A stretch of 60,487 bases of DNA, filler included. It is 6 parts of 6 records of this genome, joined end to end, with 100 filler letters (N's around TTAATTAATTAA, not from the genome) between each part and the next. Parts side by side here need not be neighbours in the genome. Positions count along the whole stretch, not along the records: positions 24,066 to 30,091 come from DRR723986_26549; 5 more parts are not named here. One strand, given 5' to 3'. Below the pieces are notes generated by a model. The model was not told the DNA's origin, searched no databases, and worked only from the letters and a program-made list of their open reading frames with translations. The translations under genes were made by a program, and so were the position numbers. Shown here piece after piece: positions 1 through 60,487 of the stretch; the stretch's first letter is position 1, and each line of letters begins with the position of its first letter.

Positions 1-23
1 CTTTTACCAACTATTTTTGACCA

Positions 24-1427
24 TTAAATCATTTTTAAAGCTTGACTATTTCCACTAATCCCCGTCTTAGAGCCTAAAATTTGTCCAAGGTTGGTCCAGC
101 CATGTCTTACTTGGGAATTATCGAACGACCCCAGACCATTATTGATTCCTGGCCACCTGATGATGTTATTTATACTAAATTGAGTCTGTGAGAGCTCACC
201 TGAAATTCCGATATTATAACAGGAATGACCTTCAAAGTATTTTGAAAAGCCTAGGAGAAAACCTCTACTATGTTCTGGATTGATCACGAAATCTCGCCAA
301 TTGAGAGGGTGATCATTTCGTGTATATTCGAAGTAGAGTTCAGACTTTGCTGTGGGAATACTCCATCTACCAAAAACACTAACATTTTGATCTTGGCGTC
401 TATCTCTACTTTCAACTAGTCCCTCTTCTTGTTTCTGGAAGGGAGCAAATAATGGGAAGTAGGCATTGAAGGTATTATCCATATCCTCTCTGTATATCTG
501 AAAGCCTCTTGTTATTCCCAATGATAACCCAGGAGTCCACTTGGGTGCATATGATAGTGTTATTCCTGTAAAATACCTCCAATCATCCTCTTTAGTTCCA
601 TCTACAATTTCTGAATATGCTTCATCGCTGAAATAGGTATGATCTGAACCCTCCAGTTGACCAATCCAATAATTTCCTTCAAAAGACCCTAAAAATGTTT
701 TTAACGGACGATTGCTCTGCACTCTAAAGTGATAAAAACCAGGGGCATTATCACTTATCACCAAGGAATTAAACTGGCCTGGTCCTGACCAAAGATTCTC
801 CGAAGAAACTCCAAAGGATACACCATCGAAATTCATCATTATATGAGAATTTCCTAATGAAAACTCTGAAATGGCAGAAGTACCGAATCTCACTGGACTA
901 TCTATATAAAAAACACTTCGTCTTAAATATTCAAAATATTCAACAGGTGCATCCTCTGGATATTCCTCAAATGCTGCATTTTGGGCATAATGGTATTGAG
1001 GATAAAGTTGAATAGAAAGCTTTCCAAATTTCATGTTTACACCTGCACTGGTAAGCGTTTGTAATCCTTTTGCTGGAATTAGTACACCATTAGTCCAGCC
1101 TCCAGGTAAAGTTGAATTGTAAACTGTGGTGAGTTGTACCGGTAAAGCTGAAATTTTGAATTTTCCTGAGTTACTTTGAGGAAGATTAATTTTAGTCTTG
1201 TACCCCTCTATCGAATCAGTTAAAAATGGACTATTAAATTCTGGAAAGGCAAATTCGGCATTTATAGGTCTTACATTAAAACTGAATTCTTTATTTAAGT
1301 TTCCAACTACCTGTTCTCTTCTGAGATAATCATTTAAGATGAAGAAATTTGCTGGTATAATTTGGGAAATACCATTACTTATCGGAAATAGAAAAAGAAG
1401 AATTAGAAGGTTGACTTTTGATTTCAC
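24..1427 (-). CDS. Capsule assembly Wzi-family outer membrane protein (C-terminus possibly truncated)
   Basis: Signal peptide; SSENLWSGPGQFNSLVISDNAPGF motif typical of Wzi-family proteins; NPEHSRG motif; polysaccharide gene neighbourhood. Confidence 0.75.
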   Translation of the reverse strand: MKSKVNLLILLFLFPISNGISQIIPANFFILNDYLRREQVVGNLNKEFSFNVRPINAEFAFPEFNSPFLTDSIEGYKTKINLPQSNSGKFKISALPVQLTTVYNSTLPGGWTNGVLIPAKGLQTLTSAGVNMKFGKLSIQLYPQYHYAQNAAFEEYPEDAPVEYFEYLRRSVFYIDSPVRFGTSAISEFSLGNSHIMMNFDGVSFGVSSENLWSGPGQFNSLVISDNAPGFYHFRVQSNRPLKTFLGSFEGNYWIGQLEGSDHTYFSDEAYSEIVDGTKEDDWRYFTGITLSYAPKWTPGLSLGITRGFQIYREDMDNTFNAYFPLFAPFQKQEEGLVESRDRRQDQNVSVFGRWSIPTAKSELYFEYTRNDHPLNWRDFVINPEHSRGFLLGFSKYFEGHSCYNIGISGELSQTQFSINNIIRWPGINNGLGSFDNSQVRHGWTNLGQILGSKTGISGNSQALKMI

Positions 1428-1523
1428 TGATTGGTGTTTTTATTTAAATTTAATCTTGGATAAAAGTACTCAATTTGACTAAGATTATATGCGAGTGGAA
1501 TTAAAATGGAATGTAGATTTAAT

Positions 1524-1562
1524 AATAAAGGCTACCTCAAAGTAAATGAAGTAGCCTTTATT
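1524..1562 (-). terminator. Intrinsic terminator hairpin downstream of the sugar transferase
   Basis: AATAAAGGCTAC...GTAGCCTTTATT inverted repeat. Confidence 0.6.
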
Positions 1563-1580
1563 GGTATTGGTTCATACAAA

Positions 1581-2282
1581 TTAAAAAGCATTTTCGTGAC
1601 CAGTAATCAATGATTTGGCTGTCCACCATATGATTTTCAAATCTAGTAAAGGGCTCCATGTCTTAATATAATGCATATCCAATTTATATCTGAAATAGAT
1701 GGAATTTGACTCATTTGTTTCTCCTCTATATCCTCTTGCTTGTGCCAAACCGGTAATTCCAGGCTTTACTAAATGTCTATTTTTATAACCCGAAATTTCC
1801 AACTCATGTGCGTTATTTTGCACCAATATGTGGGGTCTTGGGCCAACAAAGGACATATTGCCATAGATCACATTTAATACTTGTGGCAATTCATCTATAC
1901 TTGACTTTCTGAGGAACTTACCTACTCTAGTTATTCTAGGATCATTTTTAGTTGCCATCTTCAAATCAGCATCCTTATTTACAACCATAGATCTAAATTT
2001 ATAACATCTGAATCTTGAATTGTAAATCCCTTCTCTTTCCTGTTTAAAAAAAACAGGGCCTGGTGAGTCGATTTTAATCAAAATGGCTACAATTGGGAAA
2101 AGCCACCATCCAATAAAAACCATAAATCCAAATGCGCAACAGAGATCGATGAATCTCTTTATTGTTAGGTTAATCCAATTCATTTTATCGGAAAAAATAA
2201 CCTCATTATTCTCTGCATAAAGATCTTGTGAATTTACATACAGATCAAAATTCCCAATCCTTTTTCTAAAATATTCTGTCAT
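1581..2282 (-). CDS. Bacterial sugar transferase (WcaJ/WbaP C-terminal type phosphoglycosyl transferase)
   Basis: KRFID...SPGPVFFKQER, YKFRSM, SIDELPQ, GNMSFVGPRP, KPGITGLAQ motifs. Confidence 0.92.
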   Translation of the reverse strand: MTEYFRKRIGNFDLYVNSQDLYAENNEVIFSDKMNWINLTIKRFIDLCCAFGFMVFIGWWLFPIVAILIKIDSPGPVFFKQEREGIYNSRFRCYKFRSMVVNKDADLKMATKNDPRITRVGKFLRKSSIDELPQVLNVIYGNMSFVGPRPHILVQNNAHELEISGYKNRHLVKPGITGLAQARGYRGETNESNSIYFRYKLDMHYIKTWSPLLDLKIIWWTAKSLITGHENAF

Positions 2283-2513
2283 TTGTAGTTGGTGTTTCCT
2301 AAAAAATTACTTCTAAATACTACTTTGGGTTAATCAAAGGTCAGCTTTATTCTATTTATTTCAAAAAAAATGCATATTTTTTTGTAAATACATAAAATTG
2401 TACTTTATCCTTTATAAATAGGGGGAAGTTAATTTTTTAGTGGTTTTTCGAAAAATAGGGGCATTAATCTTGCCATTTTTGAATACACCCACCCAAAGTT
2501 GTAGCATTATTAG

Positions 2514-2880
2514 TTAAAGTTACGTGTAGTACCTGAACTCTACAACTACAAACCATACATTTCCTTTGTTTTAGCTTTTTTATCTTCACTTGTAATTGGA
2601 ATTCTATTTTTTCCGGTTCTGATAAAAATCTTTGAGAGATACCAAATATCTGATACTCCTGAGGGAAGGAAGATTCACAGAGCCAAAATCCCTTCAATGG
2701 GAGGAATTGGTTTTTTTATCGCTGTTACCATATCCCTTAAATGTGTATTACAGATCTTGGTTTATGTTGTTTGAAATCTTTTTTTAGTCTTTCGTGATAT
2801 TTTTTTGATAGGTTGATTGTAGACAAACAATAAAGAATTAGCCTTGTTTAAAACTGCTTACGAAGCAATTCTTTTGCATA
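2514..2880 (+). pseudogene. Decayed WecA/MraY-like (glycosyltransferase family 4) gene remnant
   Basis: Open frame 2514-2774 reads ...FFPVLIKIFERYQISDTPEGRKIHRAKIPSMGGIGFFIAV..., the DxPxxRKxHxxxxPxxGG signature. Stop at 2772; degraded IFLIG/KLL-like fragments follow. Confidence 0.7.
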
Positions 2881-3116
2881 ATGTATTATTTGTTTAAATA
2901 GTCCATTAGTCGTATCTATTTAGTGCATAGTGTTTTAGGTGAGTGTTCACCTGAGCTCATCCTGTTGATTTACATACAAAATTTACCCGAGTTCTCTTAA
3001 AACTCACTTTCAATTAACAATTTAATGCCTTGCTTAGGTAGTCGTCAGTGCTTTATTTGAGTTGTGCTGGGTTGAATATTGTTAGTATATTTTGAGCTTC
3101 TTAGATAAAATTTTGA

Positions 3117-4256
3117 ATGAATTCTCAAATTCCTTTATCCTTTCCGGTTTTTAATGGCAATGAAAATCAGTATACGCAACAGGCAATAAGCTCTGGGCAT
3201 ATTGCTACGAATGGTAGTTTTATAAGCAGATTTGAGGAGAAATTGTCTGCTAGATTGAAAACACATGAATGTGTTGCCTTGAATTCTGGCACCTCAGCTC
3301 TACACTTAGGAATGGTGCTTTTAGGTATTGGTCCAGGTGATGAGGTGATTTGTCAGTCCTTTACTTTTTGTGCTTCGGCTAACCCAATCGTCTATTTGGG
3401 CGCTACGCCTATTTTTGTAGACAGTGAAAAGGATACCTGGAATATTTGTCCTGAATTACTTGAGGATGCGATTCTAAGTAGGTTGGCAAAGGGTAAAAAA
3501 CCTAAGGCAATTGTGGTGGTTCATTTGTTCGGCATGCCTGCCATGATGAATGAGATTTTAGAGGTTGCGGAGAAGTATGGAATCCCTGTTTTGGAGGATG
3601 CAGCTGAGGCTATCGGAAGTGAATTTGAAGGCAGACCCTGTGGCACCTTAGGGCAGATAGGAGTATTTTCCTTCAATGGAAACAAAATAATGACTTCAGG
3701 AGGAGGAGGAGCTTTGATTAGTACTGACTCAGCCATAATTCAGCGAGCCAAATTACTTTCGACTCAAGCCAGGGAAGATTTTCCTTTTTACCATCACTTG
3801 GAAATTGGCTATAATTACAAGATGAATAATATTTCTGCTGCAATTGGTTTAGCCCAGTTGGAACAGTTGGATAGGTTTATCAAAAATAGAAGAGCTGTAA
3901 ATCAGAGGTATAGGGAGTTGCTGGAGGATTTTCCAGGAATAGAATTTCAATCAGAGGGAAAACAATCCTACTCAAATTATTGGCTCACTAGTATTTTCAT
4001 TGATCAGGAAATAACTGGATTTTCGAATGATCAATTAAAACTTGCGTTATCAAAACAAGGAATTGAAAGCAGGTATCTCTGGAAGCCTCTCCATACCCAG
4101 CCTGTTTTCAATTTAACACCTTTCTATGGAGGAGGTATTTCCGAAGGGTTATTTGAAACTGGCCTTTGCCTTCCCAGTTCTGCAGATTTAACTTTGGAAG
4201 ATCAAGAAAAGGTTGTGAATGTGTTACAGGAAGAATTAAGTAAAACTCATAAGTAG
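3117..4256 (+). CDS. DegT/DnrJ/EryC1/StrS PLP-dependent sugar aminotransferase (PglE/EpsN-like)
   Basis: NSGTSALHL, EDAAEAIG, SFNGNKIMTSGGGG (PLP lysine), GYNYKM. Confidence 0.93.
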   Translation: MNSQIPLSFPVFNGNENQYTQQAISSGHIATNGSFISRFEEKLSARLKTHECVALNSGTSALHLGMVLLGIGPGDEVICQSFTFCASANPIVYLGATPIFVDSEKDTWNICPELLEDAILSRLAKGKKPKAIVVVHLFGMPAMMNEILEVAEKYGIPVLEDAAEAIGSEFEGRPCGTLGQIGVFSFNGNKIMTSGGGGALISTDSAIIQRAKLLSTQAREDFPFYHHLEIGYNYKMNNISAAIGLAQLEQLDRFIKNRRAVNQRYRELLEDFPGIEFQSEGKQSYSNYWLTSIFIDQEITGFSNDQLKLALSKQGIESRYLWKPLHTQPVFNLTPFYGGGISEGLFETGLCLPSSADLTLEDQEKVVNVLQEELSKTHK

Positions 4257-4883
4257 GTGGTATATCGGAATTTGTTTAAAAGGGTAATTGACTTCATTCT
4301 AGCATTTTTGATGTTCATTATTCTATTTCCAATTTTCTTGGTTCTTTTTGTCGCCCTAAGTATTCATCATGGAGGTTCACCATTCTTTTCCCAAGCCCGT
4401 CCGGGTCTAGGGAATAAAACTTTCCAAATACTGAAATTTAAAACAATGAAAGAGCTGGTTGACGATAGGGGCAACCTCTTGTCTGATGCTGATCGAATCA
4501 CCAAATTCGGAAAATTGGTCAGGAATAGTTCCCTTGACGAGATTCCCCAGTTAATTAATGTACTTAGGGGGGAGATGAGTTTAGTTGGACCGCGCCCATT
4601 ATTAGATGAGTATGTTCATTTATATTCAAATGAACAAGCTAGACGTCATGAAGTAAAACCAGGAGTGACTGGTTGGGCACAGGTAAACGGGAGAAATGCT
4701 ATTTCTTGGGATTTAAAGTTCAAGTATGATGTTTGGTATGTAGATAATTTGAGTTTTTTGCTCGACCTAAGAATACTGTTTCAAACGCTTTTTAATGTGA
4801 TGCTGGGAAAAGGAATTACTCAAAAGGGGCATGTCAGCATGGAAAGATTCAATGGTAGTCCAAGTGCTGGGTTGAGAAAATAA
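4257..4883 (+). CDS. PglC/EpsL-like monotopic phosphoglycosyl transferase
   Basis: KFKTM, SLDEIPQL, GEMSLVGPRPLL, QVNGRNAISW; abuts the upstream stop codon. Confidence 0.92.
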   Translation: MVYRNLFKRVIDFILAFLMFIILFPIFLVLFVALSIHHGGSPFFSQARPGLGNKTFQILKFKTMKELVDDRGNLLSDADRITKFGKLVRNSSLDEIPQLINVLRGEMSLVGPRPLLDEYVHLYSNEQARRHEVKPGVTGWAQVNGRNAISWDLKFKYDVWYVDNLSFLLDLRILFQTLFNVMLGKGITQKGHVSMERFNGSPSAGLRK

Positions 4884-5226
4884 GCAGCTTTTAAGCTTTT
4901 TGTAGATTCATTTAGCTATTTACCTGTAAATGTATGGGTTCACTCTGATTTCGGGGTCAGTACTGTTAATCTATATATCTAGCTGTTGTAATAGCTATTG
5001 TTGGGGAAATAATAAATAAATTACTACTGTATTAAACTTGCTGCTCTCCAAGGTGTCTTCAAAATTGTATTTTTATTAATAAAATACATATATTGGTATT
5101 TGAATTGCGTAAATTAGTATTTAATCACCCTCTTGCTTGTTTCTGATTTGCTGTCGGAAATAAGGATTTATAAAAACAATTCTGTTAGTTTAATAAATTC
5201 TATCTCGATTTGGATATATTTCTACC

Positions 5227-7137
5227 ATGAGTTTAATCGCCAGACTTACGATCCTTCCTCGATGGGTCATTGCTGTAATTGACGCATTAATTTTATTCTC
5301 ATCAGCCTTTTGTGCTTTTTTAGTTCGATTTAACTTTAATTGGCAAGAGATAGTCGAAAACCAATTTTTGACTGGCTGTGCAGTGTTTATGATTGTTTCA
5401 GTTTTGGTTCTTCGATTGACAAATAGCCAAGAAGGAATAGTAAGGCACACAGGATTTAAAGATGGTGTTAACTTATTTAAGTCCTTATTTATAAATTTTT
5501 GTATCCTTTTTATTCCTATTATTTTTTCAGATTCCTTCATTAGCCAGGGATATTTACTTCCTTCTTCAGTACTGATAATTGCAAGTGTTTTCTCATTAGT
5601 TCTTCTGATTTTTTATCGATTAATGGTGAAAGAACTATTTGTTTATTTCAAAAATGAAGGTTCAATGAAGCCTTCGAAAAACGGGGTGATCTTTGGAGCA
5701 GGAGAAGCTGGAATCATTGCCAAAGAAGCTATAATGCGAGATAGTAAGAGTCTTTTTAATACAATTGCTTTTTTGGATGATGATCCCAAGAAGGAGGGAA
5801 AGCATATTCTTGGAAAGAGGATTTATAAGGGCTTGGATAATCTGGAGGACCTGGCCATCCAGTTTGGGATCACTGAATTGATTATTGCAATTAGAGACTT
5901 ATCGGTTGCTCGAAAAAACGAGATAATTGATGAGTGCCTTCGTTTGAAAATCTCTGTATCTATAGTGCCTCCAGTAGACCAATGGATTAATGGGGGACTG
6001 ACGGCAGGGGCAATTAGAGAAGTGAAAATTGAGGACTTGTTGAGCAGGGAGCAAATTGTCCTTGACAACCCTAAGATACATCAAGATTTACAAGGAAAAG
6101 TTATAATGGTTACTGGGGCTGCAGGCTCAATCGGATCAGAGTTGTGCCGGCAAATTAGTCATTACGAGCCTAAACTGCTTATTTTATTTGATATTGCTGA
6201 GTCTGCATTATACGATGTAGAACAAGAGTTTAAAGAAAACTACTCTTATTGCCCAATTAAGATTGTTCTGGGGGATATTCGAAATAAGAAAAAATTAAAT
6301 GAAATTTTTCAGCTTTTTAAGCCTCAGGTAGTATTTCATGCGGCTGCTTATAAGCATGTGCCAATGATGGAAAATTACCCAGATGAGGCTATAAACTCGA
6401 ATATTTTAGGGACAAAAATTCTTGCTGATATATCAGTGTTGGCGAAGGTGGACAAGTTTGTTTTTGTATCCACAGACAAAGCCGTAAACCCTACTAATGT
6501 AATGGGAGCTAGTAAAAGGGCCGCTGAAATGTACGTTCAAGCTTTAAATGAATTTTTAGTTAGAAATCATAAAAAGAGCCATACTAAATTCATAACTACC
6601 CGTTTTGGAAATGTATTGGGATCCAGTGGCTCTGTAATACCTTTATTTAAAAAGCAAATAATGAATGGAGGTCCCATTACGGTGACTCATCCTGATATTA
6701 CCCGCTATTTCATGACTATTCCAGAAGCTTGTCAGTTGGTACTGGAAGCAGGGATTATGGGTGAGGGTGGAGAGATTTATGTTTTTGATATGGGAGAACC
6801 CATCAAAATTCTTGATCTAGCCAAAAAGATGATTCAGCTGTCTGGTAAAAAAATAGATGAAGATATTAAGGTGTTTTTCTCCGGCTTGAGAGAAGGGGAG
6901 AAGCTATACGAAGAATTGCTCAATGATTTTGAAACAGTCAAAATCACCCACCACCCAAAAATTAAAATCGCCCAGGTCCTTCCATCATCTTATCACAAAA
7001 TTGACGGTCAAATAGAGCTATTTATGGAATTGGTTTCCAAAAAATCAGAGAATGAATTGGTGTCGCACTTGAAAGTGATTGTTCCTGAATTTATCTCCAA
7101 CTCATCGAGATTTGAGGTGCTGGATAGATTAAATTAA
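5227..7137 (+). CDS. Membrane-bound UDP-GlcNAc 4,6-dehydratase (CapD/PglF/WbpM family)
   Basis: N-terminal TM helices, GAGEAG, VTGAAGSIGSEL, FHAAAYKHVP, STDKAVNPTNVMGASKR, RFGNVLGS. Confidence 0.93.
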   Translation: MSLIARLTILPRWVIAVIDALILFSSAFCAFLVRFNFNWQEIVENQFLTGCAVFMIVSVLVLRLTNSQEGIVRHTGFKDGVNLFKSLFINFCILFIPIIFSDSFISQGYLLPSSVLIIASVFSLVLLIFYRLMVKELFVYFKNEGSMKPSKNGVIFGAGEAGIIAKEAIMRDSKSLFNTIAFLDDDPKKEGKHILGKRIYKGLDNLEDLAIQFGITELIIAIRDLSVARKNEIIDECLRLKISVSIVPPVDQWINGGLTAGAIREVKIEDLLSREQIVLDNPKIHQDLQGKVIMVTGAAGSIGSELCRQISHYEPKLLILFDIAESALYDVEQEFKENYSYCPIKIVLGDIRNKKKLNEIFQLFKPQVVFHAAAYKHVPMMENYPDEAINSNILGTKILADISVLAKVDKFVFVSTDKAVNPTNVMGASKRAAEMYVQALNEFLVRNHKKSHTKFITTRFGNVLGSSGSVIPLFKKQIMNGGPITVTHPDITRYFMTIPEACQLVLEAGIMGEGGEIYVFDMGEPIKILDLAKKMIQLSGKKIDEDIKVFFSGLREGEKLYEELLNDFETVKITHHPKIKIAQVLPSSYHKIDGQIELFMELVSKKSENELVSHLKVIVPEFISNSSRFEVLDRLN

Positions 7138-7317
7138 GTAGGCAAACCCCTACATACTTACTATTTCCCCGCTAGATACTCCCTAGATACCCCGTACATA
7201 CCCGCATGATAAAGGCATGATACTTTGGGTTACCTTTATTTACGCTTTTACAGTAGACTATCCAATGCTCCTGTGATCCCATCCGCCTTTCCTCGAGTAA
7301 TCTCCCGCCTATTTTCG

Positions 7318-7526
7318 TGTCATCACGAACATTTTTTTTCGTTCTAAGATTTAATAATTTGTACATCTACTTCTCCTTCCTATTTCCTCTGAGACTGCGA
7401 CTGTCCACTGAAAACACCGTCTATGTTCTTGTCATCACGAACGTATTTTTCCGCTCATCAGAATTTTTTACTACGAGCTACTTCTCCTTCCTATTTCCAC
7501 TGAGACTGCGACTGTCCGCTGAAAAC
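7318..7526. repeat. Imperfect tandem duplication, about 112-bp unit x2
   Basis: TGTCATCACGAAC at 7318 and 7430; CTACTTCTCCTTCCTATTTCC and CTGAGACTGCGACTGTCC-CTGAAAAC in both units. Confidence 0.85.
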
Positions 7527-7549
7527 TTCCTTCTCACTTAAGAAAACAC

Positions 7550-7557
7550 TACATTTG
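7550..7557 (+). promoter_or_regulatory. Bacteroidota sigma-A -7 element (TAnnTTTG)
   Basis: TACATTTG about 30 nt upstream of the ATG at 7589. Confidence 0.6.
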
Positions 7558-7588
7558 CAGACCCATTTAAGGATAAATACCTTACGTT

Positions 7589-9166
7589 ATGAAGCAAGAA
7601 TTCACTTTACAATTGAGTCCGGAAGAGGCATATGATCCAGTCGTATTTCAGGAAGTTGTTCGCAAAAAGGCCGGGCTGCCCGCAAACTCAAACGAAGCAA
7701 TCGCACGACAGGTCAAACGCTCGATTGATGCTAGGGGAAGAAATGTCAAAGTAAATATTCAGGCTGAACTTTTTATTAAAGAAACGCCTCCTGCACTGCT
7801 AGACCATCAGCCAGAATATAAAAATGTTAGTAGCGAAGATCCAATAATTATTGTGGGAGCTGGACCTGCAGGTCTTTTTGCAGCCTTGAGAGCGATTGAA
7901 CTTGGAGTAAAGCCTATACTAATCGAGAGAGGCAAAGATGTGAGGGCGAGACGTCGTGATCTTGCAGCGATCAACAAAGAACATATCGTAAATCCTGATT
8001 CAAATTATTGCTTTGGTGAAGGTGGAGCTGGCACTTATTCGGATGGGAAGCTTTATACTCGTTCCAAAAAGCGTGGTGACATTCGTAGAATCATGGAGAT
8101 TCTGGTGGCACATGGGGCTACGGAAGAAATACTAGTTGATGCTCATCCTCATATCGGCACTAATAAGCTTCCAAAACTTGTAGAAGATCTTCGTGAAAGT
8201 ATTCTTCAGTTCGGTGGAGAAGTTTTATTCGAAACCCGGGTTGAAGATTTTATTTTGGATGGAAATGAGATGAAAGGAGTAGTCACTCAAAATGGCGAAA
8301 AACTCACAGGTAGAGGTGTGATACTTGCCACAGGCCACTCGGCAAGAGATATTTTCCATCTGCTTCACAACAAGAAAATTACCGTAGAAGCAAAGCCCTT
8401 TGCGCTAGGCGTTCGAATAGAGCATAGCCAAAATCTCATAGATAGCATTCAATACAATTGTGGTTTGGACCGTGGACCATACCTTCCAGCTTCTGCCTAT
8501 TCTCTGGTTCATCAGACTGAGTTTAAGAAAAAGCAGCGGGGAGTGTTTAGCTTTTGCATGTGTCCAGGTGGATTTATTGTTCCTGCTGCGACTGCGCCTG
8601 GTGAATTGGTTGTAAATGGTATGAGCCCAAGTCGACGGGACGGCAAGTTTGCTAATTCTGGAATAGTAGCTTCCGTTGAATTGGAAGACCTGCCAGAATA
8701 TCAAAAGTTTGGACCTTTGGCAGCCATGGAATTCCAGGCGGATGTTGAGAAAAAGGCTTGGGTGGCAGGAGGTAAAACTCAGGTAGCACCAGCTCAACGA
8801 ATGATTGATTTTGTCAACAAAAAAGTGAGCTCTAGTTTGCTTGACACTTCCTATCAGCCAGGACTTAATTCAGTAGAAATGAGAGAAGTATTGCCTGACT
8901 TTATTTCTGAGCGTTTGGCTATGGCATTCAAGGCCTTTGGGCAAAAAATGAAAGGTTACTACACCAACGATTCCCAATTGATAGGTTTGGAAAGTAGAAC
9001 CTCTTCGCCAGTGAGAATTCCCCGAGATCGTGAATCCTTTGAGCATATTCAGATCAAGCGATTGTACCCATGCGGCGAAGGAGCTGGTTACGCAGGTGGC
9101 ATTGTTTCGGCCGCTATGGACGGGGAAAGATGTGCAGAGAGATTAATAGCAGCGTATGTGAAGTAA
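7589..9166 (+). CDS. Uncharacterised FAD/NAD(P)-dependent oxidoreductase
   Basis: GAGPAG dinucleotide-binding motif, FGEGGAGTYSDGKL, ATGHSARD, FCMCPGG, GEGAGYAGGI. Confidence 0.85.
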   Translation: MKQEFTLQLSPEEAYDPVVFQEVVRKKAGLPANSNEAIARQVKRSIDARGRNVKVNIQAELFIKETPPALLDHQPEYKNVSSEDPIIIVGAGPAGLFAALRAIELGVKPILIERGKDVRARRRDLAAINKEHIVNPDSNYCFGEGGAGTYSDGKLYTRSKKRGDIRRIMEILVAHGATEEILVDAHPHIGTNKLPKLVEDLRESILQFGGEVLFETRVEDFILDGNEMKGVVTQNGEKLTGRGVILATGHSARDIFHLLHNKKITVEAKPFALGVRIEHSQNLIDSIQYNCGLDRGPYLPASAYSLVHQTEFKKKQRGVFSFCMCPGGFIVPAATAPGELVVNGMSPSRRDGKFANSGIVASVELEDLPEYQKFGPLAAMEFQADVEKKAWVAGGKTQVAPAQRMIDFVNKKVSSSLLDTSYQPGLNSVEMREVLPDFISERLAMAFKAFGQKMKGYYTNDSQLIGLESRTSSPVRIPRDRESFEHIQIKRLYPCGEGAGYAGGIVSAAMDGERCAERLIAAYVK

Positions 9167-9620
9167 GCTAAATGCGCAATTACTAGGCCTGAATGGCCTC
9201 AATACCCCAGCGATGGGTGCAGCCCATCGCAAAATGATAATAGTTGATAATCTCCTAGCTAGCCCTGAAAGGGATAGATCAATTTTCTAATGAATTTTGA
9301 GGTCTTGCATCATGGTGAAAGGGAAGCATATTTTTTAGGTCAAGTTTTAGGGCCAAGAGGGAGAAACCTCCATTTCCGCAAGGTATTACAAAAGTGATTT
9401 CTCAATCGGCTTATTGTTTTGAATACGGGATCAGCTTTCGTTGCCTTCTTCGAAATGACCGTCAACTGCAAATCCTACCAAAGCGATTGATAGCAGCGTA
9501 TGTGAAGTAAGCTAAATGTGCAATTGCTTGGCCTGAAAGGCCTCCATACCCCAGCGATGGGTACAGCCCATCGCAAATTAATAGGGGTTGATAATCTCCT
9601 AGCCCTGAAAGGGATAGATC
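9141..9620. repeat. About 140-bp direct repeat (9141-9280 and 9485-9620) comprising the gene 3' end plus REP-like palindromes
   Basis: ATAGCAGCGTATGTGAAGTAAGCTAAATG...GCGATGGGT-CAGCCCATCGC...AGCCCTGAAAGGGATAGATC present twice. Confidence 0.9.
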
Positions 9621-9632
9621 TTTTAAACTATA

Positions 9633-9675
9633 AAACAGAAAGAGGTAGCATACCACATGCTACCTCCTTCTGTTT
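9633..9675. terminator. Probable bidirectional terminator between convergent genes
   Basis: AAACAGAAAGAGGTAGCAT...ATGCTACCTCCTTCTGTTT hairpin. Confidence 0.7.
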
Positions 9676-9741
9676 AATTCTAAATGTCAAATGATGAATT
9701 ACGAATTTTGAAATTTTTAAATCTCAAATCTCAAATTCCCT

Positions 9742-10176
9742 TTACCCCAACCAAGCTGACCAAGGAATTCTGCTGAGAATCAACACCAATCCAATGGCAT
9801 ACATCATGTAGATACTTCTAAATCTACCTCGTGATGCTCCTGGTTTTTTAGCACGGATATAGCCAATTGAGATAACCATGATAGCAATGATATTAATCAA
9901 GGGATGCTCCAAAGCAAGTAATCTCGCTGCTGGATCAGACATCGCCGAACCTGATTTAAGCATTTCCAATCCTAGTGGGCTTAAAAAATATAAAATCAAC
10001 CCTACCAATAACTGGATATGGGAAAGTATAAAAGCAATTAAACCGATTTTTCGGTCTTTCTCTGAGAATTCCCGATTGGAAAGCGAACCGATCAGCATGT
10101 AAATAATGACTACTACCAAAGCAAGCAAAGCGAGGTAGGCGATTCCTGAATGAAGATGTTGTATTCCTGTGTACAT
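9742..10176 (-). CDS. Four-TM membrane protein with His-bearing helices (Bacteroidota type often labelled cytochrome b-like)
   Basis: Four hydrophobic helices; HLHS, SHIQLLVG, EHP, SRIPW motifs. Confidence 0.7.
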   Translation of the reverse strand: MYTGIQHLHSGIAYLALLALVVVIIYMLIGSLSNREFSEKDRKIGLIAFILSHIQLLVGLILYFLSPLGLEMLKSGSAMSDPAARLLALEHPLINIIAIMVISIGYIRAKKPGASRGRFRSIYMMYAIGLVLILSRIPWSAWLG

Positions 10177-10230
10177 AGTAAGTTAAATTGACTGAACGAA
10201 AATAGGGTAAAAGCCGATAGAATCCCCGAA

Positions 10231-11412
10231 TTACTCAACAAAAAGCACCAAGCCTTTTAGGTATTCCGTTTCTGGATGGAAAATATTAATTGGGTGATCT
10301 GCTGGCTGAGTTACTTGATGAAGTACTTTTACTTGTCTGCCACATTCCAATGCCGCGGCTGTGACGGTATTACGGAAAAGTGCTTTGTCCACCACCTGAC
10401 TACAGGAGAAAGTAAAGAGGATTCCACCGGATTTTATTTTCTTCAATGCTTCAGCATTTAGACGCTTATAGGCTTGCACCGCATTATGTCTGGCTTTCAG
10501 ATTTTTGGCAAAGGCAGGTGGATCCAGCACAATCACATCGTAATCATCACCGATTTCACGGATGTATTTGACTACATCAGCCACCTTCGATTCATGCTTT
10601 CCTTTGATTTCCGGATTGAGTTGAATGTTCTCTTCAGTGAGTTCTATTGCTTTTGGAGAAATATCTACTGAGTGTACTTCTGCAGCTCCTTCCATCAAGG
10701 CTAAAACAGAAAATCCTCCCGAATAGCAGAAAGTATTCAGAACTTTTTTACCTGTGGAATAGGAGGCAAGCAACTTTCTGTTTTCCCGCTGATCTATAAA
10801 AAAGCCAGTCTTTTGCCCTTTTTCCCAATCGATTTTATAAGTCGCTCCATACTCCTGAACCAAGTCGGTTTTTGTTTCGCCCAGCACCCATTCATTGGAA
10901 GTGATGCCGAGATTCTTAGGAAGCGTTTCCGCACTTTTATCATAAACACCTGAGATCACATCTCCATAGGCATTCTTTATCGCTTGAGCGATTTCCTTCA
11001 AATGCGCATGCATTCCGATTTGATGCGCTTGAATAACTGCAGTTCCGTTGTAGAAATCTACAATCAAACCTGGTAGCAAATCTCCTTCTCCATGTACTAA
11101 TCTATACACGTTAGTTTCTTCATTCTCAGTAAGTCCTAGGCTTTTTCGTAAAGAAAGAGCTGAAGCAATTTTCTCATTCCAAAACTCCTGATCGATTTCT
11201 CTTTCCTCAAAGGAAATAATTCGAACCATGATAGAACCTTCAGCAAAATGTCCTATTCCTAAAAACTCATCTTTGGAAGAGTATACTGCTACTAATTGTC
11301 CATTTTCTAGGTTTGCGTCTTTCTGGAAAATAGCGCCTGAAAACACCCAATGATGGCGTCTTTTCAGAGAAATCTCTTTTCCGTGTTTGAGGATGATTTT
11401 AGGATAGTTCAT
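10231..11412 (-). CDS. rlmI: 23S rRNA m5C1962 methyltransferase RlmI family
   Basis: PUA domain HHWVFSGAI, HGEGDLLPGL, GQKTGFFIDQREN, FCYSGGF, LDPPAF, SCS. Confidence 0.85.
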   Translation of the reverse strand: MNYPKIILKHGKEISLKRRHHWVFSGAIFQKDANLENGQLVAVYSSKDEFLGIGHFAEGSIMVRIISFEEREIDQEFWNEKIASALSLRKSLGLTENEETNVYRLVHGEGDLLPGLIVDFYNGTAVIQAHQIGMHAHLKEIAQAIKNAYGDVISGVYDKSAETLPKNLGITSNEWVLGETKTDLVQEYGATYKIDWEKGQKTGFFIDQRENRKLLASYSTGKKVLNTFCYSGGFSVLALMEGAAEVHSVDISPKAIELTEENIQLNPEIKGKHESKVADVVKYIREIGDDYDVIVLDPPAFAKNLKARHNAVQAYKRLNAEALKKIKSGGILFTFSCSQVVDKALFRNTVTAAALECGRQVKVLHQVTQPADHPINIFHPETEYLKGLVLFVE

Positions 11413-12796
11413 ACGATACTTCAGTTTTGTTGGGGAAAAGCAAGCTTCCAGCCATCATAGCGATGGCACTGGCAAGCAGTCCGTAAATGTGAGAAGAAAT
11501 TTCGGGCTCAAAATTGTCAATAATCAAATAGGTGAGCATACCTATGATCATGGATAAGATGGCTCCGACTTTGGAAGACTTTTTCCAATATAACCCCGTC
11601 GTCAAAGGGATGAATAGAGAAACCAAAAGGAGAATAGATGCTCCCGCTACGAGCTCATAGATATTTGAATCTTGCAGAGCCATTACCACGGAGACAACAG
11701 TCACCGCTAGTACACTGCATCTTAAAATCCAAAGTAGATGTCTATCCGTAAGTTTGCCCTTGAAAAGTGGCTTGATTAGGTTTTCTGAAATCAAGGCTGC
11801 AGGCGCCAAGACTCCTGAACTTGCTGTACTCATAATCGCAGAGATTAATGCTCCAAAAAAGATAATATGCACAGGTAATCCTCCATGAGCCAAAACCATG
11901 GAAGGCAGCAGCATTTGCTGGTTTTCTAAATAGAGTTCTGGGTAAAGAGCCTTTGCGCCTAGCGCAATGAAGAGGGGCAGAAGACCGAAGGTGAGGTAAA
12001 AACCACCAGCCAAATAAGTTGATTGAACGGCAACCTTTTCAGATTTGGACGACATCACCCGCTGGTAAATGTCCTGACTTGGAATACTTCCCAATCCGAG
12101 AATAATCCACGCCCCGAAATAATTGATCCATGAATTAAATCCTGGATCAGGAAAGAACTGGAAACTTTCTGCAGGAGCAGAATCTAAGATAACAGCAACT
12201 CCTCCAGCTTCGCGGGTTACTAAGACTGAAACTACTATTAGACCCAACACTATCATCAAAGTCTGAATAAAGTCAGTGATGGAAATAGCCCACATGCCAC
12301 CAAGGAAAGTATAGATTAAGACAATACTTGCTGCGATTAAGATACCTTCAGTCAAGGTCAATCCCGTGACAGTGCTCAGGATTAGACTTAATGCCACCAA
12401 TTGGGCTGCTACATATCCAAAGAAAACTGGAACCATAAACACCGTGGACAGGAATTCCACTTGTTTTCCATAGATTTTCTTAAATACATCACCAATAGTA
12501 AGCACTCCCATACGATACATGGGACGTAGGTAAAACATGCCAAAAAGCACCAAGCATAGTGCTCCTCCGAAAGGATCTTCTATCACCCCTTGAAGTCCTT
12601 CATCCAAGTAAACAGATGAGGCTCCAAAGATAGTCTCTGATCCAAACCAGGTGGCAAAGAGTGCAGAAGCAGAAAGAAATAAAGGGAGCGAACGACCTGC
12701 CAAAACAAAGTCATTCGATCCCTTTACGAATTTTGAAGCCCAAGCTCCGATGGCGATTGTGATCGCCAGATATAATATGATTGCAGTGAGTAGCAA
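11399..12796 (-). CDS. Sodium:solute symporter (SSS) family transporter
   Basis: About 13 TM segments; DFVLAGRSL, ATWFGSET, GGMWAISITD, QDIYQRV, SAIMSTAS. Confidence 0.88.
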   Translation of the reverse strand: MLLTAIILYLAITIAIGAWASKFVKGSNDFVLAGRSLPLFLSASALFATWFGSETIFGASSVYLDEGLQGVIEDPFGGALCLVLFGMFYLRPMYRMGVLTIGDVFKKIYGKQVEFLSTVFMVPVFFGYVAAQLVALSLILSTVTGLTLTEGILIAASIVLIYTFLGGMWAISITDFIQTLMIVLGLIVVSVLVTREAGGVAVILDSAPAESFQFFPDPGFNSWINYFGAWIILGLGSIPSQDIYQRVMSSKSEKVAVQSTYLAGGFYLTFGLLPLFIALGAKALYPELYLENQQMLLPSMVLAHGGLPVHIIFFGALISAIMSTASSGVLAPAALISENLIKPLFKGKLTDRHLLWILRCSVLAVTVVSVVMALQDSNIYELVAGASILLLVSLFIPLTTGLYWKKSSKVGAILSMIIGMLTYLIIDNFEPEISSHIYGLLASAIAMMAGSLLFPNKTEVSYELS

Positions 12797-12806
12797 CTAA
12801 GTGAGC

Positions 12807-14513
<1,707 letters not shown>

Positions 14514-14593
14514 CTAGAAGCTTTGTATCACTGGAGATGCTTAATTCTTAGCAGTTGCCTATATTGGATTTTTAATATGCCCCTTTAATCCCT

Positions 14594-17500
14594 ATGGAGA
14601 AACTTTACCGAGTAGTGTATTTTGTGTTTTGCCTGCAATTTTTTGCTTTTCTTTCGCATGCACAGATCTCTACTGTAGGTAAGGAATTTTGGGTTGGCTA
14701 TATGGAAAACAATCGGATTTTACCGGGAGCTACGGATAGAGCGATGTTGGAGATTACTGCCGTGGAAGCTGCTGATATTACGATAGAATACCTTGGAAAT
14801 ACGCGCTCCGAATCTCTAAATGAAGGTGAGCGTTTTACTTTAATTGTTGATTCTCAGGATATAGATGTCTTTCATCGGAGATCTGGAAGTGTGGAGAATA
14901 AAGGGATTTTCATCACTTCTACAGGAGATTTATCTGTCTATGCATTCAATGAGCGGGTGAGAAGCGCTGATGGAACAGTAGTTCTACCAGTAAGTGCTTT
15001 GGGTAAAGATTACTTGATTACCTCACACTTTGAGCGCCTCACTTATCCAGTGGAATATGATGGTAATATTAATAATGAAAGCTTGATGCTGGTAATTGCC
15101 ACTGAGGATGATACGGAGATTGAAATTACCAGAAGTAATAATTCTGCACCGTTTACTCAAATTCTGAATCGGGGGCAAAGTTACCAGATCAAGGAGAGAT
15201 TTGACCTTACAGGAACCCGTGTGCGGGTAATCGGCGATGATGCCAACTCCTGTAAGAAAATTGCAGTTTTCGGAGGGAATAAATGGACTTCAGTGGGGAA
15301 CTGTGGTGGAGCCAATGATAACTTATTTCAACAGGCCTACCCTGTGACTACCTGGGGGCAATCTTATATCCATGTAGCCTTGGAAGGTAGGACCTCAGGT
15401 GAATTAGTGAAGGTATTGGCCTCTGAAGATGATACGGAAGTACTTGTCAATGGAAATAGCAGAGGCAGCATAGATGCAACTGAATTTTTAACCTTGGAAT
15501 TTGCTCCTGATGAGTCTGTTTCCATTACTACATCCAAGCCTTCCTCAGTGACTGTGCTGGCGAAAAGTCAGGGTTGTAATCAAGTCAATCAACCGCTATA
15601 CGATCAGGGTGATCCTTTTATGATTACTTATAGTCCTAATGAGCAACTTCTTAAGAGTGTTAAATTTTCTGCTCTATCCCTTCAGTCTATTCAAGACCAT
15701 TATGTGAATATCGTCGTCCCTGCTGGTGCGCAAAACCAAACAATTTTGGATGGAAGAAATATTGGTGCTTCATTTTCTGTGGTTCCAGGCAATACCTCTT
15801 TTTATTACGCTCGAATCCGGATTTTTCAAGGGGTTCATCAGTTGACAAATCCTGAAGGTTTTATTGCCTATGTGTATGGTTTCGGCTATTTGGAATCTTA
15901 TGGATATGCGGTAGGGGCAGCTTTGGATAACCTCAATTTTGAAATACTAGCTGATTATGAGTTTGATGTGCTGGGAGAAAGAATAGCCTGCCTAGAGCAG
16001 GAAGGAACCTGGAGTATTGAGCCGGAAAATGAAGCTTTTACTTATTTCACTTGGGATTTTGGAGATGGCTCGGTGCTGAAGGAAGGTCAAGAAGTGACGC
16101 ACACCTTCACTGAAGCAGGAGTTTACGAAGTTACGGTAACGGCTTCAATCAGCCCGAATACCTGTGATCAGCAGGAGGAGGAAACATTTGAAGTGGAAGT
16201 GCTCGGTACTCAAGCTGAGTTAGTAGGAGCTAATTCTGTTTGCCCTGAGGTTGAGGAATTAATTTATAAGCTCAGTTCTCAGGATAATATTGGTTCTGTG
16301 ACTTTTGAAGTATTAGGAGGCACAGTTGTTCAAAATTATGGTGATTCTGTATTAGTTAATTGGGGGCCTTCAAATCCCAATGCTTCAATCACTGCTAATC
16401 CAATCAGTACCAACGGTTGTGTGCTAAAACCTATTTCATTAGATGTGCTCATTAATGTTGAATTGGATGCAGAAGAGCCTATTGGTAATTTGGATGTTTG
16501 TTTTGATCCCCTAACTACTCACTTTTATGCTGCCCCAAACTCATCTAGTAGCAGAGGTTATGAATGGCTGGTAACCGGAGGAGTAATCGTATCTGGAGTA
16601 AATGAAAGTACCGTTGAAATCAGTTGGAATGAGCCTGGGATTATTGGAACTGTGAGCTATTTGACCTACAGTTTGGTCGATCAATCCTGTGAGGGTACCT
16701 CTGATCCGGTAGAAGTAAAGGTAGAAGAGGAGTTCCTCTTGACGGTCTCGAGCATAGAAGACGTCAAGTGCTTTGGTGAATCCAATGGGCAAATAGTTTT
16801 GGAAATAACAGGAGGCGTTGCACCATTTAATTTTACATGGTCTCATGACCCAACTTTAAATGCTTCCAGCGCAGAAGATTTGCCTGTTGGCATTTATACG
16901 GTTACAGTCACAGATCAATTAGGCTGTGAAAGAATGCTGGAAAATTTGGAAATCAAAGAACCACCCTTGCTGGAATTGGTTTCTTTTGATGTAGGCGGAG
17001 TGAGCTGTTATGGTAAAAAGGATGGCATATTGAACTTAAATGTAAGAGGCGGGACAGGGCCATATACCATAAATCTGGAGGATGGCTTTGAATTCACAGG
17101 TAGCTTGAATTTGGTAGATGTAGCTCAAGGAATTTATGAGCTTACTGTTTCTGATATTAATGGATGTACTGTTCCTCTTAATTTTGAAATCAGTTCACCT
17201 CTTGCTTTAGAAGTGGATGTGAGATTGACCAAGCCAGCATGTCCAGGAGGTAGCAATGGAGAGCTGTTTGCATTTCCGACAGGAGGAAAGGCGCCTTATA
17301 TTTATTATTGGGATGAGGAAAATGGGGCTAGTAATTCTTTGACTGGGTTGGCCAAAGGAAATTATTCTATTTCAGTACTTGATGCTTCGGGCTGTGTAAG
17401 TCTGGGAACTGGAATAGTGACAGAAAAAGCTCCTGAAGTGAGGATGCCGACTGGTTTCAATCCCCAAAAAGATGGGGGGATTTTTCAAGGTGTTTCTAAT

Positions 17501-17698
17501 TGTGAGATTAATTTTAATCTCTGGATCTATAATCGCTGGGGCCAACTTATTTACGCTGGGACAGAAGGCTGGAATGGTTTGGTAGCGGGAGAAAATGCTG
17601 TCCCGGGTAGTTACACATTCCTGATGCAGTATAGCTTTCCACTGGAAGACGAAATGCAAACAGTTGAAAAACGAGGAGCATTTGTTCTGATAAGATGA
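14594..17698 (+). CDS. T9SS type-B CTD surface protein: IgGFc-binding N-terminal domain, PKD domain, SprB-like repeats
   Basis: Signal peptide; DGTVVLPVSALGKDY (IgGFc-binding), FTWDFGDG (PKD), CFGESNG/GGxxPY...GC repeats, MPTGFNP...IYNRWGQ...WNG C-terminal domain. Confidence 0.82.
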   Translation: MEKLYRVVYFVFCLQFFAFLSHAQISTVGKEFWVGYMENNRILPGATDRAMLEITAVEAADITIEYLGNTRSESLNEGERFTLIVDSQDIDVFHRRSGSVENKGIFITSTGDLSVYAFNERVRSADGTVVLPVSALGKDYLITSHFERLTYPVEYDGNINNESLMLVIATEDDTEIEITRSNNSAPFTQILNRGQSYQIKERFDLTGTRVRVIGDDANSCKKIAVFGGNKWTSVGNCGGANDNLFQQAYPVTTWGQSYIHVALEGRTSGELVKVLASEDDTEVLVNGNSRGSIDATEFLTLEFAPDESVSITTSKPSSVTVLAKSQGCNQVNQPLYDQGDPFMITYSPNEQLLKSVKFSALSLQSIQDHYVNIVVPAGAQNQTILDGRNIGASFSVVPGNTSFYYARIRIFQGVHQLTNPEGFIAYVYGFGYLESYGYAVGAALDNLNFEILADYEFDVLGERIACLEQEGTWSIEPENEAFTYFTWDFGDGSVLKEGQEVTHTFTEAGVYEVTVTASISPNTCDQQEEETFEVEVLGTQAELVGANSVCPEVEELIYKLSSQDNIGSVTFEVLGGTVVQNYGDSVLVNWGPSNPNASITANPISTNGCVLKPISLDVLINVELDAEEPIGNLDVCFDPLTTHFYAAPNSSSSRGYEWLVTGGVIVSGVNESTVEISWNEPGIIGTVSYLTYSLVDQSCEGTSDPVEVKVEEEFLLTVSSIEDVKCFGESNGQIVLEITGGVAPFNFTWSHDPTLNASSAEDLPVGIYTVTVTDQLGCERMLENLEIKEPPLLELVSFDVGGVSCYGKKDGILNLNVRGGTGPYTINLEDGFEFTGSLNLVDVAQGIYELTVSDINGCTVPLNFEISSPLALEVDVRLTKPACPGGSNGELFAFPTGGKAPYIYYWDEENGASNSLTGLAKGNYSISVLDASGCVSLGTGIVTEKAPEVRMPTGFNPQKDGGIFQGVSNCEINFNLWIYNRWGQLIYAGTEGWNGLVAGENAVPGSYTFLMQYSFPLEDEMQTVEKRGAFVLIR

Positions 17699-17837
17699 TT
17701 GGCGTTAGCTACGGTAGGATCTTTTGTCAACTTTTTAAGCAGTAATCTCGATGGCTTCTTTACCCAAAACTAATCCGAAAAGAATTCTATAATCCATCCT
17801 TTTGGATAGTTTTGTACCTGCAAACTTTTAAACTAGA

Positions 17838-18845
17838 ATGAAAAATATTTTAATAACAGGTGGGGCTGGTTATATAGGTTCACACACAGCGGTTCAATTG
17901 ATAGAAGCTGGTTTCAACCCAATTATCATCGATGATCTTTCAAATTCTGAGGAAAAGGTCCTCGATAGATTAGAGGAAATCACTGGCAGAAAACTTACGT
18001 TTTATAAGGGTGACTGTAGTGATCGTGTCCTTTTGGATAAGATCTCTTCAGAACACCAACTAGCAGGAGTTATTCATTTTGCAGCTTTCAAAGCGGTGGG
18101 AGAAAGTACCTTGCAGCCATTGAAATATTATCAGAATAACTTAGGTTCCTTACTGACAATCCTTGATTTCATGAAGGAAAAGGGAATTAAAGACTTGGTT
18201 TTTTCTTCCTCATGCACGGTCTATGGACAACCGGATATATTGCCTGTGACAGAAGCTACACCTAGACAAGATGCTGAAAGCCCCTATGGAAATACGAAGA
18301 AGATTTGTGAGGATATTTTGGTGGACCTAGTGAAAAGCCAAGCTGGAATTCGAGTGATTTCTTTGCGATATTTCAACCCAGTTGGAGCGCACCCAAGCGG
18401 CAAAATAGGAGAGCTTCCTATCGGAACACCGGCTAATTTGGTTCCTTTTGTGACACAAACTGCTGCTGGAATTCGAGAGAAGCTAACAGTTTTTGGTGAT
18501 GATTACGATACGATTGATGGCTCATGCGTGCGAGATTTTATTCATGTGATGGATTTGGCAGATGCACATGTGAAAGCATTGGCGTACTTGGGTGAGCAAC
18601 AAGATGATTTCTACGATGTGTTTAACGTGGGAACTGGAAACGGAAATACTGTTTTGGAAGTCATTACCACTTTTGAAAAAGTAAATGAGGTCAAAGTGAA
18701 CTATGTGATCGGAGCAAGAAGAGCAGGTGATATAGTGAAGATATGGGCGGATACTGCAAAAATCAATTCTGTGTTGAACTGGTACCCAAGTTATTCCCTC
18801 GAAGATTCTCTTAGAGATAGCTGGAACTGGCAGAAGACCTTATAA
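17838..18845 (+). CDS. galE: UDP-glucose 4-epimerase
   Basis: TGGAGYIGSHT, HFAAFKAVGES, YGNTK, LRYFNPVGAH, RDFIHVMDLA; TAGTTTTG -7 element at 17807-17814. Confidence 0.95.
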   Translation: MKNILITGGAGYIGSHTAVQLIEAGFNPIIIDDLSNSEEKVLDRLEEITGRKLTFYKGDCSDRVLLDKISSEHQLAGVIHFAAFKAVGESTLQPLKYYQNNLGSLLTILDFMKEKGIKDLVFSSSCTVYGQPDILPVTEATPRQDAESPYGNTKKICEDILVDLVKSQAGIRVISLRYFNPVGAHPSGKIGELPIGTPANLVPFVTQTAAGIREKLTVFGDDYDTIDGSCVRDFIHVMDLADAHVKALAYLGEQQDDFYDVFNVGTGNGNTVLEVITTFEKVNEVKVNYVIGARRAGDIVKIWADTAKINSVLNWYPSYSLEDSLRDSWNWQKTL

Positions 18846-18891
18846 TCTATGCGGTATTAATCACGCGTATAAATGCTATAACTAAATAACT

Positions 18892-18932
18892 AAACTCTCT
18901 TTAAAGTAAATTTTATTTTAAGGAGAGTTTTT
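18892..18932 (+). terminator. Intrinsic terminator after galE
   Basis: AAACTCTCTTTAAA...TTTAAGGAGAGTTT followed by T run. Confidence 0.6.
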
Positions 18933-19361
18933 CGGTTATAGGGGAAAGGTAAGAGTGAAAAGCTTTAATCTTTGTATGATAAACATTTACAGAGGGTGAT
19001 CAGGTGGGATAGAGGAGCGTGTTTGAAGTACTTAGACAGAAGTAAGGTTTTTGATTCTATATCCTTTTATTTTTATTGTTCTGAAACTGTCATAATTTGA
19101 CAGAAATTTAAATCAAACGAGTAGAGTTTAGCTTAAAATTCAGAGAAAGCCCAGATGTATATTTCCATTATCGTACCACAAAAAGATTAAAAGAAATCTG
19201 GGAATGTTAGACGAAGGGAACAAACTAATTCACTTTCCTGATAGTTCACCAAAAATAGATATCGCGACTTTCACGTGTAGTGCTTCAATTTGAAGAATGC
19301 ATCAGGCTTGTTAATGTCTGATGGTGCCTGAGTGGAAAAGTCTGAAAATTATAATTTAGTT

Positions 19362-22300
19362 ATGAATAATAATTCCAAGAAAGGATATAATAAGTCAAAT
19401 CAATTAACGGTTCATAGCTATCAAAACCTTGACCCTGTACAGGATGTGTCATTGTATAGGATTTGCCAGCTGAGTGCAATTGTGACAGGTGCTTCCCAGG
19501 CGCTTATTTTAATTGAAGGGACAGGATTACTTGGGTTCAAAGCGGAAACTGGCATTAGCATAGAAAATAGAGAACTTACCACTTTTTTTAAAAATCAAAC
19601 ACTAGAAAGTAATACGCTTGTTAGCTGTACTGATGTGTCGGAGAGTTCTCTATCGGATGATCTTCGGAAGGCTTTTGAGTCCCATAATATTAATTCTTAT
19701 GTAGGTTTACCCTTAATTTCCGATAAAGATGGATGGGTTGGATGTTTGTTTATTTTTGATTCAGCAGCTATTCACCTAGATACAAAGACTAAAACAGCGC
19801 TCGAATTACTTGCTAGTGAAGCTGTCATCATTATTCAGGAAAGGCAGTTGATTGCAGATTTTAGTAATGTGGAGAAGTTATTTAACCTGTCAAATGATTT
19901 GGTTTGTATAGCTGGTACAGATGGTTTTTTCAAAAAAATCAATCCCTCTTTTACTAGTTTACTCGGTTGGGACAATGAGACGCTTCTTACTCGATCGTTT
20001 TTTGAATTAATACATCCGGAAGATATTGCTAAGTCTAAGGAGGAGCTAGAAAAACTAGCCTCCGGAGAATCTTCAATTGAGTTTTCCCATAGGTTTCTAT
20101 GTAAGGATGGTACCTATAAGGTACTTTCATGGGTTTCCACCCCAGACCCTCTTACCGGAAATGTCTTTAGTATAGCTAGAGATACCACTGATTCTCAGGC
20201 CAAGGAGCAACAATTGGCAAAAAGTGAAGGAAGATTACGGGCGTTTTTTGAAAACTCCCAAGGGCTGATGTGTACACATAATTTGAAAGGTGTATTTATC
20301 TCGGTGAATGAAGCAGGTGCACAAAAAATTGGTTATTCTGCTGATGAGTTGATAGGGAAAAGTCTATATGATATTGTACCAAGCTACCGTCACGAATTGA
20401 TAGATCAATATCTTTTTGTGGTTCAAAAAGAGGGGAAAGCCAGTGGGCAAATGATCACTCAGCATAAGGATGGCTCAGAGCTGATTTGGTTGTTCAATAA
20501 CGTTTTGGAAACTGATCAATTTGGTGTTGGGGATTATGTAATCGGAAATGCAATAGATATCACCAAGCGTGTAAAGCTGGAAGAAGAGCTGTCTCATGCC
20601 CGAAAACTACTCGAAGAAACTGGGAAAGTGGCAAGGGTAGGAGGATGGAATCTAGACATTAAAGAGCAGACTTTAAGCTGGACACCCACTACGAAGCTAA
20701 TTCATGAAGTGGAGGAGGATTTTGAGCCTGATGTGAAGACAGGTATCAATTTTTATAAAGAGGGAGAAAGTAGAGATACTATCACAGCTGCTTTACATAG
20801 GGCTATGACTATGGGAGAGCCTTGGGACCTGGAGTTGCAGCTTGTTACCAGCAAAGGAAATGAACTTTGGGTACGGGCAATAGGTCAAGCGGAATTTGAA
20901 AAAGGTGAATGTATACGAATATTTGGAACTTTCCAGGATATAGATGAGAGTAAGCGTGCTCAGATAGATTTAGAGCAGACTAGAAAAGTTCTGGATGATG
21001 TGATCAATGCCTCCTCTGAAGTTTGTGTGATTGCCACAGACATGGCGGGATTTATAACAGTTTTTAATGTTGGAGCAGAAAAAATGCTAGGTTATTCTGC
21101 CAAGGAAATGGTAGGGAAGGAAAAGCCAAGTTTGCTTTATAAGCAGGAAGAAGTCGAAGCCTTCAAGGCAGAGTTGGAGCTTGATTTTGCAAGAGAAATA
21201 AATCCACGTGAAATTTTTACAGCAAGGGCTGATCGTGACGGAGTAGAACAACGAGACTGGACATTTGTAACTAAAACCGGGGAAGAAAAAGTTGTGTCAT
21301 TGGTGGTTTCTCCAATGAAGGATTTGGATGGGAAATCAATCGGCTACCTAGGTATAGCCATAGATATTACCGAGAAAAGCAAGATAGAAAATGACCTAAT
21401 CACTGAAAAAAGCAGACTTAATGCATTTGTGAAACACACGCCAGCTGCTGTGGCGATGTTGGATAAGGATTTGATTTACATTGCTGCAAGTAATCAGTGG
21501 AAGAAGGATTATTACCTGAAAGGAAAGGATATCGAAGGTAAATACCATTATGATCTATTTCCACAAATAGATAGCGCCGGAAGAGCACGTGATCAGCGTG
21601 TTTTAAACGGTGCAGTCGAGCGAAAGGAAGAGGATGTGATCAGAATGCCAGGTGACACAGAGGATCGCTATGTGACCTGGGAAATGAGGCCTTGGTACCT
21701 TCACGATGGGCAAGTAGGTGGTATTATGCTTTTCACCCAAGACATTACTAACCTAGTTAATCAGCGGGAAGAATTGAAAAAGGCTAAAATACAAGCTGAG
21801 GAAGCGAGTGTCGCCAAGTCAGAATTTCTAGCCAATATGAGTCATGAGATCAGAACGCCATTAAACGGCGTAATAGGTTTTACTGACTTGGTTCTAAAAA
21901 CAAATCTGAACGAAACCCAGCATCAATATTTATCCATCGTAAACCAATCAGGAAATGCGCTATTGAGCATTATCAATGATATTCTTGATTTTTCCAAAAT
22001 TGAAGCCGGTCGCTTGGAGCTCGATATAGAAAAGTGTGACCTGTACGAAATCAGTTCTCAAGCAACAGATATTATTACTTATCAGATTCAGAATAAAGGC
22101 CTGGAGATGCTATTGAATGTGGCAACCGACTTGCCAAGATTTGTCCACACAGATTCCGTGCGGTTGAAACAAATTTTGGTAAATCTATTGGGCAACGCAT
22201 CCAAGTTTACGGAAAAGGGAGAGATAGAATTGAAGATTGAAATCCTGGAATCTGAAGGTGAATATTATAGAATGCGCTTTGCTGTACGCGACACTGGTAT

Positions 22301-23738
22301 AGGAATTAAACCTGAGAAGCAGGCTAAGATCTTTGAAGCATTTTCTCAGGAAGACAGTTCTACGACCAAAAAATATGGAGGTACAGGCCTTGGATTGACT
22401 ATTTCTAACAGTCTTCTCAGGCTGATGGATAGTCAATTACAACTTGTGAGTGAGCCAGGGAAAGGGAGTATATTCTTCTTTGATGTCACCTTGAAAACAG
22501 AAGAAGGAGATGCCATCGATTGGTTTGATGTAGAGAAGATTACTAATGTGCTTATCGTTGATGATAATGAAAATAATCGATTGATTGTTAGGCAAATGTT
22601 ATTGCTGAAAAACATTCAATCTATTGAAGCCTCCAATGGATTTGAAGCCTTGCAAGCTTTAGCGACAGGAGAAAAATTTGATGTGATTTTAATGGATTAC
22701 CATATGCCATTTATGGATGGACTGGAGACTATCCGTAAGATAAGGGAGACTTTTGCTTCATGGGGATCTGAAGAGCCCATTATGCTGCTTCATAGTTCAT
22801 CTGATGATCATAAAATCATAGAAACCTGTAAGGAACTTCATGTTCATCATCGATTGATCAAGCCTATCAAGATTCAGGAATTTTATCAAGCTTTATCCAA
22901 GCTTTATAAATTCGAGGCTAGTAAGGAAGTAGAAGCGCCGGAGGCAGTAGATAATACATTGAAAGATTTCACGGTACTTATTGCTGAAGATAACTTGGTA
23001 AATATGCTTTTGGCGAAAACAATCATAAAAAAGATTTCGCCTACAGCCACTATTATAGCAGTTAATAACGGATTGGAAGCTTTGGAATATTGTAAAAAAC
23101 AATTTCCAGACATTATCCTTATGGATGTTCAAATGCCAGTAATGAATGGCTATGAAGCTACCAAGAATATAAGATTGCTAGAGAAAGATTCTCGTGTTCC
23201 CATCATTGCCTTTACTGCAGGTAATGTGAAAGGGGAGAGGGAGAAATGTCTTCTTGCAGGGATGGACGATTTTGTAGTGAAGCCAGTAGTTGAGGAAATT
23301 GTAAAAATGGTTCTCAATAAATGGTTAGATAAAAGTGATGCTAGTATAAATTCCTCTGAAGAAAAAAGCTTAACTGAAGTAAATAAGCATTATAACCCTG
23401 AGAAACTCCGAAATTACACTTCGGATGATCAGGAATTTTTAGCAAGCATAAAGCTACTTGTTAATTCTGAACTGAAAGATTCGCTGAAAACTATTCAGGA
23501 GATGATTGCGGCTAAGGATATCACCTCGCTAAATGAGGCTGGTCACAAGCTCTACGGAACAGCAATTTCGGCTGGGATGGAGGTTTTGTCTGAAATTGGA
23601 AATGAACTAGAGCATATGGAAGAGATTGACTCAGATCGTTTGAAAAAAATGTCACTGCAGCTAAAGGAAGAAATTGATTTAGTGTTGGAGATGATGGATG
23701 CAGAAAAAAATATCAGTGCTGGTGATTTCACAAATTGA
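19362..23738 (+). CDS. Soluble hybrid histidine kinase: GAF-5xPAS-HisKA-HATPase-REC-REC-HPt (alternative GTG start 19332)
   Basis: FLANMSHEIRTPLNG H-box, NLLGNASKFT, DTGIG, GGTGLGL, two receiver domains (MDYHMP, MDVQMP), AGHKLYG HPt. Confidence 0.92.
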   Translation: MNNNSKKGYNKSNQLTVHSYQNLDPVQDVSLYRICQLSAIVTGASQALILIEGTGLLGFKAETGISIENRELTTFFKNQTLESNTLVSCTDVSESSLSDDLRKAFESHNINSYVGLPLISDKDGWVGCLFIFDSAAIHLDTKTKTALELLASEAVIIIQERQLIADFSNVEKLFNLSNDLVCIAGTDGFFKKINPSFTSLLGWDNETLLTRSFFELIHPEDIAKSKEELEKLASGESSIEFSHRFLCKDGTYKVLSWVSTPDPLTGNVFSIARDTTDSQAKEQQLAKSEGRLRAFFENSQGLMCTHNLKGVFISVNEAGAQKIGYSADELIGKSLYDIVPSYRHELIDQYLFVVQKEGKASGQMITQHKDGSELIWLFNNVLETDQFGVGDYVIGNAIDITKRVKLEEELSHARKLLEETGKVARVGGWNLDIKEQTLSWTPTTKLIHEVEEDFEPDVKTGINFYKEGESRDTITAALHRAMTMGEPWDLELQLVTSKGNELWVRAIGQAEFEKGECIRIFGTFQDIDESKRAQIDLEQTRKVLDDVINASSEVCVIATDMAGFITVFNVGAEKMLGYSAKEMVGKEKPSLLYKQEEVEAFKAELELDFAREINPREIFTARADRDGVEQRDWTFVTKTGEEKVVSLVVSPMKDLDGKSIGYLGIAIDITEKSKIENDLITEKSRLNAFVKHTPAAVAMLDKDLIYIAASNQWKKDYYLKGKDIEGKYHYDLFPQIDSAGRARDQRVLNGAVERKEEDVIRMPGDTEDRYVTWEMRPWYLHDGQVGGIMLFTQDITNLVNQREELKKAKIQAEEASVAKSEFLANMSHEIRTPLNGVIGFTDLVLKTNLNETQHQYLSIVNQSGNALLSIINDILDFSKIEAGRLELDIEKCDLYEISSQATDIITYQIQNKGLEMLLNVATDLPRFVHTDSVRLKQILVNLLGNASKFTEKGEIELKIEILESEGEYYRMRFAVRDTGIGIKPEKQAKIFEAFSQEDSSTTKKYGGTGLGLTISNSLLRLMDSQLQLVSEPGKGSIFFFDVTLKTEEGDAIDWFDVEKITNVLIVDDNENNRLIVRQMLLLKNIQSIEASNGFEALQALATGEKFDVILMDYHMPFMDGLETIRKIRETFASWGSEEPIMLLHSSSDDHKIIETCKELHVHHRLIKPIKIQEFYQALSKLYKFEASKEVEAPEAVDNTLKDFTVLIAEDNLVNMLLAKTIIKKISPTATIIAVNNGLEALEYCKKQFPDIILMDVQMPVMNGYEATKNIRLLEKDSRVPIIAFTAGNVKGEREKCLLAGMDDFVVKPVVEEIVKMVLNKWLDKSDASINSSEEKSLTEVNKHYNPEKLRNYTSDDQEFLASIKLLVNSELKDSLKTIQEMIAAKDITSLNEAGHKLYGTAISAGMEVLSEIGNELEHMEEIDSDRLKKMSLQLKEEIDLVLEMMDAEKNISAGDFTN

Positions 23739-23844
23739 TGGTATTGACACTTAGAAAAAGTCAAAAGGAGTAAGGAGTCAAGAAAAAATATCTCCTTGAA
23801 AAAGAACTTCATACAAAATAATCGTGCAAATTTTCTGGTCTACT

Positions 23845-23875
23845 TTTGTATTAACGAATCTAAAACATACCTTTG
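23845..23875 (+). promoter_or_regulatory. Bacteroidota sigma-A promoter for the tRNA
   Basis: TTTG (23845-48), 19-nt spacer, TACCTTTG (23868-75) matches TTTG-N19-21-TAnnTTTG. Confidence 0.75.
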
Positions 23876-23935
23876 CATCACTCAAAAACGGGGTAGTTGT
23901 TGAGAAATCGAAATAGCCTCAGGATTGCAGTAAAC

Positions 23936-23965
23936 GGAGTGGTAGTTCAGCTGGTTAGAATGCCT
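23936..23965 (+). tRNA. 5' part of a tRNA, most likely tRNA-Asp (truncated by contig end before the anticodon)
   Basis: GGAGTGGTAGTTCAGCTGGTTAGAATGCCT: acceptor 5' strand and D-arm typical of tRNA-Asp. Confidence 0.8.
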
Positions 23966-24065
23966 NNNNNNNNNNNNNNNNNNNNNNNNNNNNNNNNNNN
24001 NNNNNNNNNTTAATTAATTAANNNNNNNNNNNNNNNNNNNNNNNNNNNNNNNNNNNNNNNNNNNN
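23966..24065. other. Artificial contig spacer
   Basis: 100 nt of N with central TTAATTAATTAA. Confidence 0.98.
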
Positions 24066-24421
24066 TCCGCCACTGATTGCAACCGCTTCTGATTGCTCTG
24101 ACTTGCGTTGCGCGATGGTTTACTGCAACGTGGAATACAAAGCCAAATCACGACCAACTTCAACAGCCAAGCTTGGCAACACACTTTAAGCTGGCAACGC
24201 TTTTCCCACTTAACCCACGCTTTGCTTGAACTGACCGAGGGCGGTTTTCGAGGGCGCTCAGCGTTGGCTGCATCGGCGGTAAGTCACCGGTTCAGAATTC
24301 GGCCACGAGCTATCCCCCTCCGTCGGTCCAATTTTGTTGGCAACTCGCATCGGCGTCAGCCACCCTGGATTATTTCCGGTATTCCGGAGCTGGCCTTCGC
24401 GAACGACTCAGCGACTCGATC

Positions 24422-25864
24422 TCAAATGTAGAACTTGAACTGCGGCAACGGCATGACGCTAATCGGGATTTCACGCATCACATTGCTTACAGCCCGGGAA
24501 AACTTCAAAGTGATGGGTTCTGCGGCGGCAAAGAACGCCGAGTTCCAATTCAGCTTCGACAAGGCGAGTATCTCGGAACAAATTTGCTCCATCGAAGCAT
24601 CGCCGTAATGATCGGCGATTTGGAGAGGCGACGGCACATGACCGTGAGGGAATGCTCGCATCGTCGGGATGTATCCCGTCGAATAGAGATACGTAATGTC
24701 ACCAACCGAAAACTGGGTTCCCCGGAGTACCGGATACGATGCCTGTCGCAACAGCCGAACTCGGTCGTTCGACCAAACTGATACAAGATCAAACTCAGGT
24801 ACGTTACTCACTGCACGCTGAAACCCCAACCGTTCACCGGGCCAGTATCGGGAGCTTTTGTGAATGACCACACGACGCGGCGTCTGCTTCGTTTCATCGC
24901 GATAGCGTTTGAGTGCTTCTGCGATAAGTTGCCTCGCTTGCTTTTCGTCCAGATGGGGACTCTTACCCATTTCGGACTGATCCCACTGGAAGTCCTTGCC
25001 ACGAAGAACAATGCCTTCCCCGCTGTCGTCGAAGGCTTGAGCAACGCTCGTTTGCATTGTCCCAGCTTCGCTGCCCAGCGGAGGAAAGAAGCTGACGCCG
25101 ATGTAGAGCGTGCCATTTGATTTCAACTTAGGCCCCCAAGGCGTCCCGCCCGCCTTGTAATGCAGCCCAGTAAAGAAGTTCCATGCACACCGTGCTTTGT
25201 GGTCGACGTTTCGCGATTTCGGAGTCGCCTCGCTAGTTCGTTGCAAAAGAATTTGCGTTGGGATGCGGTATCGCATCGACTCAGCCTTCATTGCGCGACG
25301 GAAATCGCGATGCATCAAGCCAAGATTCGGGTCACGGTAGTCTACGGTTCTACAATGCTCTAACAGTTCATCCGGCAGCGCTAACACTATGACTTGCGGC
25401 TCAGACTCCTTCTCAGAAAGCAGCCGGATTTTGTCTGACACCAATTCGACTGACGCTTCAAACCTGTGGCGAAGAGATTTGATTCCCGCGATCGCCGCAA
25501 TCTCGTTCTTGGTTACCGTTTCTCGCCAACCAGTGTCCATGATCGGGCGAGTGTAGAAGCCACGGTCTTCACGATAGCCGGGGAAATCCATGTTCACGCC
25601 ATCGCCGGATACGCCAGCGGAACAGTCATCAATCCAACTTTCCGCCGACGCAATGGAATGTCCGCTTCCGATAAATCCAATCCGCACTGAAGCAGGATGC
25701 CGTGAGTCTGATTCAACAAAACGAGGCCCGTAAAGAGAAATCCCTGCTTGTGGAGACACATGCTCCCTTCCGCAACCGAATACCAGCAAGGGTTCCTCGT
25801 GGTAACGGCACGTGACGCGAGGCAACACCAGTTCGTCACTGGCGGTTTGTAAGCTACTCGTCAT
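24422..25864 (-). CDS. Short prokaryotic Argonaute (MID-PIWI only), catalytically inactive
   Basis: EEPLLVFG...GISLYGP start; MID motifs DFRRAMKAE, IPTQIL, WNFFTGLHYKAGG; PIWI LYIGVSFF, VVIHKSS, LSKLNWN, EPITLKFS; C-terminal KFYI; no N or PAZ domain; tetrad aspartates absent. Confidence 0.93.
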   Translation of the reverse strand: MTSSLQTASDELVLPRVTCRYHEEPLLVFGCGREHVSPQAGISLYGPRFVESDSRHPASVRIGFIGSGHSIASAESWIDDCSAGVSGDGVNMDFPGYREDRGFYTRPIMDTGWRETVTKNEIAAIAGIKSLRHRFEASVELVSDKIRLLSEKESEPQVIVLALPDELLEHCRTVDYRDPNLGLMHRDFRRAMKAESMRYRIPTQILLQRTSEATPKSRNVDHKARCAWNFFTGLHYKAGGTPWGPKLKSNGTLYIGVSFFPPLGSEAGTMQTSVAQAFDDSGEGIVLRGKDFQWDQSEMGKSPHLDEKQARQLIAEALKRYRDETKQTPRRVVIHKSSRYWPGERLGFQRAVSNVPEFDLVSVWSNDRVRLLRQASYPVLRGTQFSVGDITYLYSTGYIPTMRAFPHGHVPSPLQIADHYGDASMEQICSEILALSKLNWNSAFFAAAEPITLKFSRAVSNVMREIPISVMPLPQFKFYI

Positions 25865-27131
25865 CTTTCAATTCTACCCTTCCGTAATCCAAGACTTGCA
25901 AATACGCCGAGGCAGAGAAAAGGTCGTCCTCGTAATCGATGGCTTTTTCTTTTGGCATGTCGTCGAAGACTCCCGGCCAGTCAATGGTTGGCTGGATTAA
26001 TCCCGTTGGAACGACAATCGATTGGTTTCCAAGATCGAAAATGATTCGGGGGTTGCCATCGCTTAAAAAGTCTCGCCAGAAGTGGACTTCCTTGTGTACG
26101 TCGACGTTGTACATCCTTGACTTGCGGCTGGTGGCCTTTTTCGTTGTTCGTTTAGGCGACAGCGGTATGCTTCCATCTTTCGTGAAGCGACGCTCAGGAC
26201 GAATGGACAAACACCAGCTAGCGGTATCAACTCGTTCAAATCTCAGGCCAACCGCAAGATGTTCCCAGAACCCTTTTCCTTCGCCGGTCTTCTTCGTTAT
26301 CGGTTCGCGAGCAACGCTCAAAGTCGACTTACGTCCCGTCATCGTGAAGTAGACAATTTTACGTTCTTGGTCGACATCCTTGGGTGGGAAGTAATAACGC
26401 TTGTGCTTCCTATCGAGCATCAACCCGTGTCTGCCAGTAAGCTTGTTCAAAGACCGATTGAGAAGGTCTGAGTACCAGCGAAGCTTGTCAGGATCGGGCC
26501 ACCACGTTTCAAACGCGTCCTCCTCGTCAAAGCCGTTTAGGTCAACGAATTCGTCGAACGGACTATCGTCGCGAGACAAATCGAAGAACGCATACAGCCT
26601 CTTTCCCCGAATAATGAACGGCAGCATCATGCCAGAACTCGGTGCGTGCCCCATGTTCTTGGCGACCGTTGTTTCCTTGGACGTGCAGGGAGCTGAATAG
26701 ACAACGCGAGGCATGCGCTCGACCGAAAGCAACGTGCTTGCGACTGTCTCCGTTGTAGTCTCGCATGGCTCATGCAAGCACTTGAATCGGTCTTCGTAGC
26801 TTAGACTCGCATCGACCCATCGTTCATGATCTGTCTTGGTCTGAACCAGTTTGTTGACTGGGTACTTGGCGATCTGACGATCAATTATCGTGTGGTGCTT
26901 GGTGCAGAGCAGTATCAGGTTGTCATAGCCATCGATATCGCCACCGGGAATTGGGTTGTCGCGTCGTGGCCCATCGTCGCGTTGCCCGACGATATGTGCC
27001 ATCTCGCCAAGAAGCACATCCGGGTCGTCCTCGGTGGATTCTTCATACAGTTTGCACCTGCAATCCGGAAACGCACACCGAGAACCGGAACGAGTCCACA
27101 GAATGAACTTCGTGCGGGCGGTAATAGACAT
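25854..27131 (-). CDS. HNH endonuclease-APAZ fusion, predicted effector partner of the short pAgo (start revised to ATG 27131)
   Basis: GGAGAAG RBS before ATG 27131; N-terminal RCAFPDC...GEMAHI...GPR...YDNLILLCTKHHTIID HNH; C-terminal APAZ-like LLNRSL, RYYFPP, FWEHLAVGLRF, LSIRP..RFTKDG, MYN...VHFWRDFL; overlaps the pAgo start by 11 nt. Confidence 0.85.
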   Translation of the reverse strand: MSITARTKFILWTRSGSRCAFPDCRCKLYEESTEDDPDVLLGEMAHIVGQRDDGPRRDNPIPGGDIDGYDNLILLCTKHHTIIDRQIAKYPVNKLVQTKTDHERWVDASLSYEDRFKCLHEPCETTTETVASTLLSVERMPRVVYSAPCTSKETTVAKNMGHAPSSGMMLPFIIRGKRLYAFFDLSRDDSPFDEFVDLNGFDEEDAFETWWPDPDKLRWYSDLLNRSLNKLTGRHGLMLDRKHKRYYFPPKDVDQERKIVYFTMTGRKSTLSVAREPITKKTGEGKGFWEHLAVGLRFERVDTASWCLSIRPERRFTKDGSIPLSPKRTTKKATSRKSRMYNVDVHKEVHFWRDFLSDGNPRIIFDLGNQSIVVPTGLIQPTIDWPGVFDDMPKEKAIDYEDDLFSASAYLQVLDYGRVELKDDE

Positions 27132-27301
27132 CGCTTCTCCGTTGCTAAAGGCGGAATCAATCCATCGAGCCGGTTTCGCCAATTATCGCGTAGAAACAAT
27201 CAGAGGCGAGCCAAGAATACTGCAATCTTCCCGGGTATTTCCCAGCCGATCAGCGGATACAATCTCGGTTTTTCCAAGGTTATCCATCGGCAACCTGCAA
27301 G

Positions 27302-30091
27302 ATGCAGTCACTTCCACTCTTCAAAGACGAATACCTTTTCTCGCACTGGCAAGATGAGTTTCAAGACTTCAAAGAGAGTGGCGATGCGCAACTACTCGAA
27401 ACACTCAAAGACTGGGATGGTCGCGACAAGTCACTGACAGAGCGCCAGCTTGACGGACTGTTCGTCACGAAAATATTTAGAGATATCTGGGGATACTGGG
27501 GCACAGGATCGCAAGGAGCAGCCGTCGGCTACACCTTGCTCCCGGATTATTCGGTGCCCGGAGCGGGGCAAGGTGGAGGAACTGGCAAAGCCGATTTGGC
27601 ACTCGCAAACTTCGGAAATCCCGATTTTTCCGACATTCCTCAGGCTCTCTGCGAATTCAAAGACATCAATTCCGGCTTGGATTCACCGCAAAAGCGGAAA
27701 GGGAACAGTCGCTCGCCGGTGAAGCAGTGTCTCGATTACCTCAAGCATTCGTTTGATGCGGTTTCGACCAACCCGCAGGTCACACCGACATGGGGAATCG
27801 TCACAGATATGAATGAGTTCCGGCTCTACTGCCGGAAGGAGGGCGACGCACGCTGTCAACGATTCGTCATTTCATCCAATAGTGCGGATGGCATTTCACT
27901 ATTGGATGAAACACCCCAAGCGGCAGAACAACGATTCCTGTTTCAGAAGTTGTTCAACCGAGAGTTGCTATTAGCTACGCACGGCAGCAGTGAACTCGAA
28001 AAACTTTTGGGTCGTCAATGGACACTTGAGAAAGCTCTCGAAAAGAATTTCTATTTCGAGTACCAAGCTTATCGGCAGCAGGTGTACGAGTCGATTCTGG
28101 AGGCTAACCCTGACTTCACGGGCACGCGAGGAGAACTGGTGCGGATGACGCAGCGATTTCTTGACCGCTGCATTTTCTTGTTGTTCTGCGAGGACATGGG
28201 AAAGGCATTGAGTTTCCCAACAGACTTGCTTCGGGACATTCTGATTCGAGAAAGCAATTCAGAAACCTTCTCACCTGACTTTGACAACATCTGGGCGCTC
28301 GTCAAACAGCTATTCAAGACAATGCATGACGGTGGAGTGTTCCCTCCTAACCATCAGATTCATCGGTTCAATGGCGGTCTATTCGACAGACTGGAGCAGC
28401 TTGAAAATCTACGGATTCCAAACCGTGTGTTTTGCACAAAGGGCCAAGGCGAGAGCAAGGAGAAACTCGCTGAATTCAAGAATACGCTGCTGTATCTTTC
28501 TGCTACCTACAACTTTGGCGCGATATCGGCGGGTGAACGCGAGCGGACGATTACCCTATACGCACTTGGTCGAATTTTTGAGCAGTCGATCACCGACCTT
28601 GAGTACATGCACGCCGAGGCCGATGGCGTTCCGACCGTTGCAAAACTGTCGAAGCGGCGACGTGACGGAGTTTATTACACACCGGAATGGGTAACTCACT
28701 TCATCGTGCAAGAAGTCATTGGAAGACGCCTAGATGAAGAACGTGATGCACTTGGGTTAGAGTTTGGCATAGAGTTCAAACCTGAGGACATCGCGAAGTA
28801 CGCGCGTGCTCGAAGAAAGCCAAGAACCAACCCCGTGACACAGCACATCCAGAAGCTTGATTCGTTTCAATCCTTTTTGGATGGCATCACAGTTCTCGAT
28901 CCAGCTTGTGGTAGTGGTGCGTTTCTTATTCAAGCTCTGCAATACCTTCAACAAAGGCAACGTGACATCGCGATTGAACGTGAACGCGTGACGGGAGCGA
29001 TCTCACTCTTCGACCAAGACGCGATTATTCGCAGCATCTTGGCGAACAATTTGTATGGGGTGGACATCAATCCCGAGTCTGTAGAAATAACACAGTTGGC
29101 ACTTTGGCTAAACACAGCGGCTCCCGGTAAGCCGCTTACAACCTTGGATCAAAACATCCGCTGCGGCAACTCTTTGGTCGGCAGCGATTTCGAGAGGTTT
29201 TACGACAACAAACACAAGCAACAAAAGCTGCTTTTCGACCAAGCCGATGCTGGCGAACGTGAGAAGGTCAATGTCTTCGACTGGGCTGCTGCTTTCCCTG
29301 ACGTGCTTGGGCCGGATGTGGAGGAGTCGCAACGTGGATTTGATTGTGTCATTGGCAATCCGCCATACGTCAAGTTGCAGCACTTCAAGAAGGTCGTTCC
29401 GGATGTTGCGGACTATTTGTCGAAGGGTACGACTGAAGTTGAGATTCCCGACACAGATGAAACAGTTAAGCAGCGAGTCTACGAGAGCACCAAGTCGAAG
29501 AACTACGATCTGTATTTGCCTTTCATCGAGCGTGGGATGTCGCTCCTGAATCAGCAAGGGTGTCTCGGCTACATCGCGCCGAGCGTTTGGCTGCTCAACG
29601 AGTATGGCGTTGGCTTGAAAACGCAACTGCTGAAATCGCGCGGACTCACGCGATGGATTGACTTCAAGGACTTCCCTGTTTTTGATGAAGCCATGACCTA
29701 CACGGCTTTGCAATTCTATCGTGGGAAGCCGAGCGACTCGATTGCATTTTCCGCAGCTCGCGATGGTCAACTTGCGACCATCAAAACCGAAGGACATATC
29801 GACTACGCGACACTTGACGCCGATGAAACATGGGTATTTCTGCCAGATAGAGAACGTGAACTGATTGACCGGCTTAGCGAAGAAAACACACGGTTGGACA
29901 CAATCGAGTGTGTCAATGGAATCACCGTCGGAATTCAGACGAGCGCGGACTACGTATTTCATCTCGAAAGGCTTGGAGCAAACAAGTACAAGCACGACCC
30001 GCCGAAAGGAGAATCCGAGGAAGTAGTCATTGAAGATGCCATAATGAAACCACTGTTATCGGGTGGAGTGCCTACCTTTTTCTGGTCCATG
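27302..30091 (+). CDS. Type IIG (Eco57I-like) fused restriction endonuclease/N6-adenine methyltransferase, 3' truncated
   Basis: ADL...CEFK PD-(D/E)xK-like nuclease, RFNGGLF, GVYYTPEW, motif I VLDPACGSGAFL, motif IV IGNPPY. Confidence 0.9.
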
Positions 30092-30191
30092 NNNNNNNNN
30101 NNNNNNNNNNNNNNNNNNNNNNNNNNNNNNNNNNNTTAATTAATTAANNNNNNNNNNNNNNNNNNNNNNNNNNNNNNNNNNNNNNNNNNNN
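30092..30191. other. Artificial contig spacer
   Basis: 100 nt of N with TTAATTAATTAA. Confidence 0.98.
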
Positions 30192-30857
30192 GCAATACCA
30201 GTCGTAGAAGCTCATGCAGACGCCACCGATCATGGACAGGTAACGGCTGCCCGCGGCGTAGGAGACCATGGACATTGCAGGAATCGGAGAGAAACCGATG
30301 ATACGGTCCGGGCCGAACTTCTTGGCAGTGTAGACGTTAGAGGCGGCAATCAGCTCGTTGACTTCGTCCCAGCTGGAACGGACAAAACCGCCCATACCAC
30401 GGCGAGGCTTGTACTCGGCGGTCTTGGCGGGATCTTCAACGATAGAGGCCCAGGCTTCCACCGGGTCATTGAACTGGATACGGGCAGCACGCCAGAGCTT
30501 CATCAGGCTCTTGCGCATCAGCGGGTATTTCAGGCGATTGGCACTGTACATGTACCAGGAGTAGCTGGCGCCACGAGGGCAACCACGGGGCTCGTGGTTG
30601 GGCAGATCCGGGCGGGTGCGGGGATAATCGGTTTGCTGGGTTTCCCAGGTAACCAGCCCGTTCTTCACGTAGATTTTCCAGCTGCAGGAGCCGGTGCAGT
30701 TCACGCCATGGGTGGAGCGCACGATCTTGTCATGCTGCCAGCGCTGGCGGTAGCTGTTCTCCCAGTCGCGGTTCACTTCGTGGGTTTCACCGTGACCGTT
30801 GGAGAACGATTCGCGGTTCTTCCTGAAGTAGTTCAACTTGTCGATCAAATGACTCAT
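30192..30857 (-). CDS. narG: Respiratory nitrate reductase alpha subunit, N-terminal part (truncated by contig end)
   Basis: MSHLIDKL start at 30857 with [25 protein letters not shown]0 motif, [22 protein letters not shown]. Confidence 0.97.
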
Positions 30858-30910
30858 GGTCTCTCTCTCCATCAACCCGTTTGCCGGATCGTTGTTCCGA
30901 ATGGAGACCA

Positions 30911-30924
30911 TTGTGTGGGATCAA
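30911..30924 (-). promoter_or_regulatory. FNR/Anr-like box upstream of narG
   Basis: TTGAT-CCCA-CACAA on the minus strand vs consensus TTGAT-N4-ATCAA. Confidence 0.6.
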
Positions 30925-30965
30925 ACCCCTGAAATCTGCGTGGTTACTACCACATAACCCGGGTG

Positions 30966-30981
30966 TACCACCCTGTGGGTA
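30966..30981. promoter_or_regulatory. NarL 7-2-7 site
   Basis: TACCACC-CT-GTGGGTA inverted heptamers resembling TACYYMT. Confidence 0.5.
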
Positions 30982-30987
30982 GGCGAC

Positions 30988-32268
30988 CTATAACCCGGGT
31001 TGGAGAAGCATCTTTCGCTCCTCTCTGCGGGCATGTCGGGAGAAAAGCAGCAGGCTGACACTCAGTAACACGAAGAGAATCATGAACACCGCCGTACGCA
31101 CGCCCAGCCACAGGTTCAAGCCACCAAACGCAACTGGCAGGACAAACGCAACGGCACAGGCGCTGACCAGCAATACACCGGCAAACAGGGACGCTTCCTG
31201 TCGGTTGGCCAGAATCACCATACGCTGAAGGGATCCCATGGCGGTACCCATGGCCACCCCCAGAATCACGACCAGCGCGCTTTCAAGAACAACCGGCAGA
31301 GCAAACTCCACAACCAGTTCCTCTTCCACACCGGTAATGAACAAAGTCATGGGGGGATAGGACAGCACCACGAGTGCCATCAGACAACCCGCCAGTGCCC
31401 GCGTCGCAACCCGGGCGGAACCGAAATGATCGGACAAGCCTCCACCGGCCACCTGGGCCACCGCACCGGGAATGACAAACCATTGCGCCAGGCGGGCCCC
31501 GGAATCCAGCGTAAGACCATACTGGCCTGAGAGGAAATCCGGAAGCCACAACGCCAGCGCAAAGAAACTGCCGGCAACCACACCGAAATACAAACACAGG
31601 GGTAGATTCCGACCCTGCCGGATCACCCCGAGAATTTCTCTGGCTGATCGTTCACGGCTTTCGTCTTCTTCAACCGTGGCGTCGGTCAGCATAATCAACA
31701 GCGCGATCACCAGAAGCAGGGTAATGAGGTAGGCCAGAGGTACGCCCTGCCAGGAGAACGCCTCATGGAACAGCGGCACCAGATAATAGTTGAAACCCGC
31801 TCCGGTTACCCCGGAGCCAAAAACCCCGAGCACGAGACCCAGCCGCCTGGGCTGGCAATGACTGACCACAAACTGCAGACCGGCGCCGTAGAAACCGCCC
31901 GCCAGCCCCAGCCCGGCGGCGGCAATAAGGTAGCCAATGTAGGTGTTTGTCAGCAGCAGTATCCCCATGCACACAGCAAGACCGCACAGACACAACAGCA
32001 TGACTTCACGGGCACCATATCGCTGCGCCGCAAGCCCGGCCGGAATCGCAAGTATGGCGCTGACCGCCATGGGCATGGCCAGAAGAATCCCAAACTGCAA
32101 ACTGCTCAGACCCAGGTCGGCTCGGAGATGCACGCCGGCAACCGCAAACAGTGTCCAGCAACCGGCAGCCACCACAAAGCCGGTCAGCGCCAACGGCAAC
32201 ACTACTGCCAGAGATGCTAACCTCTCTTCATCCCGTTCCGATTGCATTACACGCTCCCTGAATCCCAT
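30988..32268 (-). CDS. NarK/NNP-family MFS transporter homolog with substituted substrate-binding residues
   Basis: 12-TM MFS; GLAGGFY...GVFGSG nitrate-signature-like motif, FALALWLP, LSYPP; lies between narG and narX. Confidence 0.8.
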   Translation of the reverse strand: MGFRERVMQSERDEERLASLAVVLPLALTGFVVAAGCWTLFAVAGVHLRADLGLSSLQFGILLAMPMAVSAILAIPAGLAAQRYGAREVMLLCLCGLAVCMGILLLTNTYIGYLIAAAGLGLAGGFYGAGLQFVVSHCQPRRLGLVLGVFGSGVTGAGFNYYLVPLFHEAFSWQGVPLAYLITLLLVIALLIMLTDATVEEDESRERSAREILGVIRQGRNLPLCLYFGVVAGSFFALALWLPDFLSGQYGLTLDSGARLAQWFVIPGAVAQVAGGGLSDHFGSARVATRALAGCLMALVVLSYPPMTLFITGVEEELVVEFALPVVLESALVVILGVAMGTAMGSLQRMVILANRQEASLFAGVLLVSACAVAFVLPVAFGGLNLWLGVRTAVFMILFVLLSVSLLLFSRHARREERKMLLQPGL

Positions 32269-32340
32269 TCTTTAGTCTCGACTTTTGCCTGAACACGGGT
32301 CAAAGGCTATGATGGGTTATAAACCATTGGGGTAATTGAC

Positions 32341-32356
32341 TATCCTCAAGGAGGTA
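32341..32356. promoter_or_regulatory. NarL 7-2-7 site in the divergent narK-like/narX region
   Basis: TATCCTC-AA-GGAGGTA; a weak FNR-like TGAAC-N4-GTCAA lies at 32290-32303. Confidence 0.55.
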
Positions 32357-32429
32357 TCACGACGGCGCGTTTTCCACGATAATTTTGCTGCCTGTCACTA
32401 TCCACATCCCTTGAGCCTTGAAGCTATCC

Positions 32430-34286
32430 ATGACCTCCAGAAGCCCGCTAGTAAATCGACTGGCTGTTGTTATCGGCGCCATCGTGCTGACGGCCATTGT
32501 CAGCATGGCCACCACTCTGGCTGTGTCCAACAGCATTGAGGGCAATGCCACTGCTATCAACCTTGCCGGTTCACTGCGTATGGGAGCATTCCAACTGGCG
32601 GCAAGATCGGCCTCTGAAGATCCCGTAGAAAACACTGACACCCTTGATCAACGCATTGAGGAGTACGAGGACAGGCTCAGGGATCCCGCCATCATCCGTT
32701 CCATTCCCCGCACCGATGATCATCCCCTCGTCGAACAATATAAAACCGTGGAATACGGCTGGGCCAATCAGCTCAGGCCGTCACTGGAGAGCCACCAGAC
32801 TGGCGCCCCTCTATCCGCCGAAATGATCACGACAGTGGAGAGCTACACGGTAGAAGTGGATCGCTTGGTCTCCATGCTGGAACAACGCACCGAGGCCAGA
32901 ATCGACCTGCTGCACCTTATCCAGATCATCAGCATGGTGTTCTCGGTATTGATTGTTCTCGCCCTGTTTCTGGACCTCAAAAACCGCATTCTCCGGCCGC
33001 TGCGGAAACTGGTGGGCATTGCCACCGCCGTGGGCGAACAGGATTTCAGCCACAAAGCCGATCTCAAAGGCTCCGATGAGCTGGCACAACTGGGCCAGGC
33101 CTTTGACCAGATGACCAGTGAACTGGCGCTGACCTACTACGAGCTTGAAAGCCGGGCCAGGCAGAAAACCGAGGAACTTGAAATCAGCCATGCGGCTCTG
33201 CAGGTAATGCACTCCGCCAGCCGAGGGCTGTTCGCCAATCATGATCTGTGCAGTGGCGCCATCCCGATGCTGCAGGATCTGGAGCAGTTGCTGGGCATCG
33301 GTCCTATCCGCCTGTTCCTGCATGACAAGGAATCGGCAGAACCGGTGGAGGCCATTACCACTGCCACACCCAAACGCCCCTTCTATTGCCGGGATCACCA
33401 TTGCAATGCCTGTCTGGTAACCCCCGAGGTCTATGATGAGATGCCGCTGGAAAATAATGATGGCCGGCGGCTGTTGCTGCCAATCCGAACTCCCGGGCAG
33501 TTGCTGGGCACACTGGAGGTCTGGTATCCGGCTGAAAAAGGATTACCGGAGACCTCGCGCCGCCTGCTGGAGACCCTGACCGACCAGTTGGCAACTGCCA
33601 TTTTCCTGGAAAAACAGATCACCGAAGAACAACAGCTGACGCTGGCAGAAGAACGCACGGTGATTGCCCGGGAGCTACACGATTCCCTGGCACAATCGCT
33701 CTCGTACCTGAAAATGCAGGTGACCCGTCTGCGCCGGCTGAACATTGATGGCGAGCAGAAGCCCATCCACGATGACATCCTGGATGAACTGAGCACTGGC
33801 CTGAACAGCGCCTACCGCCAGCTGCGGGAACTGCTGGCCACCTTCCGGCTGAAACTGGATACGCCTGATCTGGCGACTGCCCTGCGTAAAACCATCGACG
33901 AATTCTCAGAGCGCCTCGGTAAACCGGTAGCGTTTGAATACAACCTGCCGCCCCAGACGCTGTCGCCCAATGAGGAAATCCACACCCTGCAGATCATTCG
34001 TGAAGGGCTGGCCAATGCCGTCAAACACGCCGATGCCACTGACATAGCTGTAAAAGTAGTGTTCGATTCACCACAAGTGCGGGCCAGCATACAGGACAAT
34101 GGCAGGGGATTACCGGGTGGCGACCAGCCCGTGAACCACTATGGCCTGATTATCATGCAGGACCGTGCCCGCACACTCGGCGGCAAGGTTAATGTGCGAA
34201 ACAGGGATGAAGGCGGCGTGGAAGTCGCGCTAACATTCGTACCCAAGAGCCGCAATCTGATTCCAACGGAAACTACGCCGGCCTGA
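32430..34286 (+). CDS. narX: Nitrate/nitrite sensor histidine kinase NarX/NarQ
   Basis: P-box [14 protein letters not shown], Cys cluster [35 protein letters not shown]. Confidence 0.93.
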
Positions 34287-34314
34287 GCCGAGCGCAGGAC
34301 AAAAGAGAGAAACA

Positions 34315-34974
34315 ATGTCTGAGACACCCGCAAGCATTCTGTTGATCGACGACCACCCGCTGCTGCGCCAGGGCATCAAACAGCTGATCGGCATGGAAGA
34401 CGACATGGAAGTGATCGGCGAAGCCAGCAATGCCGCCGATGGCATCCGTCTGGCCACCGAGCTGGAGCCGGACCTGATCCTGATGGACCTGAACATGCCG
34501 GAAATGGACGGCATCGAAGCCCTGAGAAAGCTCAGGGAACAGAATGTCAGCTCGCGCATCGTTATGTTTACTGTCTCAGACCAGGAAGACGATGTGGTCG
34601 CGGCATTGCGGGCGGGCGCCGACGGTTACCTGCTCAAGGACATGGAGCCCGAGGACATGATCGCCCAGTTGCACCAGGCGGCGGTGGGCAAGATGGTGAT
34701 CAGTGACCGCCTCACGACCCTGCTGGCTGAAGCCCTGCGTTCCAACAAACCGCAGCAGACCAGCCGTCCCGACTTCGACAGCCTGACGCCGCGGGAGAAA
34801 GATATTCTCCGGCTGATTGCCGAAGGCCTGTCCAACAAGATGATCGGGCGTAAACTCGACATCAGTGACGGCACTGTCAAGGTCCACGTCAAGCACCTGC
34901 TGAAAAAGCTGAACCTGCGCTCGCGGGTGGAAGTCGCCGTCTGGGCGGTCGAGGAAGGCTTGCACAAGGGCTGA
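34315..34974 (+). CDS. narL: Nitrate response regulator NarL
   Basis: [10 protein letters not shown] receiver, MDLNMP, LuxR HTH LTPRE...[13 protein letters not shown]. Confidence 0.95.
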
Positions 34975-34986
34975 CTGTTCATTCCC

Positions 34987-35000
34987 CTGAGTTATATCAA
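34987..35000 (+). promoter_or_regulatory. FNR/Anr-like box upstream of ubiT
   Basis: CTGAG-TTAT-ATCAA. Confidence 0.55.
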
Positions 35001-35064
35001 ATCCGTTTATTGCGGTTTGAGGTAGGCTCTCCCTGTCTGTTTCATGATTTCAGGAGAGCCTGCC

Positions 35065-35610
35065 ATGCTGCCTACCCTGCCCAGTTTCGGCAAATTGCCC
35101 ACACCACCCGGGTTCGCGCAGCTGCAACGCCTGAGCAATCAACTCCAGCACAATCCCCTTGCGAGCCAGACCCTAGCCGTGATCCGGGAGTATGCCCCGT
35201 CACCGGTGCCACTCCTGAACGGCATTGATCAGCGAATGCCCGTCGCCCTGAAACAACTGGCAGCGGAAGCGCCCCTCAACCGGCTTTTCTCGGACGCCAT
35301 TGCAGAAGGTGAATTCGACGATTTCGAGGGACGTCGAATCCGCCTCGAAATCAATGGCGGCCAGCCAGGCATTACCCTCGGTTACTGGGCCGGGCGCCTG
35401 CGGGTGCTGAACGGACCCGGTGAAGCCACCATCCGGGGGTCCGTTGGTGCATTCCGTACATTGGCGGAGCGAAAGCAAGACCCCGATCAGTTGTTCTTCC
35501 AGCGCCGGCTGGTTATCGAGGGGGATACTGAACTGGGGCTGGCCCTGAAAAACCTGCTCGACAGCCTGGACTGGCATCTGCGGCTCAGGGATTTTCTGAA
35601 ACCCTGGTAA
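35065..35610 (+). CDS. ubiT: SCP2-domain anaerobic ubiquinone biosynthesis accessory factor UbiT
   Basis: DPDQLFFQRRLVIEGDTELGLALKNLLD signature; AGGAG RBS before ATG 35065. Confidence 0.85.
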   Translation: MLPTLPSFGKLPTPPGFAQLQRLSNQLQHNPLASQTLAVIREYAPSPVPLLNGIDQRMPVALKQLAAEAPLNRLFSDAIAEGEFDDFEGRRIRLEINGGQPGITLGYWAGRLRVLNGPGEATIRGSVGAFRTLAERKQDPDQLFFQRRLVIEGDTELGLALKNLLDSLDWHLRLRDFLKPW

Positions 35611-36479
35611 GCGCCCATTCCGGGAACGTTCTCCAACGGTTAATCCAGGCAGGGATCAGGGTCGCTTCAATGGGCGGAGACATGGCAAATCCCTGAGCGC
35701 ATTCGCACCCGAGGCTCAACAGAATCTCACCTTGCCTGACAGTTTCCACGCCCTCCGCAACCACCTGCTTCCCGAAAACCCGCGACAGACCGATCACCCC
35801 CTGAAGAATCGACAGGTTTTCACCGTTATCCTCAATGCCGGATACAAACTCCCGATCGATTTTCAGAGTATCGACAGGAAGGCGCTTGAGATAAGACAAC
35901 GATGAGTAGCCAGTACCAAAGTCATCCAGGGAGAAGGTCACCCCAAGCTCACGGCAATCCGCAATGGTCTGTACGGCTTTGTCCAAATCCCCAAGTGCAG
36001 CGGTTTCCAGGATTTCCAGATCTAGCCTGACAGGGTCAACCCCCGGAAAGGCCGACAGGATTTTGGTCAGATGCCCGGCAAAGTGATCAGACTGAAGATG
36101 GTTGGCAGCAATGTTAACGCTGACATTGACCCTGACGCCCTCTTGCTCCCAGCGCTGTATCTGCAGCAGAGAGTTTCTCAACACCCATTCACCAACCTGA
36201 ATATTCAGCGTGTGATGCTCAATGGCGGGCAGGAAGTAACTCGGAGGGAGCAGCCCTTCCTGCGGATGTTGCCAGCGGATCAGCGCTTCAACGCCCAAAA
36301 CCTCTCCAGTCCGGAGATTAGCCTTGGGTTGAAAATAAAGCCGGAACTCATCCTGGTTGAGCCCCCTGCGGATGTCCTCCAGTAACAACTGACGGGCTCG
36401 ATACTGGCTCCGCTCGCCGGCATCAAGATAAAGCCAGCCACTGCGCATCTCGTGTTTTGCCCGATACAGGGTATTATCC
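35585..36479 (-). CDS. GGDEF-EAL protein, C-terminal part (5' truncated)
   Basis: DNTLYRAK GGDEF tail at the contig edge; FQPK, EALIRW, LDDFGTGYSSL, LKID, AEGVE, QGF. Confidence 0.92.
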
Positions 36480-36579
36480 NNNNNNNNNNNNNNNNNNNNN
36501 NNNNNNNNNNNNNNNNNNNNNNNTTAATTAATTAANNNNNNNNNNNNNNNNNNNNNNNNNNNNNNNNNNNNNNNNNNNN
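36480..36579. other. Artificial contig spacer
   Basis: 100 nt of N with TTAATTAATTAA. Confidence 0.98.
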
Positions 36580-36687
36580 GCGCGTGCAGCCCGCTCTGGC
36601 TAGAATCACACCGGTGGATCTGATCCGGGTCAGGCTTGGCATTGTGCTATCGAAACAAACTGAACCCGAAGACAAAGGTCCAATATC

Positions 36688-36951
36688 ATGGCAAATTCGC
36701 CTCAGGCAAAAAAACGCGCCCGTCAGAACGAAGCCCGTTTTGCTGTAAACAAAGCCCGTCGTTCGCGCATCCGCACCTTCCTGCGTAAAGTAGAAGAAGC
36801 CATCGAATCTGGCGACAAAGAAGCAGCAACCGCAGCTCTGCGTGCCGCTCAGCCCGAATTGATGCGCGGCGTCACCAAAGGCGTTTACCACAAAAACACC
36901 GCATCACGGAAAGTGTCGCGTTTGTCCTCACGGGTTAAATCCTTGGGCTAA
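36688..36951 (+). CDS. rpsT: 30S ribosomal protein S20
   Basis: [13 protein letters not shown]...[16 protein letters not shown]. Confidence 0.98.
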
Positions 36952-36989
36952 AGCGACTCACCTGAGTCGGTTTTGACTTAGCTGAATCC

Positions 36990-37019
36990 AAGGCGCTGCG
37001 TCATGCAGCGCCTTTTTTT
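36990..37019 (+). terminator. Rho-independent terminator after rpsT
   Basis: AAGGCGCTGC-GTCAT-GCAGCGCCTT followed by T tract. Confidence 0.9.
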
Positions 37020-37511
37020 GTGTCTGTTGCACGGAATCCGCGCTGCCTGCGGGGCAAGAGATTCTTTCTGGCCAATCATTGAGTCAACCGCAGAGTTTGA
37101 TTGCCGGTTCGCCCACAGACTTGCTACCACTGTTCCAGCGATTCACTCGCTTGGGGGGACGGGCTGCTTTTAAGGTCACTCTGATGGGCATCAGATAGAC
37201 AAAAAGCGATTGTCGATAAATCGGGACTGCCCCGATGTGATCGACCTGCTGTACGGTTAGGGAAACCTAATCCATGGCCCTGTCGGAAAATGAGTGTGTA
37301 ATAGGTACGATGTTTGTGTTGGCTGTCGGGGATGAGAGCCTAACACGGCGCGTTTGACCTATTTTGATGTCTTTTGAGGCATCAGGCGACGACTAGAATA
37401 GTCGGCGAACACACCTCCTTTGTGCGTGAATCCTGCCGGTGAAGGTCCGGCAAACTGGATGGGTAATAAGGCCAAAAATGGCCAAGAGAAGATGGGATGC
37501 GTGAGGCACCG

Positions 37512-38909
37512 ATGACACAAGAAAAATGGGGACAGCTCAGAGAGCGGCTGCTAAAAACCGTCGGCCAAAACAACTACACAACGTGGATTGAGCCGCTGGA
37601 ATTTGAAGAACTGCAAGACGGGGTTGCAGTGTTTACAGTTCCGACCAATTTTATGGGGAACTACGTCAGCCAGAACTTTGCTGATTTGATCCTGTACGAA
37701 CTGAATACCTCGGGTGAGACGGTCCAGCGGCTGGCCTTTCGGGTTGCTGCTAATTCAACCGCACGTCCTGCGGCGGCCAATACCACAGCACAACCCGTGA
37801 CCGCACCAACGGCACCCAGCCTGAGCAGCAGGGCCGCCGTATCCGCGTCACAGGACCAGATGGAATCACTGCAAGCCGCCCCGCTAGATGCGCGCTTCAC
37901 GTTTGACCGCTTTGTCGTTGGCAAACCAAACGAGCTGGCACATGCCGCCGCGCGTCGCGTTGCCGAAGGGGGTCCCGTCACCTTCAATCCGCTGGTTCTG
38001 TACGGTGGGGTTGGACTTGGTAAAACGCACCTGATGCATGCCATCGCGTGGGAGCTGAAAACCCAGAAGCCTGAGTTGAACGTGCTCTATCTGTCTGCCG
38101 AGCAATTCATGTATCGCTTTGTTCAAGCCCTGCGTGAACGTCGGATGATGGATTTCAAACACCTGTTCCGGTCGGTTGATGTTTTGATGGTCGATGACGT
38201 TCAGTTCATCGCAGGCAAAGACTCAACTCAGGAGGAGTTTTTCCACACATTCAATGCCTTGGTTGATCAGAACAAGCAGATCATCATCTCGGCTGACCGC
38301 GCCCCCGGCGAGATCAAAGATCTGGAAGATCGCGTAAAGTCCCGCCTTCAGTGTGGCTTGGTCGTCGATCTGCATCCGACCGACTACGAATTGCGCCTTG
38401 GCATCCTGCAAAACAAAGTTCAGCAGCACAGCGCCACCTATCCGGGCTTGGAAATTGCCGACGGCGTTCTGGAGTTTCTGGCCCACCGCATCTCGACCAA
38501 CGTGCGTGTTCTTGAAGGGGCACTGACCCGCTTATTCGCGTTTGCCTCTTTGGTTGGCCGTGAAATCGATATGGACCTGACCCAGGATTGTCTGGCCGAT
38601 GTTCTCCGCGCCTCTGAACGCAAGATCACTGTGGAAGAGATCCAGCGCAAAGTATCGGATTATTACAACATCCGCCTCAGCGACATTATTGGCCCCAAGC
38701 GGTTGCGCTCGTACGCGCGTCCACGTCAGGTCGCGATGTACCTGTGCAAGCAATTGACCAGCCGTTCGCTGCCGGAAATCGGGCGGCGGTTTGGTGGCCG
38801 CGATCACACCACCATCATGCATGGTGTACGTCGTATCGAAGAGTTGAAATCGACCGACGGCCAGATCGCCGAAGACGTCGAAATGCTGCGCCGCGCGCTC
38901 GAAGCTTAA
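37512..38909 (+). CDS. dnaA: Chromosomal replication initiator DnaA (start revised to ATG 37512)
   Basis: YGGVGLGKTHL Walker A, DDVQF, QEEFFHTFN, RVLEGAL, GGRDHTT; GAGG RBS. Confidence 0.98.
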   Translation: MTQEKWGQLRERLLKTVGQNNYTTWIEPLEFEELQDGVAVFTVPTNFMGNYVSQNFADLILYELNTSGETVQRLAFRVAANSTARPAAANTTAQPVTAPTAPSLSSRAAVSASQDQMESLQAAPLDARFTFDRFVVGKPNELAHAAARRVAEGGPVTFNPLVLYGGVGLGKTHLMHAIAWELKTQKPELNVLYLSAEQFMYRFVQALRERRMMDFKHLFRSVDVLMVDDVQFIAGKDSTQEEFFHTFNALVDQNKQIIISADRAPGEIKDLEDRVKSRLQCGLVVDLHPTDYELRLGILQNKVQQHSATYPGLEIADGVLEFLAHRISTNVRVLEGALTRLFAFASLVGREIDMDLTQDCLADVLRASERKITVEEIQRKVSDYYNIRLSDIIGPKRLRSYARPRQVAMYLCKQLTSRSLPEIGRRFGGRDHTTIMHGVRRIEELKSTDGQIAEDVEMLRRALEA

Positions 38910-38931
38910 GACCCATACCCATTTTCTATTT

Positions 38932-38962
38932 GGCCCTGAACCTCGGTTCGGGGCCTTTTTTT
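38932..38962 (+). terminator. Rho-independent terminator after dnaA
   Basis: GGCCCTGAACC-TC-GGTTCGGGGCC followed by T7. Confidence 0.85.
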
Positions 38963-39144
38963 GTTCGTAACATGTGTGCACATTTCCACGATTCACCACC
39001 AACTGTGCTATTCGTGACACGCCCCCCTTGACGCCCTTGATTTTCCAACCGACAAATCCATGAAAAACCTTGTGTTGCAGGGGCAAACAGTTACGTTGCC
39101 TGTCCCGGCTTCCAGTAATGGTCCAAGTCAAAGGATATTAGGGT

Positions 39145-40263
39145 ATGAAAATCAGCATCGAACGCGGCACGCTACTTAAGGCCGTGTCTCAGGCTCAGTC
39201 GGTTGTCGAACGTCGCAACACCATCCCGATCCTGGCAAACGTGCTGATCGAGGCCGAAGGCGAAAGCGTTCAGTTCCGCGCCACCGATTTGGACATCGAA
39301 GTCGTCGACAAAGCCTTGGCACAGGTGGAACGCGCGGGCGCAACCACCGTCGCAGCGACCACACTGCATGAAATCGTGCGCAAGCTGCCTGATGGGGCCT
39401 TGGTCACACTCACCGCAGATGCCGCAGCCGGTCGTTTGACCGTCGAAGCAGGTCGGTCGAATTTCTCACTGGCTACCTTGCCACGCGAAGATTTCCCGGT
39501 CATGGCATCGTCGGAATACCAGTCGAATTTCTCGGCCCCTGCTGCGGTCTTGCGCCGATTGTTCGACAAATCAAAATTCGCCATCTCGACAGAAGAGACA
39601 CGGTACTACCTGAACGGCGTTTATATGCACATTGCCGAAGCCGAAGGCGGCAAGGTCCTCCGTTGCGTTGCCACGGACGGCCACCGTCTTGCGCGGATTG
39701 ACGCGGATCTGCCAGCCAACGCGAGTGATATGGCAGGCGTCATCGTCCCCCGTAAAACCGTGGGTGAGCTGCGCAAGTTGCTGGACGACGACGAAATGGA
39801 TATCGCCGTTTCTGTCAGCGAAACCAAAATCCGATTTGCAACACCCGACATCACCCTGACCTCTAAAGTCATTGATGGCACGTTCCCCGATTACACCCGT
39901 GTGATTCCACAAGGCAACACGCGCCGCTTGGAAGTGGACGCAAGCGAGTTTGCCCAAGCGGTAGATCGTGTTGCAACCGTATCCTCGGAACGTTCGCGTG
40001 CCGTTAAACTGCAGTTGGAAGAGGATCGGTTGATCCTGTCGGTCAACGCACCCGACAGCGGTGCCGCCGAAGAAGAGCTCGCGGTAGCCTATGGCGATGA
40101 ATCGCTCGAGATCGGATTTAATGCGAAATACCTGCTGGAAATTGCCAGCCAAGTTGATCGCGAAAACGCTGTATTCATGTTCAACTCTGCCGGTGATCCG
40201 ACCCTGATGCGCGAAGGCAACGATCAAAGCGCCGTCTATGTCGTTATGCCGATGCGGGTTTAA
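39145..40263 (+). CDS. dnaN: DNA polymerase III beta sliding clamp
   Basis: RRNTIPILANV, ETRYYLNG, ATDGHRL, FPDY, VVMPMRV. Confidence 0.98.
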   Translation: MKISIERGTLLKAVSQAQSVVERRNTIPILANVLIEAEGESVQFRATDLDIEVVDKALAQVERAGATTVAATTLHEIVRKLPDGALVTLTADAAAGRLTVEAGRSNFSLATLPREDFPVMASSEYQSNFSAPAAVLRRLFDKSKFAISTEETRYYLNGVYMHIAEAEGGKVLRCVATDGHRLARIDADLPANASDMAGVIVPRKTVGELRKLLDDDEMDIAVSVSETKIRFATPDITLTSKVIDGTFPDYTRVIPQGNTRRLEVDASEFAQAVDRVATVSSERSRAVKLQLEEDRLILSVNAPDSGAAEEELAVAYGDESLEIGFNAKYLLEIASQVDRENAVFMFNSAGDPTLMREGNDQSAVYVVMPMRV

Positions 40264-40320
40264 CCGCCTGAAATCGATAGCTTTGGCGCACTTTCGTGAC
40301 CAGACAAAGGAGGCGGCCTC

Positions 40321-41418
40321 GTGTTGGCTCTGACGGCGCTGACTCTTTCTCATTTTCGTTCGCACAAACTGGCGCGGCTCTCTTTGGATGGCCGCCCTGT
40401 TGCGATTCATGGCGCGAACGGGTCAGGCAAAACAAACATCCTCGAAGCGGTGTCGTTGTTTTCCCCGGGACGGGGAATGCGCCGTGCCAGCGCCGCCGAT
40501 ATGGCCCGCCGTCCCGAGGCTTTGGGTTGGAAACTGTCCGGGTTGCTCACGGTTCTGGGACAAACCCACGAAATCGAAACATGGTCTGACCAAGGCACAG
40601 CACGGCAGGTCAAAATCAACGATAAATCCGCCAACCAGATCGCTCTGGGGCGTTTGGCCCGGGTGGTTTGGCTGATTCCCTCGATGGATCGGCTCTGGGT
40701 TGAAGGGGCCGAAGGACGGCGGCGGTTCTTGGACCGCATGGCCCTCAGCTTTGACCCTTCCCATGCCGAAGCATCTCTGACCTACGAAAAGGCGATGCGC
40801 GAACGCAATCGCTTGCTCAAAGAGCAGATACGCGATGCGCATTGGTACACGGCGCTGGAAAACCAGATGGCCACGGCCGGGTCGCTCATTCATCAAGGGC
40901 GCGTCACTGCCCTTGCCCAATTGGAGGCCGCACAATCCAAGGCCGAGACGGCATTCCCATTCGCGGATTTGGAGCTAACCCAAACCGAAGGCGCCATGCC
41001 CGAGACTGAGTCCGATTTTCGGGATGCCTTGGCAGAAAGTCGATTTCGCGATCTGGCTGCGGGACGGACCCTTGTTGGCCCCCACCGCAGTGATATCTAT
41101 GGCGTTTTCGCAGCCAAGGGCGTGCCCGCCAAAGACTGTTCCACCGGCGAACAAAAGGCGCTGCTGGTGTCTCTGATCCTCGCCAATGCCCGCGCCTTGG
41201 CAGAACAAGTCGGTGCACCACCCATCGTGTTGCTGGATGAAGTCGCCGCGCATTTGGATGCTGATCGCCGCGCCGCGCTTTATGATGAAATTTGTGCCCT
41301 TGGCGCACAGGCGTGGATGACCGGAACCGGCCCCGAACTGTTCGCAGAACTTGGGGACCGAGCGCAGGTGCTGCACGTGTCCGAAGATGACGGCATTTCA
41401 CAGGTGACCAACCAATGA
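40321..41418 (+). CDS. recF: DNA replication/repair protein RecF
   Basis: GANGSGKTNILEA, RRRFLD, GPHRSD, STGEQK, LLDEVAAHLD. Confidence 0.97.
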   Translation: MLALTALTLSHFRSHKLARLSLDGRPVAIHGANGSGKTNILEAVSLFSPGRGMRRASAADMARRPEALGWKLSGLLTVLGQTHEIETWSDQGTARQVKINDKSANQIALGRLARVVWLIPSMDRLWVEGAEGRRRFLDRMALSFDPSHAEASLTYEKAMRERNRLLKEQIRDAHWYTALENQMATAGSLIHQGRVTALAQLEAAQSKAETAFPFADLELTQTEGAMPETESDFRDALAESRFRDLAAGRTLVGPHRSDIYGVFAAKGVPAKDCSTGEQKALLVSLILANARALAEQVGAPPIVLLDEVAAHLDADRRAALYDEICALGAQAWMTGTGPELFAELGDRAQVLHVSEDDGISQVTNQ

Positions 41419-42035
41419 CGGTTACAGTTTGGGATATGGCCCTTTATGCGGGGGCCTTGCTGGTCTTGTTCCTGACACCCGGGCCCGTTTGGCTCGCGAT
41501 TGTGGCCCGGTCTCTGTCGGGCGGGTTCCAAGCCGCCTGGCCGCTCGCTTTGGGAGTTGCGGTTGGGGACATCGTCTGGCCCCTTGCAGCAATTGTCGGC
41601 GTGTCCTGGCTGGTGTCTGAATTCGACGGTGTCATGCAGATCCTGCGGTATGTCGCCAGCGCCACGTTTCTAGGGATGGGGATTTCCGTTATTGTGAACT
41701 CCAAAAAGAAGATCGCAGAAAACAAAACTCTGACCAAACCCGGAAAGCTTGCTGGCTTTTTGGCCGGGCTTTTTGTCATTCTCGCAAACCCAAAGGCGAT
41801 CTTGTTCTATATGGGCATGTTGCCGGGGTTCTTCGATCTCAGTCAGATCACCAAGGTTGATTTGCTGCCAATCTTGTTTCTGTCCTTTTCCGTGCCGCTG
41901 ATCGGTAATTTGGCGTTTGCAGGCTTAATTGGACGCGCCCGTGGGTTCCTGACCACACCCCGCGCAATGGAAAGAACCAACCTCGTTGCCGGTGGCCTTC
42001 TCATTTGTGTCGCACTGATAATTCCATTTACTTAA
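41415..42035 (+). CDS. LysE/RhtB family translocator
   Basis: TPGP motif, ANPKAILFY, six hydrophobic segments; ATGA overlap with recF. Confidence 0.88.
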   Translation: MTVTVWDMALYAGALLVLFLTPGPVWLAIVARSLSGGFQAAWPLALGVAVGDIVWPLAAIVGVSWLVSEFDGVMQILRYVASATFLGMGISVIVNSKKKIAENKTLTKPGKLAGFLAGLFVILANPKAILFYMGMLPGFFDLSQITKVDLLPILFLSFSVPLIGNLAFAGLIGRARGFLTTPRAMERTNLVAGGLLICVALIIPFT

Positions 42036-42207
42036 TACGGGCGTGCACACGCTTTGCAGGGTGATCGGCGAAACCCTCACCCCAGTGGGAAACGGCAATC
42101 CCTCTGATCCCGCGAACTTCACTTTCCAACCACAAAATCTTGTGGGATCGCGTGACATTGCCCACCAGAGAACGTATAACATGACAAAAAAATGAAGGAA
42201 ATTTCGG

Positions 42208-42540
42208 ATGTCCGAAGCCGCACAGACGCCCGAAGAATATGGCGCAGATTCTATCAAAGTTCTCAAAGGCTTAGAAGCCGTCCGAAAACGACCCGGCATG
42301 TACATTGGGGACACGGACGATGGCTCGGGTCTGCACCACATGGTGTACGAAGTCGTGGACAACGGCATTGACGAAGCTTTGGCAGGCCACGCGGATCATG
42401 TCACCGTCAAAATCCACGCCGATTCCAGCGTTTCCGTCAGCGACAACGGCCGTGGTATTCCCGTTGGAATTCACGAGGAAGAAGGCGTTTCCGCAGCCGA
42501 GGTCATCATGACCCAGCTGCACGCGGGCGGTAAATTCGAC
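42208..42540 (+). CDS. gyrB: DNA gyrase subunit B, N-terminal part (truncated)
   Basis: [48 protein letters not shown]. Confidence 0.97.
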
Positions 42541-42640
42541 NNNNNNNNNNNNNNNNNNNNNNNNNNNNNNNNNNNNNNNNNNNNTTAATTAATTAANNNN
42601 NNNNNNNNNNNNNNNNNNNNNNNNNNNNNNNNNNNNNNNN
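42541..42640. other. Artificial contig spacer
   Basis: 100 nt of N with TTAATTAATTAA. Confidence 0.98.
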
Positions 42641-42670
42641 GATTCGAACCTACGACCCTCTGCTCCCAAA
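42641..42670 (-). mobile_element. att site: duplicated 3' half of tRNA-Pro(UGG)
   Basis: Minus strand TTTGGGA-GCAGA-GGGTC-GTAGGTTCGAATC = anticodon loop, 3' anticodon stem and T-arm; 5' anticodon stem and D-arm are absent. Confidence 0.78.
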
Positions 42671-42816
42671 AAATGCCTATACAGACACGAATTTGCTTAT
42701 TTCCCCTGAATAGATCTATAATACACGCTGTCGAAACACGATCCAAGATCGCCTGCAAATCTTGCACTTTTCGCAATGTTTCTCAGTACACCGCCACCAC
42801 AAAACGGTAGTCAAGA

Positions 42817-43689
42817 ATGGACACAATTCCTTACTCGGCCGCGGATGCTATTGGAATATTTGATTCAGAGAAACTCCTAAACGCCACAGTGCAATTCAGA
42901 AAGACCATAGCTTCGAAGATCGCAGGATATCAGGCAGCCTTTGACGACCCGGCTTATCGTGGACTGAAATTGTATAATCCAGTTCCGGATGACGACGGCC
43001 TCGTCAATGCTGACTTTCACAAAGTCGCGGAGCAGTACCAATACAGTGTTCGAATGTATTCGGAACATGGCACCGCGCAGTCTCGGATCGAGATGATACT
43101 GCACGAAGTTTATGAGGCATTGTTCGAGCTAGAAGACGTATCAGACGGTTTTCATCTCAGTATCTATCGAAGAGTCATAACGAGGCTCGATGCGGTCGAA
43201 AAGCTTTTAGAGCAATTGGCCCCAGCCAAACTACAACTCGAGTCGACACATCAGAATGTTGACATGTTTGTGACGTTGCTCAAAGACACCAATAGCAAGG
43301 AGAAAGCCGAGTGCTTTCGCCGTCTTACAGTGCGTGTTCAGCAAAGAGAGCAGGCCGATCAGGTAAGATCGAAACTGGCAAACAAGAGAGTCTGTGTGGC
43401 GATTTTCGAGTACTTGTTCGAACGAATTTCATCAGATTCCCTGATTTCGATTCGTGAGCTTGCTCCGCTGATTGGCAAGCGGAATCGTAGCACGAGGGAT
43501 AGTGATCAGCATGTTGATGATCAATCCATCCAAAAGCGACTTCGTGATCTCGAGTCAATACTTCTTGAGTCTGGCACAAGTCTCCGTTTGGAGAGAGTTG
43601 CAAAGCGTCAGCATCAGACAGACTCAGAACTTGTTCGGTTGTTCTGGCAAACGGAACACGCAGAAGTTCCGCTGAACTCAGCAAACTGA
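42817..43689 (+). CDS. Hypothetical protein, possible C-terminal winged-helix DNA-binding domain
   Basis: 290-aa ORF with ATG; ISIRELAPLIG...SIQKRLRDL resembles an HTH. Confidence 0.55.
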   Translation: MDTIPYSAADAIGIFDSEKLLNATVQFRKTIASKIAGYQAAFDDPAYRGLKLYNPVPDDDGLVNADFHKVAEQYQYSVRMYSEHGTAQSRIEMILHEVYEALFELEDVSDGFHLSIYRRVITRLDAVEKLLEQLAPAKLQLESTHQNVDMFVTLLKDTNSKEKAECFRRLTVRVQQREQADQVRSKLANKRVCVAIFEYLFERISSDSLISIRELAPLIGKRNRSTRDSDQHVDDQSIQKRLRDLESILLESGTSLRLERVAKRQHQTDSELVRLFWQTEHAEVPLNSAN

Positions 43690-44114
43690 GGCGGACGAGA
43701 TTCATCGTGCTGGGCAGCCTTAAGTGGCGGAATCGGCTTACTTAGATTCGGCTGCCGACTACGCCTGCTTGGCCACACAATGGTCGTGACCGCCGCTGCC
43801 AGCGCGACGTGTTTCCTTTTACAGAATTTGTTGGGCCCGTCGCAACAGCCCCATGAGTTCGCGCGACTTGGAGTGATTCCGCAACCAACCATCGCCGAAA
43901 CCACAGCTCGCGATTTCTGGGAATACAGATAGAACTGGCTTTGCCGGTATTCCCAACGCGAGTTCCGACTTTACTGTGGGATCTCCCGTCTGATGATCGT
44001 CGCTCTCCTTGGGCCGCACAGTTTTTGTGAGTCTGGAGGCTCACCGTTGTTTTCCGACGAATCTAGGATTACTGTCTCGGGTCTTTCACCTCAGGCCTTT
44101 AAGAATCAGTTCTC

Positions 44115-44384
44115 CTAGAGTCCCTCATCGATCAAGAAATTGATTGCAGATTCAGGTGCTCGCGATTCGAATTCTTTTTCCGCATCTTGCTGATTAACCT
44201 TACTCAAGAATTCATCTAACCATTCCTCGCACGTCACTCTTCGGCCACCGACTCGCATACTCTTCAACTTTACTCCCCGAACCCCTCGGTCGGCCCATCG
44301 ATACCCAATGGAGACGTGGTGTCTTGTTAAGCCTCGACTCGCCAGCTTCTTTGCGACTTCATTGATTCCAAAAGCATTCTTCAC
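44115..44384 (-). CDS. DUF1580-like small HTH protein (excisionase/AlpA-like, Planctomycete type)
   Basis: HVSIGYRWADRGVRGVKLKSMRVGGRRVTCEEWLDEFL; GGGGAG RBS before GTG 44384. Confidence 0.8.
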   Translation of the reverse strand: MKNAFGINEVAKKLASRGLTRHHVSIGYRWADRGVRGVKLKSMRVGGRRVTCEEWLDEFLSKVNQQDAEKEFESRAPESAINFLIDEGL

Positions 44385-44447
44385 TGATCGATCTCCCCTG
44401 TGAATGGAATTGCACAACGAAGTTAGATCGATCGCTCATTCTGGTCG

Positions 44448-44507
44448 CGGACAAACAGTGTCCGAAATGCTTTCGGCCCACCAAATAAATCGGACAACTC
44501 TTGTCCG
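44448..44507. promoter_or_regulatory. Two palindromic operator-like sites CGGACA-N5-TGTCCG
   Basis: CGGACAAACAGTGTCCG (44448-44464) and CGGACAACTCTTGTCCG (44491-44507). Confidence 0.65.
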
Positions 44508-44690
44508 CGACTCGCTGCGAGAAAACGCGAGAATCCCTAAAAGTCCAATTCGTGAGTAGTAGTATTAGAGACAGGGAACAATCCCCATGTGCCAACTGGA
44601 ATTTGTAATTAACCCGAGGCTTCTACGGGAAAATGACGGGAGCTGTATGTCCAGCCGCTCCGATAAAATGGTGCGCAAGGAGGCAAAGAT

Positions 44691-45824
44691 ATGAGCTTCC
44701 TGCGTTACGTCGTGCTCGACGACTTGTTGTGCACAGCAAAGGGAAAAGAGATTGCCAAAAGAGCGGCAGAGGTCGCTCCTATGTGTCACAAACTCGCAAA
44801 ACGTTTTGAGAGATTCAAAGATCTGCTACCAAACAAACGATGCTACACCAGTGAGCGACGTGCGATTTCAAGTATCAGAATCTGTGATCTGCACCACGAA
44901 GGAACTAAAAGGCTTCTCGAAGATTGCGAGAAGAACCTCCAGCTAATGCAGTCTTGTAAAGCTGGCGCGACTTGCAGTTTGATTGGTTGCCCTAAGTGTT
45001 CGCCTGAGCGCCGCGCAAGAGAAACTGCGCAGGTTGCGGCGTACCTAGAAACCACTATCCGAGAACGCGAAAAGCAGTCTGGTGAGCAGTGCCTGTTATT
45101 CTTGGTTACGGTCACAAATCGATCCGCATGGGCCAGACCACTGAATGAAGCGCGCGCGATCGTAACCGGTCGGCGCAACTCACTGCGGAAAGCGATTGAC
45201 TCGATCGGCAAGGCTGTCACAGTGACTTCGCCATTGGGTGGCGTAGTAGGTGAGGTTACAGATATCGTGAGTTCCATTGACTACTACTACGATTCACCAC
45301 CTGGAATCAATGAGAAGACAAGTCGACTCAACATTCAGGACCGTCTAGAAGCTTCACTCGACATTCACCTCCACTCTCTAGTTGTTTTTCGCCCCTACTA
45401 TCAGCCTACTTTATACAGGTCGGGCGTACAGCGTGCCGGATTTGCGCAGCCGCTCAGGTCAACACTGCGGGACTTGTTTTCACCTAGCTATTCAGTCCAC
45501 GTAAAGCAGATCTCAGAAGGTTTCACAACGAGAACACTCGAACAGCTATCGCAAGAAGAAAGTGCCCGATTCGATGCGGCCACCCAACCGCTAGTGGAGG
45601 TTCTCAGTTACCTCGGAAAAAGTACAACTTGCGATCTTTCCTCATCTCAAGAGCGACCGCTGATCCAAGCCGTCGTTGGCACCGCCCTACGTTCCGCGAA
45701 GTCGATCCTCAAGGGCAAGGCTTTCATTCTGCGATCAAGATTTCTGGATGAGTGCCACCAGAACATCTACCAAACCGAGCGAGACTTCAAAGCTCAGATT
45801 GAAGCTGCTGAGAGACGCCATTGA
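44691..45824 (+). CDS. HUH-superfamily rolling-circle replication initiator (Rep_1-like)
   Basis: Cys cluster C...CSLIGCPKC..RR, motif I FLVTVT, motif II IHLHSLV, motif III EVLSYLGK, in canonical order. Confidence 0.72.
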   Translation: MSFLRYVVLDDLLCTAKGKEIAKRAAEVAPMCHKLAKRFERFKDLLPNKRCYTSERRAISSIRICDLHHEGTKRLLEDCEKNLQLMQSCKAGATCSLIGCPKCSPERRARETAQVAAYLETTIREREKQSGEQCLLFLVTVTNRSAWARPLNEARAIVTGRRNSLRKAIDSIGKAVTVTSPLGGVVGEVTDIVSSIDYYYDSPPGINEKTSRLNIQDRLEASLDIHLHSLVVFRPYYQPTLYRSGVQRAGFAQPLRSTLRDLFSPSYSVHVKQISEGFTTRTLEQLSQEESARFDAATQPLVEVLSYLGKSTTCDLSSSQERPLIQAVVGTALRSAKSILKGKAFILRSRFLDECHQNIYQTERDFKAQIEAAERRH

Positions 45825-45989
45825 GGGAATCCTACACTTCCGATTAAACCGCCCGCACAACGCTTTTCAGGCATCGCTGCCGATCTGACCAGGCACTCCT
45901 AGTCCACTTCCCGAAAAAACTTTTGCATCAGTCGGAAGATTATGGCCAAAATGGCTCTGCCGTTGTGAACGTGAAGAAAGGCAAATCAA

Positions 45990-46454
45990 GTGAACAGACT
46001 AATGAATCAATCTGGCAACACATCGCATCCGTCCGAAGACGACAGAGCACTACTGGATCTAATGACGAATCACTCGGGCGCTGCGTACCTGAGAGGTATC
46101 ACGCTATCGAGCCATCTGGCGGAAGTGCCGTTCGACCAACTCAAGGAGTATGCGCAGCAATTCGTTCAGGATGCGGTAAAGGTTGATCCGACTCACGCGC
46201 CTATTCTTCGAACGATGGCCGAGCAGCTGTTGTTGTCACATCACGTTTGCTCTCGTTTGCTATGTGATGCCGTGGCGGCTACCGGGGAGCAGCAAAGAAT
46301 GCAAACACAGCTAGCAACGTCTTTGATGGCAGAGATGCGGCGTACTTCTAAGGAGCTCACTGATCTAGCAGAGAGGGCTTTGCAGAAGCCAGCGTCGCTG
46401 ACGGCGCAACGAGGTGGTGCAGGAGAAAACGCCACAAAAGCCGAATCAGCTTGA
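45990..46454 (+). CDS. Hypothetical helical protein of the integrated element
   Basis: 154-aa ORF co-oriented with rep; P..RTMAEQLLLSHH...LMAEMRR segment. Confidence 0.6.
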   Translation: MNRLMNQSGNTSHPSEDDRALLDLMTNHSGAAYLRGITLSSHLAEVPFDQLKEYAQQFVQDAVKVDPTHAPILRTMAEQLLLSHHVCSRLLCDAVAATGEQQRMQTQLATSLMAEMRRTSKELTDLAERALQKPASLTAQRGGAGENATKAESA

Positions 46455-46548
46455 TTCGATTCAAAGGGGCCCCTGGAACGAACTTGCTAGTAAGCAGTAG
46501 CCCTGATGTTTGAACCGGCATCGCTGCCGATGTATGGGACCCGTTGCA

Positions 46549-46986
46549 ATGGCAAAGAATCCGAAACGAGTCGCGGCAGGCAAACGCAATCGCGCAAAAC
46601 GAAAAGAACTGAGTGACGAAACGAAACGTCGGTTACGCGATGCCGCACTCAAGAATAAGCCTTGGAAACACTCGACCGGCCCAAGGACAATTGCGGGCAA
46701 GGCGCGTTCTGCCCTGAACCGGAAAAGAAATACTGACACGGCAGGAGACGACCTTGTTTCCCGCTGCAAACATCTTCTTAAGGACATGGGCAAGATCCGA
46801 AGGACTGCCGTGTTGGATGTCGAAACAGCAAGTGTGAACGACGGATCGGCGATAGCCGAAAGTCTCTACGATTTGCTTGTGTCATCCGCAAGAGCGTCTA
46901 CACAGAAGATGGTGAACGACTTGCTCGAAGACTCGGAAAAGAGCATCGACTGCCGACAAGGTTCGACGCGCGACGGTACAGCCTGA
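46549..46986 (+). CDS. Basic protein with STGPRTxxGKxRS motif (HGGxSTG-domain-like)
   Basis: KPWKHSTGPRTIAGKARSALN; strongly basic N-terminus; ATG 46549. Confidence 0.7.
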   Translation: MAKNPKRVAAGKRNRAKRKELSDETKRRLRDAALKNKPWKHSTGPRTIAGKARSALNRKRNTDTAGDDLVSRCKHLLKDMGKIRRTAVLDVETASVNDGSAIAESLYDLLVSSARASTQKMVNDLLEDSEKSIDCRQGSTRDGTA

Positions 46987-47068
46987 AATTTTTTCCATTT
47001 ACAGATTTGCGTGTTAGCTCGGGAGGCATCTATAACGCGTTTTTTAACTCAATCGCGGAGCAAAGAAC

Positions 47069-47623
47069 GTGGATCCTCAAACAGCAGAACACTTTGGTCG
47101 TTTCCTCTTGTTGAATTCCCAGCACAAGAACGGCGAATTCGCAAACCAATGCCTCGAAGCTCTGGTCACCCTCAAAACCCAAGTACCAAACTTCTTTGAT
47201 CAGCTTCGACATAGGCTTCCAGAGCACGCCGCTCTGATCGACAGAGTCTGTGCATCGCTGTCAGACAAACGCTCTTTCGCAATTGAGATATCCCCAATCA
47301 ACCTTGTCCTAGCGGCGCACCGGTTTTCCGACAGCACCTCGATAACTACCGCTCGAGCACTCATTCCCTTTCTGCCGTCATCCGCCTTCAGACGTCTCGT
47401 CCAGCAAGCGTTTATCCAATCGACGAAGAAGTCGTACCACAGGATGACAGTCCGGCTCTTGGAGTCGGCCTTAGAAGCCAATCCAGCCCCTGGAGACGAA
47501 CTTCTCAATATTGAACTCGTTCCACTCCAAAGTCATACGAATTCTCTAATCAGTGAGGCTGCTATGAAAGTCCAGCGGAAACTTCGAGACGAGCTGTCCG
47601 GTTCTGCTGCGACACCAACTTAG
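47069..47623 (+). CDS. Hypothetical helical protein
   Basis: 184-aa ORF; no recognised motif. Confidence 0.5.
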   Translation: MDPQTAEHFGRFLLLNSQHKNGEFANQCLEALVTLKTQVPNFFDQLRHRLPEHAALIDRVCASLSDKRSFAIEISPINLVLAAHRFSDSTSITTARALIPFLPSSAFRRLVQQAFIQSTKKSYHRMTVRLLESALEANPAPGDELLNIELVPLQSHTNSLISEAAMKVQRKLRDELSGSAATPT

Positions 47624-48110
47624 CTTGGCATGAGTGATCGATAACTGGAAATGCGGACCTTAACGACCCGCCTGCTGAAGTAGGCCCAGACGTCGAACCG
47701 GATGAGAGTATAGATACACACGTCTACATCTGGAAGAAAACGTAGTACAGCATCCCGTTACGCTAAGCGTCACAATCCTGACCGCAGTCAGCAGAAATGT
47801 ACTGCCTCCCAGATCTTGTACTTAGCCAAATATTGGGTAGAGAGAATACTAGACCACGGCCTTCAGCTTGCAGCGAACATGTTCCTGTCGAAGTATAAGT
47901 CGCGAGACCGTTCAGGATTGTCCGGAGTGCAAGTTAAGTTTCGACTTACGGCAGCGATGCCTTCCTTGATCAGTGCAGATACGAAGTCCCAAGCTGCACC
48001 GGAGTGCCTGCTACCGGAGCACAATCCTTCAGCTAGGGACCTGTCATTGGCAGACGGTGTGTCGGTAGCGATAATCCACTAATTTCGCCAACTGTTTAGA
48101 GATTCATAGC

Positions 48111-49883
48111 ATGTCGGTAACACCACGGGGGCTGAGCATCCAGGCCGCTTATCGCGACTTTGCTGACGGGAAGTTCCTGGTCAACAGAAAATACCAACGG
48201 AAGCTGGTTTGGACGCGAGAAGAAAAGCGAAAACTCGTTGACAGTATCCTGAAGGGGTATCCGATACCCCTGATCCTCCTGGCGACCGAAACCGCGCCGG
48301 ACGGGGCCAAGACTTTCGAAATCTTGGATGGCATGCAGCGCCTTAACGCAATTTTCGAGTTCATCGAAAACCACTTTGATATCGATGGCCGTTTCTTCCG
48401 ACTTGAAGAATTATCGCGAGCTAAACAACGTCAAGAAGAGGGCGTGTTTGAGCTTCCGGGTTCTCGAACGGGCTTACTCACCAAAGAAGAGTGTTCAAAT
48501 TTCGTCGACTACACTCTCGCGATTACCGAATTTCCCGCTACCGACGAAACGGCAGTTAACGATGTATTTGGAAGAATCAATGCATATGGCCGGCGGCTTA
48601 GCAATCAAGAGCAGAGACAGGCAGGCGTCGTTTCAGGATTTGCAACTTTGGTCAGAACCCTCTCAGCAGAAATGCGGGGTGATGTTTCGCGAGAAACGCT
48701 CGACCTTGCGGAAATGCCATCGATCAGTATCGACCCAGACGACAGCTACGGCATAAAGGCCGACGACACTTTTTGGTGTCAGCAGGGGATTCTGAGGCGG
48801 AATCAGCTCCGCGAGGCAGAGGATGAGCAAATGGTCGCTGACCTAGTCATCTCGATATTGCGTGACGAGCCATTCGCGTTTAGCGGTGCAAATCTGAATG
48901 AATACTATGACACGACTTCCACTCAGTCTGCGGAAATCGAGAGGCTTATAAGCCGACACGGAGCAGAGTCCCTTAAAGAATCTATGCTTTCAACGCTAAC
49001 AATTATTCTGGAGGGATTTCGAAGCATTGATTGCTCCGCAAATGCAATGAAGCGAATATTAAATCCCGATGCGGGTGCAAATCCCATCAAGGGCCCTTTC
49101 TATGCCGTATTCATCGCGTTCTACGAGTTGTGTGTTCAAGAAGAGAAGTCACCCAACGACTTTGCAGGAATCACCTCCGCTCTCACGGGACTACAAGAGA
49201 AGCTGAATGTTGCGCGGGGGCAGGTGACGGCAGATGCACGCCGTCAAAACATAGATTTGACGAAAGGACTTATCGACAGATTCTTTGATGAACGCGATCC
49301 GCCTTCAGTCAGTACCGGCTCTGGATTGGGCATCCGATTGTCAAATGCGCTAAGGAGGTCAAGGGTTGAGACTGCGGCGTTCGAAACCAAACAAGGGTTG
49401 GTAGATTTAGCTGCGACGAGAATCGAGAATCAGAATGTATTGAGTGATGTGTTGGAAACCATCTGCGCTATTGCCAACCTTGGTCCGAACAGCGATGGTG
49501 CAGTGTTTATTGGGGTAGCTGATAACCAGAACGATGCGACTCGTATAGAACAGCTGGATCGCATTCACTCAATACAAGTTGGGGCAAGGTTCATTGTGGG
49601 CGTGGAACGTGAGGCCTCTATTCTGGGAATAGATCTAGACACTTACCTGCAGCGGATTTCGCAGAAAATCTCGAATTCAGGACTCAGCGAACCCTTGAAA
49701 ACGTCTGTCCTTGGAAAACTGGATTGTATTGATTTCAGGTCCCTCTCGGTGATTTCAATCTGGGTCCCGCCGCAGGAAATAATGTCAACGCTCAATGATG
49801 AGCTCTTCGTGCGTAAAGGAGCAAATACTGAACGCGTAAGTGGTGTATCCTCGATAAATGCTGTGCAATCCCTATTCAATTAG
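48111..49883 (+). CDS. DUF262 (GmrSD N-terminal, ParB-like) fused to a C-terminal Schlafen/AlbA_2 domain
   Basis: YQRKLVWT, LVDSILKGYPIP, EILDGMQRL, VFGRINAYG..LS.QE (DUF262); ETAAFETK, ETICAIAN, GAVFIGVAD, FVRKGANT (AlbA_2). Confidence 0.85.
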   Translation: MSVTPRGLSIQAAYRDFADGKFLVNRKYQRKLVWTREEKRKLVDSILKGYPIPLILLATETAPDGAKTFEILDGMQRLNAIFEFIENHFDIDGRFFRLEELSRAKQRQEEGVFELPGSRTGLLTKEECSNFVDYTLAITEFPATDETAVNDVFGRINAYGRRLSNQEQRQAGVVSGFATLVRTLSAEMRGDVSRETLDLAEMPSISIDPDDSYGIKADDTFWCQQGILRRNQLREAEDEQMVADLVISILRDEPFAFSGANLNEYYDTTSTQSAEIERLISRHGAESLKESMLSTLTIILEGFRSIDCSANAMKRILNPDAGANPIKGPFYAVFIAFYELCVQEEKSPNDFAGITSALTGLQEKLNVARGQVTADARRQNIDLTKGLIDRFFDERDPPSVSTGSGLGIRLSNALRRSRVETAAFETKQGLVDLAATRIENQNVLSDVLETICAIANLGPNSDGAVFIGVADNQNDATRIEQLDRIHSIQVGARFIVGVEREASILGIDLDTYLQRISQKISNSGLSEPLKTSVLGKLDCIDFRSLSVISIWVPPQEIMSTLNDELFVRKGANTERVSGVSSINAVQSLFN

Positions 49884-50031
49884 ATTCTATTCACTCGAAT
49901 TCGCCGAACGACCGCGAAATCGGTCCAGGAACTCGCAAGGGGTTCCGGATTTGTCGCTCCGGTCCCACTCGTTCCGGCGCTGGCGATCCGCAGACCAAAC
50001 GACGCAGTGCTATCGGCAACTAACGTACCTG

Positions 50032-50784
50032 CTAGGCTACGCTGCGGATCCCAAACGCCTTTCGAGCTGCTGCGAGCTCCGCTTGCAATCGCTCATCCAC
50101 ATTATCTCCAGTCAACTGAACGCCCAAAGTCTTGAAAATACAACGCACAACCCTGGCCACCGGCGGGCTGGACTCTAAGTAGTCGTCGCCTGCGGAAAGC
50201 GTCTGCAGGCGTTCGGTAAGATTCGCCGTGAAGTCTGCTTCGGCGGCTTTCAAAAGCAACAATGCCGGCTCAAGAACACTCAATCCACCGGTATAAGCTA
50301 GACGATGTAGTACCATTCTTTCGAAATTCGGATCTTCACTTCCGAGTGGCACACTGCGAAGGACATGTGTATGTATATAAAGTTCATCTGACAGCCGATC
50401 GCTAATATCGAAATACCCCTCCACGTACGCGTTGGTGGAACCTGTAGGCAAAGACATTATTCGTGCTGCTTCATCAGAATTCTGACCTGCCAATAGTCGA
50501 CACTCAAGCTCTCTGCGTAGCGCGGCATACTTCTGATCGAAAAAGATATGGTGCGCAGTCTTAAAGTGTGAGTACCCACAGATGCTAACGCTATGGCCGT
50601 TCAGGTAGCGGAGCAATCGAACAATGTTAAGCGTTGCCTGGTCGTCATCTGGGTTGTACAGAGCCGACTGCGTCTCGTCCGGTTCATCTTCGCAACCAAG
50701 TTTGACGAGTGACTTTGCTCGAATGAAGCGCCAATCCGGTGGTGTATTCCAGCTCTTTCTTGCGTAGTCGAAATAAGGTATCAC
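50032..50784 (-). CDS. Hypothetical protein (Planctomycete island type)
   Basis: 250-aa ORF, AGGAG RBS before GTG; PPDWRF, LECRLLAGQ, YFDISDRL motifs. Confidence 0.65.
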   Translation of the reverse strand: MIPYFDYARKSWNTPPDWRFIRAKSLVKLGCEDEPDETQSALYNPDDDQATLNIVRLLRYLNGHSVSICGYSHFKTAHHIFFDQKYAALRRELECRLLAGQNSDEAARIMSLPTGSTNAYVEGYFDISDRLSDELYIHTHVLRSVPLGSEDPNFERMVLHRLAYTGGLSVLEPALLLLKAAEADFTANLTERLQTLSAGDDYLESSPPVARVVRCIFKTLGVQLTGDNVDERLQAELAAARKAFGIRSVA

Positions 50785-51570
50785 GATTTACTCCTAGCGT
50801 TTGGGGATAGCTCGCGAGTAATTCTCCCTTAATGTGCAGCAAGCTGCTAATTTGAATGTGCGTGAGTTGTCTGACGGGACGCCAGAGGCAACATCTTCTT
50901 GCCTGCTATGGCCGCAACTTCGCTTGAGTCAACCAAGCTCGAAGCCAGCTTTGCTAGAGGAAGCTAGAGTTCACGGCGTTCAAATGGCCTAGAAGTCTTT
51001 GCAGCCACCGACTACCGGCAGCGATGCCGATATTTCGGGGCGCCCCAGCATTAAAGACTGAATGTCCATCGATCGCATCGCGACGTCAATAGTGGCAGAG
51101 GAATTTGACTTGCCGGCCGCCACAGTCCGCCGATATCGATCAAGAGTGTCGCGAAGGATTCGACAACAGCTCGGCGACTCTGAGTGAGTCCTCACATTTC
51201 GTGACAATACGTATTTTCGTAACACACGCATGCTAGCTTGCCCAAGGAGATGCGTTCTGTCTTGAAAACGCAAACTGTGTGAAGTGGTACATCAATGTGC
51301 AATGTCCGTCGCGATCGCAAATCTCACGCTAAAAAGCGAGGAGTTGGACGATTCGCTGAAAATCTTAGAGTAACAAAGTCTTGCAACCGACTTTGTGAGC
51401 ATTGCCGATTTCTCAGACTCGAAGCCATAGAGGCTGCGGTCCGGATTCGTGACAAGATAAAAGGCTACAGCGCTGACTTGCCCAAGACTTCTGTCGCACC
51501 AAGCTGATATTGCCAGGTCAGGCAATTCCATTTTACACAGCTGCACGCCACATCCGGCCCGTAAGCTGCG

Positions 51571-51787
51571 TTACCGAAGATTTCTAGCGGCACTGGTCTT
51601 TCTGGTCTTTGTATGCGGCCTAACATCTGGGTGTCTCTTTAGAATCTTGAGGAGTTCATCTCGCTCGCTTGGCTCGAGCAGCTCGAATGCCAGAACAGCA
51701 ATGATTTGATGCCCATGCTCAGACAACGCAGATGCTGGTTGGCAGAGCATTAATACGACCATCATTTGCTGCAAGTAGTTGTTTCAT
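51571..51787 (-). pseudogene. S1/P1 nuclease N-terminal remnant
   Basis: Frameshifted signal peptide (ATG 51787), then ASA-LSEHGHQIIAVLAFELL...ILKRHP resembling the WxxxGH start of S1/P1 nucleases (W replaced by L); early stop. Confidence 0.6.
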
Positions 51788-51950
51788 TGTTCTTGGTAGA
51801 TGGTTGTAGGGTTAGAATTCCAACCGGTTCCCACCGCTACTGTGAAGATCACATGAATCCTCTAAAGCAGATTCTTACTGACCCGCAATGGAGAAGCAAT
51901 TAATGTAGTTTAACAACCAGCTAGAAAGAGCTGAAACTTCGGAGCAGTGT

Positions 51951-52464
51951 ATGAGATTGCGGCCACAATTTTCGATTTCGCTACTCTTAGCGGCTGAAAC
52001 ACCAATGGCATGTATTGGAATCACTGAGCAGTGTCGGTTTTGATCAACACTTCGTGGCTGATAACATCAACATCGCGACATCGAAGTACGATGACCAGCT
52101 TCCCGTCCTGCCAGGACAGCGGCGTTAGAGAAGGCGGCAACTGCTCAACCTCGATGCAGATGCTACGCTGGACGACTTCGAAAAAGCAGTGACACTACCA
52201 CATCTTGATTCGCTTGCTTTGCAGACGAGGTATCTATCCGATGAGGCTTGTAAGAGCATCGCTTCGAGTCTGAGTCTGCAATGCATAATCGCAGATGATA
52301 TATGCGAGTTGGAGGGATTCAAGTTTCTGTGCCCGGCGGCGAAACTAAAATTCCTGCTGATAAGCGTTTGGAAGAAAGATGTTGAAGCAGCTGAGGCGAT
52401 TGCCCGCAAGAGGGGAATCAGAGTAAACCTAAGCACATCTGAACAAAGGTGGCACCAGAAGTGA
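51951..52464 (+). pseudogene. Probably disrupted membrane-anchored protein gene with leucine-rich C-terminal part
   Basis: GGAG RBS plus MRLRPQFSISLLL N-terminus stopping at 52043; LRR-like text continues in another frame (52129-52464). Confidence 0.35.
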
Positions 52465-53147
52465 GTAAGTTGTTGAACTGGTTGATCCTGCTGACTCTGT
52501 TTGCCGGGATAGGCTTAGGATTAGTTCGGTTTCAGCAGGTGCTCGGCGAGTTCAACCGTCTAAATGAGGTTTACGAACCACTTGCGGGAGACATTCGCAC
52601 GTTCGAGCCGGGCTCTCGCCCGAACGAGTTCTATGTGCGTTGCGTCGTTAGAAGGAGGATGAATCTATGCTGGCAGTTTTCGATTCCACCAGGCAAGAAG
52701 TTTGCGTTGGTTAGACAAGGAATCATGGATGGTGGCCTCCAAATATTCGAAAATCCTCCTGCACGCTCGGTCCACAGTTTTGAGTGGGCAGTCTCCTCAG
52801 ATCGACGTGGCCGTGCCTATTTTAGGGTCGGGTCTAGCAGTACCAGAACCACTGGGACCTATGATGACGAAGTCGCGAGTTTCTTAACTGACCACTGGGA
52901 TCAACTGGTGATAACGGTCGCAGGTGACTCTGAGATGGAAGTCTTCAACGTAGAACAGCCGGCAACTCTGCTGAGCATCGAGATCCCTGCGGAAGTGCTT
53001 GCCGAAGCCTCGGGGACTCTCAGTGCTTATTCGGTAAAGCAAATGGAAAAGCCGACTGTCTTCTACTTGGCCGACTTAGACTGTGGGTGCTGGGATTCCC
53101 TTCAGTTGGGTGCTAGTGCCAATGCGATGGTGGAGCGAATGCGTTGA
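52449..53147 (+). CDS. Hypothetical N-terminally anchored protein
   Basis: 232-aa ORF with one N-terminal TM helix. Confidence 0.6.
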   Translation: MAPEVSKLLNWLILLTLFAGIGLGLVRFQQVLGEFNRLNEVYEPLAGDIRTFEPGSRPNEFYVRCVVRRRMNLCWQFSIPPGKKFALVRQGIMDGGLQIFENPPARSVHSFEWAVSSDRRGRAYFRVGSSSTRTTGTYDDEVASFLTDHWDQLVITVAGDSEMEVFNVEQPATLLSIEIPAEVLAEASGTLSAYSVKQMEKPTVFYLADLDCGCWDSLQLGASANAMVERMR

Positions 53148-53740
53148 TTGTCTCCGGTTTCCTGAAGTTTGGTTTGTCTCACGCTCTGGCTCTCCTGACA
53201 CTGGTGGCTGTCTGGACGGCCAACTACAGAATTGCTTCGGACATCGCAAGTATGCGAGCTGAGTTGGAAGCATATGCAAAATACACTCCAGTGCTTCTGG
53301 TTGATGACCCTGGTAAACTAGCCGTCTTACTGGAGCCTATAAAGTGGTCCCACGAAGTATCTTGGCAAGCATACGTACCTGAAGACTCAACGACGGTCTT
53401 ACAAGTAACGCAAACCTCAACACGGCCACCGTTCGGCGACGACGCTGAGGTCATCAGAATTCCACTTGAACCTGGGCGGCATAGTATTAAGTTCTGCCAC
53501 TTCAGACAAACGAAATTCAAGTCCGGCGAGAAACGCAAAGAAGAGATTTACCTCATCATCGATGGCGAGGAAACGCTCGTGGGCGAACAGTTCGTCAGTC
53601 GAAATGCAGTCCGAAAGTCGATCCCAGGTGGTTGGCCTGGAAACCAAATTGAGCTTGATCCGGATGACCAATTCGAACTGCTCGCACCTTCTTTCAATGA
53701 TCATCTTCCCTACAGGCTAATCATTACACCGCTCAACTAA
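53144..53740 (+). CDS. Hypothetical N-terminally anchored protein
   Basis: 198-aa ORF, 4-nt overlap with the upstream gene, N-terminal TM helix. Confidence 0.6.
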   Translation: MIVSGFLKFGLSHALALLTLVAVWTANYRIASDIASMRAELEAYAKYTPVLLVDDPGKLAVLLEPIKWSHEVSWQAYVPEDSTTVLQVTQTSTRPPFGDDAEVIRIPLEPGRHSIKFCHFRQTKFKSGEKRKEEIYLIIDGEETLVGEQFVSRNAVRKSIPGGWPGNQIELDPDDQFELLAPSFNDHLPYRLIITPLN

Positions 53741-53761
53741 TTCAAGACTGGATTTGGACCT

Positions 53762-54442
53762 ATGAGAACACGAGATCTGTTAGCCGCTTCCTTTGCTGTC
53801 TTTTGTTCAGCAACTAGTGCTGTAACAGCGCAGCAAAGAGCTGAAATTCAAAGTACGGGAGACCGAAGCAAGGACGGCTGGACAGAAGTTAGCAAATTCT
53901 ACGGTGAGCAGCGGTCCGAACTTGAAGCAAGGCTGAAAGACGCCGAGCAGCAAAGGCTTAAACTTGAGGAACAGTTGAAACGAAATGAGGAATTGATAGC
54001 ACAACTAACACACGTGAGAGTCAAAATCGACAAGCAGCTGCGTGCCCCAGTGGCCGACCGAGAAATCGTCCAACTGTTTCAACAGCAAGTACGAGAAGAA
54101 CAAAAAGATCAGTCGGAAGCACTGCGTCTAGCTCAGCTCGCTATACAGGAGCAGAATCCAGTTCTTCAGAAAGCCTCGCAAGAGATCTCGCGTCTTCGAG
54201 CAGGACAAGACAAAAGGCAAGCCGTTGAGACAACTGTAGCGAACGTCCAGAAAGAGTCGCTGCAGCGATGGGAATACAAGACTCGCGAAGTCGTGAGTAC
54301 GTCAACCTTGATCAGCCCCATCATCACAAGCATGGCCCGTGCGGGCTGGGAGTACGACAGTCAGGTCTTGTTGCCTTCCAACAAATCGAGCCCAGTCTTC
54401 AACAAGTCGGTCCTGGTGTTTAGAAAGCCGGTAGAGAAATAA
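53762..54442 (+). CDS. Secreted coiled-coil protein with a C-terminal DUF4177-like motif
   Basis: Signal peptide, heptad-rich middle, RWEYK...AGWEY...LVFRKP tail. Confidence 0.6.
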   Translation: MRTRDLLAASFAVFCSATSAVTAQQRAEIQSTGDRSKDGWTEVSKFYGEQRSELEARLKDAEQQRLKLEEQLKRNEELIAQLTHVRVKIDKQLRAPVADREIVQLFQQQVREEQKDQSEALRLAQLAIQEQNPVLQKASQEISRLRAGQDKRQAVETTVANVQKESLQRWEYKTREVVSTSTLISPIITSMARAGWEYDSQVLLPSNKSSPVFNKSVLVFRKPVEK

Positions 54443-54465
54443 CAGAACGGAAGGAAGCACCTACA

Positions 54466-54693
54466 GTGAAAGAAATCGGAGTTGGAATTCGAATCGAACC
54501 TGAGTCGGGGATGTCGTTTACTGGAATCGACGAATTGAACGAGCTGATAAGCCGTGGTGCCGTCGTCACCTCAGTCGAACCTGGCGGCGCTATGCTGCGG
54601 GAACTTGATGGCGATGGCGATGATGAAGATGTTCGGCTTACTCTTTCCGGTTGCGAGATTAAAGTACTACTCGACGACTCTAGTGTCGCTTAG
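54466..54693 (+). CDS. Small acidic hypothetical protein
   Basis: 75-aa ORF preceded by GGAAGG. Confidence 0.5.
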   Translation: MKEIGVGIRIEPESGMSFTGIDELNELISRGAVVTSVEPGGAMLRELDGDGDDEDVRLTLSGCEIKVLLDDSSVA

Positions 54694-54938
54694 GACGTTT
54701 GATTTTGAGCGCCTTCGCCAGGACTGCGGGCAGCAACTACTCTGACTGCTTATTGGAGATTGAACAGTCTCAGTCAAGGTAGATGACTTTAAGCGTATCG
54801 CTGCTGTCAATTCTGTTTTCCGCCTCAAAAGACGCTATCTTCCTATTGTGCAGTGAAGCCATCTGCGGCGGCGGACTGACTCAGATCTCAAAACTTCGAA
54901 GTACTCAGATTGCTTCTATGAAACCTATCGAATCACTA

Positions 54939-55038
54939 NNNNNNNNNNNNNNNNNNNNNNNNNNNNNNNNNNNNNNNNNNNNTTAATTAATTAANNNNNN
55001 NNNNNNNNNNNNNNNNNNNNNNNNNNNNNNNNNNNNNN
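54939..55038. other. Artificial contig spacer
   Basis: 100 nt of N with TTAATTAATTAA. Confidence 0.98.
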
Positions 55039-55067
55039 ACAGCGCTGCGCGCTTCCTCAGGATGAGG
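55039..55067 (-). repeat. Partial alphaproteobacterial REP-like element
   Basis: Minus strand CCTCATCCTGAGGAAGCGCGC..., same head as 60458-60487. Confidence 0.7.
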
Positions 55068-55104
55068 ATGTATTGGTGTCAGGATCAGGCGTTCAAAGGC
55101 GAGG

Positions 55105-56175
55105 CTACGCTTCCCGCAAATTCGCCAGAATGATCTCGCTCCAGACCCGGGTCGGCGGGATCCAGGCCGACCAGTCGTTGTAATTGCCGGAATAGATGAC
55201 GGCCGCAACATCGGCCTTGGGGCACAGCCAGAGCCGCTGGCCACCATTACCGAAGCCGGCAAACCAGCGTGTCGGGCCGCCAAGAGCCGGAACAGGAACC
55301 TGGCCGCAAAACCAGAAATAGCCGTATCCCGGTCCTTCGCTGGTTTCAATGATTGGCTGCAGTGAAGCCCGGATCCAGGCTTCGGGAACGATCTCCCGGC
55401 CCTGCCAGATACCGTTGTCAAGAACGAGACGTCCGATCTTGAGCAGGTCCGGCGCAGCCAACCTCAGCCCGGATGCCGGCGAATAGGCCCCGTCCCGGCC
55501 GATAGACCAATCGAACTGCGTTATGCCAAGTGGCGAAAACAGGCGTTCCCTTGCATAATCGGCCAGCTTCTGCCCCGTTCCCCGTTGCAGGATTTCGCCC
55601 ACCAGCGCGGTGGCTCCGCCGCTGTAGATCCATCGGGTGCCGGGGTCTCCCACCAGCGGCCGCTCCAGAATGTAACGGTACCTGTCCGGGGCCATTTCCA
55701 TGGCGATTTCGCTGTTTTCCGGATCGGTATAGGGGCGGGTCTCGTCCCACTCCATGCCGAGCGACATGGTCAAGGCGTGTTCCACGGTCCGCTCCATGCG
55801 TTTCGGATTCGCGGCAAGGTCGGCAAATTCGGGAAAAAGCTCCAGGACCGGCGTATCGAGCGTCGGCACCTCGCCCCGCTCCAGTGCGATGCCATAGAGC
55901 AAGCTGACGATGGATTTGGTGATAGAACGCAGGTCGTGAAGGGTCTCGGGGCCGAAGGCTACCTCACCGATCGGACGGCCCCAGTTTTCGTCCTCTCCCT
56001 TGCCATAACTTTCCAGAACCGTCTCACCACCGCGTTCTGCAATCACGACATGAAGATGCGGCAACAAACCTGCCTCGGCACCGGCGCAGAGCTTGCGGCC
56101 AAGGGACGTATCGAACCCGCGACGCTCGGCAGCCGCCGCGTGGGGTGAGAGCGAAAGACCGTCGGTTGACTTCAT
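55105..56175 (-). CDS. Serine hydrolase, class C beta-lactamase/NylB-like family
   Basis: SITK (SxxK), LTMSLG, WIYSGG, YGYFW, GNGGQ. Confidence 0.88.
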   Translation of the reverse strand: MKSTDGLSLSPHAAAAERRGFDTSLGRKLCAGAEAGLLPHLHVVIAERGGETVLESYGKGEDENWGRPIGEVAFGPETLHDLRSITKSIVSLLYGIALERGEVPTLDTPVLELFPEFADLAANPKRMERTVEHALTMSLGMEWDETRPYTDPENSEIAMEMAPDRYRYILERPLVGDPGTRWIYSGGATALVGEILQRGTGQKLADYARERLFSPLGITQFDWSIGRDGAYSPASGLRLAAPDLLKIGRLVLDNGIWQGREIVPEAWIRASLQPIIETSEGPGYGYFWFCGQVPVPALGGPTRWFAGFGNGGQRLWLCPKADVAAVIYSGNYNDWSAWIPPTRVWSEIILANLREA

Positions 56176-56269
56176 GGAGAGCTCCCTTGCGTGAAACCTG
56201 AAGGAAGTGTCGGCAGTTTCATCGCCAAATGCGAGCGTTATTTGAAAGGTTTATTGCCGTGCGAGGAGC

Positions 56270-56300
56270 TTGACCTTCCACCAACTGGAACCACCATAGT
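56270..56300 (+). promoter_or_regulatory. CueR/MerR-type promoter
   Basis: -35 TTGACC, 19-nt spacer, -10 CATAGT; dyad ACCTTCC-N7-GGAACC. Confidence 0.75.
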
Positions 56301-56337
56301 GAGAGGGAGAAGCAACTTGCGTCAGGAAGGTGGGAGA

Positions 56338-57723
56338 GTGGATCGGCGTTCGTTCTTGAAAGCATCGGTGGCAGGAGGTCTTGCTGCCTTGTCACCAGCC
56401 TTTGCTCTGGCAAAAACGGAAGAAGGTTTCTTCGACCTTGCGGCGGTCAAGGGACAGGCCCGACTTTATGGCAAGGACGGCGGCCTCTCGGATCTCTGGC
56501 TCTACAACGACCGGCTGCCCGGTCCGCAGATACGGGTCAAGCGCGGCGAACGCGTCAGAGTGCGCTTCACCAACAACCTCGACGAACCCACCTCGGTCCA
56601 TTGGCACGGCATCCGCATCGACAATGCCATGGATGGTGTTGCCGGCCTCACCCAGCCCCCCGTCGCCCCCGGTGAAAGCTTCGACTACGACTTTGTCGTG
56701 CCGGACGCAGGCACCTTCTGGTACCACGCCCACAACATGAGCTGGAACCAGGTGCCGCGCGGCCTCGCGGGCGCACTGATTGTCGAGGACGACGAGCAGT
56801 CCTTCGACCCGGAGTGCGACATCACGCTGATCCTCAACGATTGGCGTCTGGACGAAAACGGTATCCTGGAAACCGCAAGCTTCGGTGCCATGCACGACTT
56901 TGCCCATGCCGGACGTCTGGGCAACTGGCTGACCATCAACGGCGCTTCGATGCCAGACATTGCGTTGAAGAAGGACCGCTGGCACCGGCTGCGCCTTATC
57001 AACGCCTCCACGGCGCGTATCCTTGATCTGGCTCCGGCGCGGTTTGGTGCGAAGATAGTCGGGCTTGATGGGCAGGCCTTTGACACCGCGCGGGAGGTCG
57101 AGGGCACTGTGCAACTGGCACCGGCACAGCGCATGGATCTGGTACTACGACCTCAGGAAACCGGCAAGCTGCCATTCGAGATGATGACCGGCAAGCCGTT
57201 CACCTTCGCCAACTTCGTCGTCTCGGAAACCGAAAGCGAAGACCTGCCACTCGTGCTGCCACCGCCGAACCGGTTGCCTGAACCCGATCTGAGCTCTCCC
57301 CGGGAACTGCCATTAGTGATGGCGGGTGGAGCCATGGGCGGCATGCAGTCGATGATGAGACACGGCGTCGAGATGGACATGCGCCAGATGATGTCCGAGG
57401 GGCTCTTCTGGGCTTTCAACGGTGTGGCCGGTATGGAAGATGATCCGATGTTTTCCGCCAAGCGCGGCGACACGATCCTTCTGGAAAGCCGGAACGACAC
57501 GGCTTTCCCGCATGCGATCCACCTGCATGGCCATCATTTTCGCGTCATCGAGCGCGATGGCACGAAACTGGAGAACCCCGACTGGCGTGACACCTTCACA
57601 AGTCAGCCGCGCGAGACCGTCAAGATCGCCTTTGTTGCGGACAATCCCGGGAAATGGCTGATCCATTGCCACATGCTCGGTCATGCGGCATCGGGCATGA
57701 TGACCTGGTTCGAAGTGAGCTGA
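56338..57723 (+). CDS. Tat-exported multicopper oxidase (CueO/CopA-like), start revised to GTG 56338
   Basis: DRRSFLK Tat motif; HWHG, WYHAH, HAIHLHGH, HCHMLGH...GM copper ligands; Met-rich insert. Confidence 0.93.
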   Translation: MDRRSFLKASVAGGLAALSPAFALAKTEEGFFDLAAVKGQARLYGKDGGLSDLWLYNDRLPGPQIRVKRGERVRVRFTNNLDEPTSVHWHGIRIDNAMDGVAGLTQPPVAPGESFDYDFVVPDAGTFWYHAHNMSWNQVPRGLAGALIVEDDEQSFDPECDITLILNDWRLDENGILETASFGAMHDFAHAGRLGNWLTINGASMPDIALKKDRWHRLRLINASTARILDLAPARFGAKIVGLDGQAFDTAREVEGTVQLAPAQRMDLVLRPQETGKLPFEMMTGKPFTFANFVVSETESEDLPLVLPPPNRLPEPDLSSPRELPLVMAGGAMGGMQSMMRHGVEMDMRQMMSEGLFWAFNGVAGMEDDPMFSAKRGDTILLESRNDTAFPHAIHLHGHHFRVIERDGTKLENPDWRDTFTSQPRETVKIAFVADNPGKWLIHCHMLGHAASGMMTWFEVS

Positions 57724-57735
57724 AACAGCCGGTGG

Positions 57736-58530
57736 CTAGACCGCGATCGGCGCGGCAATGTGCGGGAGCGGATCGTAGCCGGTCAGTTCGAAGTCTTCGA
57801 ATTTGAACGCAAAGAGATCCGTGACATCCGGATTGATCTTCATTTCCGGCAAGGGCCGCGGCGAACGTGTGAGCTGCTCGCGGGCCTGGTCGAAGTGGTT
57901 GGCATAAAGATGCGCATCACCGAACGTGTGCACAAAGTCGCCGGGCTTCAGGCCGGTCACCTGGGCCACTATCATGGTCAGCAGCGCATAGGAGGCGATG
58001 TTGAAGGGCACGCCCAGGAAGACATCCGCCGACCGCTGGTAAAGCTGGCAGGAAAGCTTGCCGTCAGCCACGTAGAACTGGAACAGCGAATGGCACGGCG
58101 GCAGCGCCATCTCGTCAACCAGAGCCGGGTTCCACGCCGAGACGATCAGCCGCCGGCTTTCCGGGTTGGTCCGGATCATCTTCAGCAGATTGGCGATCTG
58201 GTCGATGGACCTGCCGTCTGGTGCCGGCCATGACCGCCACTGGTAGCCATAGACCGGTCCGAGATTGCCGTTCTCGTCCGCCCAGTCGTCCCAGATCTTC
58301 ACCCCGTTTTCTTTCAGATACCGAATGTTGGTATCGCCAGCGAGGAACCACAGCAGCTCGTGAATGATCGACTTCAGGTGCAGCTTCTTTGTTGTGACAC
58401 AGGGAAAGCCCTGCGAGAGATCGAAGCGCATCTGGTGGCCGAAGATCGAGCGCGTGCCCGTTCCGGTCCTGTCGCCCCGATCAACACCTTCGTCCAGGAT
58501 TTTCGACAAGAGATCGAGATATTGCTGCAC
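57736..58530 (-). CDS. thyA: Thymidylate synthase
   Basis: [45 protein letters not shown]. Confidence 0.98.
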
Positions 58531-58722
58531 GGCGGAAGCCTTCGCGGTCAGGAGATCTGGAGTTTGTGGTTAACTTGGCAGATTTTTCCGAAAAGACAGC
58601 CCCTCCCCCGCACTTTCCCCAACTTGGCACGTGCTGTGGAAGAATGGCCATGAGCCAAGCCGGCAAACGACATGCTTTGCCAGAAGCCTCTTTCATTTCA
58701 GGGCCGAAGACCTTATATCAGG

Positions 58723-59057
58723 GCTGCTGGTTCGCCAGCTATGGCAATAAATGGTCAGTGCAATAAACCTATCGGACCCGGGGGCGGTACCCGGCGCCTC
58801 CACCCAAGCCCATGGGGCTAAGCTACGGAAACTCCATGGGTTTCGGCGGGGGCGAAATAGGATCGACGAGGGCGTAAAGACTGTGCTTTTGCTCGGCATT
58901 GTACCACCGTTATCGGGCTTTCTTAATAGTTGCAAATGACAACTATGCTATGGACAACGCTGTCGCAGCGTAACGCTGCGCCGGTAGTCCACTAAGTCCT
59001 TTGAGGTAGCACTCACGGGCGGGGTTCGGAGGCACCTGGCAACAGAAGCCTCCACTT
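58723..59057 (+). ncRNA. ssrA: Two-piece circularly permuted tmRNA: acceptor piece about 58723-58804, coding piece about 58848-59057; tag ANDNYAMDNAVAA
   Basis: GGACCCGGGGGCGGTACCCGGCGCCTCCA precedes GGGGGCGAAATAGGATCGAC; acceptor stem with G3:U70; tag ORF 58932-58973; sspB follows. Confidence 0.95.
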
Positions 59058-59230
59058 GATCTTCCCATGTATTTGCAGCGTCCTACATAGGTTGCATGAC
59101 CAATGAGCGATGATTGCCGGGTTGCACACATTAATCTGGGTTCACTTGGAAAAGAGCCTTTTCTTTTTGATCTCGGCCCGTCAATGTGCTCCTGATAGTG
59201 GACTTTTCCAGCGAGATTCGACGAAAACCG

Positions 59231-59806
59231 ATGTCTGAAGACCTTCTGCGATACGATATTCTGATCCAGGACGCGCTGCGTGGAGCGGTGAAGAAAATAC
59301 TTGCCGAAGTCGGTCGTACCGGGCTGCCCGGAGACCATCACTTCTACATCGCGTTCGACACCAATGCCCCTGGCGTGCGCATTTCCCAGCGACTCAAGGA
59401 GCGCTATCCGCAGGAAATGACCATCGTGCTGCAGCACCAGTTCTGGGATCTTGCCATCGGCGAACATGCGTTCGAGGTTGGCCTGTCCTTTGGCGGCGTG
59501 CCGGAAAAGCTGCTGGTGCCTTTTTCTGCCATCAAGGGTTTCTTCGATCCGTCCGTACAGTTCGCGCTGGAGTTCGATCCCGGCAAGACGGCGGAAGAAC
59601 TGCCGGAAGAGCTGCTGGAAGCCGTGGAAGAACTTGCCAGGGCCGAGCAGGAACATGCCGATAACGAAGCCAGGCAGGACGACGGCGCAGGCGACAAGGA
59701 AGCTGCAACTGCAGACACCAAGGCGAAACCTGCCGTGCAAGCTGCCGAAAGCAGTGACGGTGGCGGCGAAGTCGTTTCCCTGGATGCATTCCGCAAGAAG
59801 ACCTGA
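59231..59806 (+). CDS. sspB: ClpXP adaptor SspB (alphaproteobacterial type)
   Basis: LRYD, GLPGDHHFYI, YPQEMTIVLQHQF, FFDPSVQF, C-terminal VVSLDAFRKK; adjacent to ssrA. Confidence 0.92.
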   Translation: MSEDLLRYDILIQDALRGAVKKILAEVGRTGLPGDHHFYIAFDTNAPGVRISQRLKERYPQEMTIVLQHQFWDLAIGEHAFEVGLSFGGVPEKLLVPFSAIKGFFDPSVQFALEFDPGKTAEELPEELLEAVEELARAEQEHADNEARQDDGAGDKEAATADTKAKPAVQAAESSDGGGEVVSLDAFRKKT

Positions 59807-59823
59807 GATCGGGAGCCTTTCCC

Positions 59824-60102
59824 ATGAGCGCGGAGATCATCAATCTGCGCATGGTGCGCAAGCAGAAGAACCGTCAGGACAAGGAAAAGACGGCCGAGGA
59901 CAACCGGCGCAAGTATGGCCGGTCCAAAGCCGAACGTGAGGCGGCCCGCCAACGCCGGGAAACGCTGGAAACCCACGTCGACGGGCATCTTCTGGAAAAA
60001 CCTGACGGCCCGGATGCCGAACCATCCGATAAAGCAACAACAGATGCGGACAAAACCGAAGCCGAACCTTCTGGCCCGAGCTCTTCCGGCGATCGCGGCT
60101 GA
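59824..60102 (+). CDS. DUF4169 family protein
   Basis: EIINLRMVRK...A..NR.KYGRSKAE...H. Confidence 0.8.
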   Translation: MSAEIINLRMVRKQKNRQDKEKTAEDNRRKYGRSKAEREAARQRRETLETHVDGHLLEKPDGPDAEPSDKATTDADKTEAEPSGPSSSGDRG

Positions 60103-60108
60103 CCGCCA

Positions 60109-60342
60109 ATGGCTCTGTTAAAGCGCTCCCTCTCCCTTCACGGCCACCGCACCAGCCTGGCGCTGGAACCGGAATTCTGGGACGTCGTCGACGCCTACGC
60201 CGACGCCGCGAACAAGTCCCTCGCCGGACTGATTGCCGAAATCGACGACAACCGCGACCCCGATGATCCGCTCTCTTCCGCTGTCAGGATCTGGGCCTTG
60301 AAACGGGTCCAAATGGAAGCTGGTCTGATTTCGGAGGGATGA
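60109..60342 (+). CDS. Ribbon-helix-helix (RHH_4-like) protein
   Basis: KRSLSLHGHRTSLALEPEFW...LSSAVR. Confidence 0.85.
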   Translation: MALLKRSLSLHGHRTSLALEPEFWDVVDAYADAANKSLAGLIAEIDDNRDPDDPLSSAVRIWALKRVQMEAGLISEG

Positions 60343-60457
60343 ACGGCTGACAATCTGATTTCCGGTCCCCTGCTTTTCGCCTGCCCAAAGCGCAGCTAGA
60401 AGTGCCCGGACTGCCTCTGAGCTTCAGCCCTCTTGCCGCCTCTGCAACATACATCTC

Positions 60458-60487
60458 CCTCATCCTGAGGAGCGCGCTTGCGCGCGT
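60458..60487 (+). repeat. Partial alphaproteobacterial REP-like element
   Basis: CCTCATCCTGAGGAGCGCGCTTGCGCGCGT at the window end. Confidence 0.7.

Follow-up and report, generated by a model that had tools for sequence, protein, structure and literature searches.

The window analysed here, a stretch of 60,487 nucleotides with its filler included, is made of six joined contigs, and on one of them, a 6-kb contig at window positions 24066–30091 (DRR723986_26549), the minus strand carries a gene pair encoding an HNH-APAZ effector and a short prokaryotic Argonaute (pAgo). The features of this contig are as follows.

25854–27131, minus strand: gene for the HNH-APAZ effector, read from the conserved ATG (425 aa plus stop)
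26790–27131, minus strand: HNH (His-Me finger) nuclease domain, residues 1–114 (425-aa numbering)
25875–26768, minus strand: predicted APAZ domain, residues about 122–419 (425-aa numbering)
24422–25864, minus strand: short pAgo gene (MID-PIWI), 480 aa plus stop
25854–25864, minus strand: ATGACGAGTAG, the 11 nt in which the stop of HNH-APAZ and the start of pAgo overlap
27132–27301, no strand assigned: 170-bp intergenic region from which the SPARHA operon and the type IIG gene diverge, with the RBS GGAG at 27140–27137
27302–30091, plus strand: Eco57I/MmeI-like restriction-modification gene of type IIG, truncated where the contig ends (930 of about 1350 aa)

The sequence-only reading had described a two-gene operon at 24422–27131 with an 11-nt overlap, and both ORFs were found as it described them, the overlap being read directly from the DNA; translation of the two ORFs gave no stops or frameshifts. 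The longest HNH-APAZ ORF (25854–27182, minus strand) begins at a TTG at 27182 and is 17 aa longer (442 aa). ATG 27131 is the better start than TTG 27182, as an ATG stands at the aligned start position in all 11 uninterrupted HNH-APAZ homologues from the related loci, the PDB chain 9om4_A begins at the position matching it, and the GGAG at 27140–27137 is shared without change by all 4 upstream regions that were aligned. The HNH-APAZ gene lies directly upstream of pAgo in all 12 related loci; the 11-nt overlap recurs in three of them (L001, L002 and L012) and is 8 nt in two others (L003 and L004).

Such a gene pair is known as SPARHA (short prokaryotic Argonaute, HNH-associated), the class name that the sequence-only reading had given and that is confirmed by the biochemical, structural and in vivo work of Kanevskaya et al. 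2025 (PMC12738770) on three systems, Mlla, Aca and Lhe. The first 114 residues of the effector form the HNH domain, and the motifs CAFPDC, AHI and NLILLCTKHH named by the sequence-only reading are all present in the translation, where we identified the zinc ligands C19, C24, C76 and H79, the catalytic residues H46, N71 and H80 and the bridge residue E43 (425-aa numbering). Seven of these eight residues show no change among the 12 aligned sequences, while H79 is conserved in 11 of them and replaced by C in one (L010). In Aca the double substitution N71A/H80A and in Mlla the substitution H53A abolished activity, and Mlla E50A left the system inactive (PMC12738770); by the motif E-x-x-H, Mlla H53 and the bridge residue E50 correspond to H46 and E43 here. 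On these alignments, both the HNH active site and the zinc site are intact. The proposed likeness to the HNH module of CBASS Cap5 held up as well: Cap5-type SAVED_HNH models of PADLOC match residues 18–131 of the 442-aa ORF (1.7e-28), and in the PDB search the domain matched the Cap5 structures 7rwk (E 1.2e-14), 7rwm, 8ysq and 8fm1; Pfam gave HNH_2 at 1.7e-05. Over nearly its whole length the protein aligns with 9om4_A, titled 'HNH endonuclease' (E 4.9e-126, residues 18–436 of the 442-aa ORF to chain positions 1–418).

The C-terminal part of the effector is predicted to adopt the APAZ fold, as had been suggested from its sequence. APAZ models of PADLOC ('PNTD1-PNTD2', Aga_*-PNTD1-PNTD2) match residues 139–390 of the 442-aa ORF, the best at 4.3e-35, and SPARDA chains in the PDB search match only within residues 145–377 of the same ORF, that is, the APAZ part. 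An AF2 model of this part, with a mean pLDDT of 76 and with most 10-residue blocks in residues 131–320 averaging at least 84 (two stand at 77 and 70), gave 9om4_A as a Foldseek match with E 2.1e-26, a TM-score of 0.86 (target-normalised) and 44% identity, followed by the APAZ chains of SPARDA and SPARTA.

The second gene encodes, as had been proposed, a MID-PIWI pAgo. PADLOC matched pAgo_I at 1.4e-143 over model positions 3–455 of 455; the assignments of the domains lie well outside what chance would give. The Piwi match, at 0.0041, fell below the Pfam cut-off. Residues 17–480 align without a gap to positions 8–471 of 9om4_B, a 'MID-PIWI family protein' (E 3.7e-168), and on these matches the protein comprises MID and PIWI only and is of the short type. 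Ranked by bit score in the PDB search, the closest chain is that of SPARHA (563, 9om4_B), followed by 9qbp_B (224), 8qlo_B of SPARTA (161) and 8in8_C (78), a ranking which places the pAgo apparently closer to SPARHA than to other short-pAgo systems. The partner chain of 9qbp_B carries the title SPARDA. Active Argonautes carry G-x-D-V and R-D-G; at the presumed positions of these PIWI motifs the protein reads, by eye only, IGVSF (255–259) and HKSS (335–338), a putative loss of the catalytic residues. Short pAgos always have substitutions of the PIWI catalytic residues (PMC12738770).

In the MID domain the residues that contact the guide 5'-phosphate and U2 in Aca (R180, K184, I196, D178 and D212; PMC12738770) correspond to R189, K193, I205, D187 and D221 here, all five of them invariant in 13 of 13 aligned sequences, with D221 as the conserved U2 contact. 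The sensor loop 1 (SL1) segment, positions 290–296 of which were deleted in Aca (PMC12738770), reads MGKSPHL here, its G-x-SPH-L/M part being conserved. The residues that contact the bases A1 and T1' in Aca are changed: G163/R164 are replaced by R172/T173 and R367 by S376, and in the Pirellulaceae sub-clade of this system these sites hold R/K-T and S/N/Q, respectively. Since these three base-contacting residues differ, the 5'-AU guide preference may not carry over to the system here.

Upstream, the 170-bp region separates the pair from the divergent type IIG gene, in which Pfam found Eco57I (2.5e-38), MmeI_Mtase and MmeI_hel, and PADLOC found REase_MTase_IIG (2.2e-221, model positions 2–807 of 1182). 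Its best relatives, at 73% and 62% identity, are encoded by open frames of 1349 and 1371 aa. Among the 12 related SPARHA loci a type IIG gene was seen beside only one, as a match with 22% identity; the gene stands outside SPARHA and is not conserved as its neighbour. Similarity of the DNA to that of relatives ends at the boundaries of the HNH-APAZ/pAgo pair, from which it follows that the pair occupies varying defence neighbourhoods. A scan limited to sigma-70-type consensus sites found no promoter-like sites, and the five terminator-like sites found all lie within coding sequences and do not exceed shuffled sequences (mean 3.7). Rfam, with E values up to 0.1 admitted, gave no match anywhere on the contig. 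Downstream of pAgo the contig continues for 356 bp (24066–24421), where the sole ORF, of 107 aa, Arg/Ser-rich and on the strand opposite to pAgo, was set aside as spurious-looking by eye.

The closest relatives of both proteins are found in MAGs of Pirellulaceae (Planctomycetota), the best being from Mariniblastus, Novipirellula, Pirellulaceae MAGs and Roseimaritima ulvae. Protein identity to them is 83–89% while DNA identity is 73–77%, a gap of the kind to be expected from purifying selection. To L011, on our own reading the related locus that comes nearest to the Aca chain, identity falls to 52% for pAgo and 47% for HNH-APAZ. One related locus (L006) has its HNH-APAZ gene interrupted by a 1.66-kb gap, with both pieces in a shared frame; the gap was considered as an in-frame domain or intein, a reading rejected on its many stops and on a DDE_5 transposase ORF on its other strand, which mark it as a DDE transposase insertion. 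The contig probably comes from a planctomycete of the Pirellulaceae, for which the 73% relative of the type IIG gene, belonging to the same family sample, was also counted; the assignment is kept at probable because both sets of genes on the contig are transfer-prone defence genes. Contigs of at least two organisms make up the window itself: only the first contig (GC 0.40) matches the nearest genome compared (G001), in which pAgo had no match, and the assembly is therefore no guide to the host.

Combined together, these observations make it very probable that the locus is an intact SPARHA system, most likely on a Pirellulaceae contig, working by a mechanism like that of Mlla, Aca and Lhe. What the present analysis shows is the gene pair with its domain architecture and fold, together with the conservation of residues important in PMC12738770, while the complex, the type of guide and target, the filaments, the DNase activity and defence are inferred from the three homologues, which are only about half identical to the proteins here. 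By analogy, the two proteins would form a heterodimer, as in the three homologues, where pAgo and HNH-APAZ co-purified (PMC12738770), with APAZ taking the place of the N/L1/L2 lobe missing from pAgo and keeping the HNH nuclease inactive. The MID pocket would take small RNA guides, of about 17–21 nt, from abundant transcripts, and pairing with complementary invader DNA would displace SL1 and lengthen the connector loop; for the connector and interface loops, the residues given in Mlla numbering are R273, D275, Q320 and R349 (PMC12738770). Activated heterodimers would then assemble into helical filaments in which the HNH domains may come together as tetramers with double active sites; dsDNA would then be cut indiscriminately in an Mn2+-dependent reaction, with death or arrest of the cell (abortive infection) as the outcome. 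Release of a non-specific DNase upon target recognition, the mechanism put forward by the sequence-only reading, was demonstrated for all three homologues (PMC12738770). The strength of defence is uncertain even for the members studied, since in E. coli the effects of AcaSPARHA were only weak and the phages restricted by MllaSPARHA numbered 4 of 13 (PMC12738770).

We also considered that the homologue might differ in its details, with another guide 5' end, with DNA guides or RNA targets, or with activation as a small oligomer in place of a filament. The changed contacts to A1 and T1' speak for this, as does the variation already present among the studied systems, where Mlla accepts any 5'-nucleotide and the preference is for 5'-A in Aca and for 5'-UU in Lhe (PMC12738770). 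We nevertheless hold it improbable, as conservation covers the 5'-phosphate pocket, the U2 contact, SL1, the N-terminal region of HNH and the bridge Glu, and the guides are RNA and the targets DNA in all three studied systems, as in other short pAgos (PMC12738770). A silent or decaying copy that has lost defence is more improbable still: although the contig is short, the promoter scan was empty and relatives can be inactivated, as by the transposase insertion described above, that scan was confined to one type of site, both ORFs are intact with every functional residue examined kept, and the excess of protein over DNA identity is as under purifying selection. Within the favoured reading of an intact SPARHA system, we offer as a speculative and rather doubtful suggestion that the Pirellulaceae sub-clade may choose a guide 5' end unlike the 5'-AU of Aca and Mlla, given the replacement of three base-reading residues, and that the 170-bp region, as a control region shared with the type IIG gene, could mean co-regulation of the two defences. 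If so, the altered guide choice would make this a SPARHA variant with altered programmability.

The sequence-only reading had supposed that novelty might lie in the clade or host rather than in the class. SPARHA is indeed an already known class, characterised and structurally solved in 2025, and the locus is an ordinary additional member of it; novelty of host did not stand, for the contigs joined in the window come from different organisms and a 'new host' claim from the assembly label is unsafe. A literature search for Argonaute with Planctomycetes and 'short pAgo' found no papers, and a search for 'HNH-APAZ' returned only the SPARHA paper and its preprint. The locus adds a planctomycete-type orthologue to SPARHA, with small value beyond annotation. 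It could be used for comparing guide 5'-end preferences among SPARHA clades and might be a further candidate for DNA-detection tools that use collateral DNase activity.

Among known systems, CBASS Cap5 (SAVED-HNH; PDB 7rwk, 8fmf) has a closely related HNH domain, and the Cap5 and SPARHA HNH domains have been superimposed and the same tetramer activation proposed for them (PMC12738770); Cap5 is activated by a cyclic nucleotide, whereas SPARHA is activated by target binding of pAgo. We rejected Cap5 as the identity of the effector because it lacks a SAVED sensor: matches to SAVED_HNH and other CBASS effector models end at residue 131 of the 442-aa ORF, with APAZ beyond. SPARDA (DREN-APAZ with short pAgo; PDB 9qbp, 9qbl, 9jsb), which also belongs to the S2B group of short pAgos (PMC12738770) and also shows collateral nuclease activity and activation by filaments, is homologous to the system here in its pAgo (E 2.7e-65) and in its APAZ (E 5.6e-11; Foldseek 1.3e-15). 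Its effector is DREN (DUF4365), while residues 1–114 here gave matches to HNH models alone, and SPARDA was rejected on this ground. AcaSPARHA from Acidithiobacillus caldus (PDB 9om4) has the same two-gene architecture, and both of its chains align end to end with the proteins here; its HNH catalytic and zinc residues stand at identical numbers (N71, H80), and the MID 5'-phosphate pocket, SL1 and the APAZ fold are in common. It differs in an identity of only about half (44% over APAZ), in the 9 extra N-terminal residues of the pAgo here, in the base contacts given above and in its source, a proteobacterium as against a planctomycete-like contig. MllaSPARHA and LheSPARHA have their class in common with the system here.

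Two open reading frames lie on the minus strand of the second contig, at 24422-25864 (480 aa, ATG start) and 25854-27182 (442 aa, TTG start), as the sequence-only reading had proposed, and the end at 27131 that it gave for the upstream, HNH-APAZ effector gene corresponds to an ATG at residue 18 of the 442-aa frame, which is a better start than the TTG. An ATG stands at the aligned position in all 11 uninterrupted homologues from related loci, the solved chain 9om4_A starts at the residue aligned to this ATG, and a GGAG at 27140-27137, within the TTG-extended frame, is invariant in all four aligned upstream regions. The stop of HNH-APAZ overlaps the start of the short Argonaute (pAgo) gene by the claimed 11 nt, which we read directly as ATGACGAGTAG; among relatives the overlap is 11 nt in L001, L002 and L012 and 8 nt in L003 and L004.

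The pAgo matched the PADLOC pAgo class I model along the whole model (1.4e-143), and Pfam gave it a weak Piwi match (0.0041, under the gathering score). By eye, it reads IGVSF and HKSS at the presumed PIWI catalytic-motif sites, so the catalytic residues may have been lost. In the 442-aa frame of the effector, residues 18-131 make up the HNH part, for which the best named PADLOC models were CBASS SAVED-HNH effectors (1.7e-28), and residues 139-390 the APAZ part, matched by PADLOC 'PNTD1-PNTD2' models (best 4.3e-35) derived from SIR2-, REase- and TIR-APAZ proteins; Pfam reported HNH_2 in the effector at 1.7e-05. A structure prediction built on a 12-sequence alignment had a mean pLDDT of 76, with most 10-residue blocks in 131-320 averaging at least 84. 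Foldseek ranked first for this model 9om4_A (E 2.1e-26, target-normalised TM 0.86, 44% identity over 276 columns), from an entry whose title names Acidithiobacillus caldus SPARHA (short prokaryotic Argonaute, HNH-associated) in its filament form, followed by APAZ chains of SPARDA and SPARTA, two other short-pAgo systems. The effector model thus has the APAZ fold that had been proposed for it.

A protein search found 1,538 proteins at E<=1e-10 among 8,000 candidates scored, the best being 91% identical and the best with an organism name, Roseimaritima ulvae, 83%. A scan of genome contigs returned 12 related loci, and in every one HNH-APAZ is immediately upstream of pAgo. The closest come from MAGs with the labels Mariniblastus sp. 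(pAgo 89%, effector 86% identity), Novipirellula sp. (88% and 87%) and Pirellulaceae bacterium (83% and 79%), and distant loci, at 50-58%, carry the labels Gammaproteobacteria, Anaerolineae, Planctomycetales, Tepidisphaeraceae, Phycisphaerales, Steroidobacteraceae and Thiodictyon. In L006, from an Anaerolineae MAG, a 1.66-kb insertion (L006:1673-3337) breaks HNH-APAZ behind residue 344 and encodes, on the strand opposite to the gene, a DDE_5 transposase in an ORF of 470 aa; the downstream pAgo is intact. Matches to the pAgo (E<=1e-20) occurred in 19 of 301 sampled genomes of the L001 genome family, only 4 of these at >=67% identity, a patchy spread that is usual for defence genes.

DNA similarity to the three closest loci starts at the stop of pAgo (24421/24422) and ends at 27145-27171; for one of the three, L012, it starts at 24807, where the contig of L012 itself ends. 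Since the similarity is confined to the gene pair, the pair is a self-contained unit set in differing neighbourhoods. The operons of relatives adjoin other defence-type genes, in L001 a TIR-domain protein and an AAA_23/AAA_21 ATPase (L001:5685-6647) and in L012 an HTH-WYL-WCX regulator and a T5orf172/MUG113 protein (L012:3355-6020). Beside the operon studied here lies:

27302-30091, plus strand, Eco57I/MmeI-like type IIG restriction-modification gene, transcribed away from the SPARHA pair

About 930 of some 1350 aa are present, the contig end cutting the gene. The nearest matches to it in the Pirellulaceae sample, at 73% and 62% identity, lie in frames that span 1349 and 1371 aa.

The 60,487-base window contains ten 44-N runs in five pairs with TTAATTAATTAA inside each pair, so it is six contigs and not one DNA stretch. 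Its parts and other features seen on them are:

1-23965, 24066-30091, 30192-36479, 36580-42540, 42641-54938 and 55039-60487, contigs 1 to 6
23966-24065, 30092-30191, 36480-36579, 42541-42640 and 54939-55038, linkers N44-TTAATTAATTAA-N44
30144-34286, contig 3, molybdopterin nitrate-reductase-like N-terminal part (cut by the contig end), 426-aa membrane protein and sensor kinase
37497-41418, plus strand, contig 4 (GC about 0.55), dnaA, dnaN and recF in a row
44691-45824, plus strand, contig 5, protein with a weak match to the replication-protein domain Rep_1 in the domain scan (2.3e-05, below cut-off)
48111-49883, plus strand, contig 5, 590-aa protein with GmrSD_N (DUF262) and Schlafen AlbA_2 in the domain scan

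GC is about 0.31-0.43 (~0.40) in contig 1, about 0.50-0.53 (~0.51) in contig 2, which carries the SPARHA pair on 6,026 bases, and 0.45-0.60 in the others. Contig 1 was 96-98% identical in DNA to G001, the nearest genome compared, across about 20 kb and was the sole contig to match; contigs 2-6 had no DNA match in this 99% complete genome, and the assembly therefore looks mixed. The dnaA-dnaN-recF row on contig 4 is a chromosomal replication-origin region, which would be expected in any close relative of G001 and yet has no DNA match there; the window is thus DNA of at least two organisms, and this region is the clearest sign of the second. The SPARHA contig is most probably from a Pirellulaceae planctomycete, an origin that stays at probable because both gene sets on it are transferable defence genes, and the assembly cannot carry any unusual-host claim. 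Contig 1 also encodes a SprB-repeat protein and ends in an apparent 5' half of a tRNA gene (23937-23965, GGAGTGGTAGTTCAGCTGGTTAGAATGCCT), cut by the contig end. The contig 3 genes (GC 0.58) look like a nitrate respiration cluster, with a PilJ-HAMP-GAF-HisKA_3 kinase of NarX/NarQ type in the domain scan and the other two genes read by eye, and the two contig 5 genes may represent a small mobile element with a further defence gene.

Each protein had an end-to-end match among the two chains of A. caldus (Aca) SPARHA (PDB 9om4), the effector with 9om4_A (E 4.9e-126, query residues 18-436 on chain residues 1-418) and the pAgo with 9om4_B (E 3.7e-168, query residues 17-480 on chain residues 8-471, gapless). 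Among PDB chains the pAgo scored 563 bits against SPARHA versus 224 against 9qbp_B, whose partner chain is titled SPARDA in Foldseek, 161 against 8qlo_B (SPARTA) and 78 against 8in8_C. The original interpretation of the gene pair was correct, and the finding is real. According to Kanevskaya et al. (Nat Commun 2025, PMC12738770), pAgo and HNH-APAZ of the Mlla, Aca and Lhe SPARHA systems co-purify as complexes, which degrade dsDNA only if guide RNA, complementary target DNA and Mn2+ are supplied, and activity is lost with Mlla H53A or Aca N71A/H80A. LheHNH-APAZ without pAgo is constitutively active, so the nuclease is held back by pAgo. Once target is bound, sensor loop 1 is displaced and a connector loop extended, which drives filament assembly; for the HNH domains, Cap5-like tetramers with double active sites are proposed. 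The same study describes MllaSPARHA in E. coli as triggered by pCDF or pACYC plasmids and destroying cellular DNA, as carrying 17-21-nt 5'-AU guide RNAs enriched in plasmid-origin transcripts, and as lowering plating of 4 of 13 phages.

The 425-aa effector shares Aca numbering throughout the HNH domain, and C19, C24, E43, H46, N71, C76 and H80 are invariant in all 12 aligned effectors; H79 is present in 11 and is Cys in L010. In APAZ, Y341 corresponds to Aca Y340. In the pAgo, numbered Aca + 9 from the gapless alignment, the Aca residues D178, R180, K184, I196 and D212, which grip U2 and the 5' phosphate of the guide (PMC12738770), are D187, R189, K193, I205 and D221, invariant in 13 of 13, and the sensor loop 1 segment deleted in that study (290-296 of Aca) is MGKSPHL, with its G-x-SPH-L/M part conserved. 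The Aca base contacts G163/R164, in contrast, are R172/T173 (close relatives have R or K followed in most cases by T), and R367 is S376. As three base contacts are changed and 5'-nucleotide preference is not uniform among the studied systems (PMC12738770), this is the sole point where behaviour might differ; the boldest reading that the evidence permits is that the Pirellulaceae sub-clade prefers a different guide 5' end, which we consider unlikely. The SPARHA class is already characterised by biochemistry, in vivo work and cryo-EM, and the gene pair, judged from its sequence, is an ordinary and apparently functional member of it.

Follow-up and report, generated by a model that had tools for sequence, protein, structure and literature searches.

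The window analysed here, 60,487 nt in all, is a concatenation of six contigs joined by 100-nt linkers, each made up of an N run, TTAATTAATTAA and a further N run. One of these contigs (positions 42641-54938; 12,298 bp), which is bounded by such artificial linkers at 42541..42640 on its left and at 54939..55038 on its right, carries a complete gene (48111..49883, + strand) whose reading frame runs uninterrupted from the ATG at 48111 to the TAG at 49881-49883. The gene encodes a 590-aa DUF262-helical-Schlafen protein of the pSlfn7 type. Its N-terminal domain (residues 1-172; 48111..48626, + strand) is a ParB/Srx-like DUF262 (GmrSD_N) domain, identified by Pfam PF03235 (GmrSD_N/DUF262; residues 23-171, E = 4e-23, 83 bits against a cutoff of 33.2) together with fold matches. 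A helical middle domain (residues 173-405; 48627..49325, + strand), which runs collinear with that of BrxU, separates it from the C-terminal Schlafen/AlbA_2 domain (residues 406-590; 49326..49880, + strand). The latter, a predicted RNase effector, is likewise identified by Pfam (SLFN_AlbA_2, PF04326; residues 441-575, 135 aa, E = 1.4e-6, 29.2 bits against a cutoff of 25.3) and by fold matches.

Neither DUF1524 nor any further Pfam family was found in the 590-aa protein at E ≤ 1 and no NCBIfam model matched it, while a full-length PHROG family, phrog_26759, matched with E = 4.4e-118. The fusion of DUF262 to Schlafen/AlbA_2 in place of DUF1524, proposed in an earlier sequence-only reading, is borne out by Pfam and fold matches, and the motifs named in that reading are all present letter for letter in the ORF.

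The contig of the gene was free of integrase and phage genes, and nothing on it scored above threshold as a mobility or defence gene. PADLOC gave no matches for the 15 other ORFs, a PHROG scan of 10 other ORFs was equally empty, and the flanks of the gene, about 5 kb each, contain no ATPase or nuclease partner. The contig does encode a DUF1580 protein and a protein matching Rep_1 below the Pfam cutoff (24.4 vs. 33.2 bits), for which a search of 5.8 billion sequences gave a single relative and plasmids gave none. The earlier view of the gene as stand-alone cargo in a mobile element is thus an artefact of contig joining. Because the window concatenates unrelated contigs, island and neighbourhood readings of it need redoing contig by contig.

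Several candidate features of the surroundings were considered and rejected. The GC step that suggested a genomic island beside dnaA-dnaN-recF is due to the two artificial joins flanking the contig. A circular plasmid or phage contig was discarded given the lack of terminal overlap and of PHROG matches and the sub-cutoff Rep_1 score. The first bases at the left end of the contig are T-arm-like, as for a tRNA/att fragment, but Rfam returned nothing at either contig end. Promoter and terminator scans yielded no more sites than shuffled sequence.

Conservation and distribution of the family

Residue conservation was counted across 135 full-length sequences of the family. The DUF262 motifs, defined as QRxxxW, DGxQR and FxxxN in the available part of PMC12065111, appear as QRKLVW (motif I; 48195..48212, + strand), with Q29, R30 and W34 invariant (135/135), as DGMQR (motif II; 48327..48341, + strand), the predicted nucleotide-phosphate binding centre, with D73, G74, Q76 and R77 invariant (135/135), and as FGRIN (motif III; 48567..48581, + strand), with F153 in 134 of the 135 sequences and N157 in all of them. 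The invariant residues are Y28, Q29, R30, W34, D73, G74, Q76, R77, N157, R169, R189 and D238, the last two of which fall in the middle domain. In the C-terminal domain, the Ex4(E/D)xK active-site motif, as it is named in PMC13056530, reads ETAAFETK (49368..49391, + strand): E420 and K427 are each present in 134/135 sequences, and position 425 is acidic in 134/135 (82 E, 52 D). Downstream, GVAD (49512..49523, + strand) contains the conserved acidic residue D471 (D in 122/135 and E in 12/135, hence acidic in 134). Both the nucleotide-binding motifs of DUF262 and the acidic/lysine motif of the Schlafen domain are therefore conserved near-absolutely.

The DUF262-Schlafen family is large and strongly conserved. 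We found 1515 relatives of the window protein at E ≤ 0.001, the best 120 of which are all at least 51% identical to it, so the domain and fold matches are far beyond chance. Among the matches listed, those closest to the window protein come from planctomycetes and marine MAGs (up to 81% identity), and identities of 51-63% hold between planctomycetes, proteobacteria, cyanobacteria, myxobacteria and spirochaetes, which is unusually high for a defence gene. A metagenome scan returned one 1.6-kb fragment. The supposed relative genomes shared only thyA and a short stretch with the window; they are apparently kin of a different contig of the window.

Members of the family occupy P2-like prophage accessory-gene hotspots and plasmids, a mobile carriage typical of defence genes. 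In 12 of 44 viral loci the family gene adjoins P2-type portal and terminase genes (e.g. in E. coli UC4224), and copies spanning 80% or more of the query are present in 144 plasmid records. The viral matches are to prophage-type IMG/VR contigs, and no match at E ≤ 1e-20 was found among 50,697 records of isolated phage genomes. No gene recurs as a conserved partner: the most frequent family among the neighbours, aconitase B in related cyanobacteria, is present in 6 of 67 genomic loci.

Relation to class pSlfn7 and to other known systems

The available text of Perez Taboada et al. (Nat Microbiol 2026, PMC13056530; preprint 10.1101/2025.07.24.666596) describes a class pSlfn7 (DUF262.pSlfn), for which a PF04326 Schlafen domain longer than 100 aa is required. 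The window protein has a PF04326 domain of 135 aa, PF03235 in the same polypeptide and the active-site sequence E420-TAAF-E425-T-K427, and it is 41% identical to EcoSlfn7 of this class over 575 collinear residues (E = 2e-150). The two proteins have the same three-part architecture, nearly the same length (589 aa in EcoSlfn7 vs. 590 aa here) and Ex4(E/D)xK in common, and each is encoded by a single gene without a partner. EcoSlfn7, which is identical to the protein of a prophage locus, is in one family tree with the window protein but in another subclade (tree distance 2.97, vs. a median of 2.08 between the window protein and all others), the nearest kin of the window protein being planctomycete and marine MAG proteins. 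Moreover, EcoSlfn7 resides in a P2-like prophage hotspot, whereas the contig of the window copy is short and made up of orphan genes.

According to the same portion of PMC13056530, EcoSlfn7 lowered the plating of T2, T3, T4, T5, T6 and T7 in E. coli, most strongly that of T7 (about 540-fold; Fig. 1d source data), and protected as a single cloned gene under its native promoter. Judged by its sequence, the window gene is a new copy of this published class of single-gene phage defence and not a new system, and the earlier caveat that similar fusions might already be catalogued was right. The proposal of a candidate single-gene antiphage system is supported by the homology to EcoSlfn7 and by the absence of a conserved partner gene in the 67 genomic loci.

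We modelled the window protein with AlphaFold2, which gave a confident structure (mean pLDDT 93.1, pTM 0.88). Fold matches of the modelled N-terminal part are to BrxU (Z = 8.7), SspE (Z = 8.1, model residues 1-162) and ParB/Noc (Z about 7), and model residues 3-392 can be aligned with BrxU 1-417 at that Z of 8.7 but with an rmsd of 11.9. A whole-protein profile searched against solved structures reached BrxU only, and in sequence the window protein resembles BrxU only marginally (E = 0.37 with the single sequence, 1.5e-4 with the profile). For the middle domain modelled alone (pLDDT 84.2), the top match among 48,161 chains was BrxU 244-420 (Z = 6.0, rmsd 4.3, 155 aligned residues), and Foldseek returned nothing at E ≤ 0.001. 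A Z of 6.0 is weak for a helical domain. Tentatively, the middle domain may be a ParBDB-type DNA-binding domain. The window protein thus has in common with GmrSD, BrxU and SspE, which are Type IV restriction and phosphorothioate-sensing nucleases, a ParB-like DUF262 domain carrying the three motifs followed by a helical middle domain, but a Schlafen/AlbA_2 domain stands where those proteins have a C-terminal His-Me/DUF1524 DNase.

The modelled C-terminal domain (residues about 406-590) has an AlbA_2/Schlafen fold, as the earlier reading had anticipated, with Z values of 7.5-10.7 to AlbA_2, SAMD9 and SLFN structures. The best matches were 3lmm (Z = 10.7) and SAMD9 (7ksp, Z = 10.1; 9o0d, Z = 9.8), and those to mammalian Schlafens were SLFN14 (Z = 8.3), SLFN11 (8.0), SLFN5 (7.8) and SLFN13 (7.5, at 25% identity). 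With SLFN11, SLFN13, SLFN14 and the tRNase domain of SAMD9, the window protein shares the AlbA_2/Schlafen fold (Z = 7.5-10.1, 17-25% identity, about 117-157 aligned residues) and the acidic Ex4E motif. Unlike the two-lobed core of the SLFN11/13 type, however, it has one AlbA_2 lobe (406-590), which is matched to the C-lobe (at about chain residues 186-349), and it has no helicase domain.

At the sequence level, a profile of the C-terminal domain found no significant match among Schlafen structures (SLFN11, E = 0.096; CbCash, E = 0.14); its top match was an unrelated photoreceptor (E = 0.0098) that we judged spurious. In the weak HMMER alignments obtained, GVAD aligns with GVDD of pig SLFN11 and with GVID of CbCash. 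In the single, non-significant alignment with SLFN11 (E = 0.096), Ex4E falls opposite E191/E196 of the pig protein (deposited-chain numbering), and the third acidic residue is shifted by one, D471 lying opposite the second D of GVDD, one past the Asp counted as catalytic. A complex prediction for two copies of the Schlafen domain (residues 400-590) scored 0.00, which speaks neither for nor against self-association.

Proposed mode of action and alternative readings

We consider it probable that the gene is a stand-alone, single-protein antiphage system of class pSlfn7, in which an NTP-dependent DUF262 sensor would release a tRNA-cutting Schlafen nuclease. The ParB-like DUF262 domain and the helical, BrxU-like middle domain might together work as a sensor or switch that depends on a nucleotide and reacts to an infection cue, probably phage DNA or a replication product. 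The sensor would then free the C-terminal Schlafen nuclease, which would cut tRNA, and the resulting stop of translation would lower phage yield. DUF262 is the NTPase sensor of GmrSD and SspE (PMC12065111, available part). For DUF262-Schlafen proteins, tRNA cleavage is a putative activity, suggested by analogy with RorSlfn5 (PMC13056530) and CbCash (PMC13462974), which, in the available text of these papers, cleave tRNA on activation, cutting within its loops, and act as higher oligomers. Both consist, like the window protein, of a single Schlafen effector with Ex4(E/D)xK fused to a sensor. Since their sensors are an Ig-like domain and a cA4-binding Csx15 domain, respectively, whereas the window protein has DUF262, the trigger of the DUF262 class must differ from theirs.

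The sequence-only reading also had the sensor recognise modified phage DNA, which is doubtful. The DNA of T7, T5 and T3 is not known to contain hypermodified bases. EcoSlfn7 hits T7 hardest and also acts on T5 and T3 (PMC13056530), and because it works best against a phage with unmodified DNA, base modification is probably not needed for sensing.

Alternatively, the protein might be a DNA-targeting, Type IV-like restriction factor in which DUF262 and the middle domain recognise phage DNA and AlbA_2 binds or cuts DNA rather than tRNA, although we regard this as improbable. The collinearity of the N-terminal two thirds with BrxU (including the separate match of the middle domain) would fit such an activity, as would the title of the matched SLFN5 structure, which refers to DNA binding, but the His-Me/DUF1524 DNase of GmrSD is absent from the window protein. 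The SAMD9 AlbA_2 domain among the best matches of the C-terminal domain was crystallised with DNA (7ksp), yet the same domain is deposited as a tRNase (9o0d), and Schlafen-domain nucleases with a defined substrate all cut tRNA or rRNA in the available text of PMC13056530 and PMC13462974. EcoSlfn7, moreover, restricts both glucosyl-hmC and unmodified phages (PMC13056530), unlike a modification-dependent enzyme.

It is also unlikely that this copy is not defensive in its host, being either silent or mis-tuned or else serving a non-immune role (nucleic-acid housekeeping, or plasmid or prophage addiction). A second tested member of the class, pSlfn7_Elu, did not protect (-log10 EOP at most 0.19; PMC13056530), but failing to stop nine coliphages in E. 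coli is no proof that function is absent, and EcoSlfn7 does protect. The class has a defence score of 0.76, i.e. 24% of its genes are without a defence gene within 10 kb (PMC13056530, available part), and our own data point the same way, with no defence neighbour on the contig of the gene and a PADLOC match within two genes in only 9 of 51 genomic loci (13 of 150 neighbours). Against a loss of defensive function stand the intact frame, the retention of all invariant residues of both domains and the carriage of the family in P2 prophage hotspots and on plasmids.

Finally, that the protein is the sensor-effector of a multi-gene system with partners off the contig, either Menshen-like (NsnA with the NsnB ATPase and NsnC) or associated with BREX or Dnd, is very unlikely: NsnA is the best PADLOC match of the DUF262 domain (E = 1.6e-24; next PD-T4-2_A, E = 1e-14), BREX and Ssp systems include BrxU and SspE, respectively, as accessory genes (PMC12065111, available part, and structure titles) and an MmeI/Eco57I-type methylase-restriction gene is found on another contig of the window (24066-30091), whose tetranucleotide make-up resembles that of the gene's contig (r = 0.82), but the likeness to NsnA and PD-T4-2_A is limited to DUF262 (NsnA profile positions 46-213 of 385), NsnB/NsnC-type neighbours are absent from the gene's contig and not conserved in the 67 genomic loci, where no neighbour family exceeds six, no ATPase or nuclease partner flanks the gene and EcoSlfn7 protects by itself.

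For the stand-alone pSlfn7-type system that we favour, architecture, spread and antiphage activity were published in 2025-26, and the window gene is one more well-conserved copy that carries little weight alone. Because its nucleotide-binding motifs and its nuclease motifs are both strictly conserved, the DUF262 class is nevertheless a clean subject for the question of trigger and substrate. One specific, rather doubtful possibility is that DUF262 and the helical module work as a nucleotide switch of ParB type, which would read some feature of incoming or replicating phage DNA that does not depend on modification and would be coupled directly to a tRNA-cutting Schlafen domain. If true, a ParB/CTPase-like clamp would for the first time be connected to the shut-off of translation, and the high conservation across phyla would point to one universal trigger.

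Domains and class of the gene

The gene runs on the plus strand from an ATG at 48111 to a TAG at 49881–49883 (48111–49883) and encodes 590 residues without an internal stop. The motifs that the sequence-only reading had quoted for its DUF262 and AlbA_2 domains (QRKLVW, DGMQR, FGRIN, ETAAFETK and GVAD) were all found letter for letter in the translated protein. Its further proposal, that DUF262 is joined to a Schlafen/AlbA_2 domain with DUF1524 missing, was borne out by Pfam, in which GmrSD_N/DUF262 (PF03235, residues 23–171, E = 4e-23) and SLFN_AlbA_2 (PF04326, residues 441–575, E = 1.4e-6, 29.2 bits against a cutoff of 25.3) both scored above their curated cutoffs. No third Pfam family matched at E ≤ 1, DUF1524 being specifically absent, and no NCBIfam model matched the protein. 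PADLOC matches were confined to the DUF262 part, the best being NsnA (E = 1.6e-24), followed by PD-T4-2_A (E = 1e-14).

Fusions of this kind have already been catalogued, as had been suspected from the sequence. In the available part of their paper, Perez Taboada et al. (Nat Microbiol 2026; PMC13056530) sort 5,930 prokaryotic Schlafen proteins into 55 architectures, including class pSlfn7 (DUF262.pSlfn; 109 proteins, 1.8%), for which the defence score within ±10 kb is 0.76. By the criteria of that part of the paper the window protein is a pSlfn7 protein. It is 41% identical to EcoSlfn7, the pSlfn7 protein encoded at the E. coli UC4224 locus, over 575 collinear residues (E = 2e-150), is of near-equal length (590 and 589 aa, respectively), and matches the full-length PHROG family phrog_26759 (E = 4.4e-118).

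Two pSlfn7 genes, those for EcoSlfn7 and pSlfn7_Elu, were cloned in the published study (PMC13056530). EcoSlfn7 reduced plating (−log10 EOP) of T2 (1.0), T3 (0.52), T4 (1.16), T5 (1.25), T6 (0.41) and T7 (2.75), and plating of lambda, P1, T1, M13, MS2 and Qbeta was not lowered. pSlfn7_Elu was without effect (−log10 EOP ≤ 0.19), so that one of the two tested members was inactive (PMC13056530). We regard it as near certain that the gene belongs to this published DUF262-Schlafen class of single-gene defence systems, and as likely that it functions in defence.

Conservation and predicted structure

The gene is real, intact and well conserved. A word-indexed search in which 8000 candidates were scored returned 1515 relatives at E ≤ 0.001, the best 120 of which are all 51–81% identical to the window protein, are nearly all about 590–600 aa long and span many phyla. 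The nearest among the matches listed are a Planctomycetota protein (81%) and one from Posidoniimonas corsicana, order Pirellulales (67%). When 50%-identity representatives were searched exhaustively, 5373 matched at E ≤ 0.001, 751 of them at 1e-10 and 272 at 1e-30, and at least 586 relatives, among 601 pattern matches, are encoded on contigs of a one-genome-per-species collection.

Across 135 aligned full-length relatives, no variation is seen at DUF262 residues Y28, Q29, R30, W34, D73, G74, Q76, R77 and N157, nor at R169, R189 and D238 just past the Pfam DUF262 domain; Schlafen residues E420, E/D425, K427 and D/E471 are each kept in 134 of the 135. Because these motif residues are near-invariant, both halves are under strong constraint, which fits an enzyme whose two active sites both function.

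AlphaFold2, given the alignment of 135 relatives, returned a confident model (mean pLDDT 93.1, pTM 0.88). As the sequence-only reading had predicted, the C-terminus is modelled with a Schlafen fold: residues ~406–590 resemble AlbA_2/Schlafen structures, namely DIP2311 (3lmm, Z 10.7), the human and rat SAMD9 domain (Z 10.1 and 9.8), SLFN14 (Z 8.3), SLFN11 (8.0), SLFN5 (7.8), SLFN13 (7.5, 25% identity) and SLFN12 (6.5), with the aligned SLFN stretch corresponding to the C-lobe (chain residues ~186–349). The third acidic residue is shifted by one position relative to SLFN11, in a non-significant alignment. Residues 1–162 resemble SspE (Z 8.1) and ParB/Noc/sulfiredoxin folds (Z 5–7.5), and BrxU 1–417 is collinear with model residues 3–392 (Z 8.7), but with an rmsd of 11.9.

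When the helical middle domain was modelled in isolation (pLDDT 84.2) and compared with 48,161 PDB representatives without Foldseek, the top match was its positional counterpart in BrxU, residues 244–420 (Z 6.0, rmsd 4.3, 155 aligned), a likeness that is weak for a helical domain and at most suggestive; Foldseek on this domain alone gave no match at E ≤ 0.001. A DUF262-associated helical DNA-binding domain termed ParBDB is described, in the accessible part of the Menshen paper, as common to DndB, GmrSD, SspE and NsnA (PMC12065111), and we tentatively assign the middle domain to this type.

Genomic context of the gene and its relatives

A repeat search found five identical 100-nt blocks, each an N run, TTAATTAATTAA and a second N run, at 23966–24065, 30092–30191, 36480–36579, 42541–42640 and 54939–55038. 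These are six-frame-stop linkers for joining contigs, and the window therefore consists of six contigs. Their GC contents differ (in order 0.39, 0.52, 0.57, 0.56, 0.50 and 0.59) and their tetranucleotide profiles correlate poorly; they may come from different organisms, and the nearest genome by shared words has no match across 39000–58900. Any neighbourhood or island that spans a junction is artificial, including a low-GC 'island' between recF/LysE and a beta-lactamase-fold gene, which we rejected as an artefact of the joins. Readings of the window should thus treat it as a chain of unrelated contigs.

The contig at 1–23965 looks Bacteroidota-like (SprB, Wzi), unlike the rest of the window; it carries polysaccharide-biosynthesis genes (Wzi, sugar transferases, DegT, Polysacc_synt_2), a 1034-aa SprB/PKD/IgGFc-binding surface protein, a 1468-aa PAS-rich hybrid histidine kinase and a 146-nt direct repeat (9135–9280 and 9479–9620, 87.7% identity). 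The second contig ends within a large plus-strand MmeI/Eco57I-type restriction-methylase gene (27302–30091; PF07669, E = 2.5e-38, MmeI_Mtase, MmeI_hel), preceded by two minus-strand ORFs of 440–480 aa (24422–25864 and 25854–27182) without Pfam matches. Its tetranucleotide profile is the nearest to that of the gene's contig (r 0.82), so the two may share an organism or defence region. The contig at 36580–42540 holds a dnaA-dnaN-recF origin region and a LysE exporter, and that at 55039–60487 a beta-lactamase-fold serine hydrolase, a Tat-signal multicopper oxidase, thyA and a tmRNA gene (58713–59064, tag ANDNYAMDNAVAA).

The true context of the gene is the 12,298-bp contig 42641–54938, on which the upstream ORF stops 487 nt short of the gene's ATG and a convergent ORF follows downstream. 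This contig also encodes a DUF1580 protein (E = 3e-11; a family with many members in Rhodopirellula) and, at 44691–45824 on the plus strand, a 377-aa protein with a long sub-threshold match to the rolling-circle Rep_1 family (24.4 bits against a cutoff of 33.2). A search of 5.8 billion proteins yielded just one relative of the latter (59% identity), and plasmids yielded none; the protein could be a highly diverged initiator of replication in a planctomycete element. The remaining ORFs are orphans without PHROG or PADLOC matches. The contig has no terminal overlap. At its start, bases 42641–42670 look like a tRNA T-arm in reverse complement (GGTTCGAATC-like), as might be expected had the assembly broken at a tRNA or att site; neither contig end gave a tRNA fragment in Rfam, and no truncated tRNA was detected at 42641–42670.

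Of 157 loci of relatives that we fetched, 120 (72 genomic, 48 viral) have a coding sequence with at least 540 aligned residues, and the ORF caller found the gene in 111 of these (67 genomic, 44 viral). When four genes on each side were clustered, the commonest neighbour family, aconitase B in related cyanobacteria, recurred in only 6 of the 67 genomic loci, and neighbour strands were mixed. No conserved partner gene thus accompanies the gene across the 67 genomic loci: it is stand-alone. Within two genes, 13 of 150 neighbour proteins (from 206 of at least 100 aa), in 9 of 51 loci, matched PADLOC at E ≤ 1e-5, including PtuA/Old-like proteins, a type IIG RM and a Type IV enzyme.

Many relatives are carried on mobile elements. 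Twelve of the 44 viral loci have the gene in the interval that separates P2 replication gene A from the portal and terminase genes, the position that EcoSlfn7 also occupies, and 615 plasmid records match at E ≤ 1e-20 (144 covering at least 80% of the query); isolated phage genomes gave no match. In 5–6 prophage loci from IMG/VR (L110–L112 and relatives) the gene sits between baseplate V and tail-completion (Phage_tail_S) genes, a second accessory-gene site besides the classical P2 hotspot (gene A–portal). Of the earlier description of the gene as stand-alone cargo of a mobile element, the first part therefore holds, and the second is unproven for the window copy because its true context is a 12,298-bp contig of mostly orphan ORFs.

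Trigger and substrate

DUF262 serves GmrSD and SspE as an NTPase sensor, and its DGxQR motif touches the nucleotide phosphates (PMC12065111, available part). Bacterial Schlafen domains are described, likewise in available parts of the sources, as tRNases kept inactive until a sensor is triggered (PMC13056530, PMC13462974): RorSlfn5, a hexamer, is switched on by a T5 tail-assembly chaperone and cleaves in the anticodon arm (PMC13056530), and CbCash, a dodecamer, assembles into filaments with cA4 and cleaves in the T-loop and the anticodon loop, with catalytic residues E17/D22 in an Ex4D motif (PMC13462974). By analogy with these systems we favour a nucleotide-gated tRNase, in which DUF262 and the middle domain would form the sensor and, once triggered, would license tRNA cleavage by the Schlafen domain. 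Our searches of the literature on prokaryotic Schlafens, including anti-phage and GmrSD work, found no paper on how the DUF262 class works, and one naming DUF262 together with AlbA_2 found nothing.

Modified phage DNA had also been proposed as what is sensed. The DNA of T7, T5 and T3 is not known to be hypermodified. Because EcoSlfn7 acts on T5 and T3 as well as on T7, the phage it restricts most strongly (PMC13056530, available part), modified DNA is unlikely to be a required trigger. The remaining value of the gene lies in the trigger and the substrate of the DUF262-Schlafen class.
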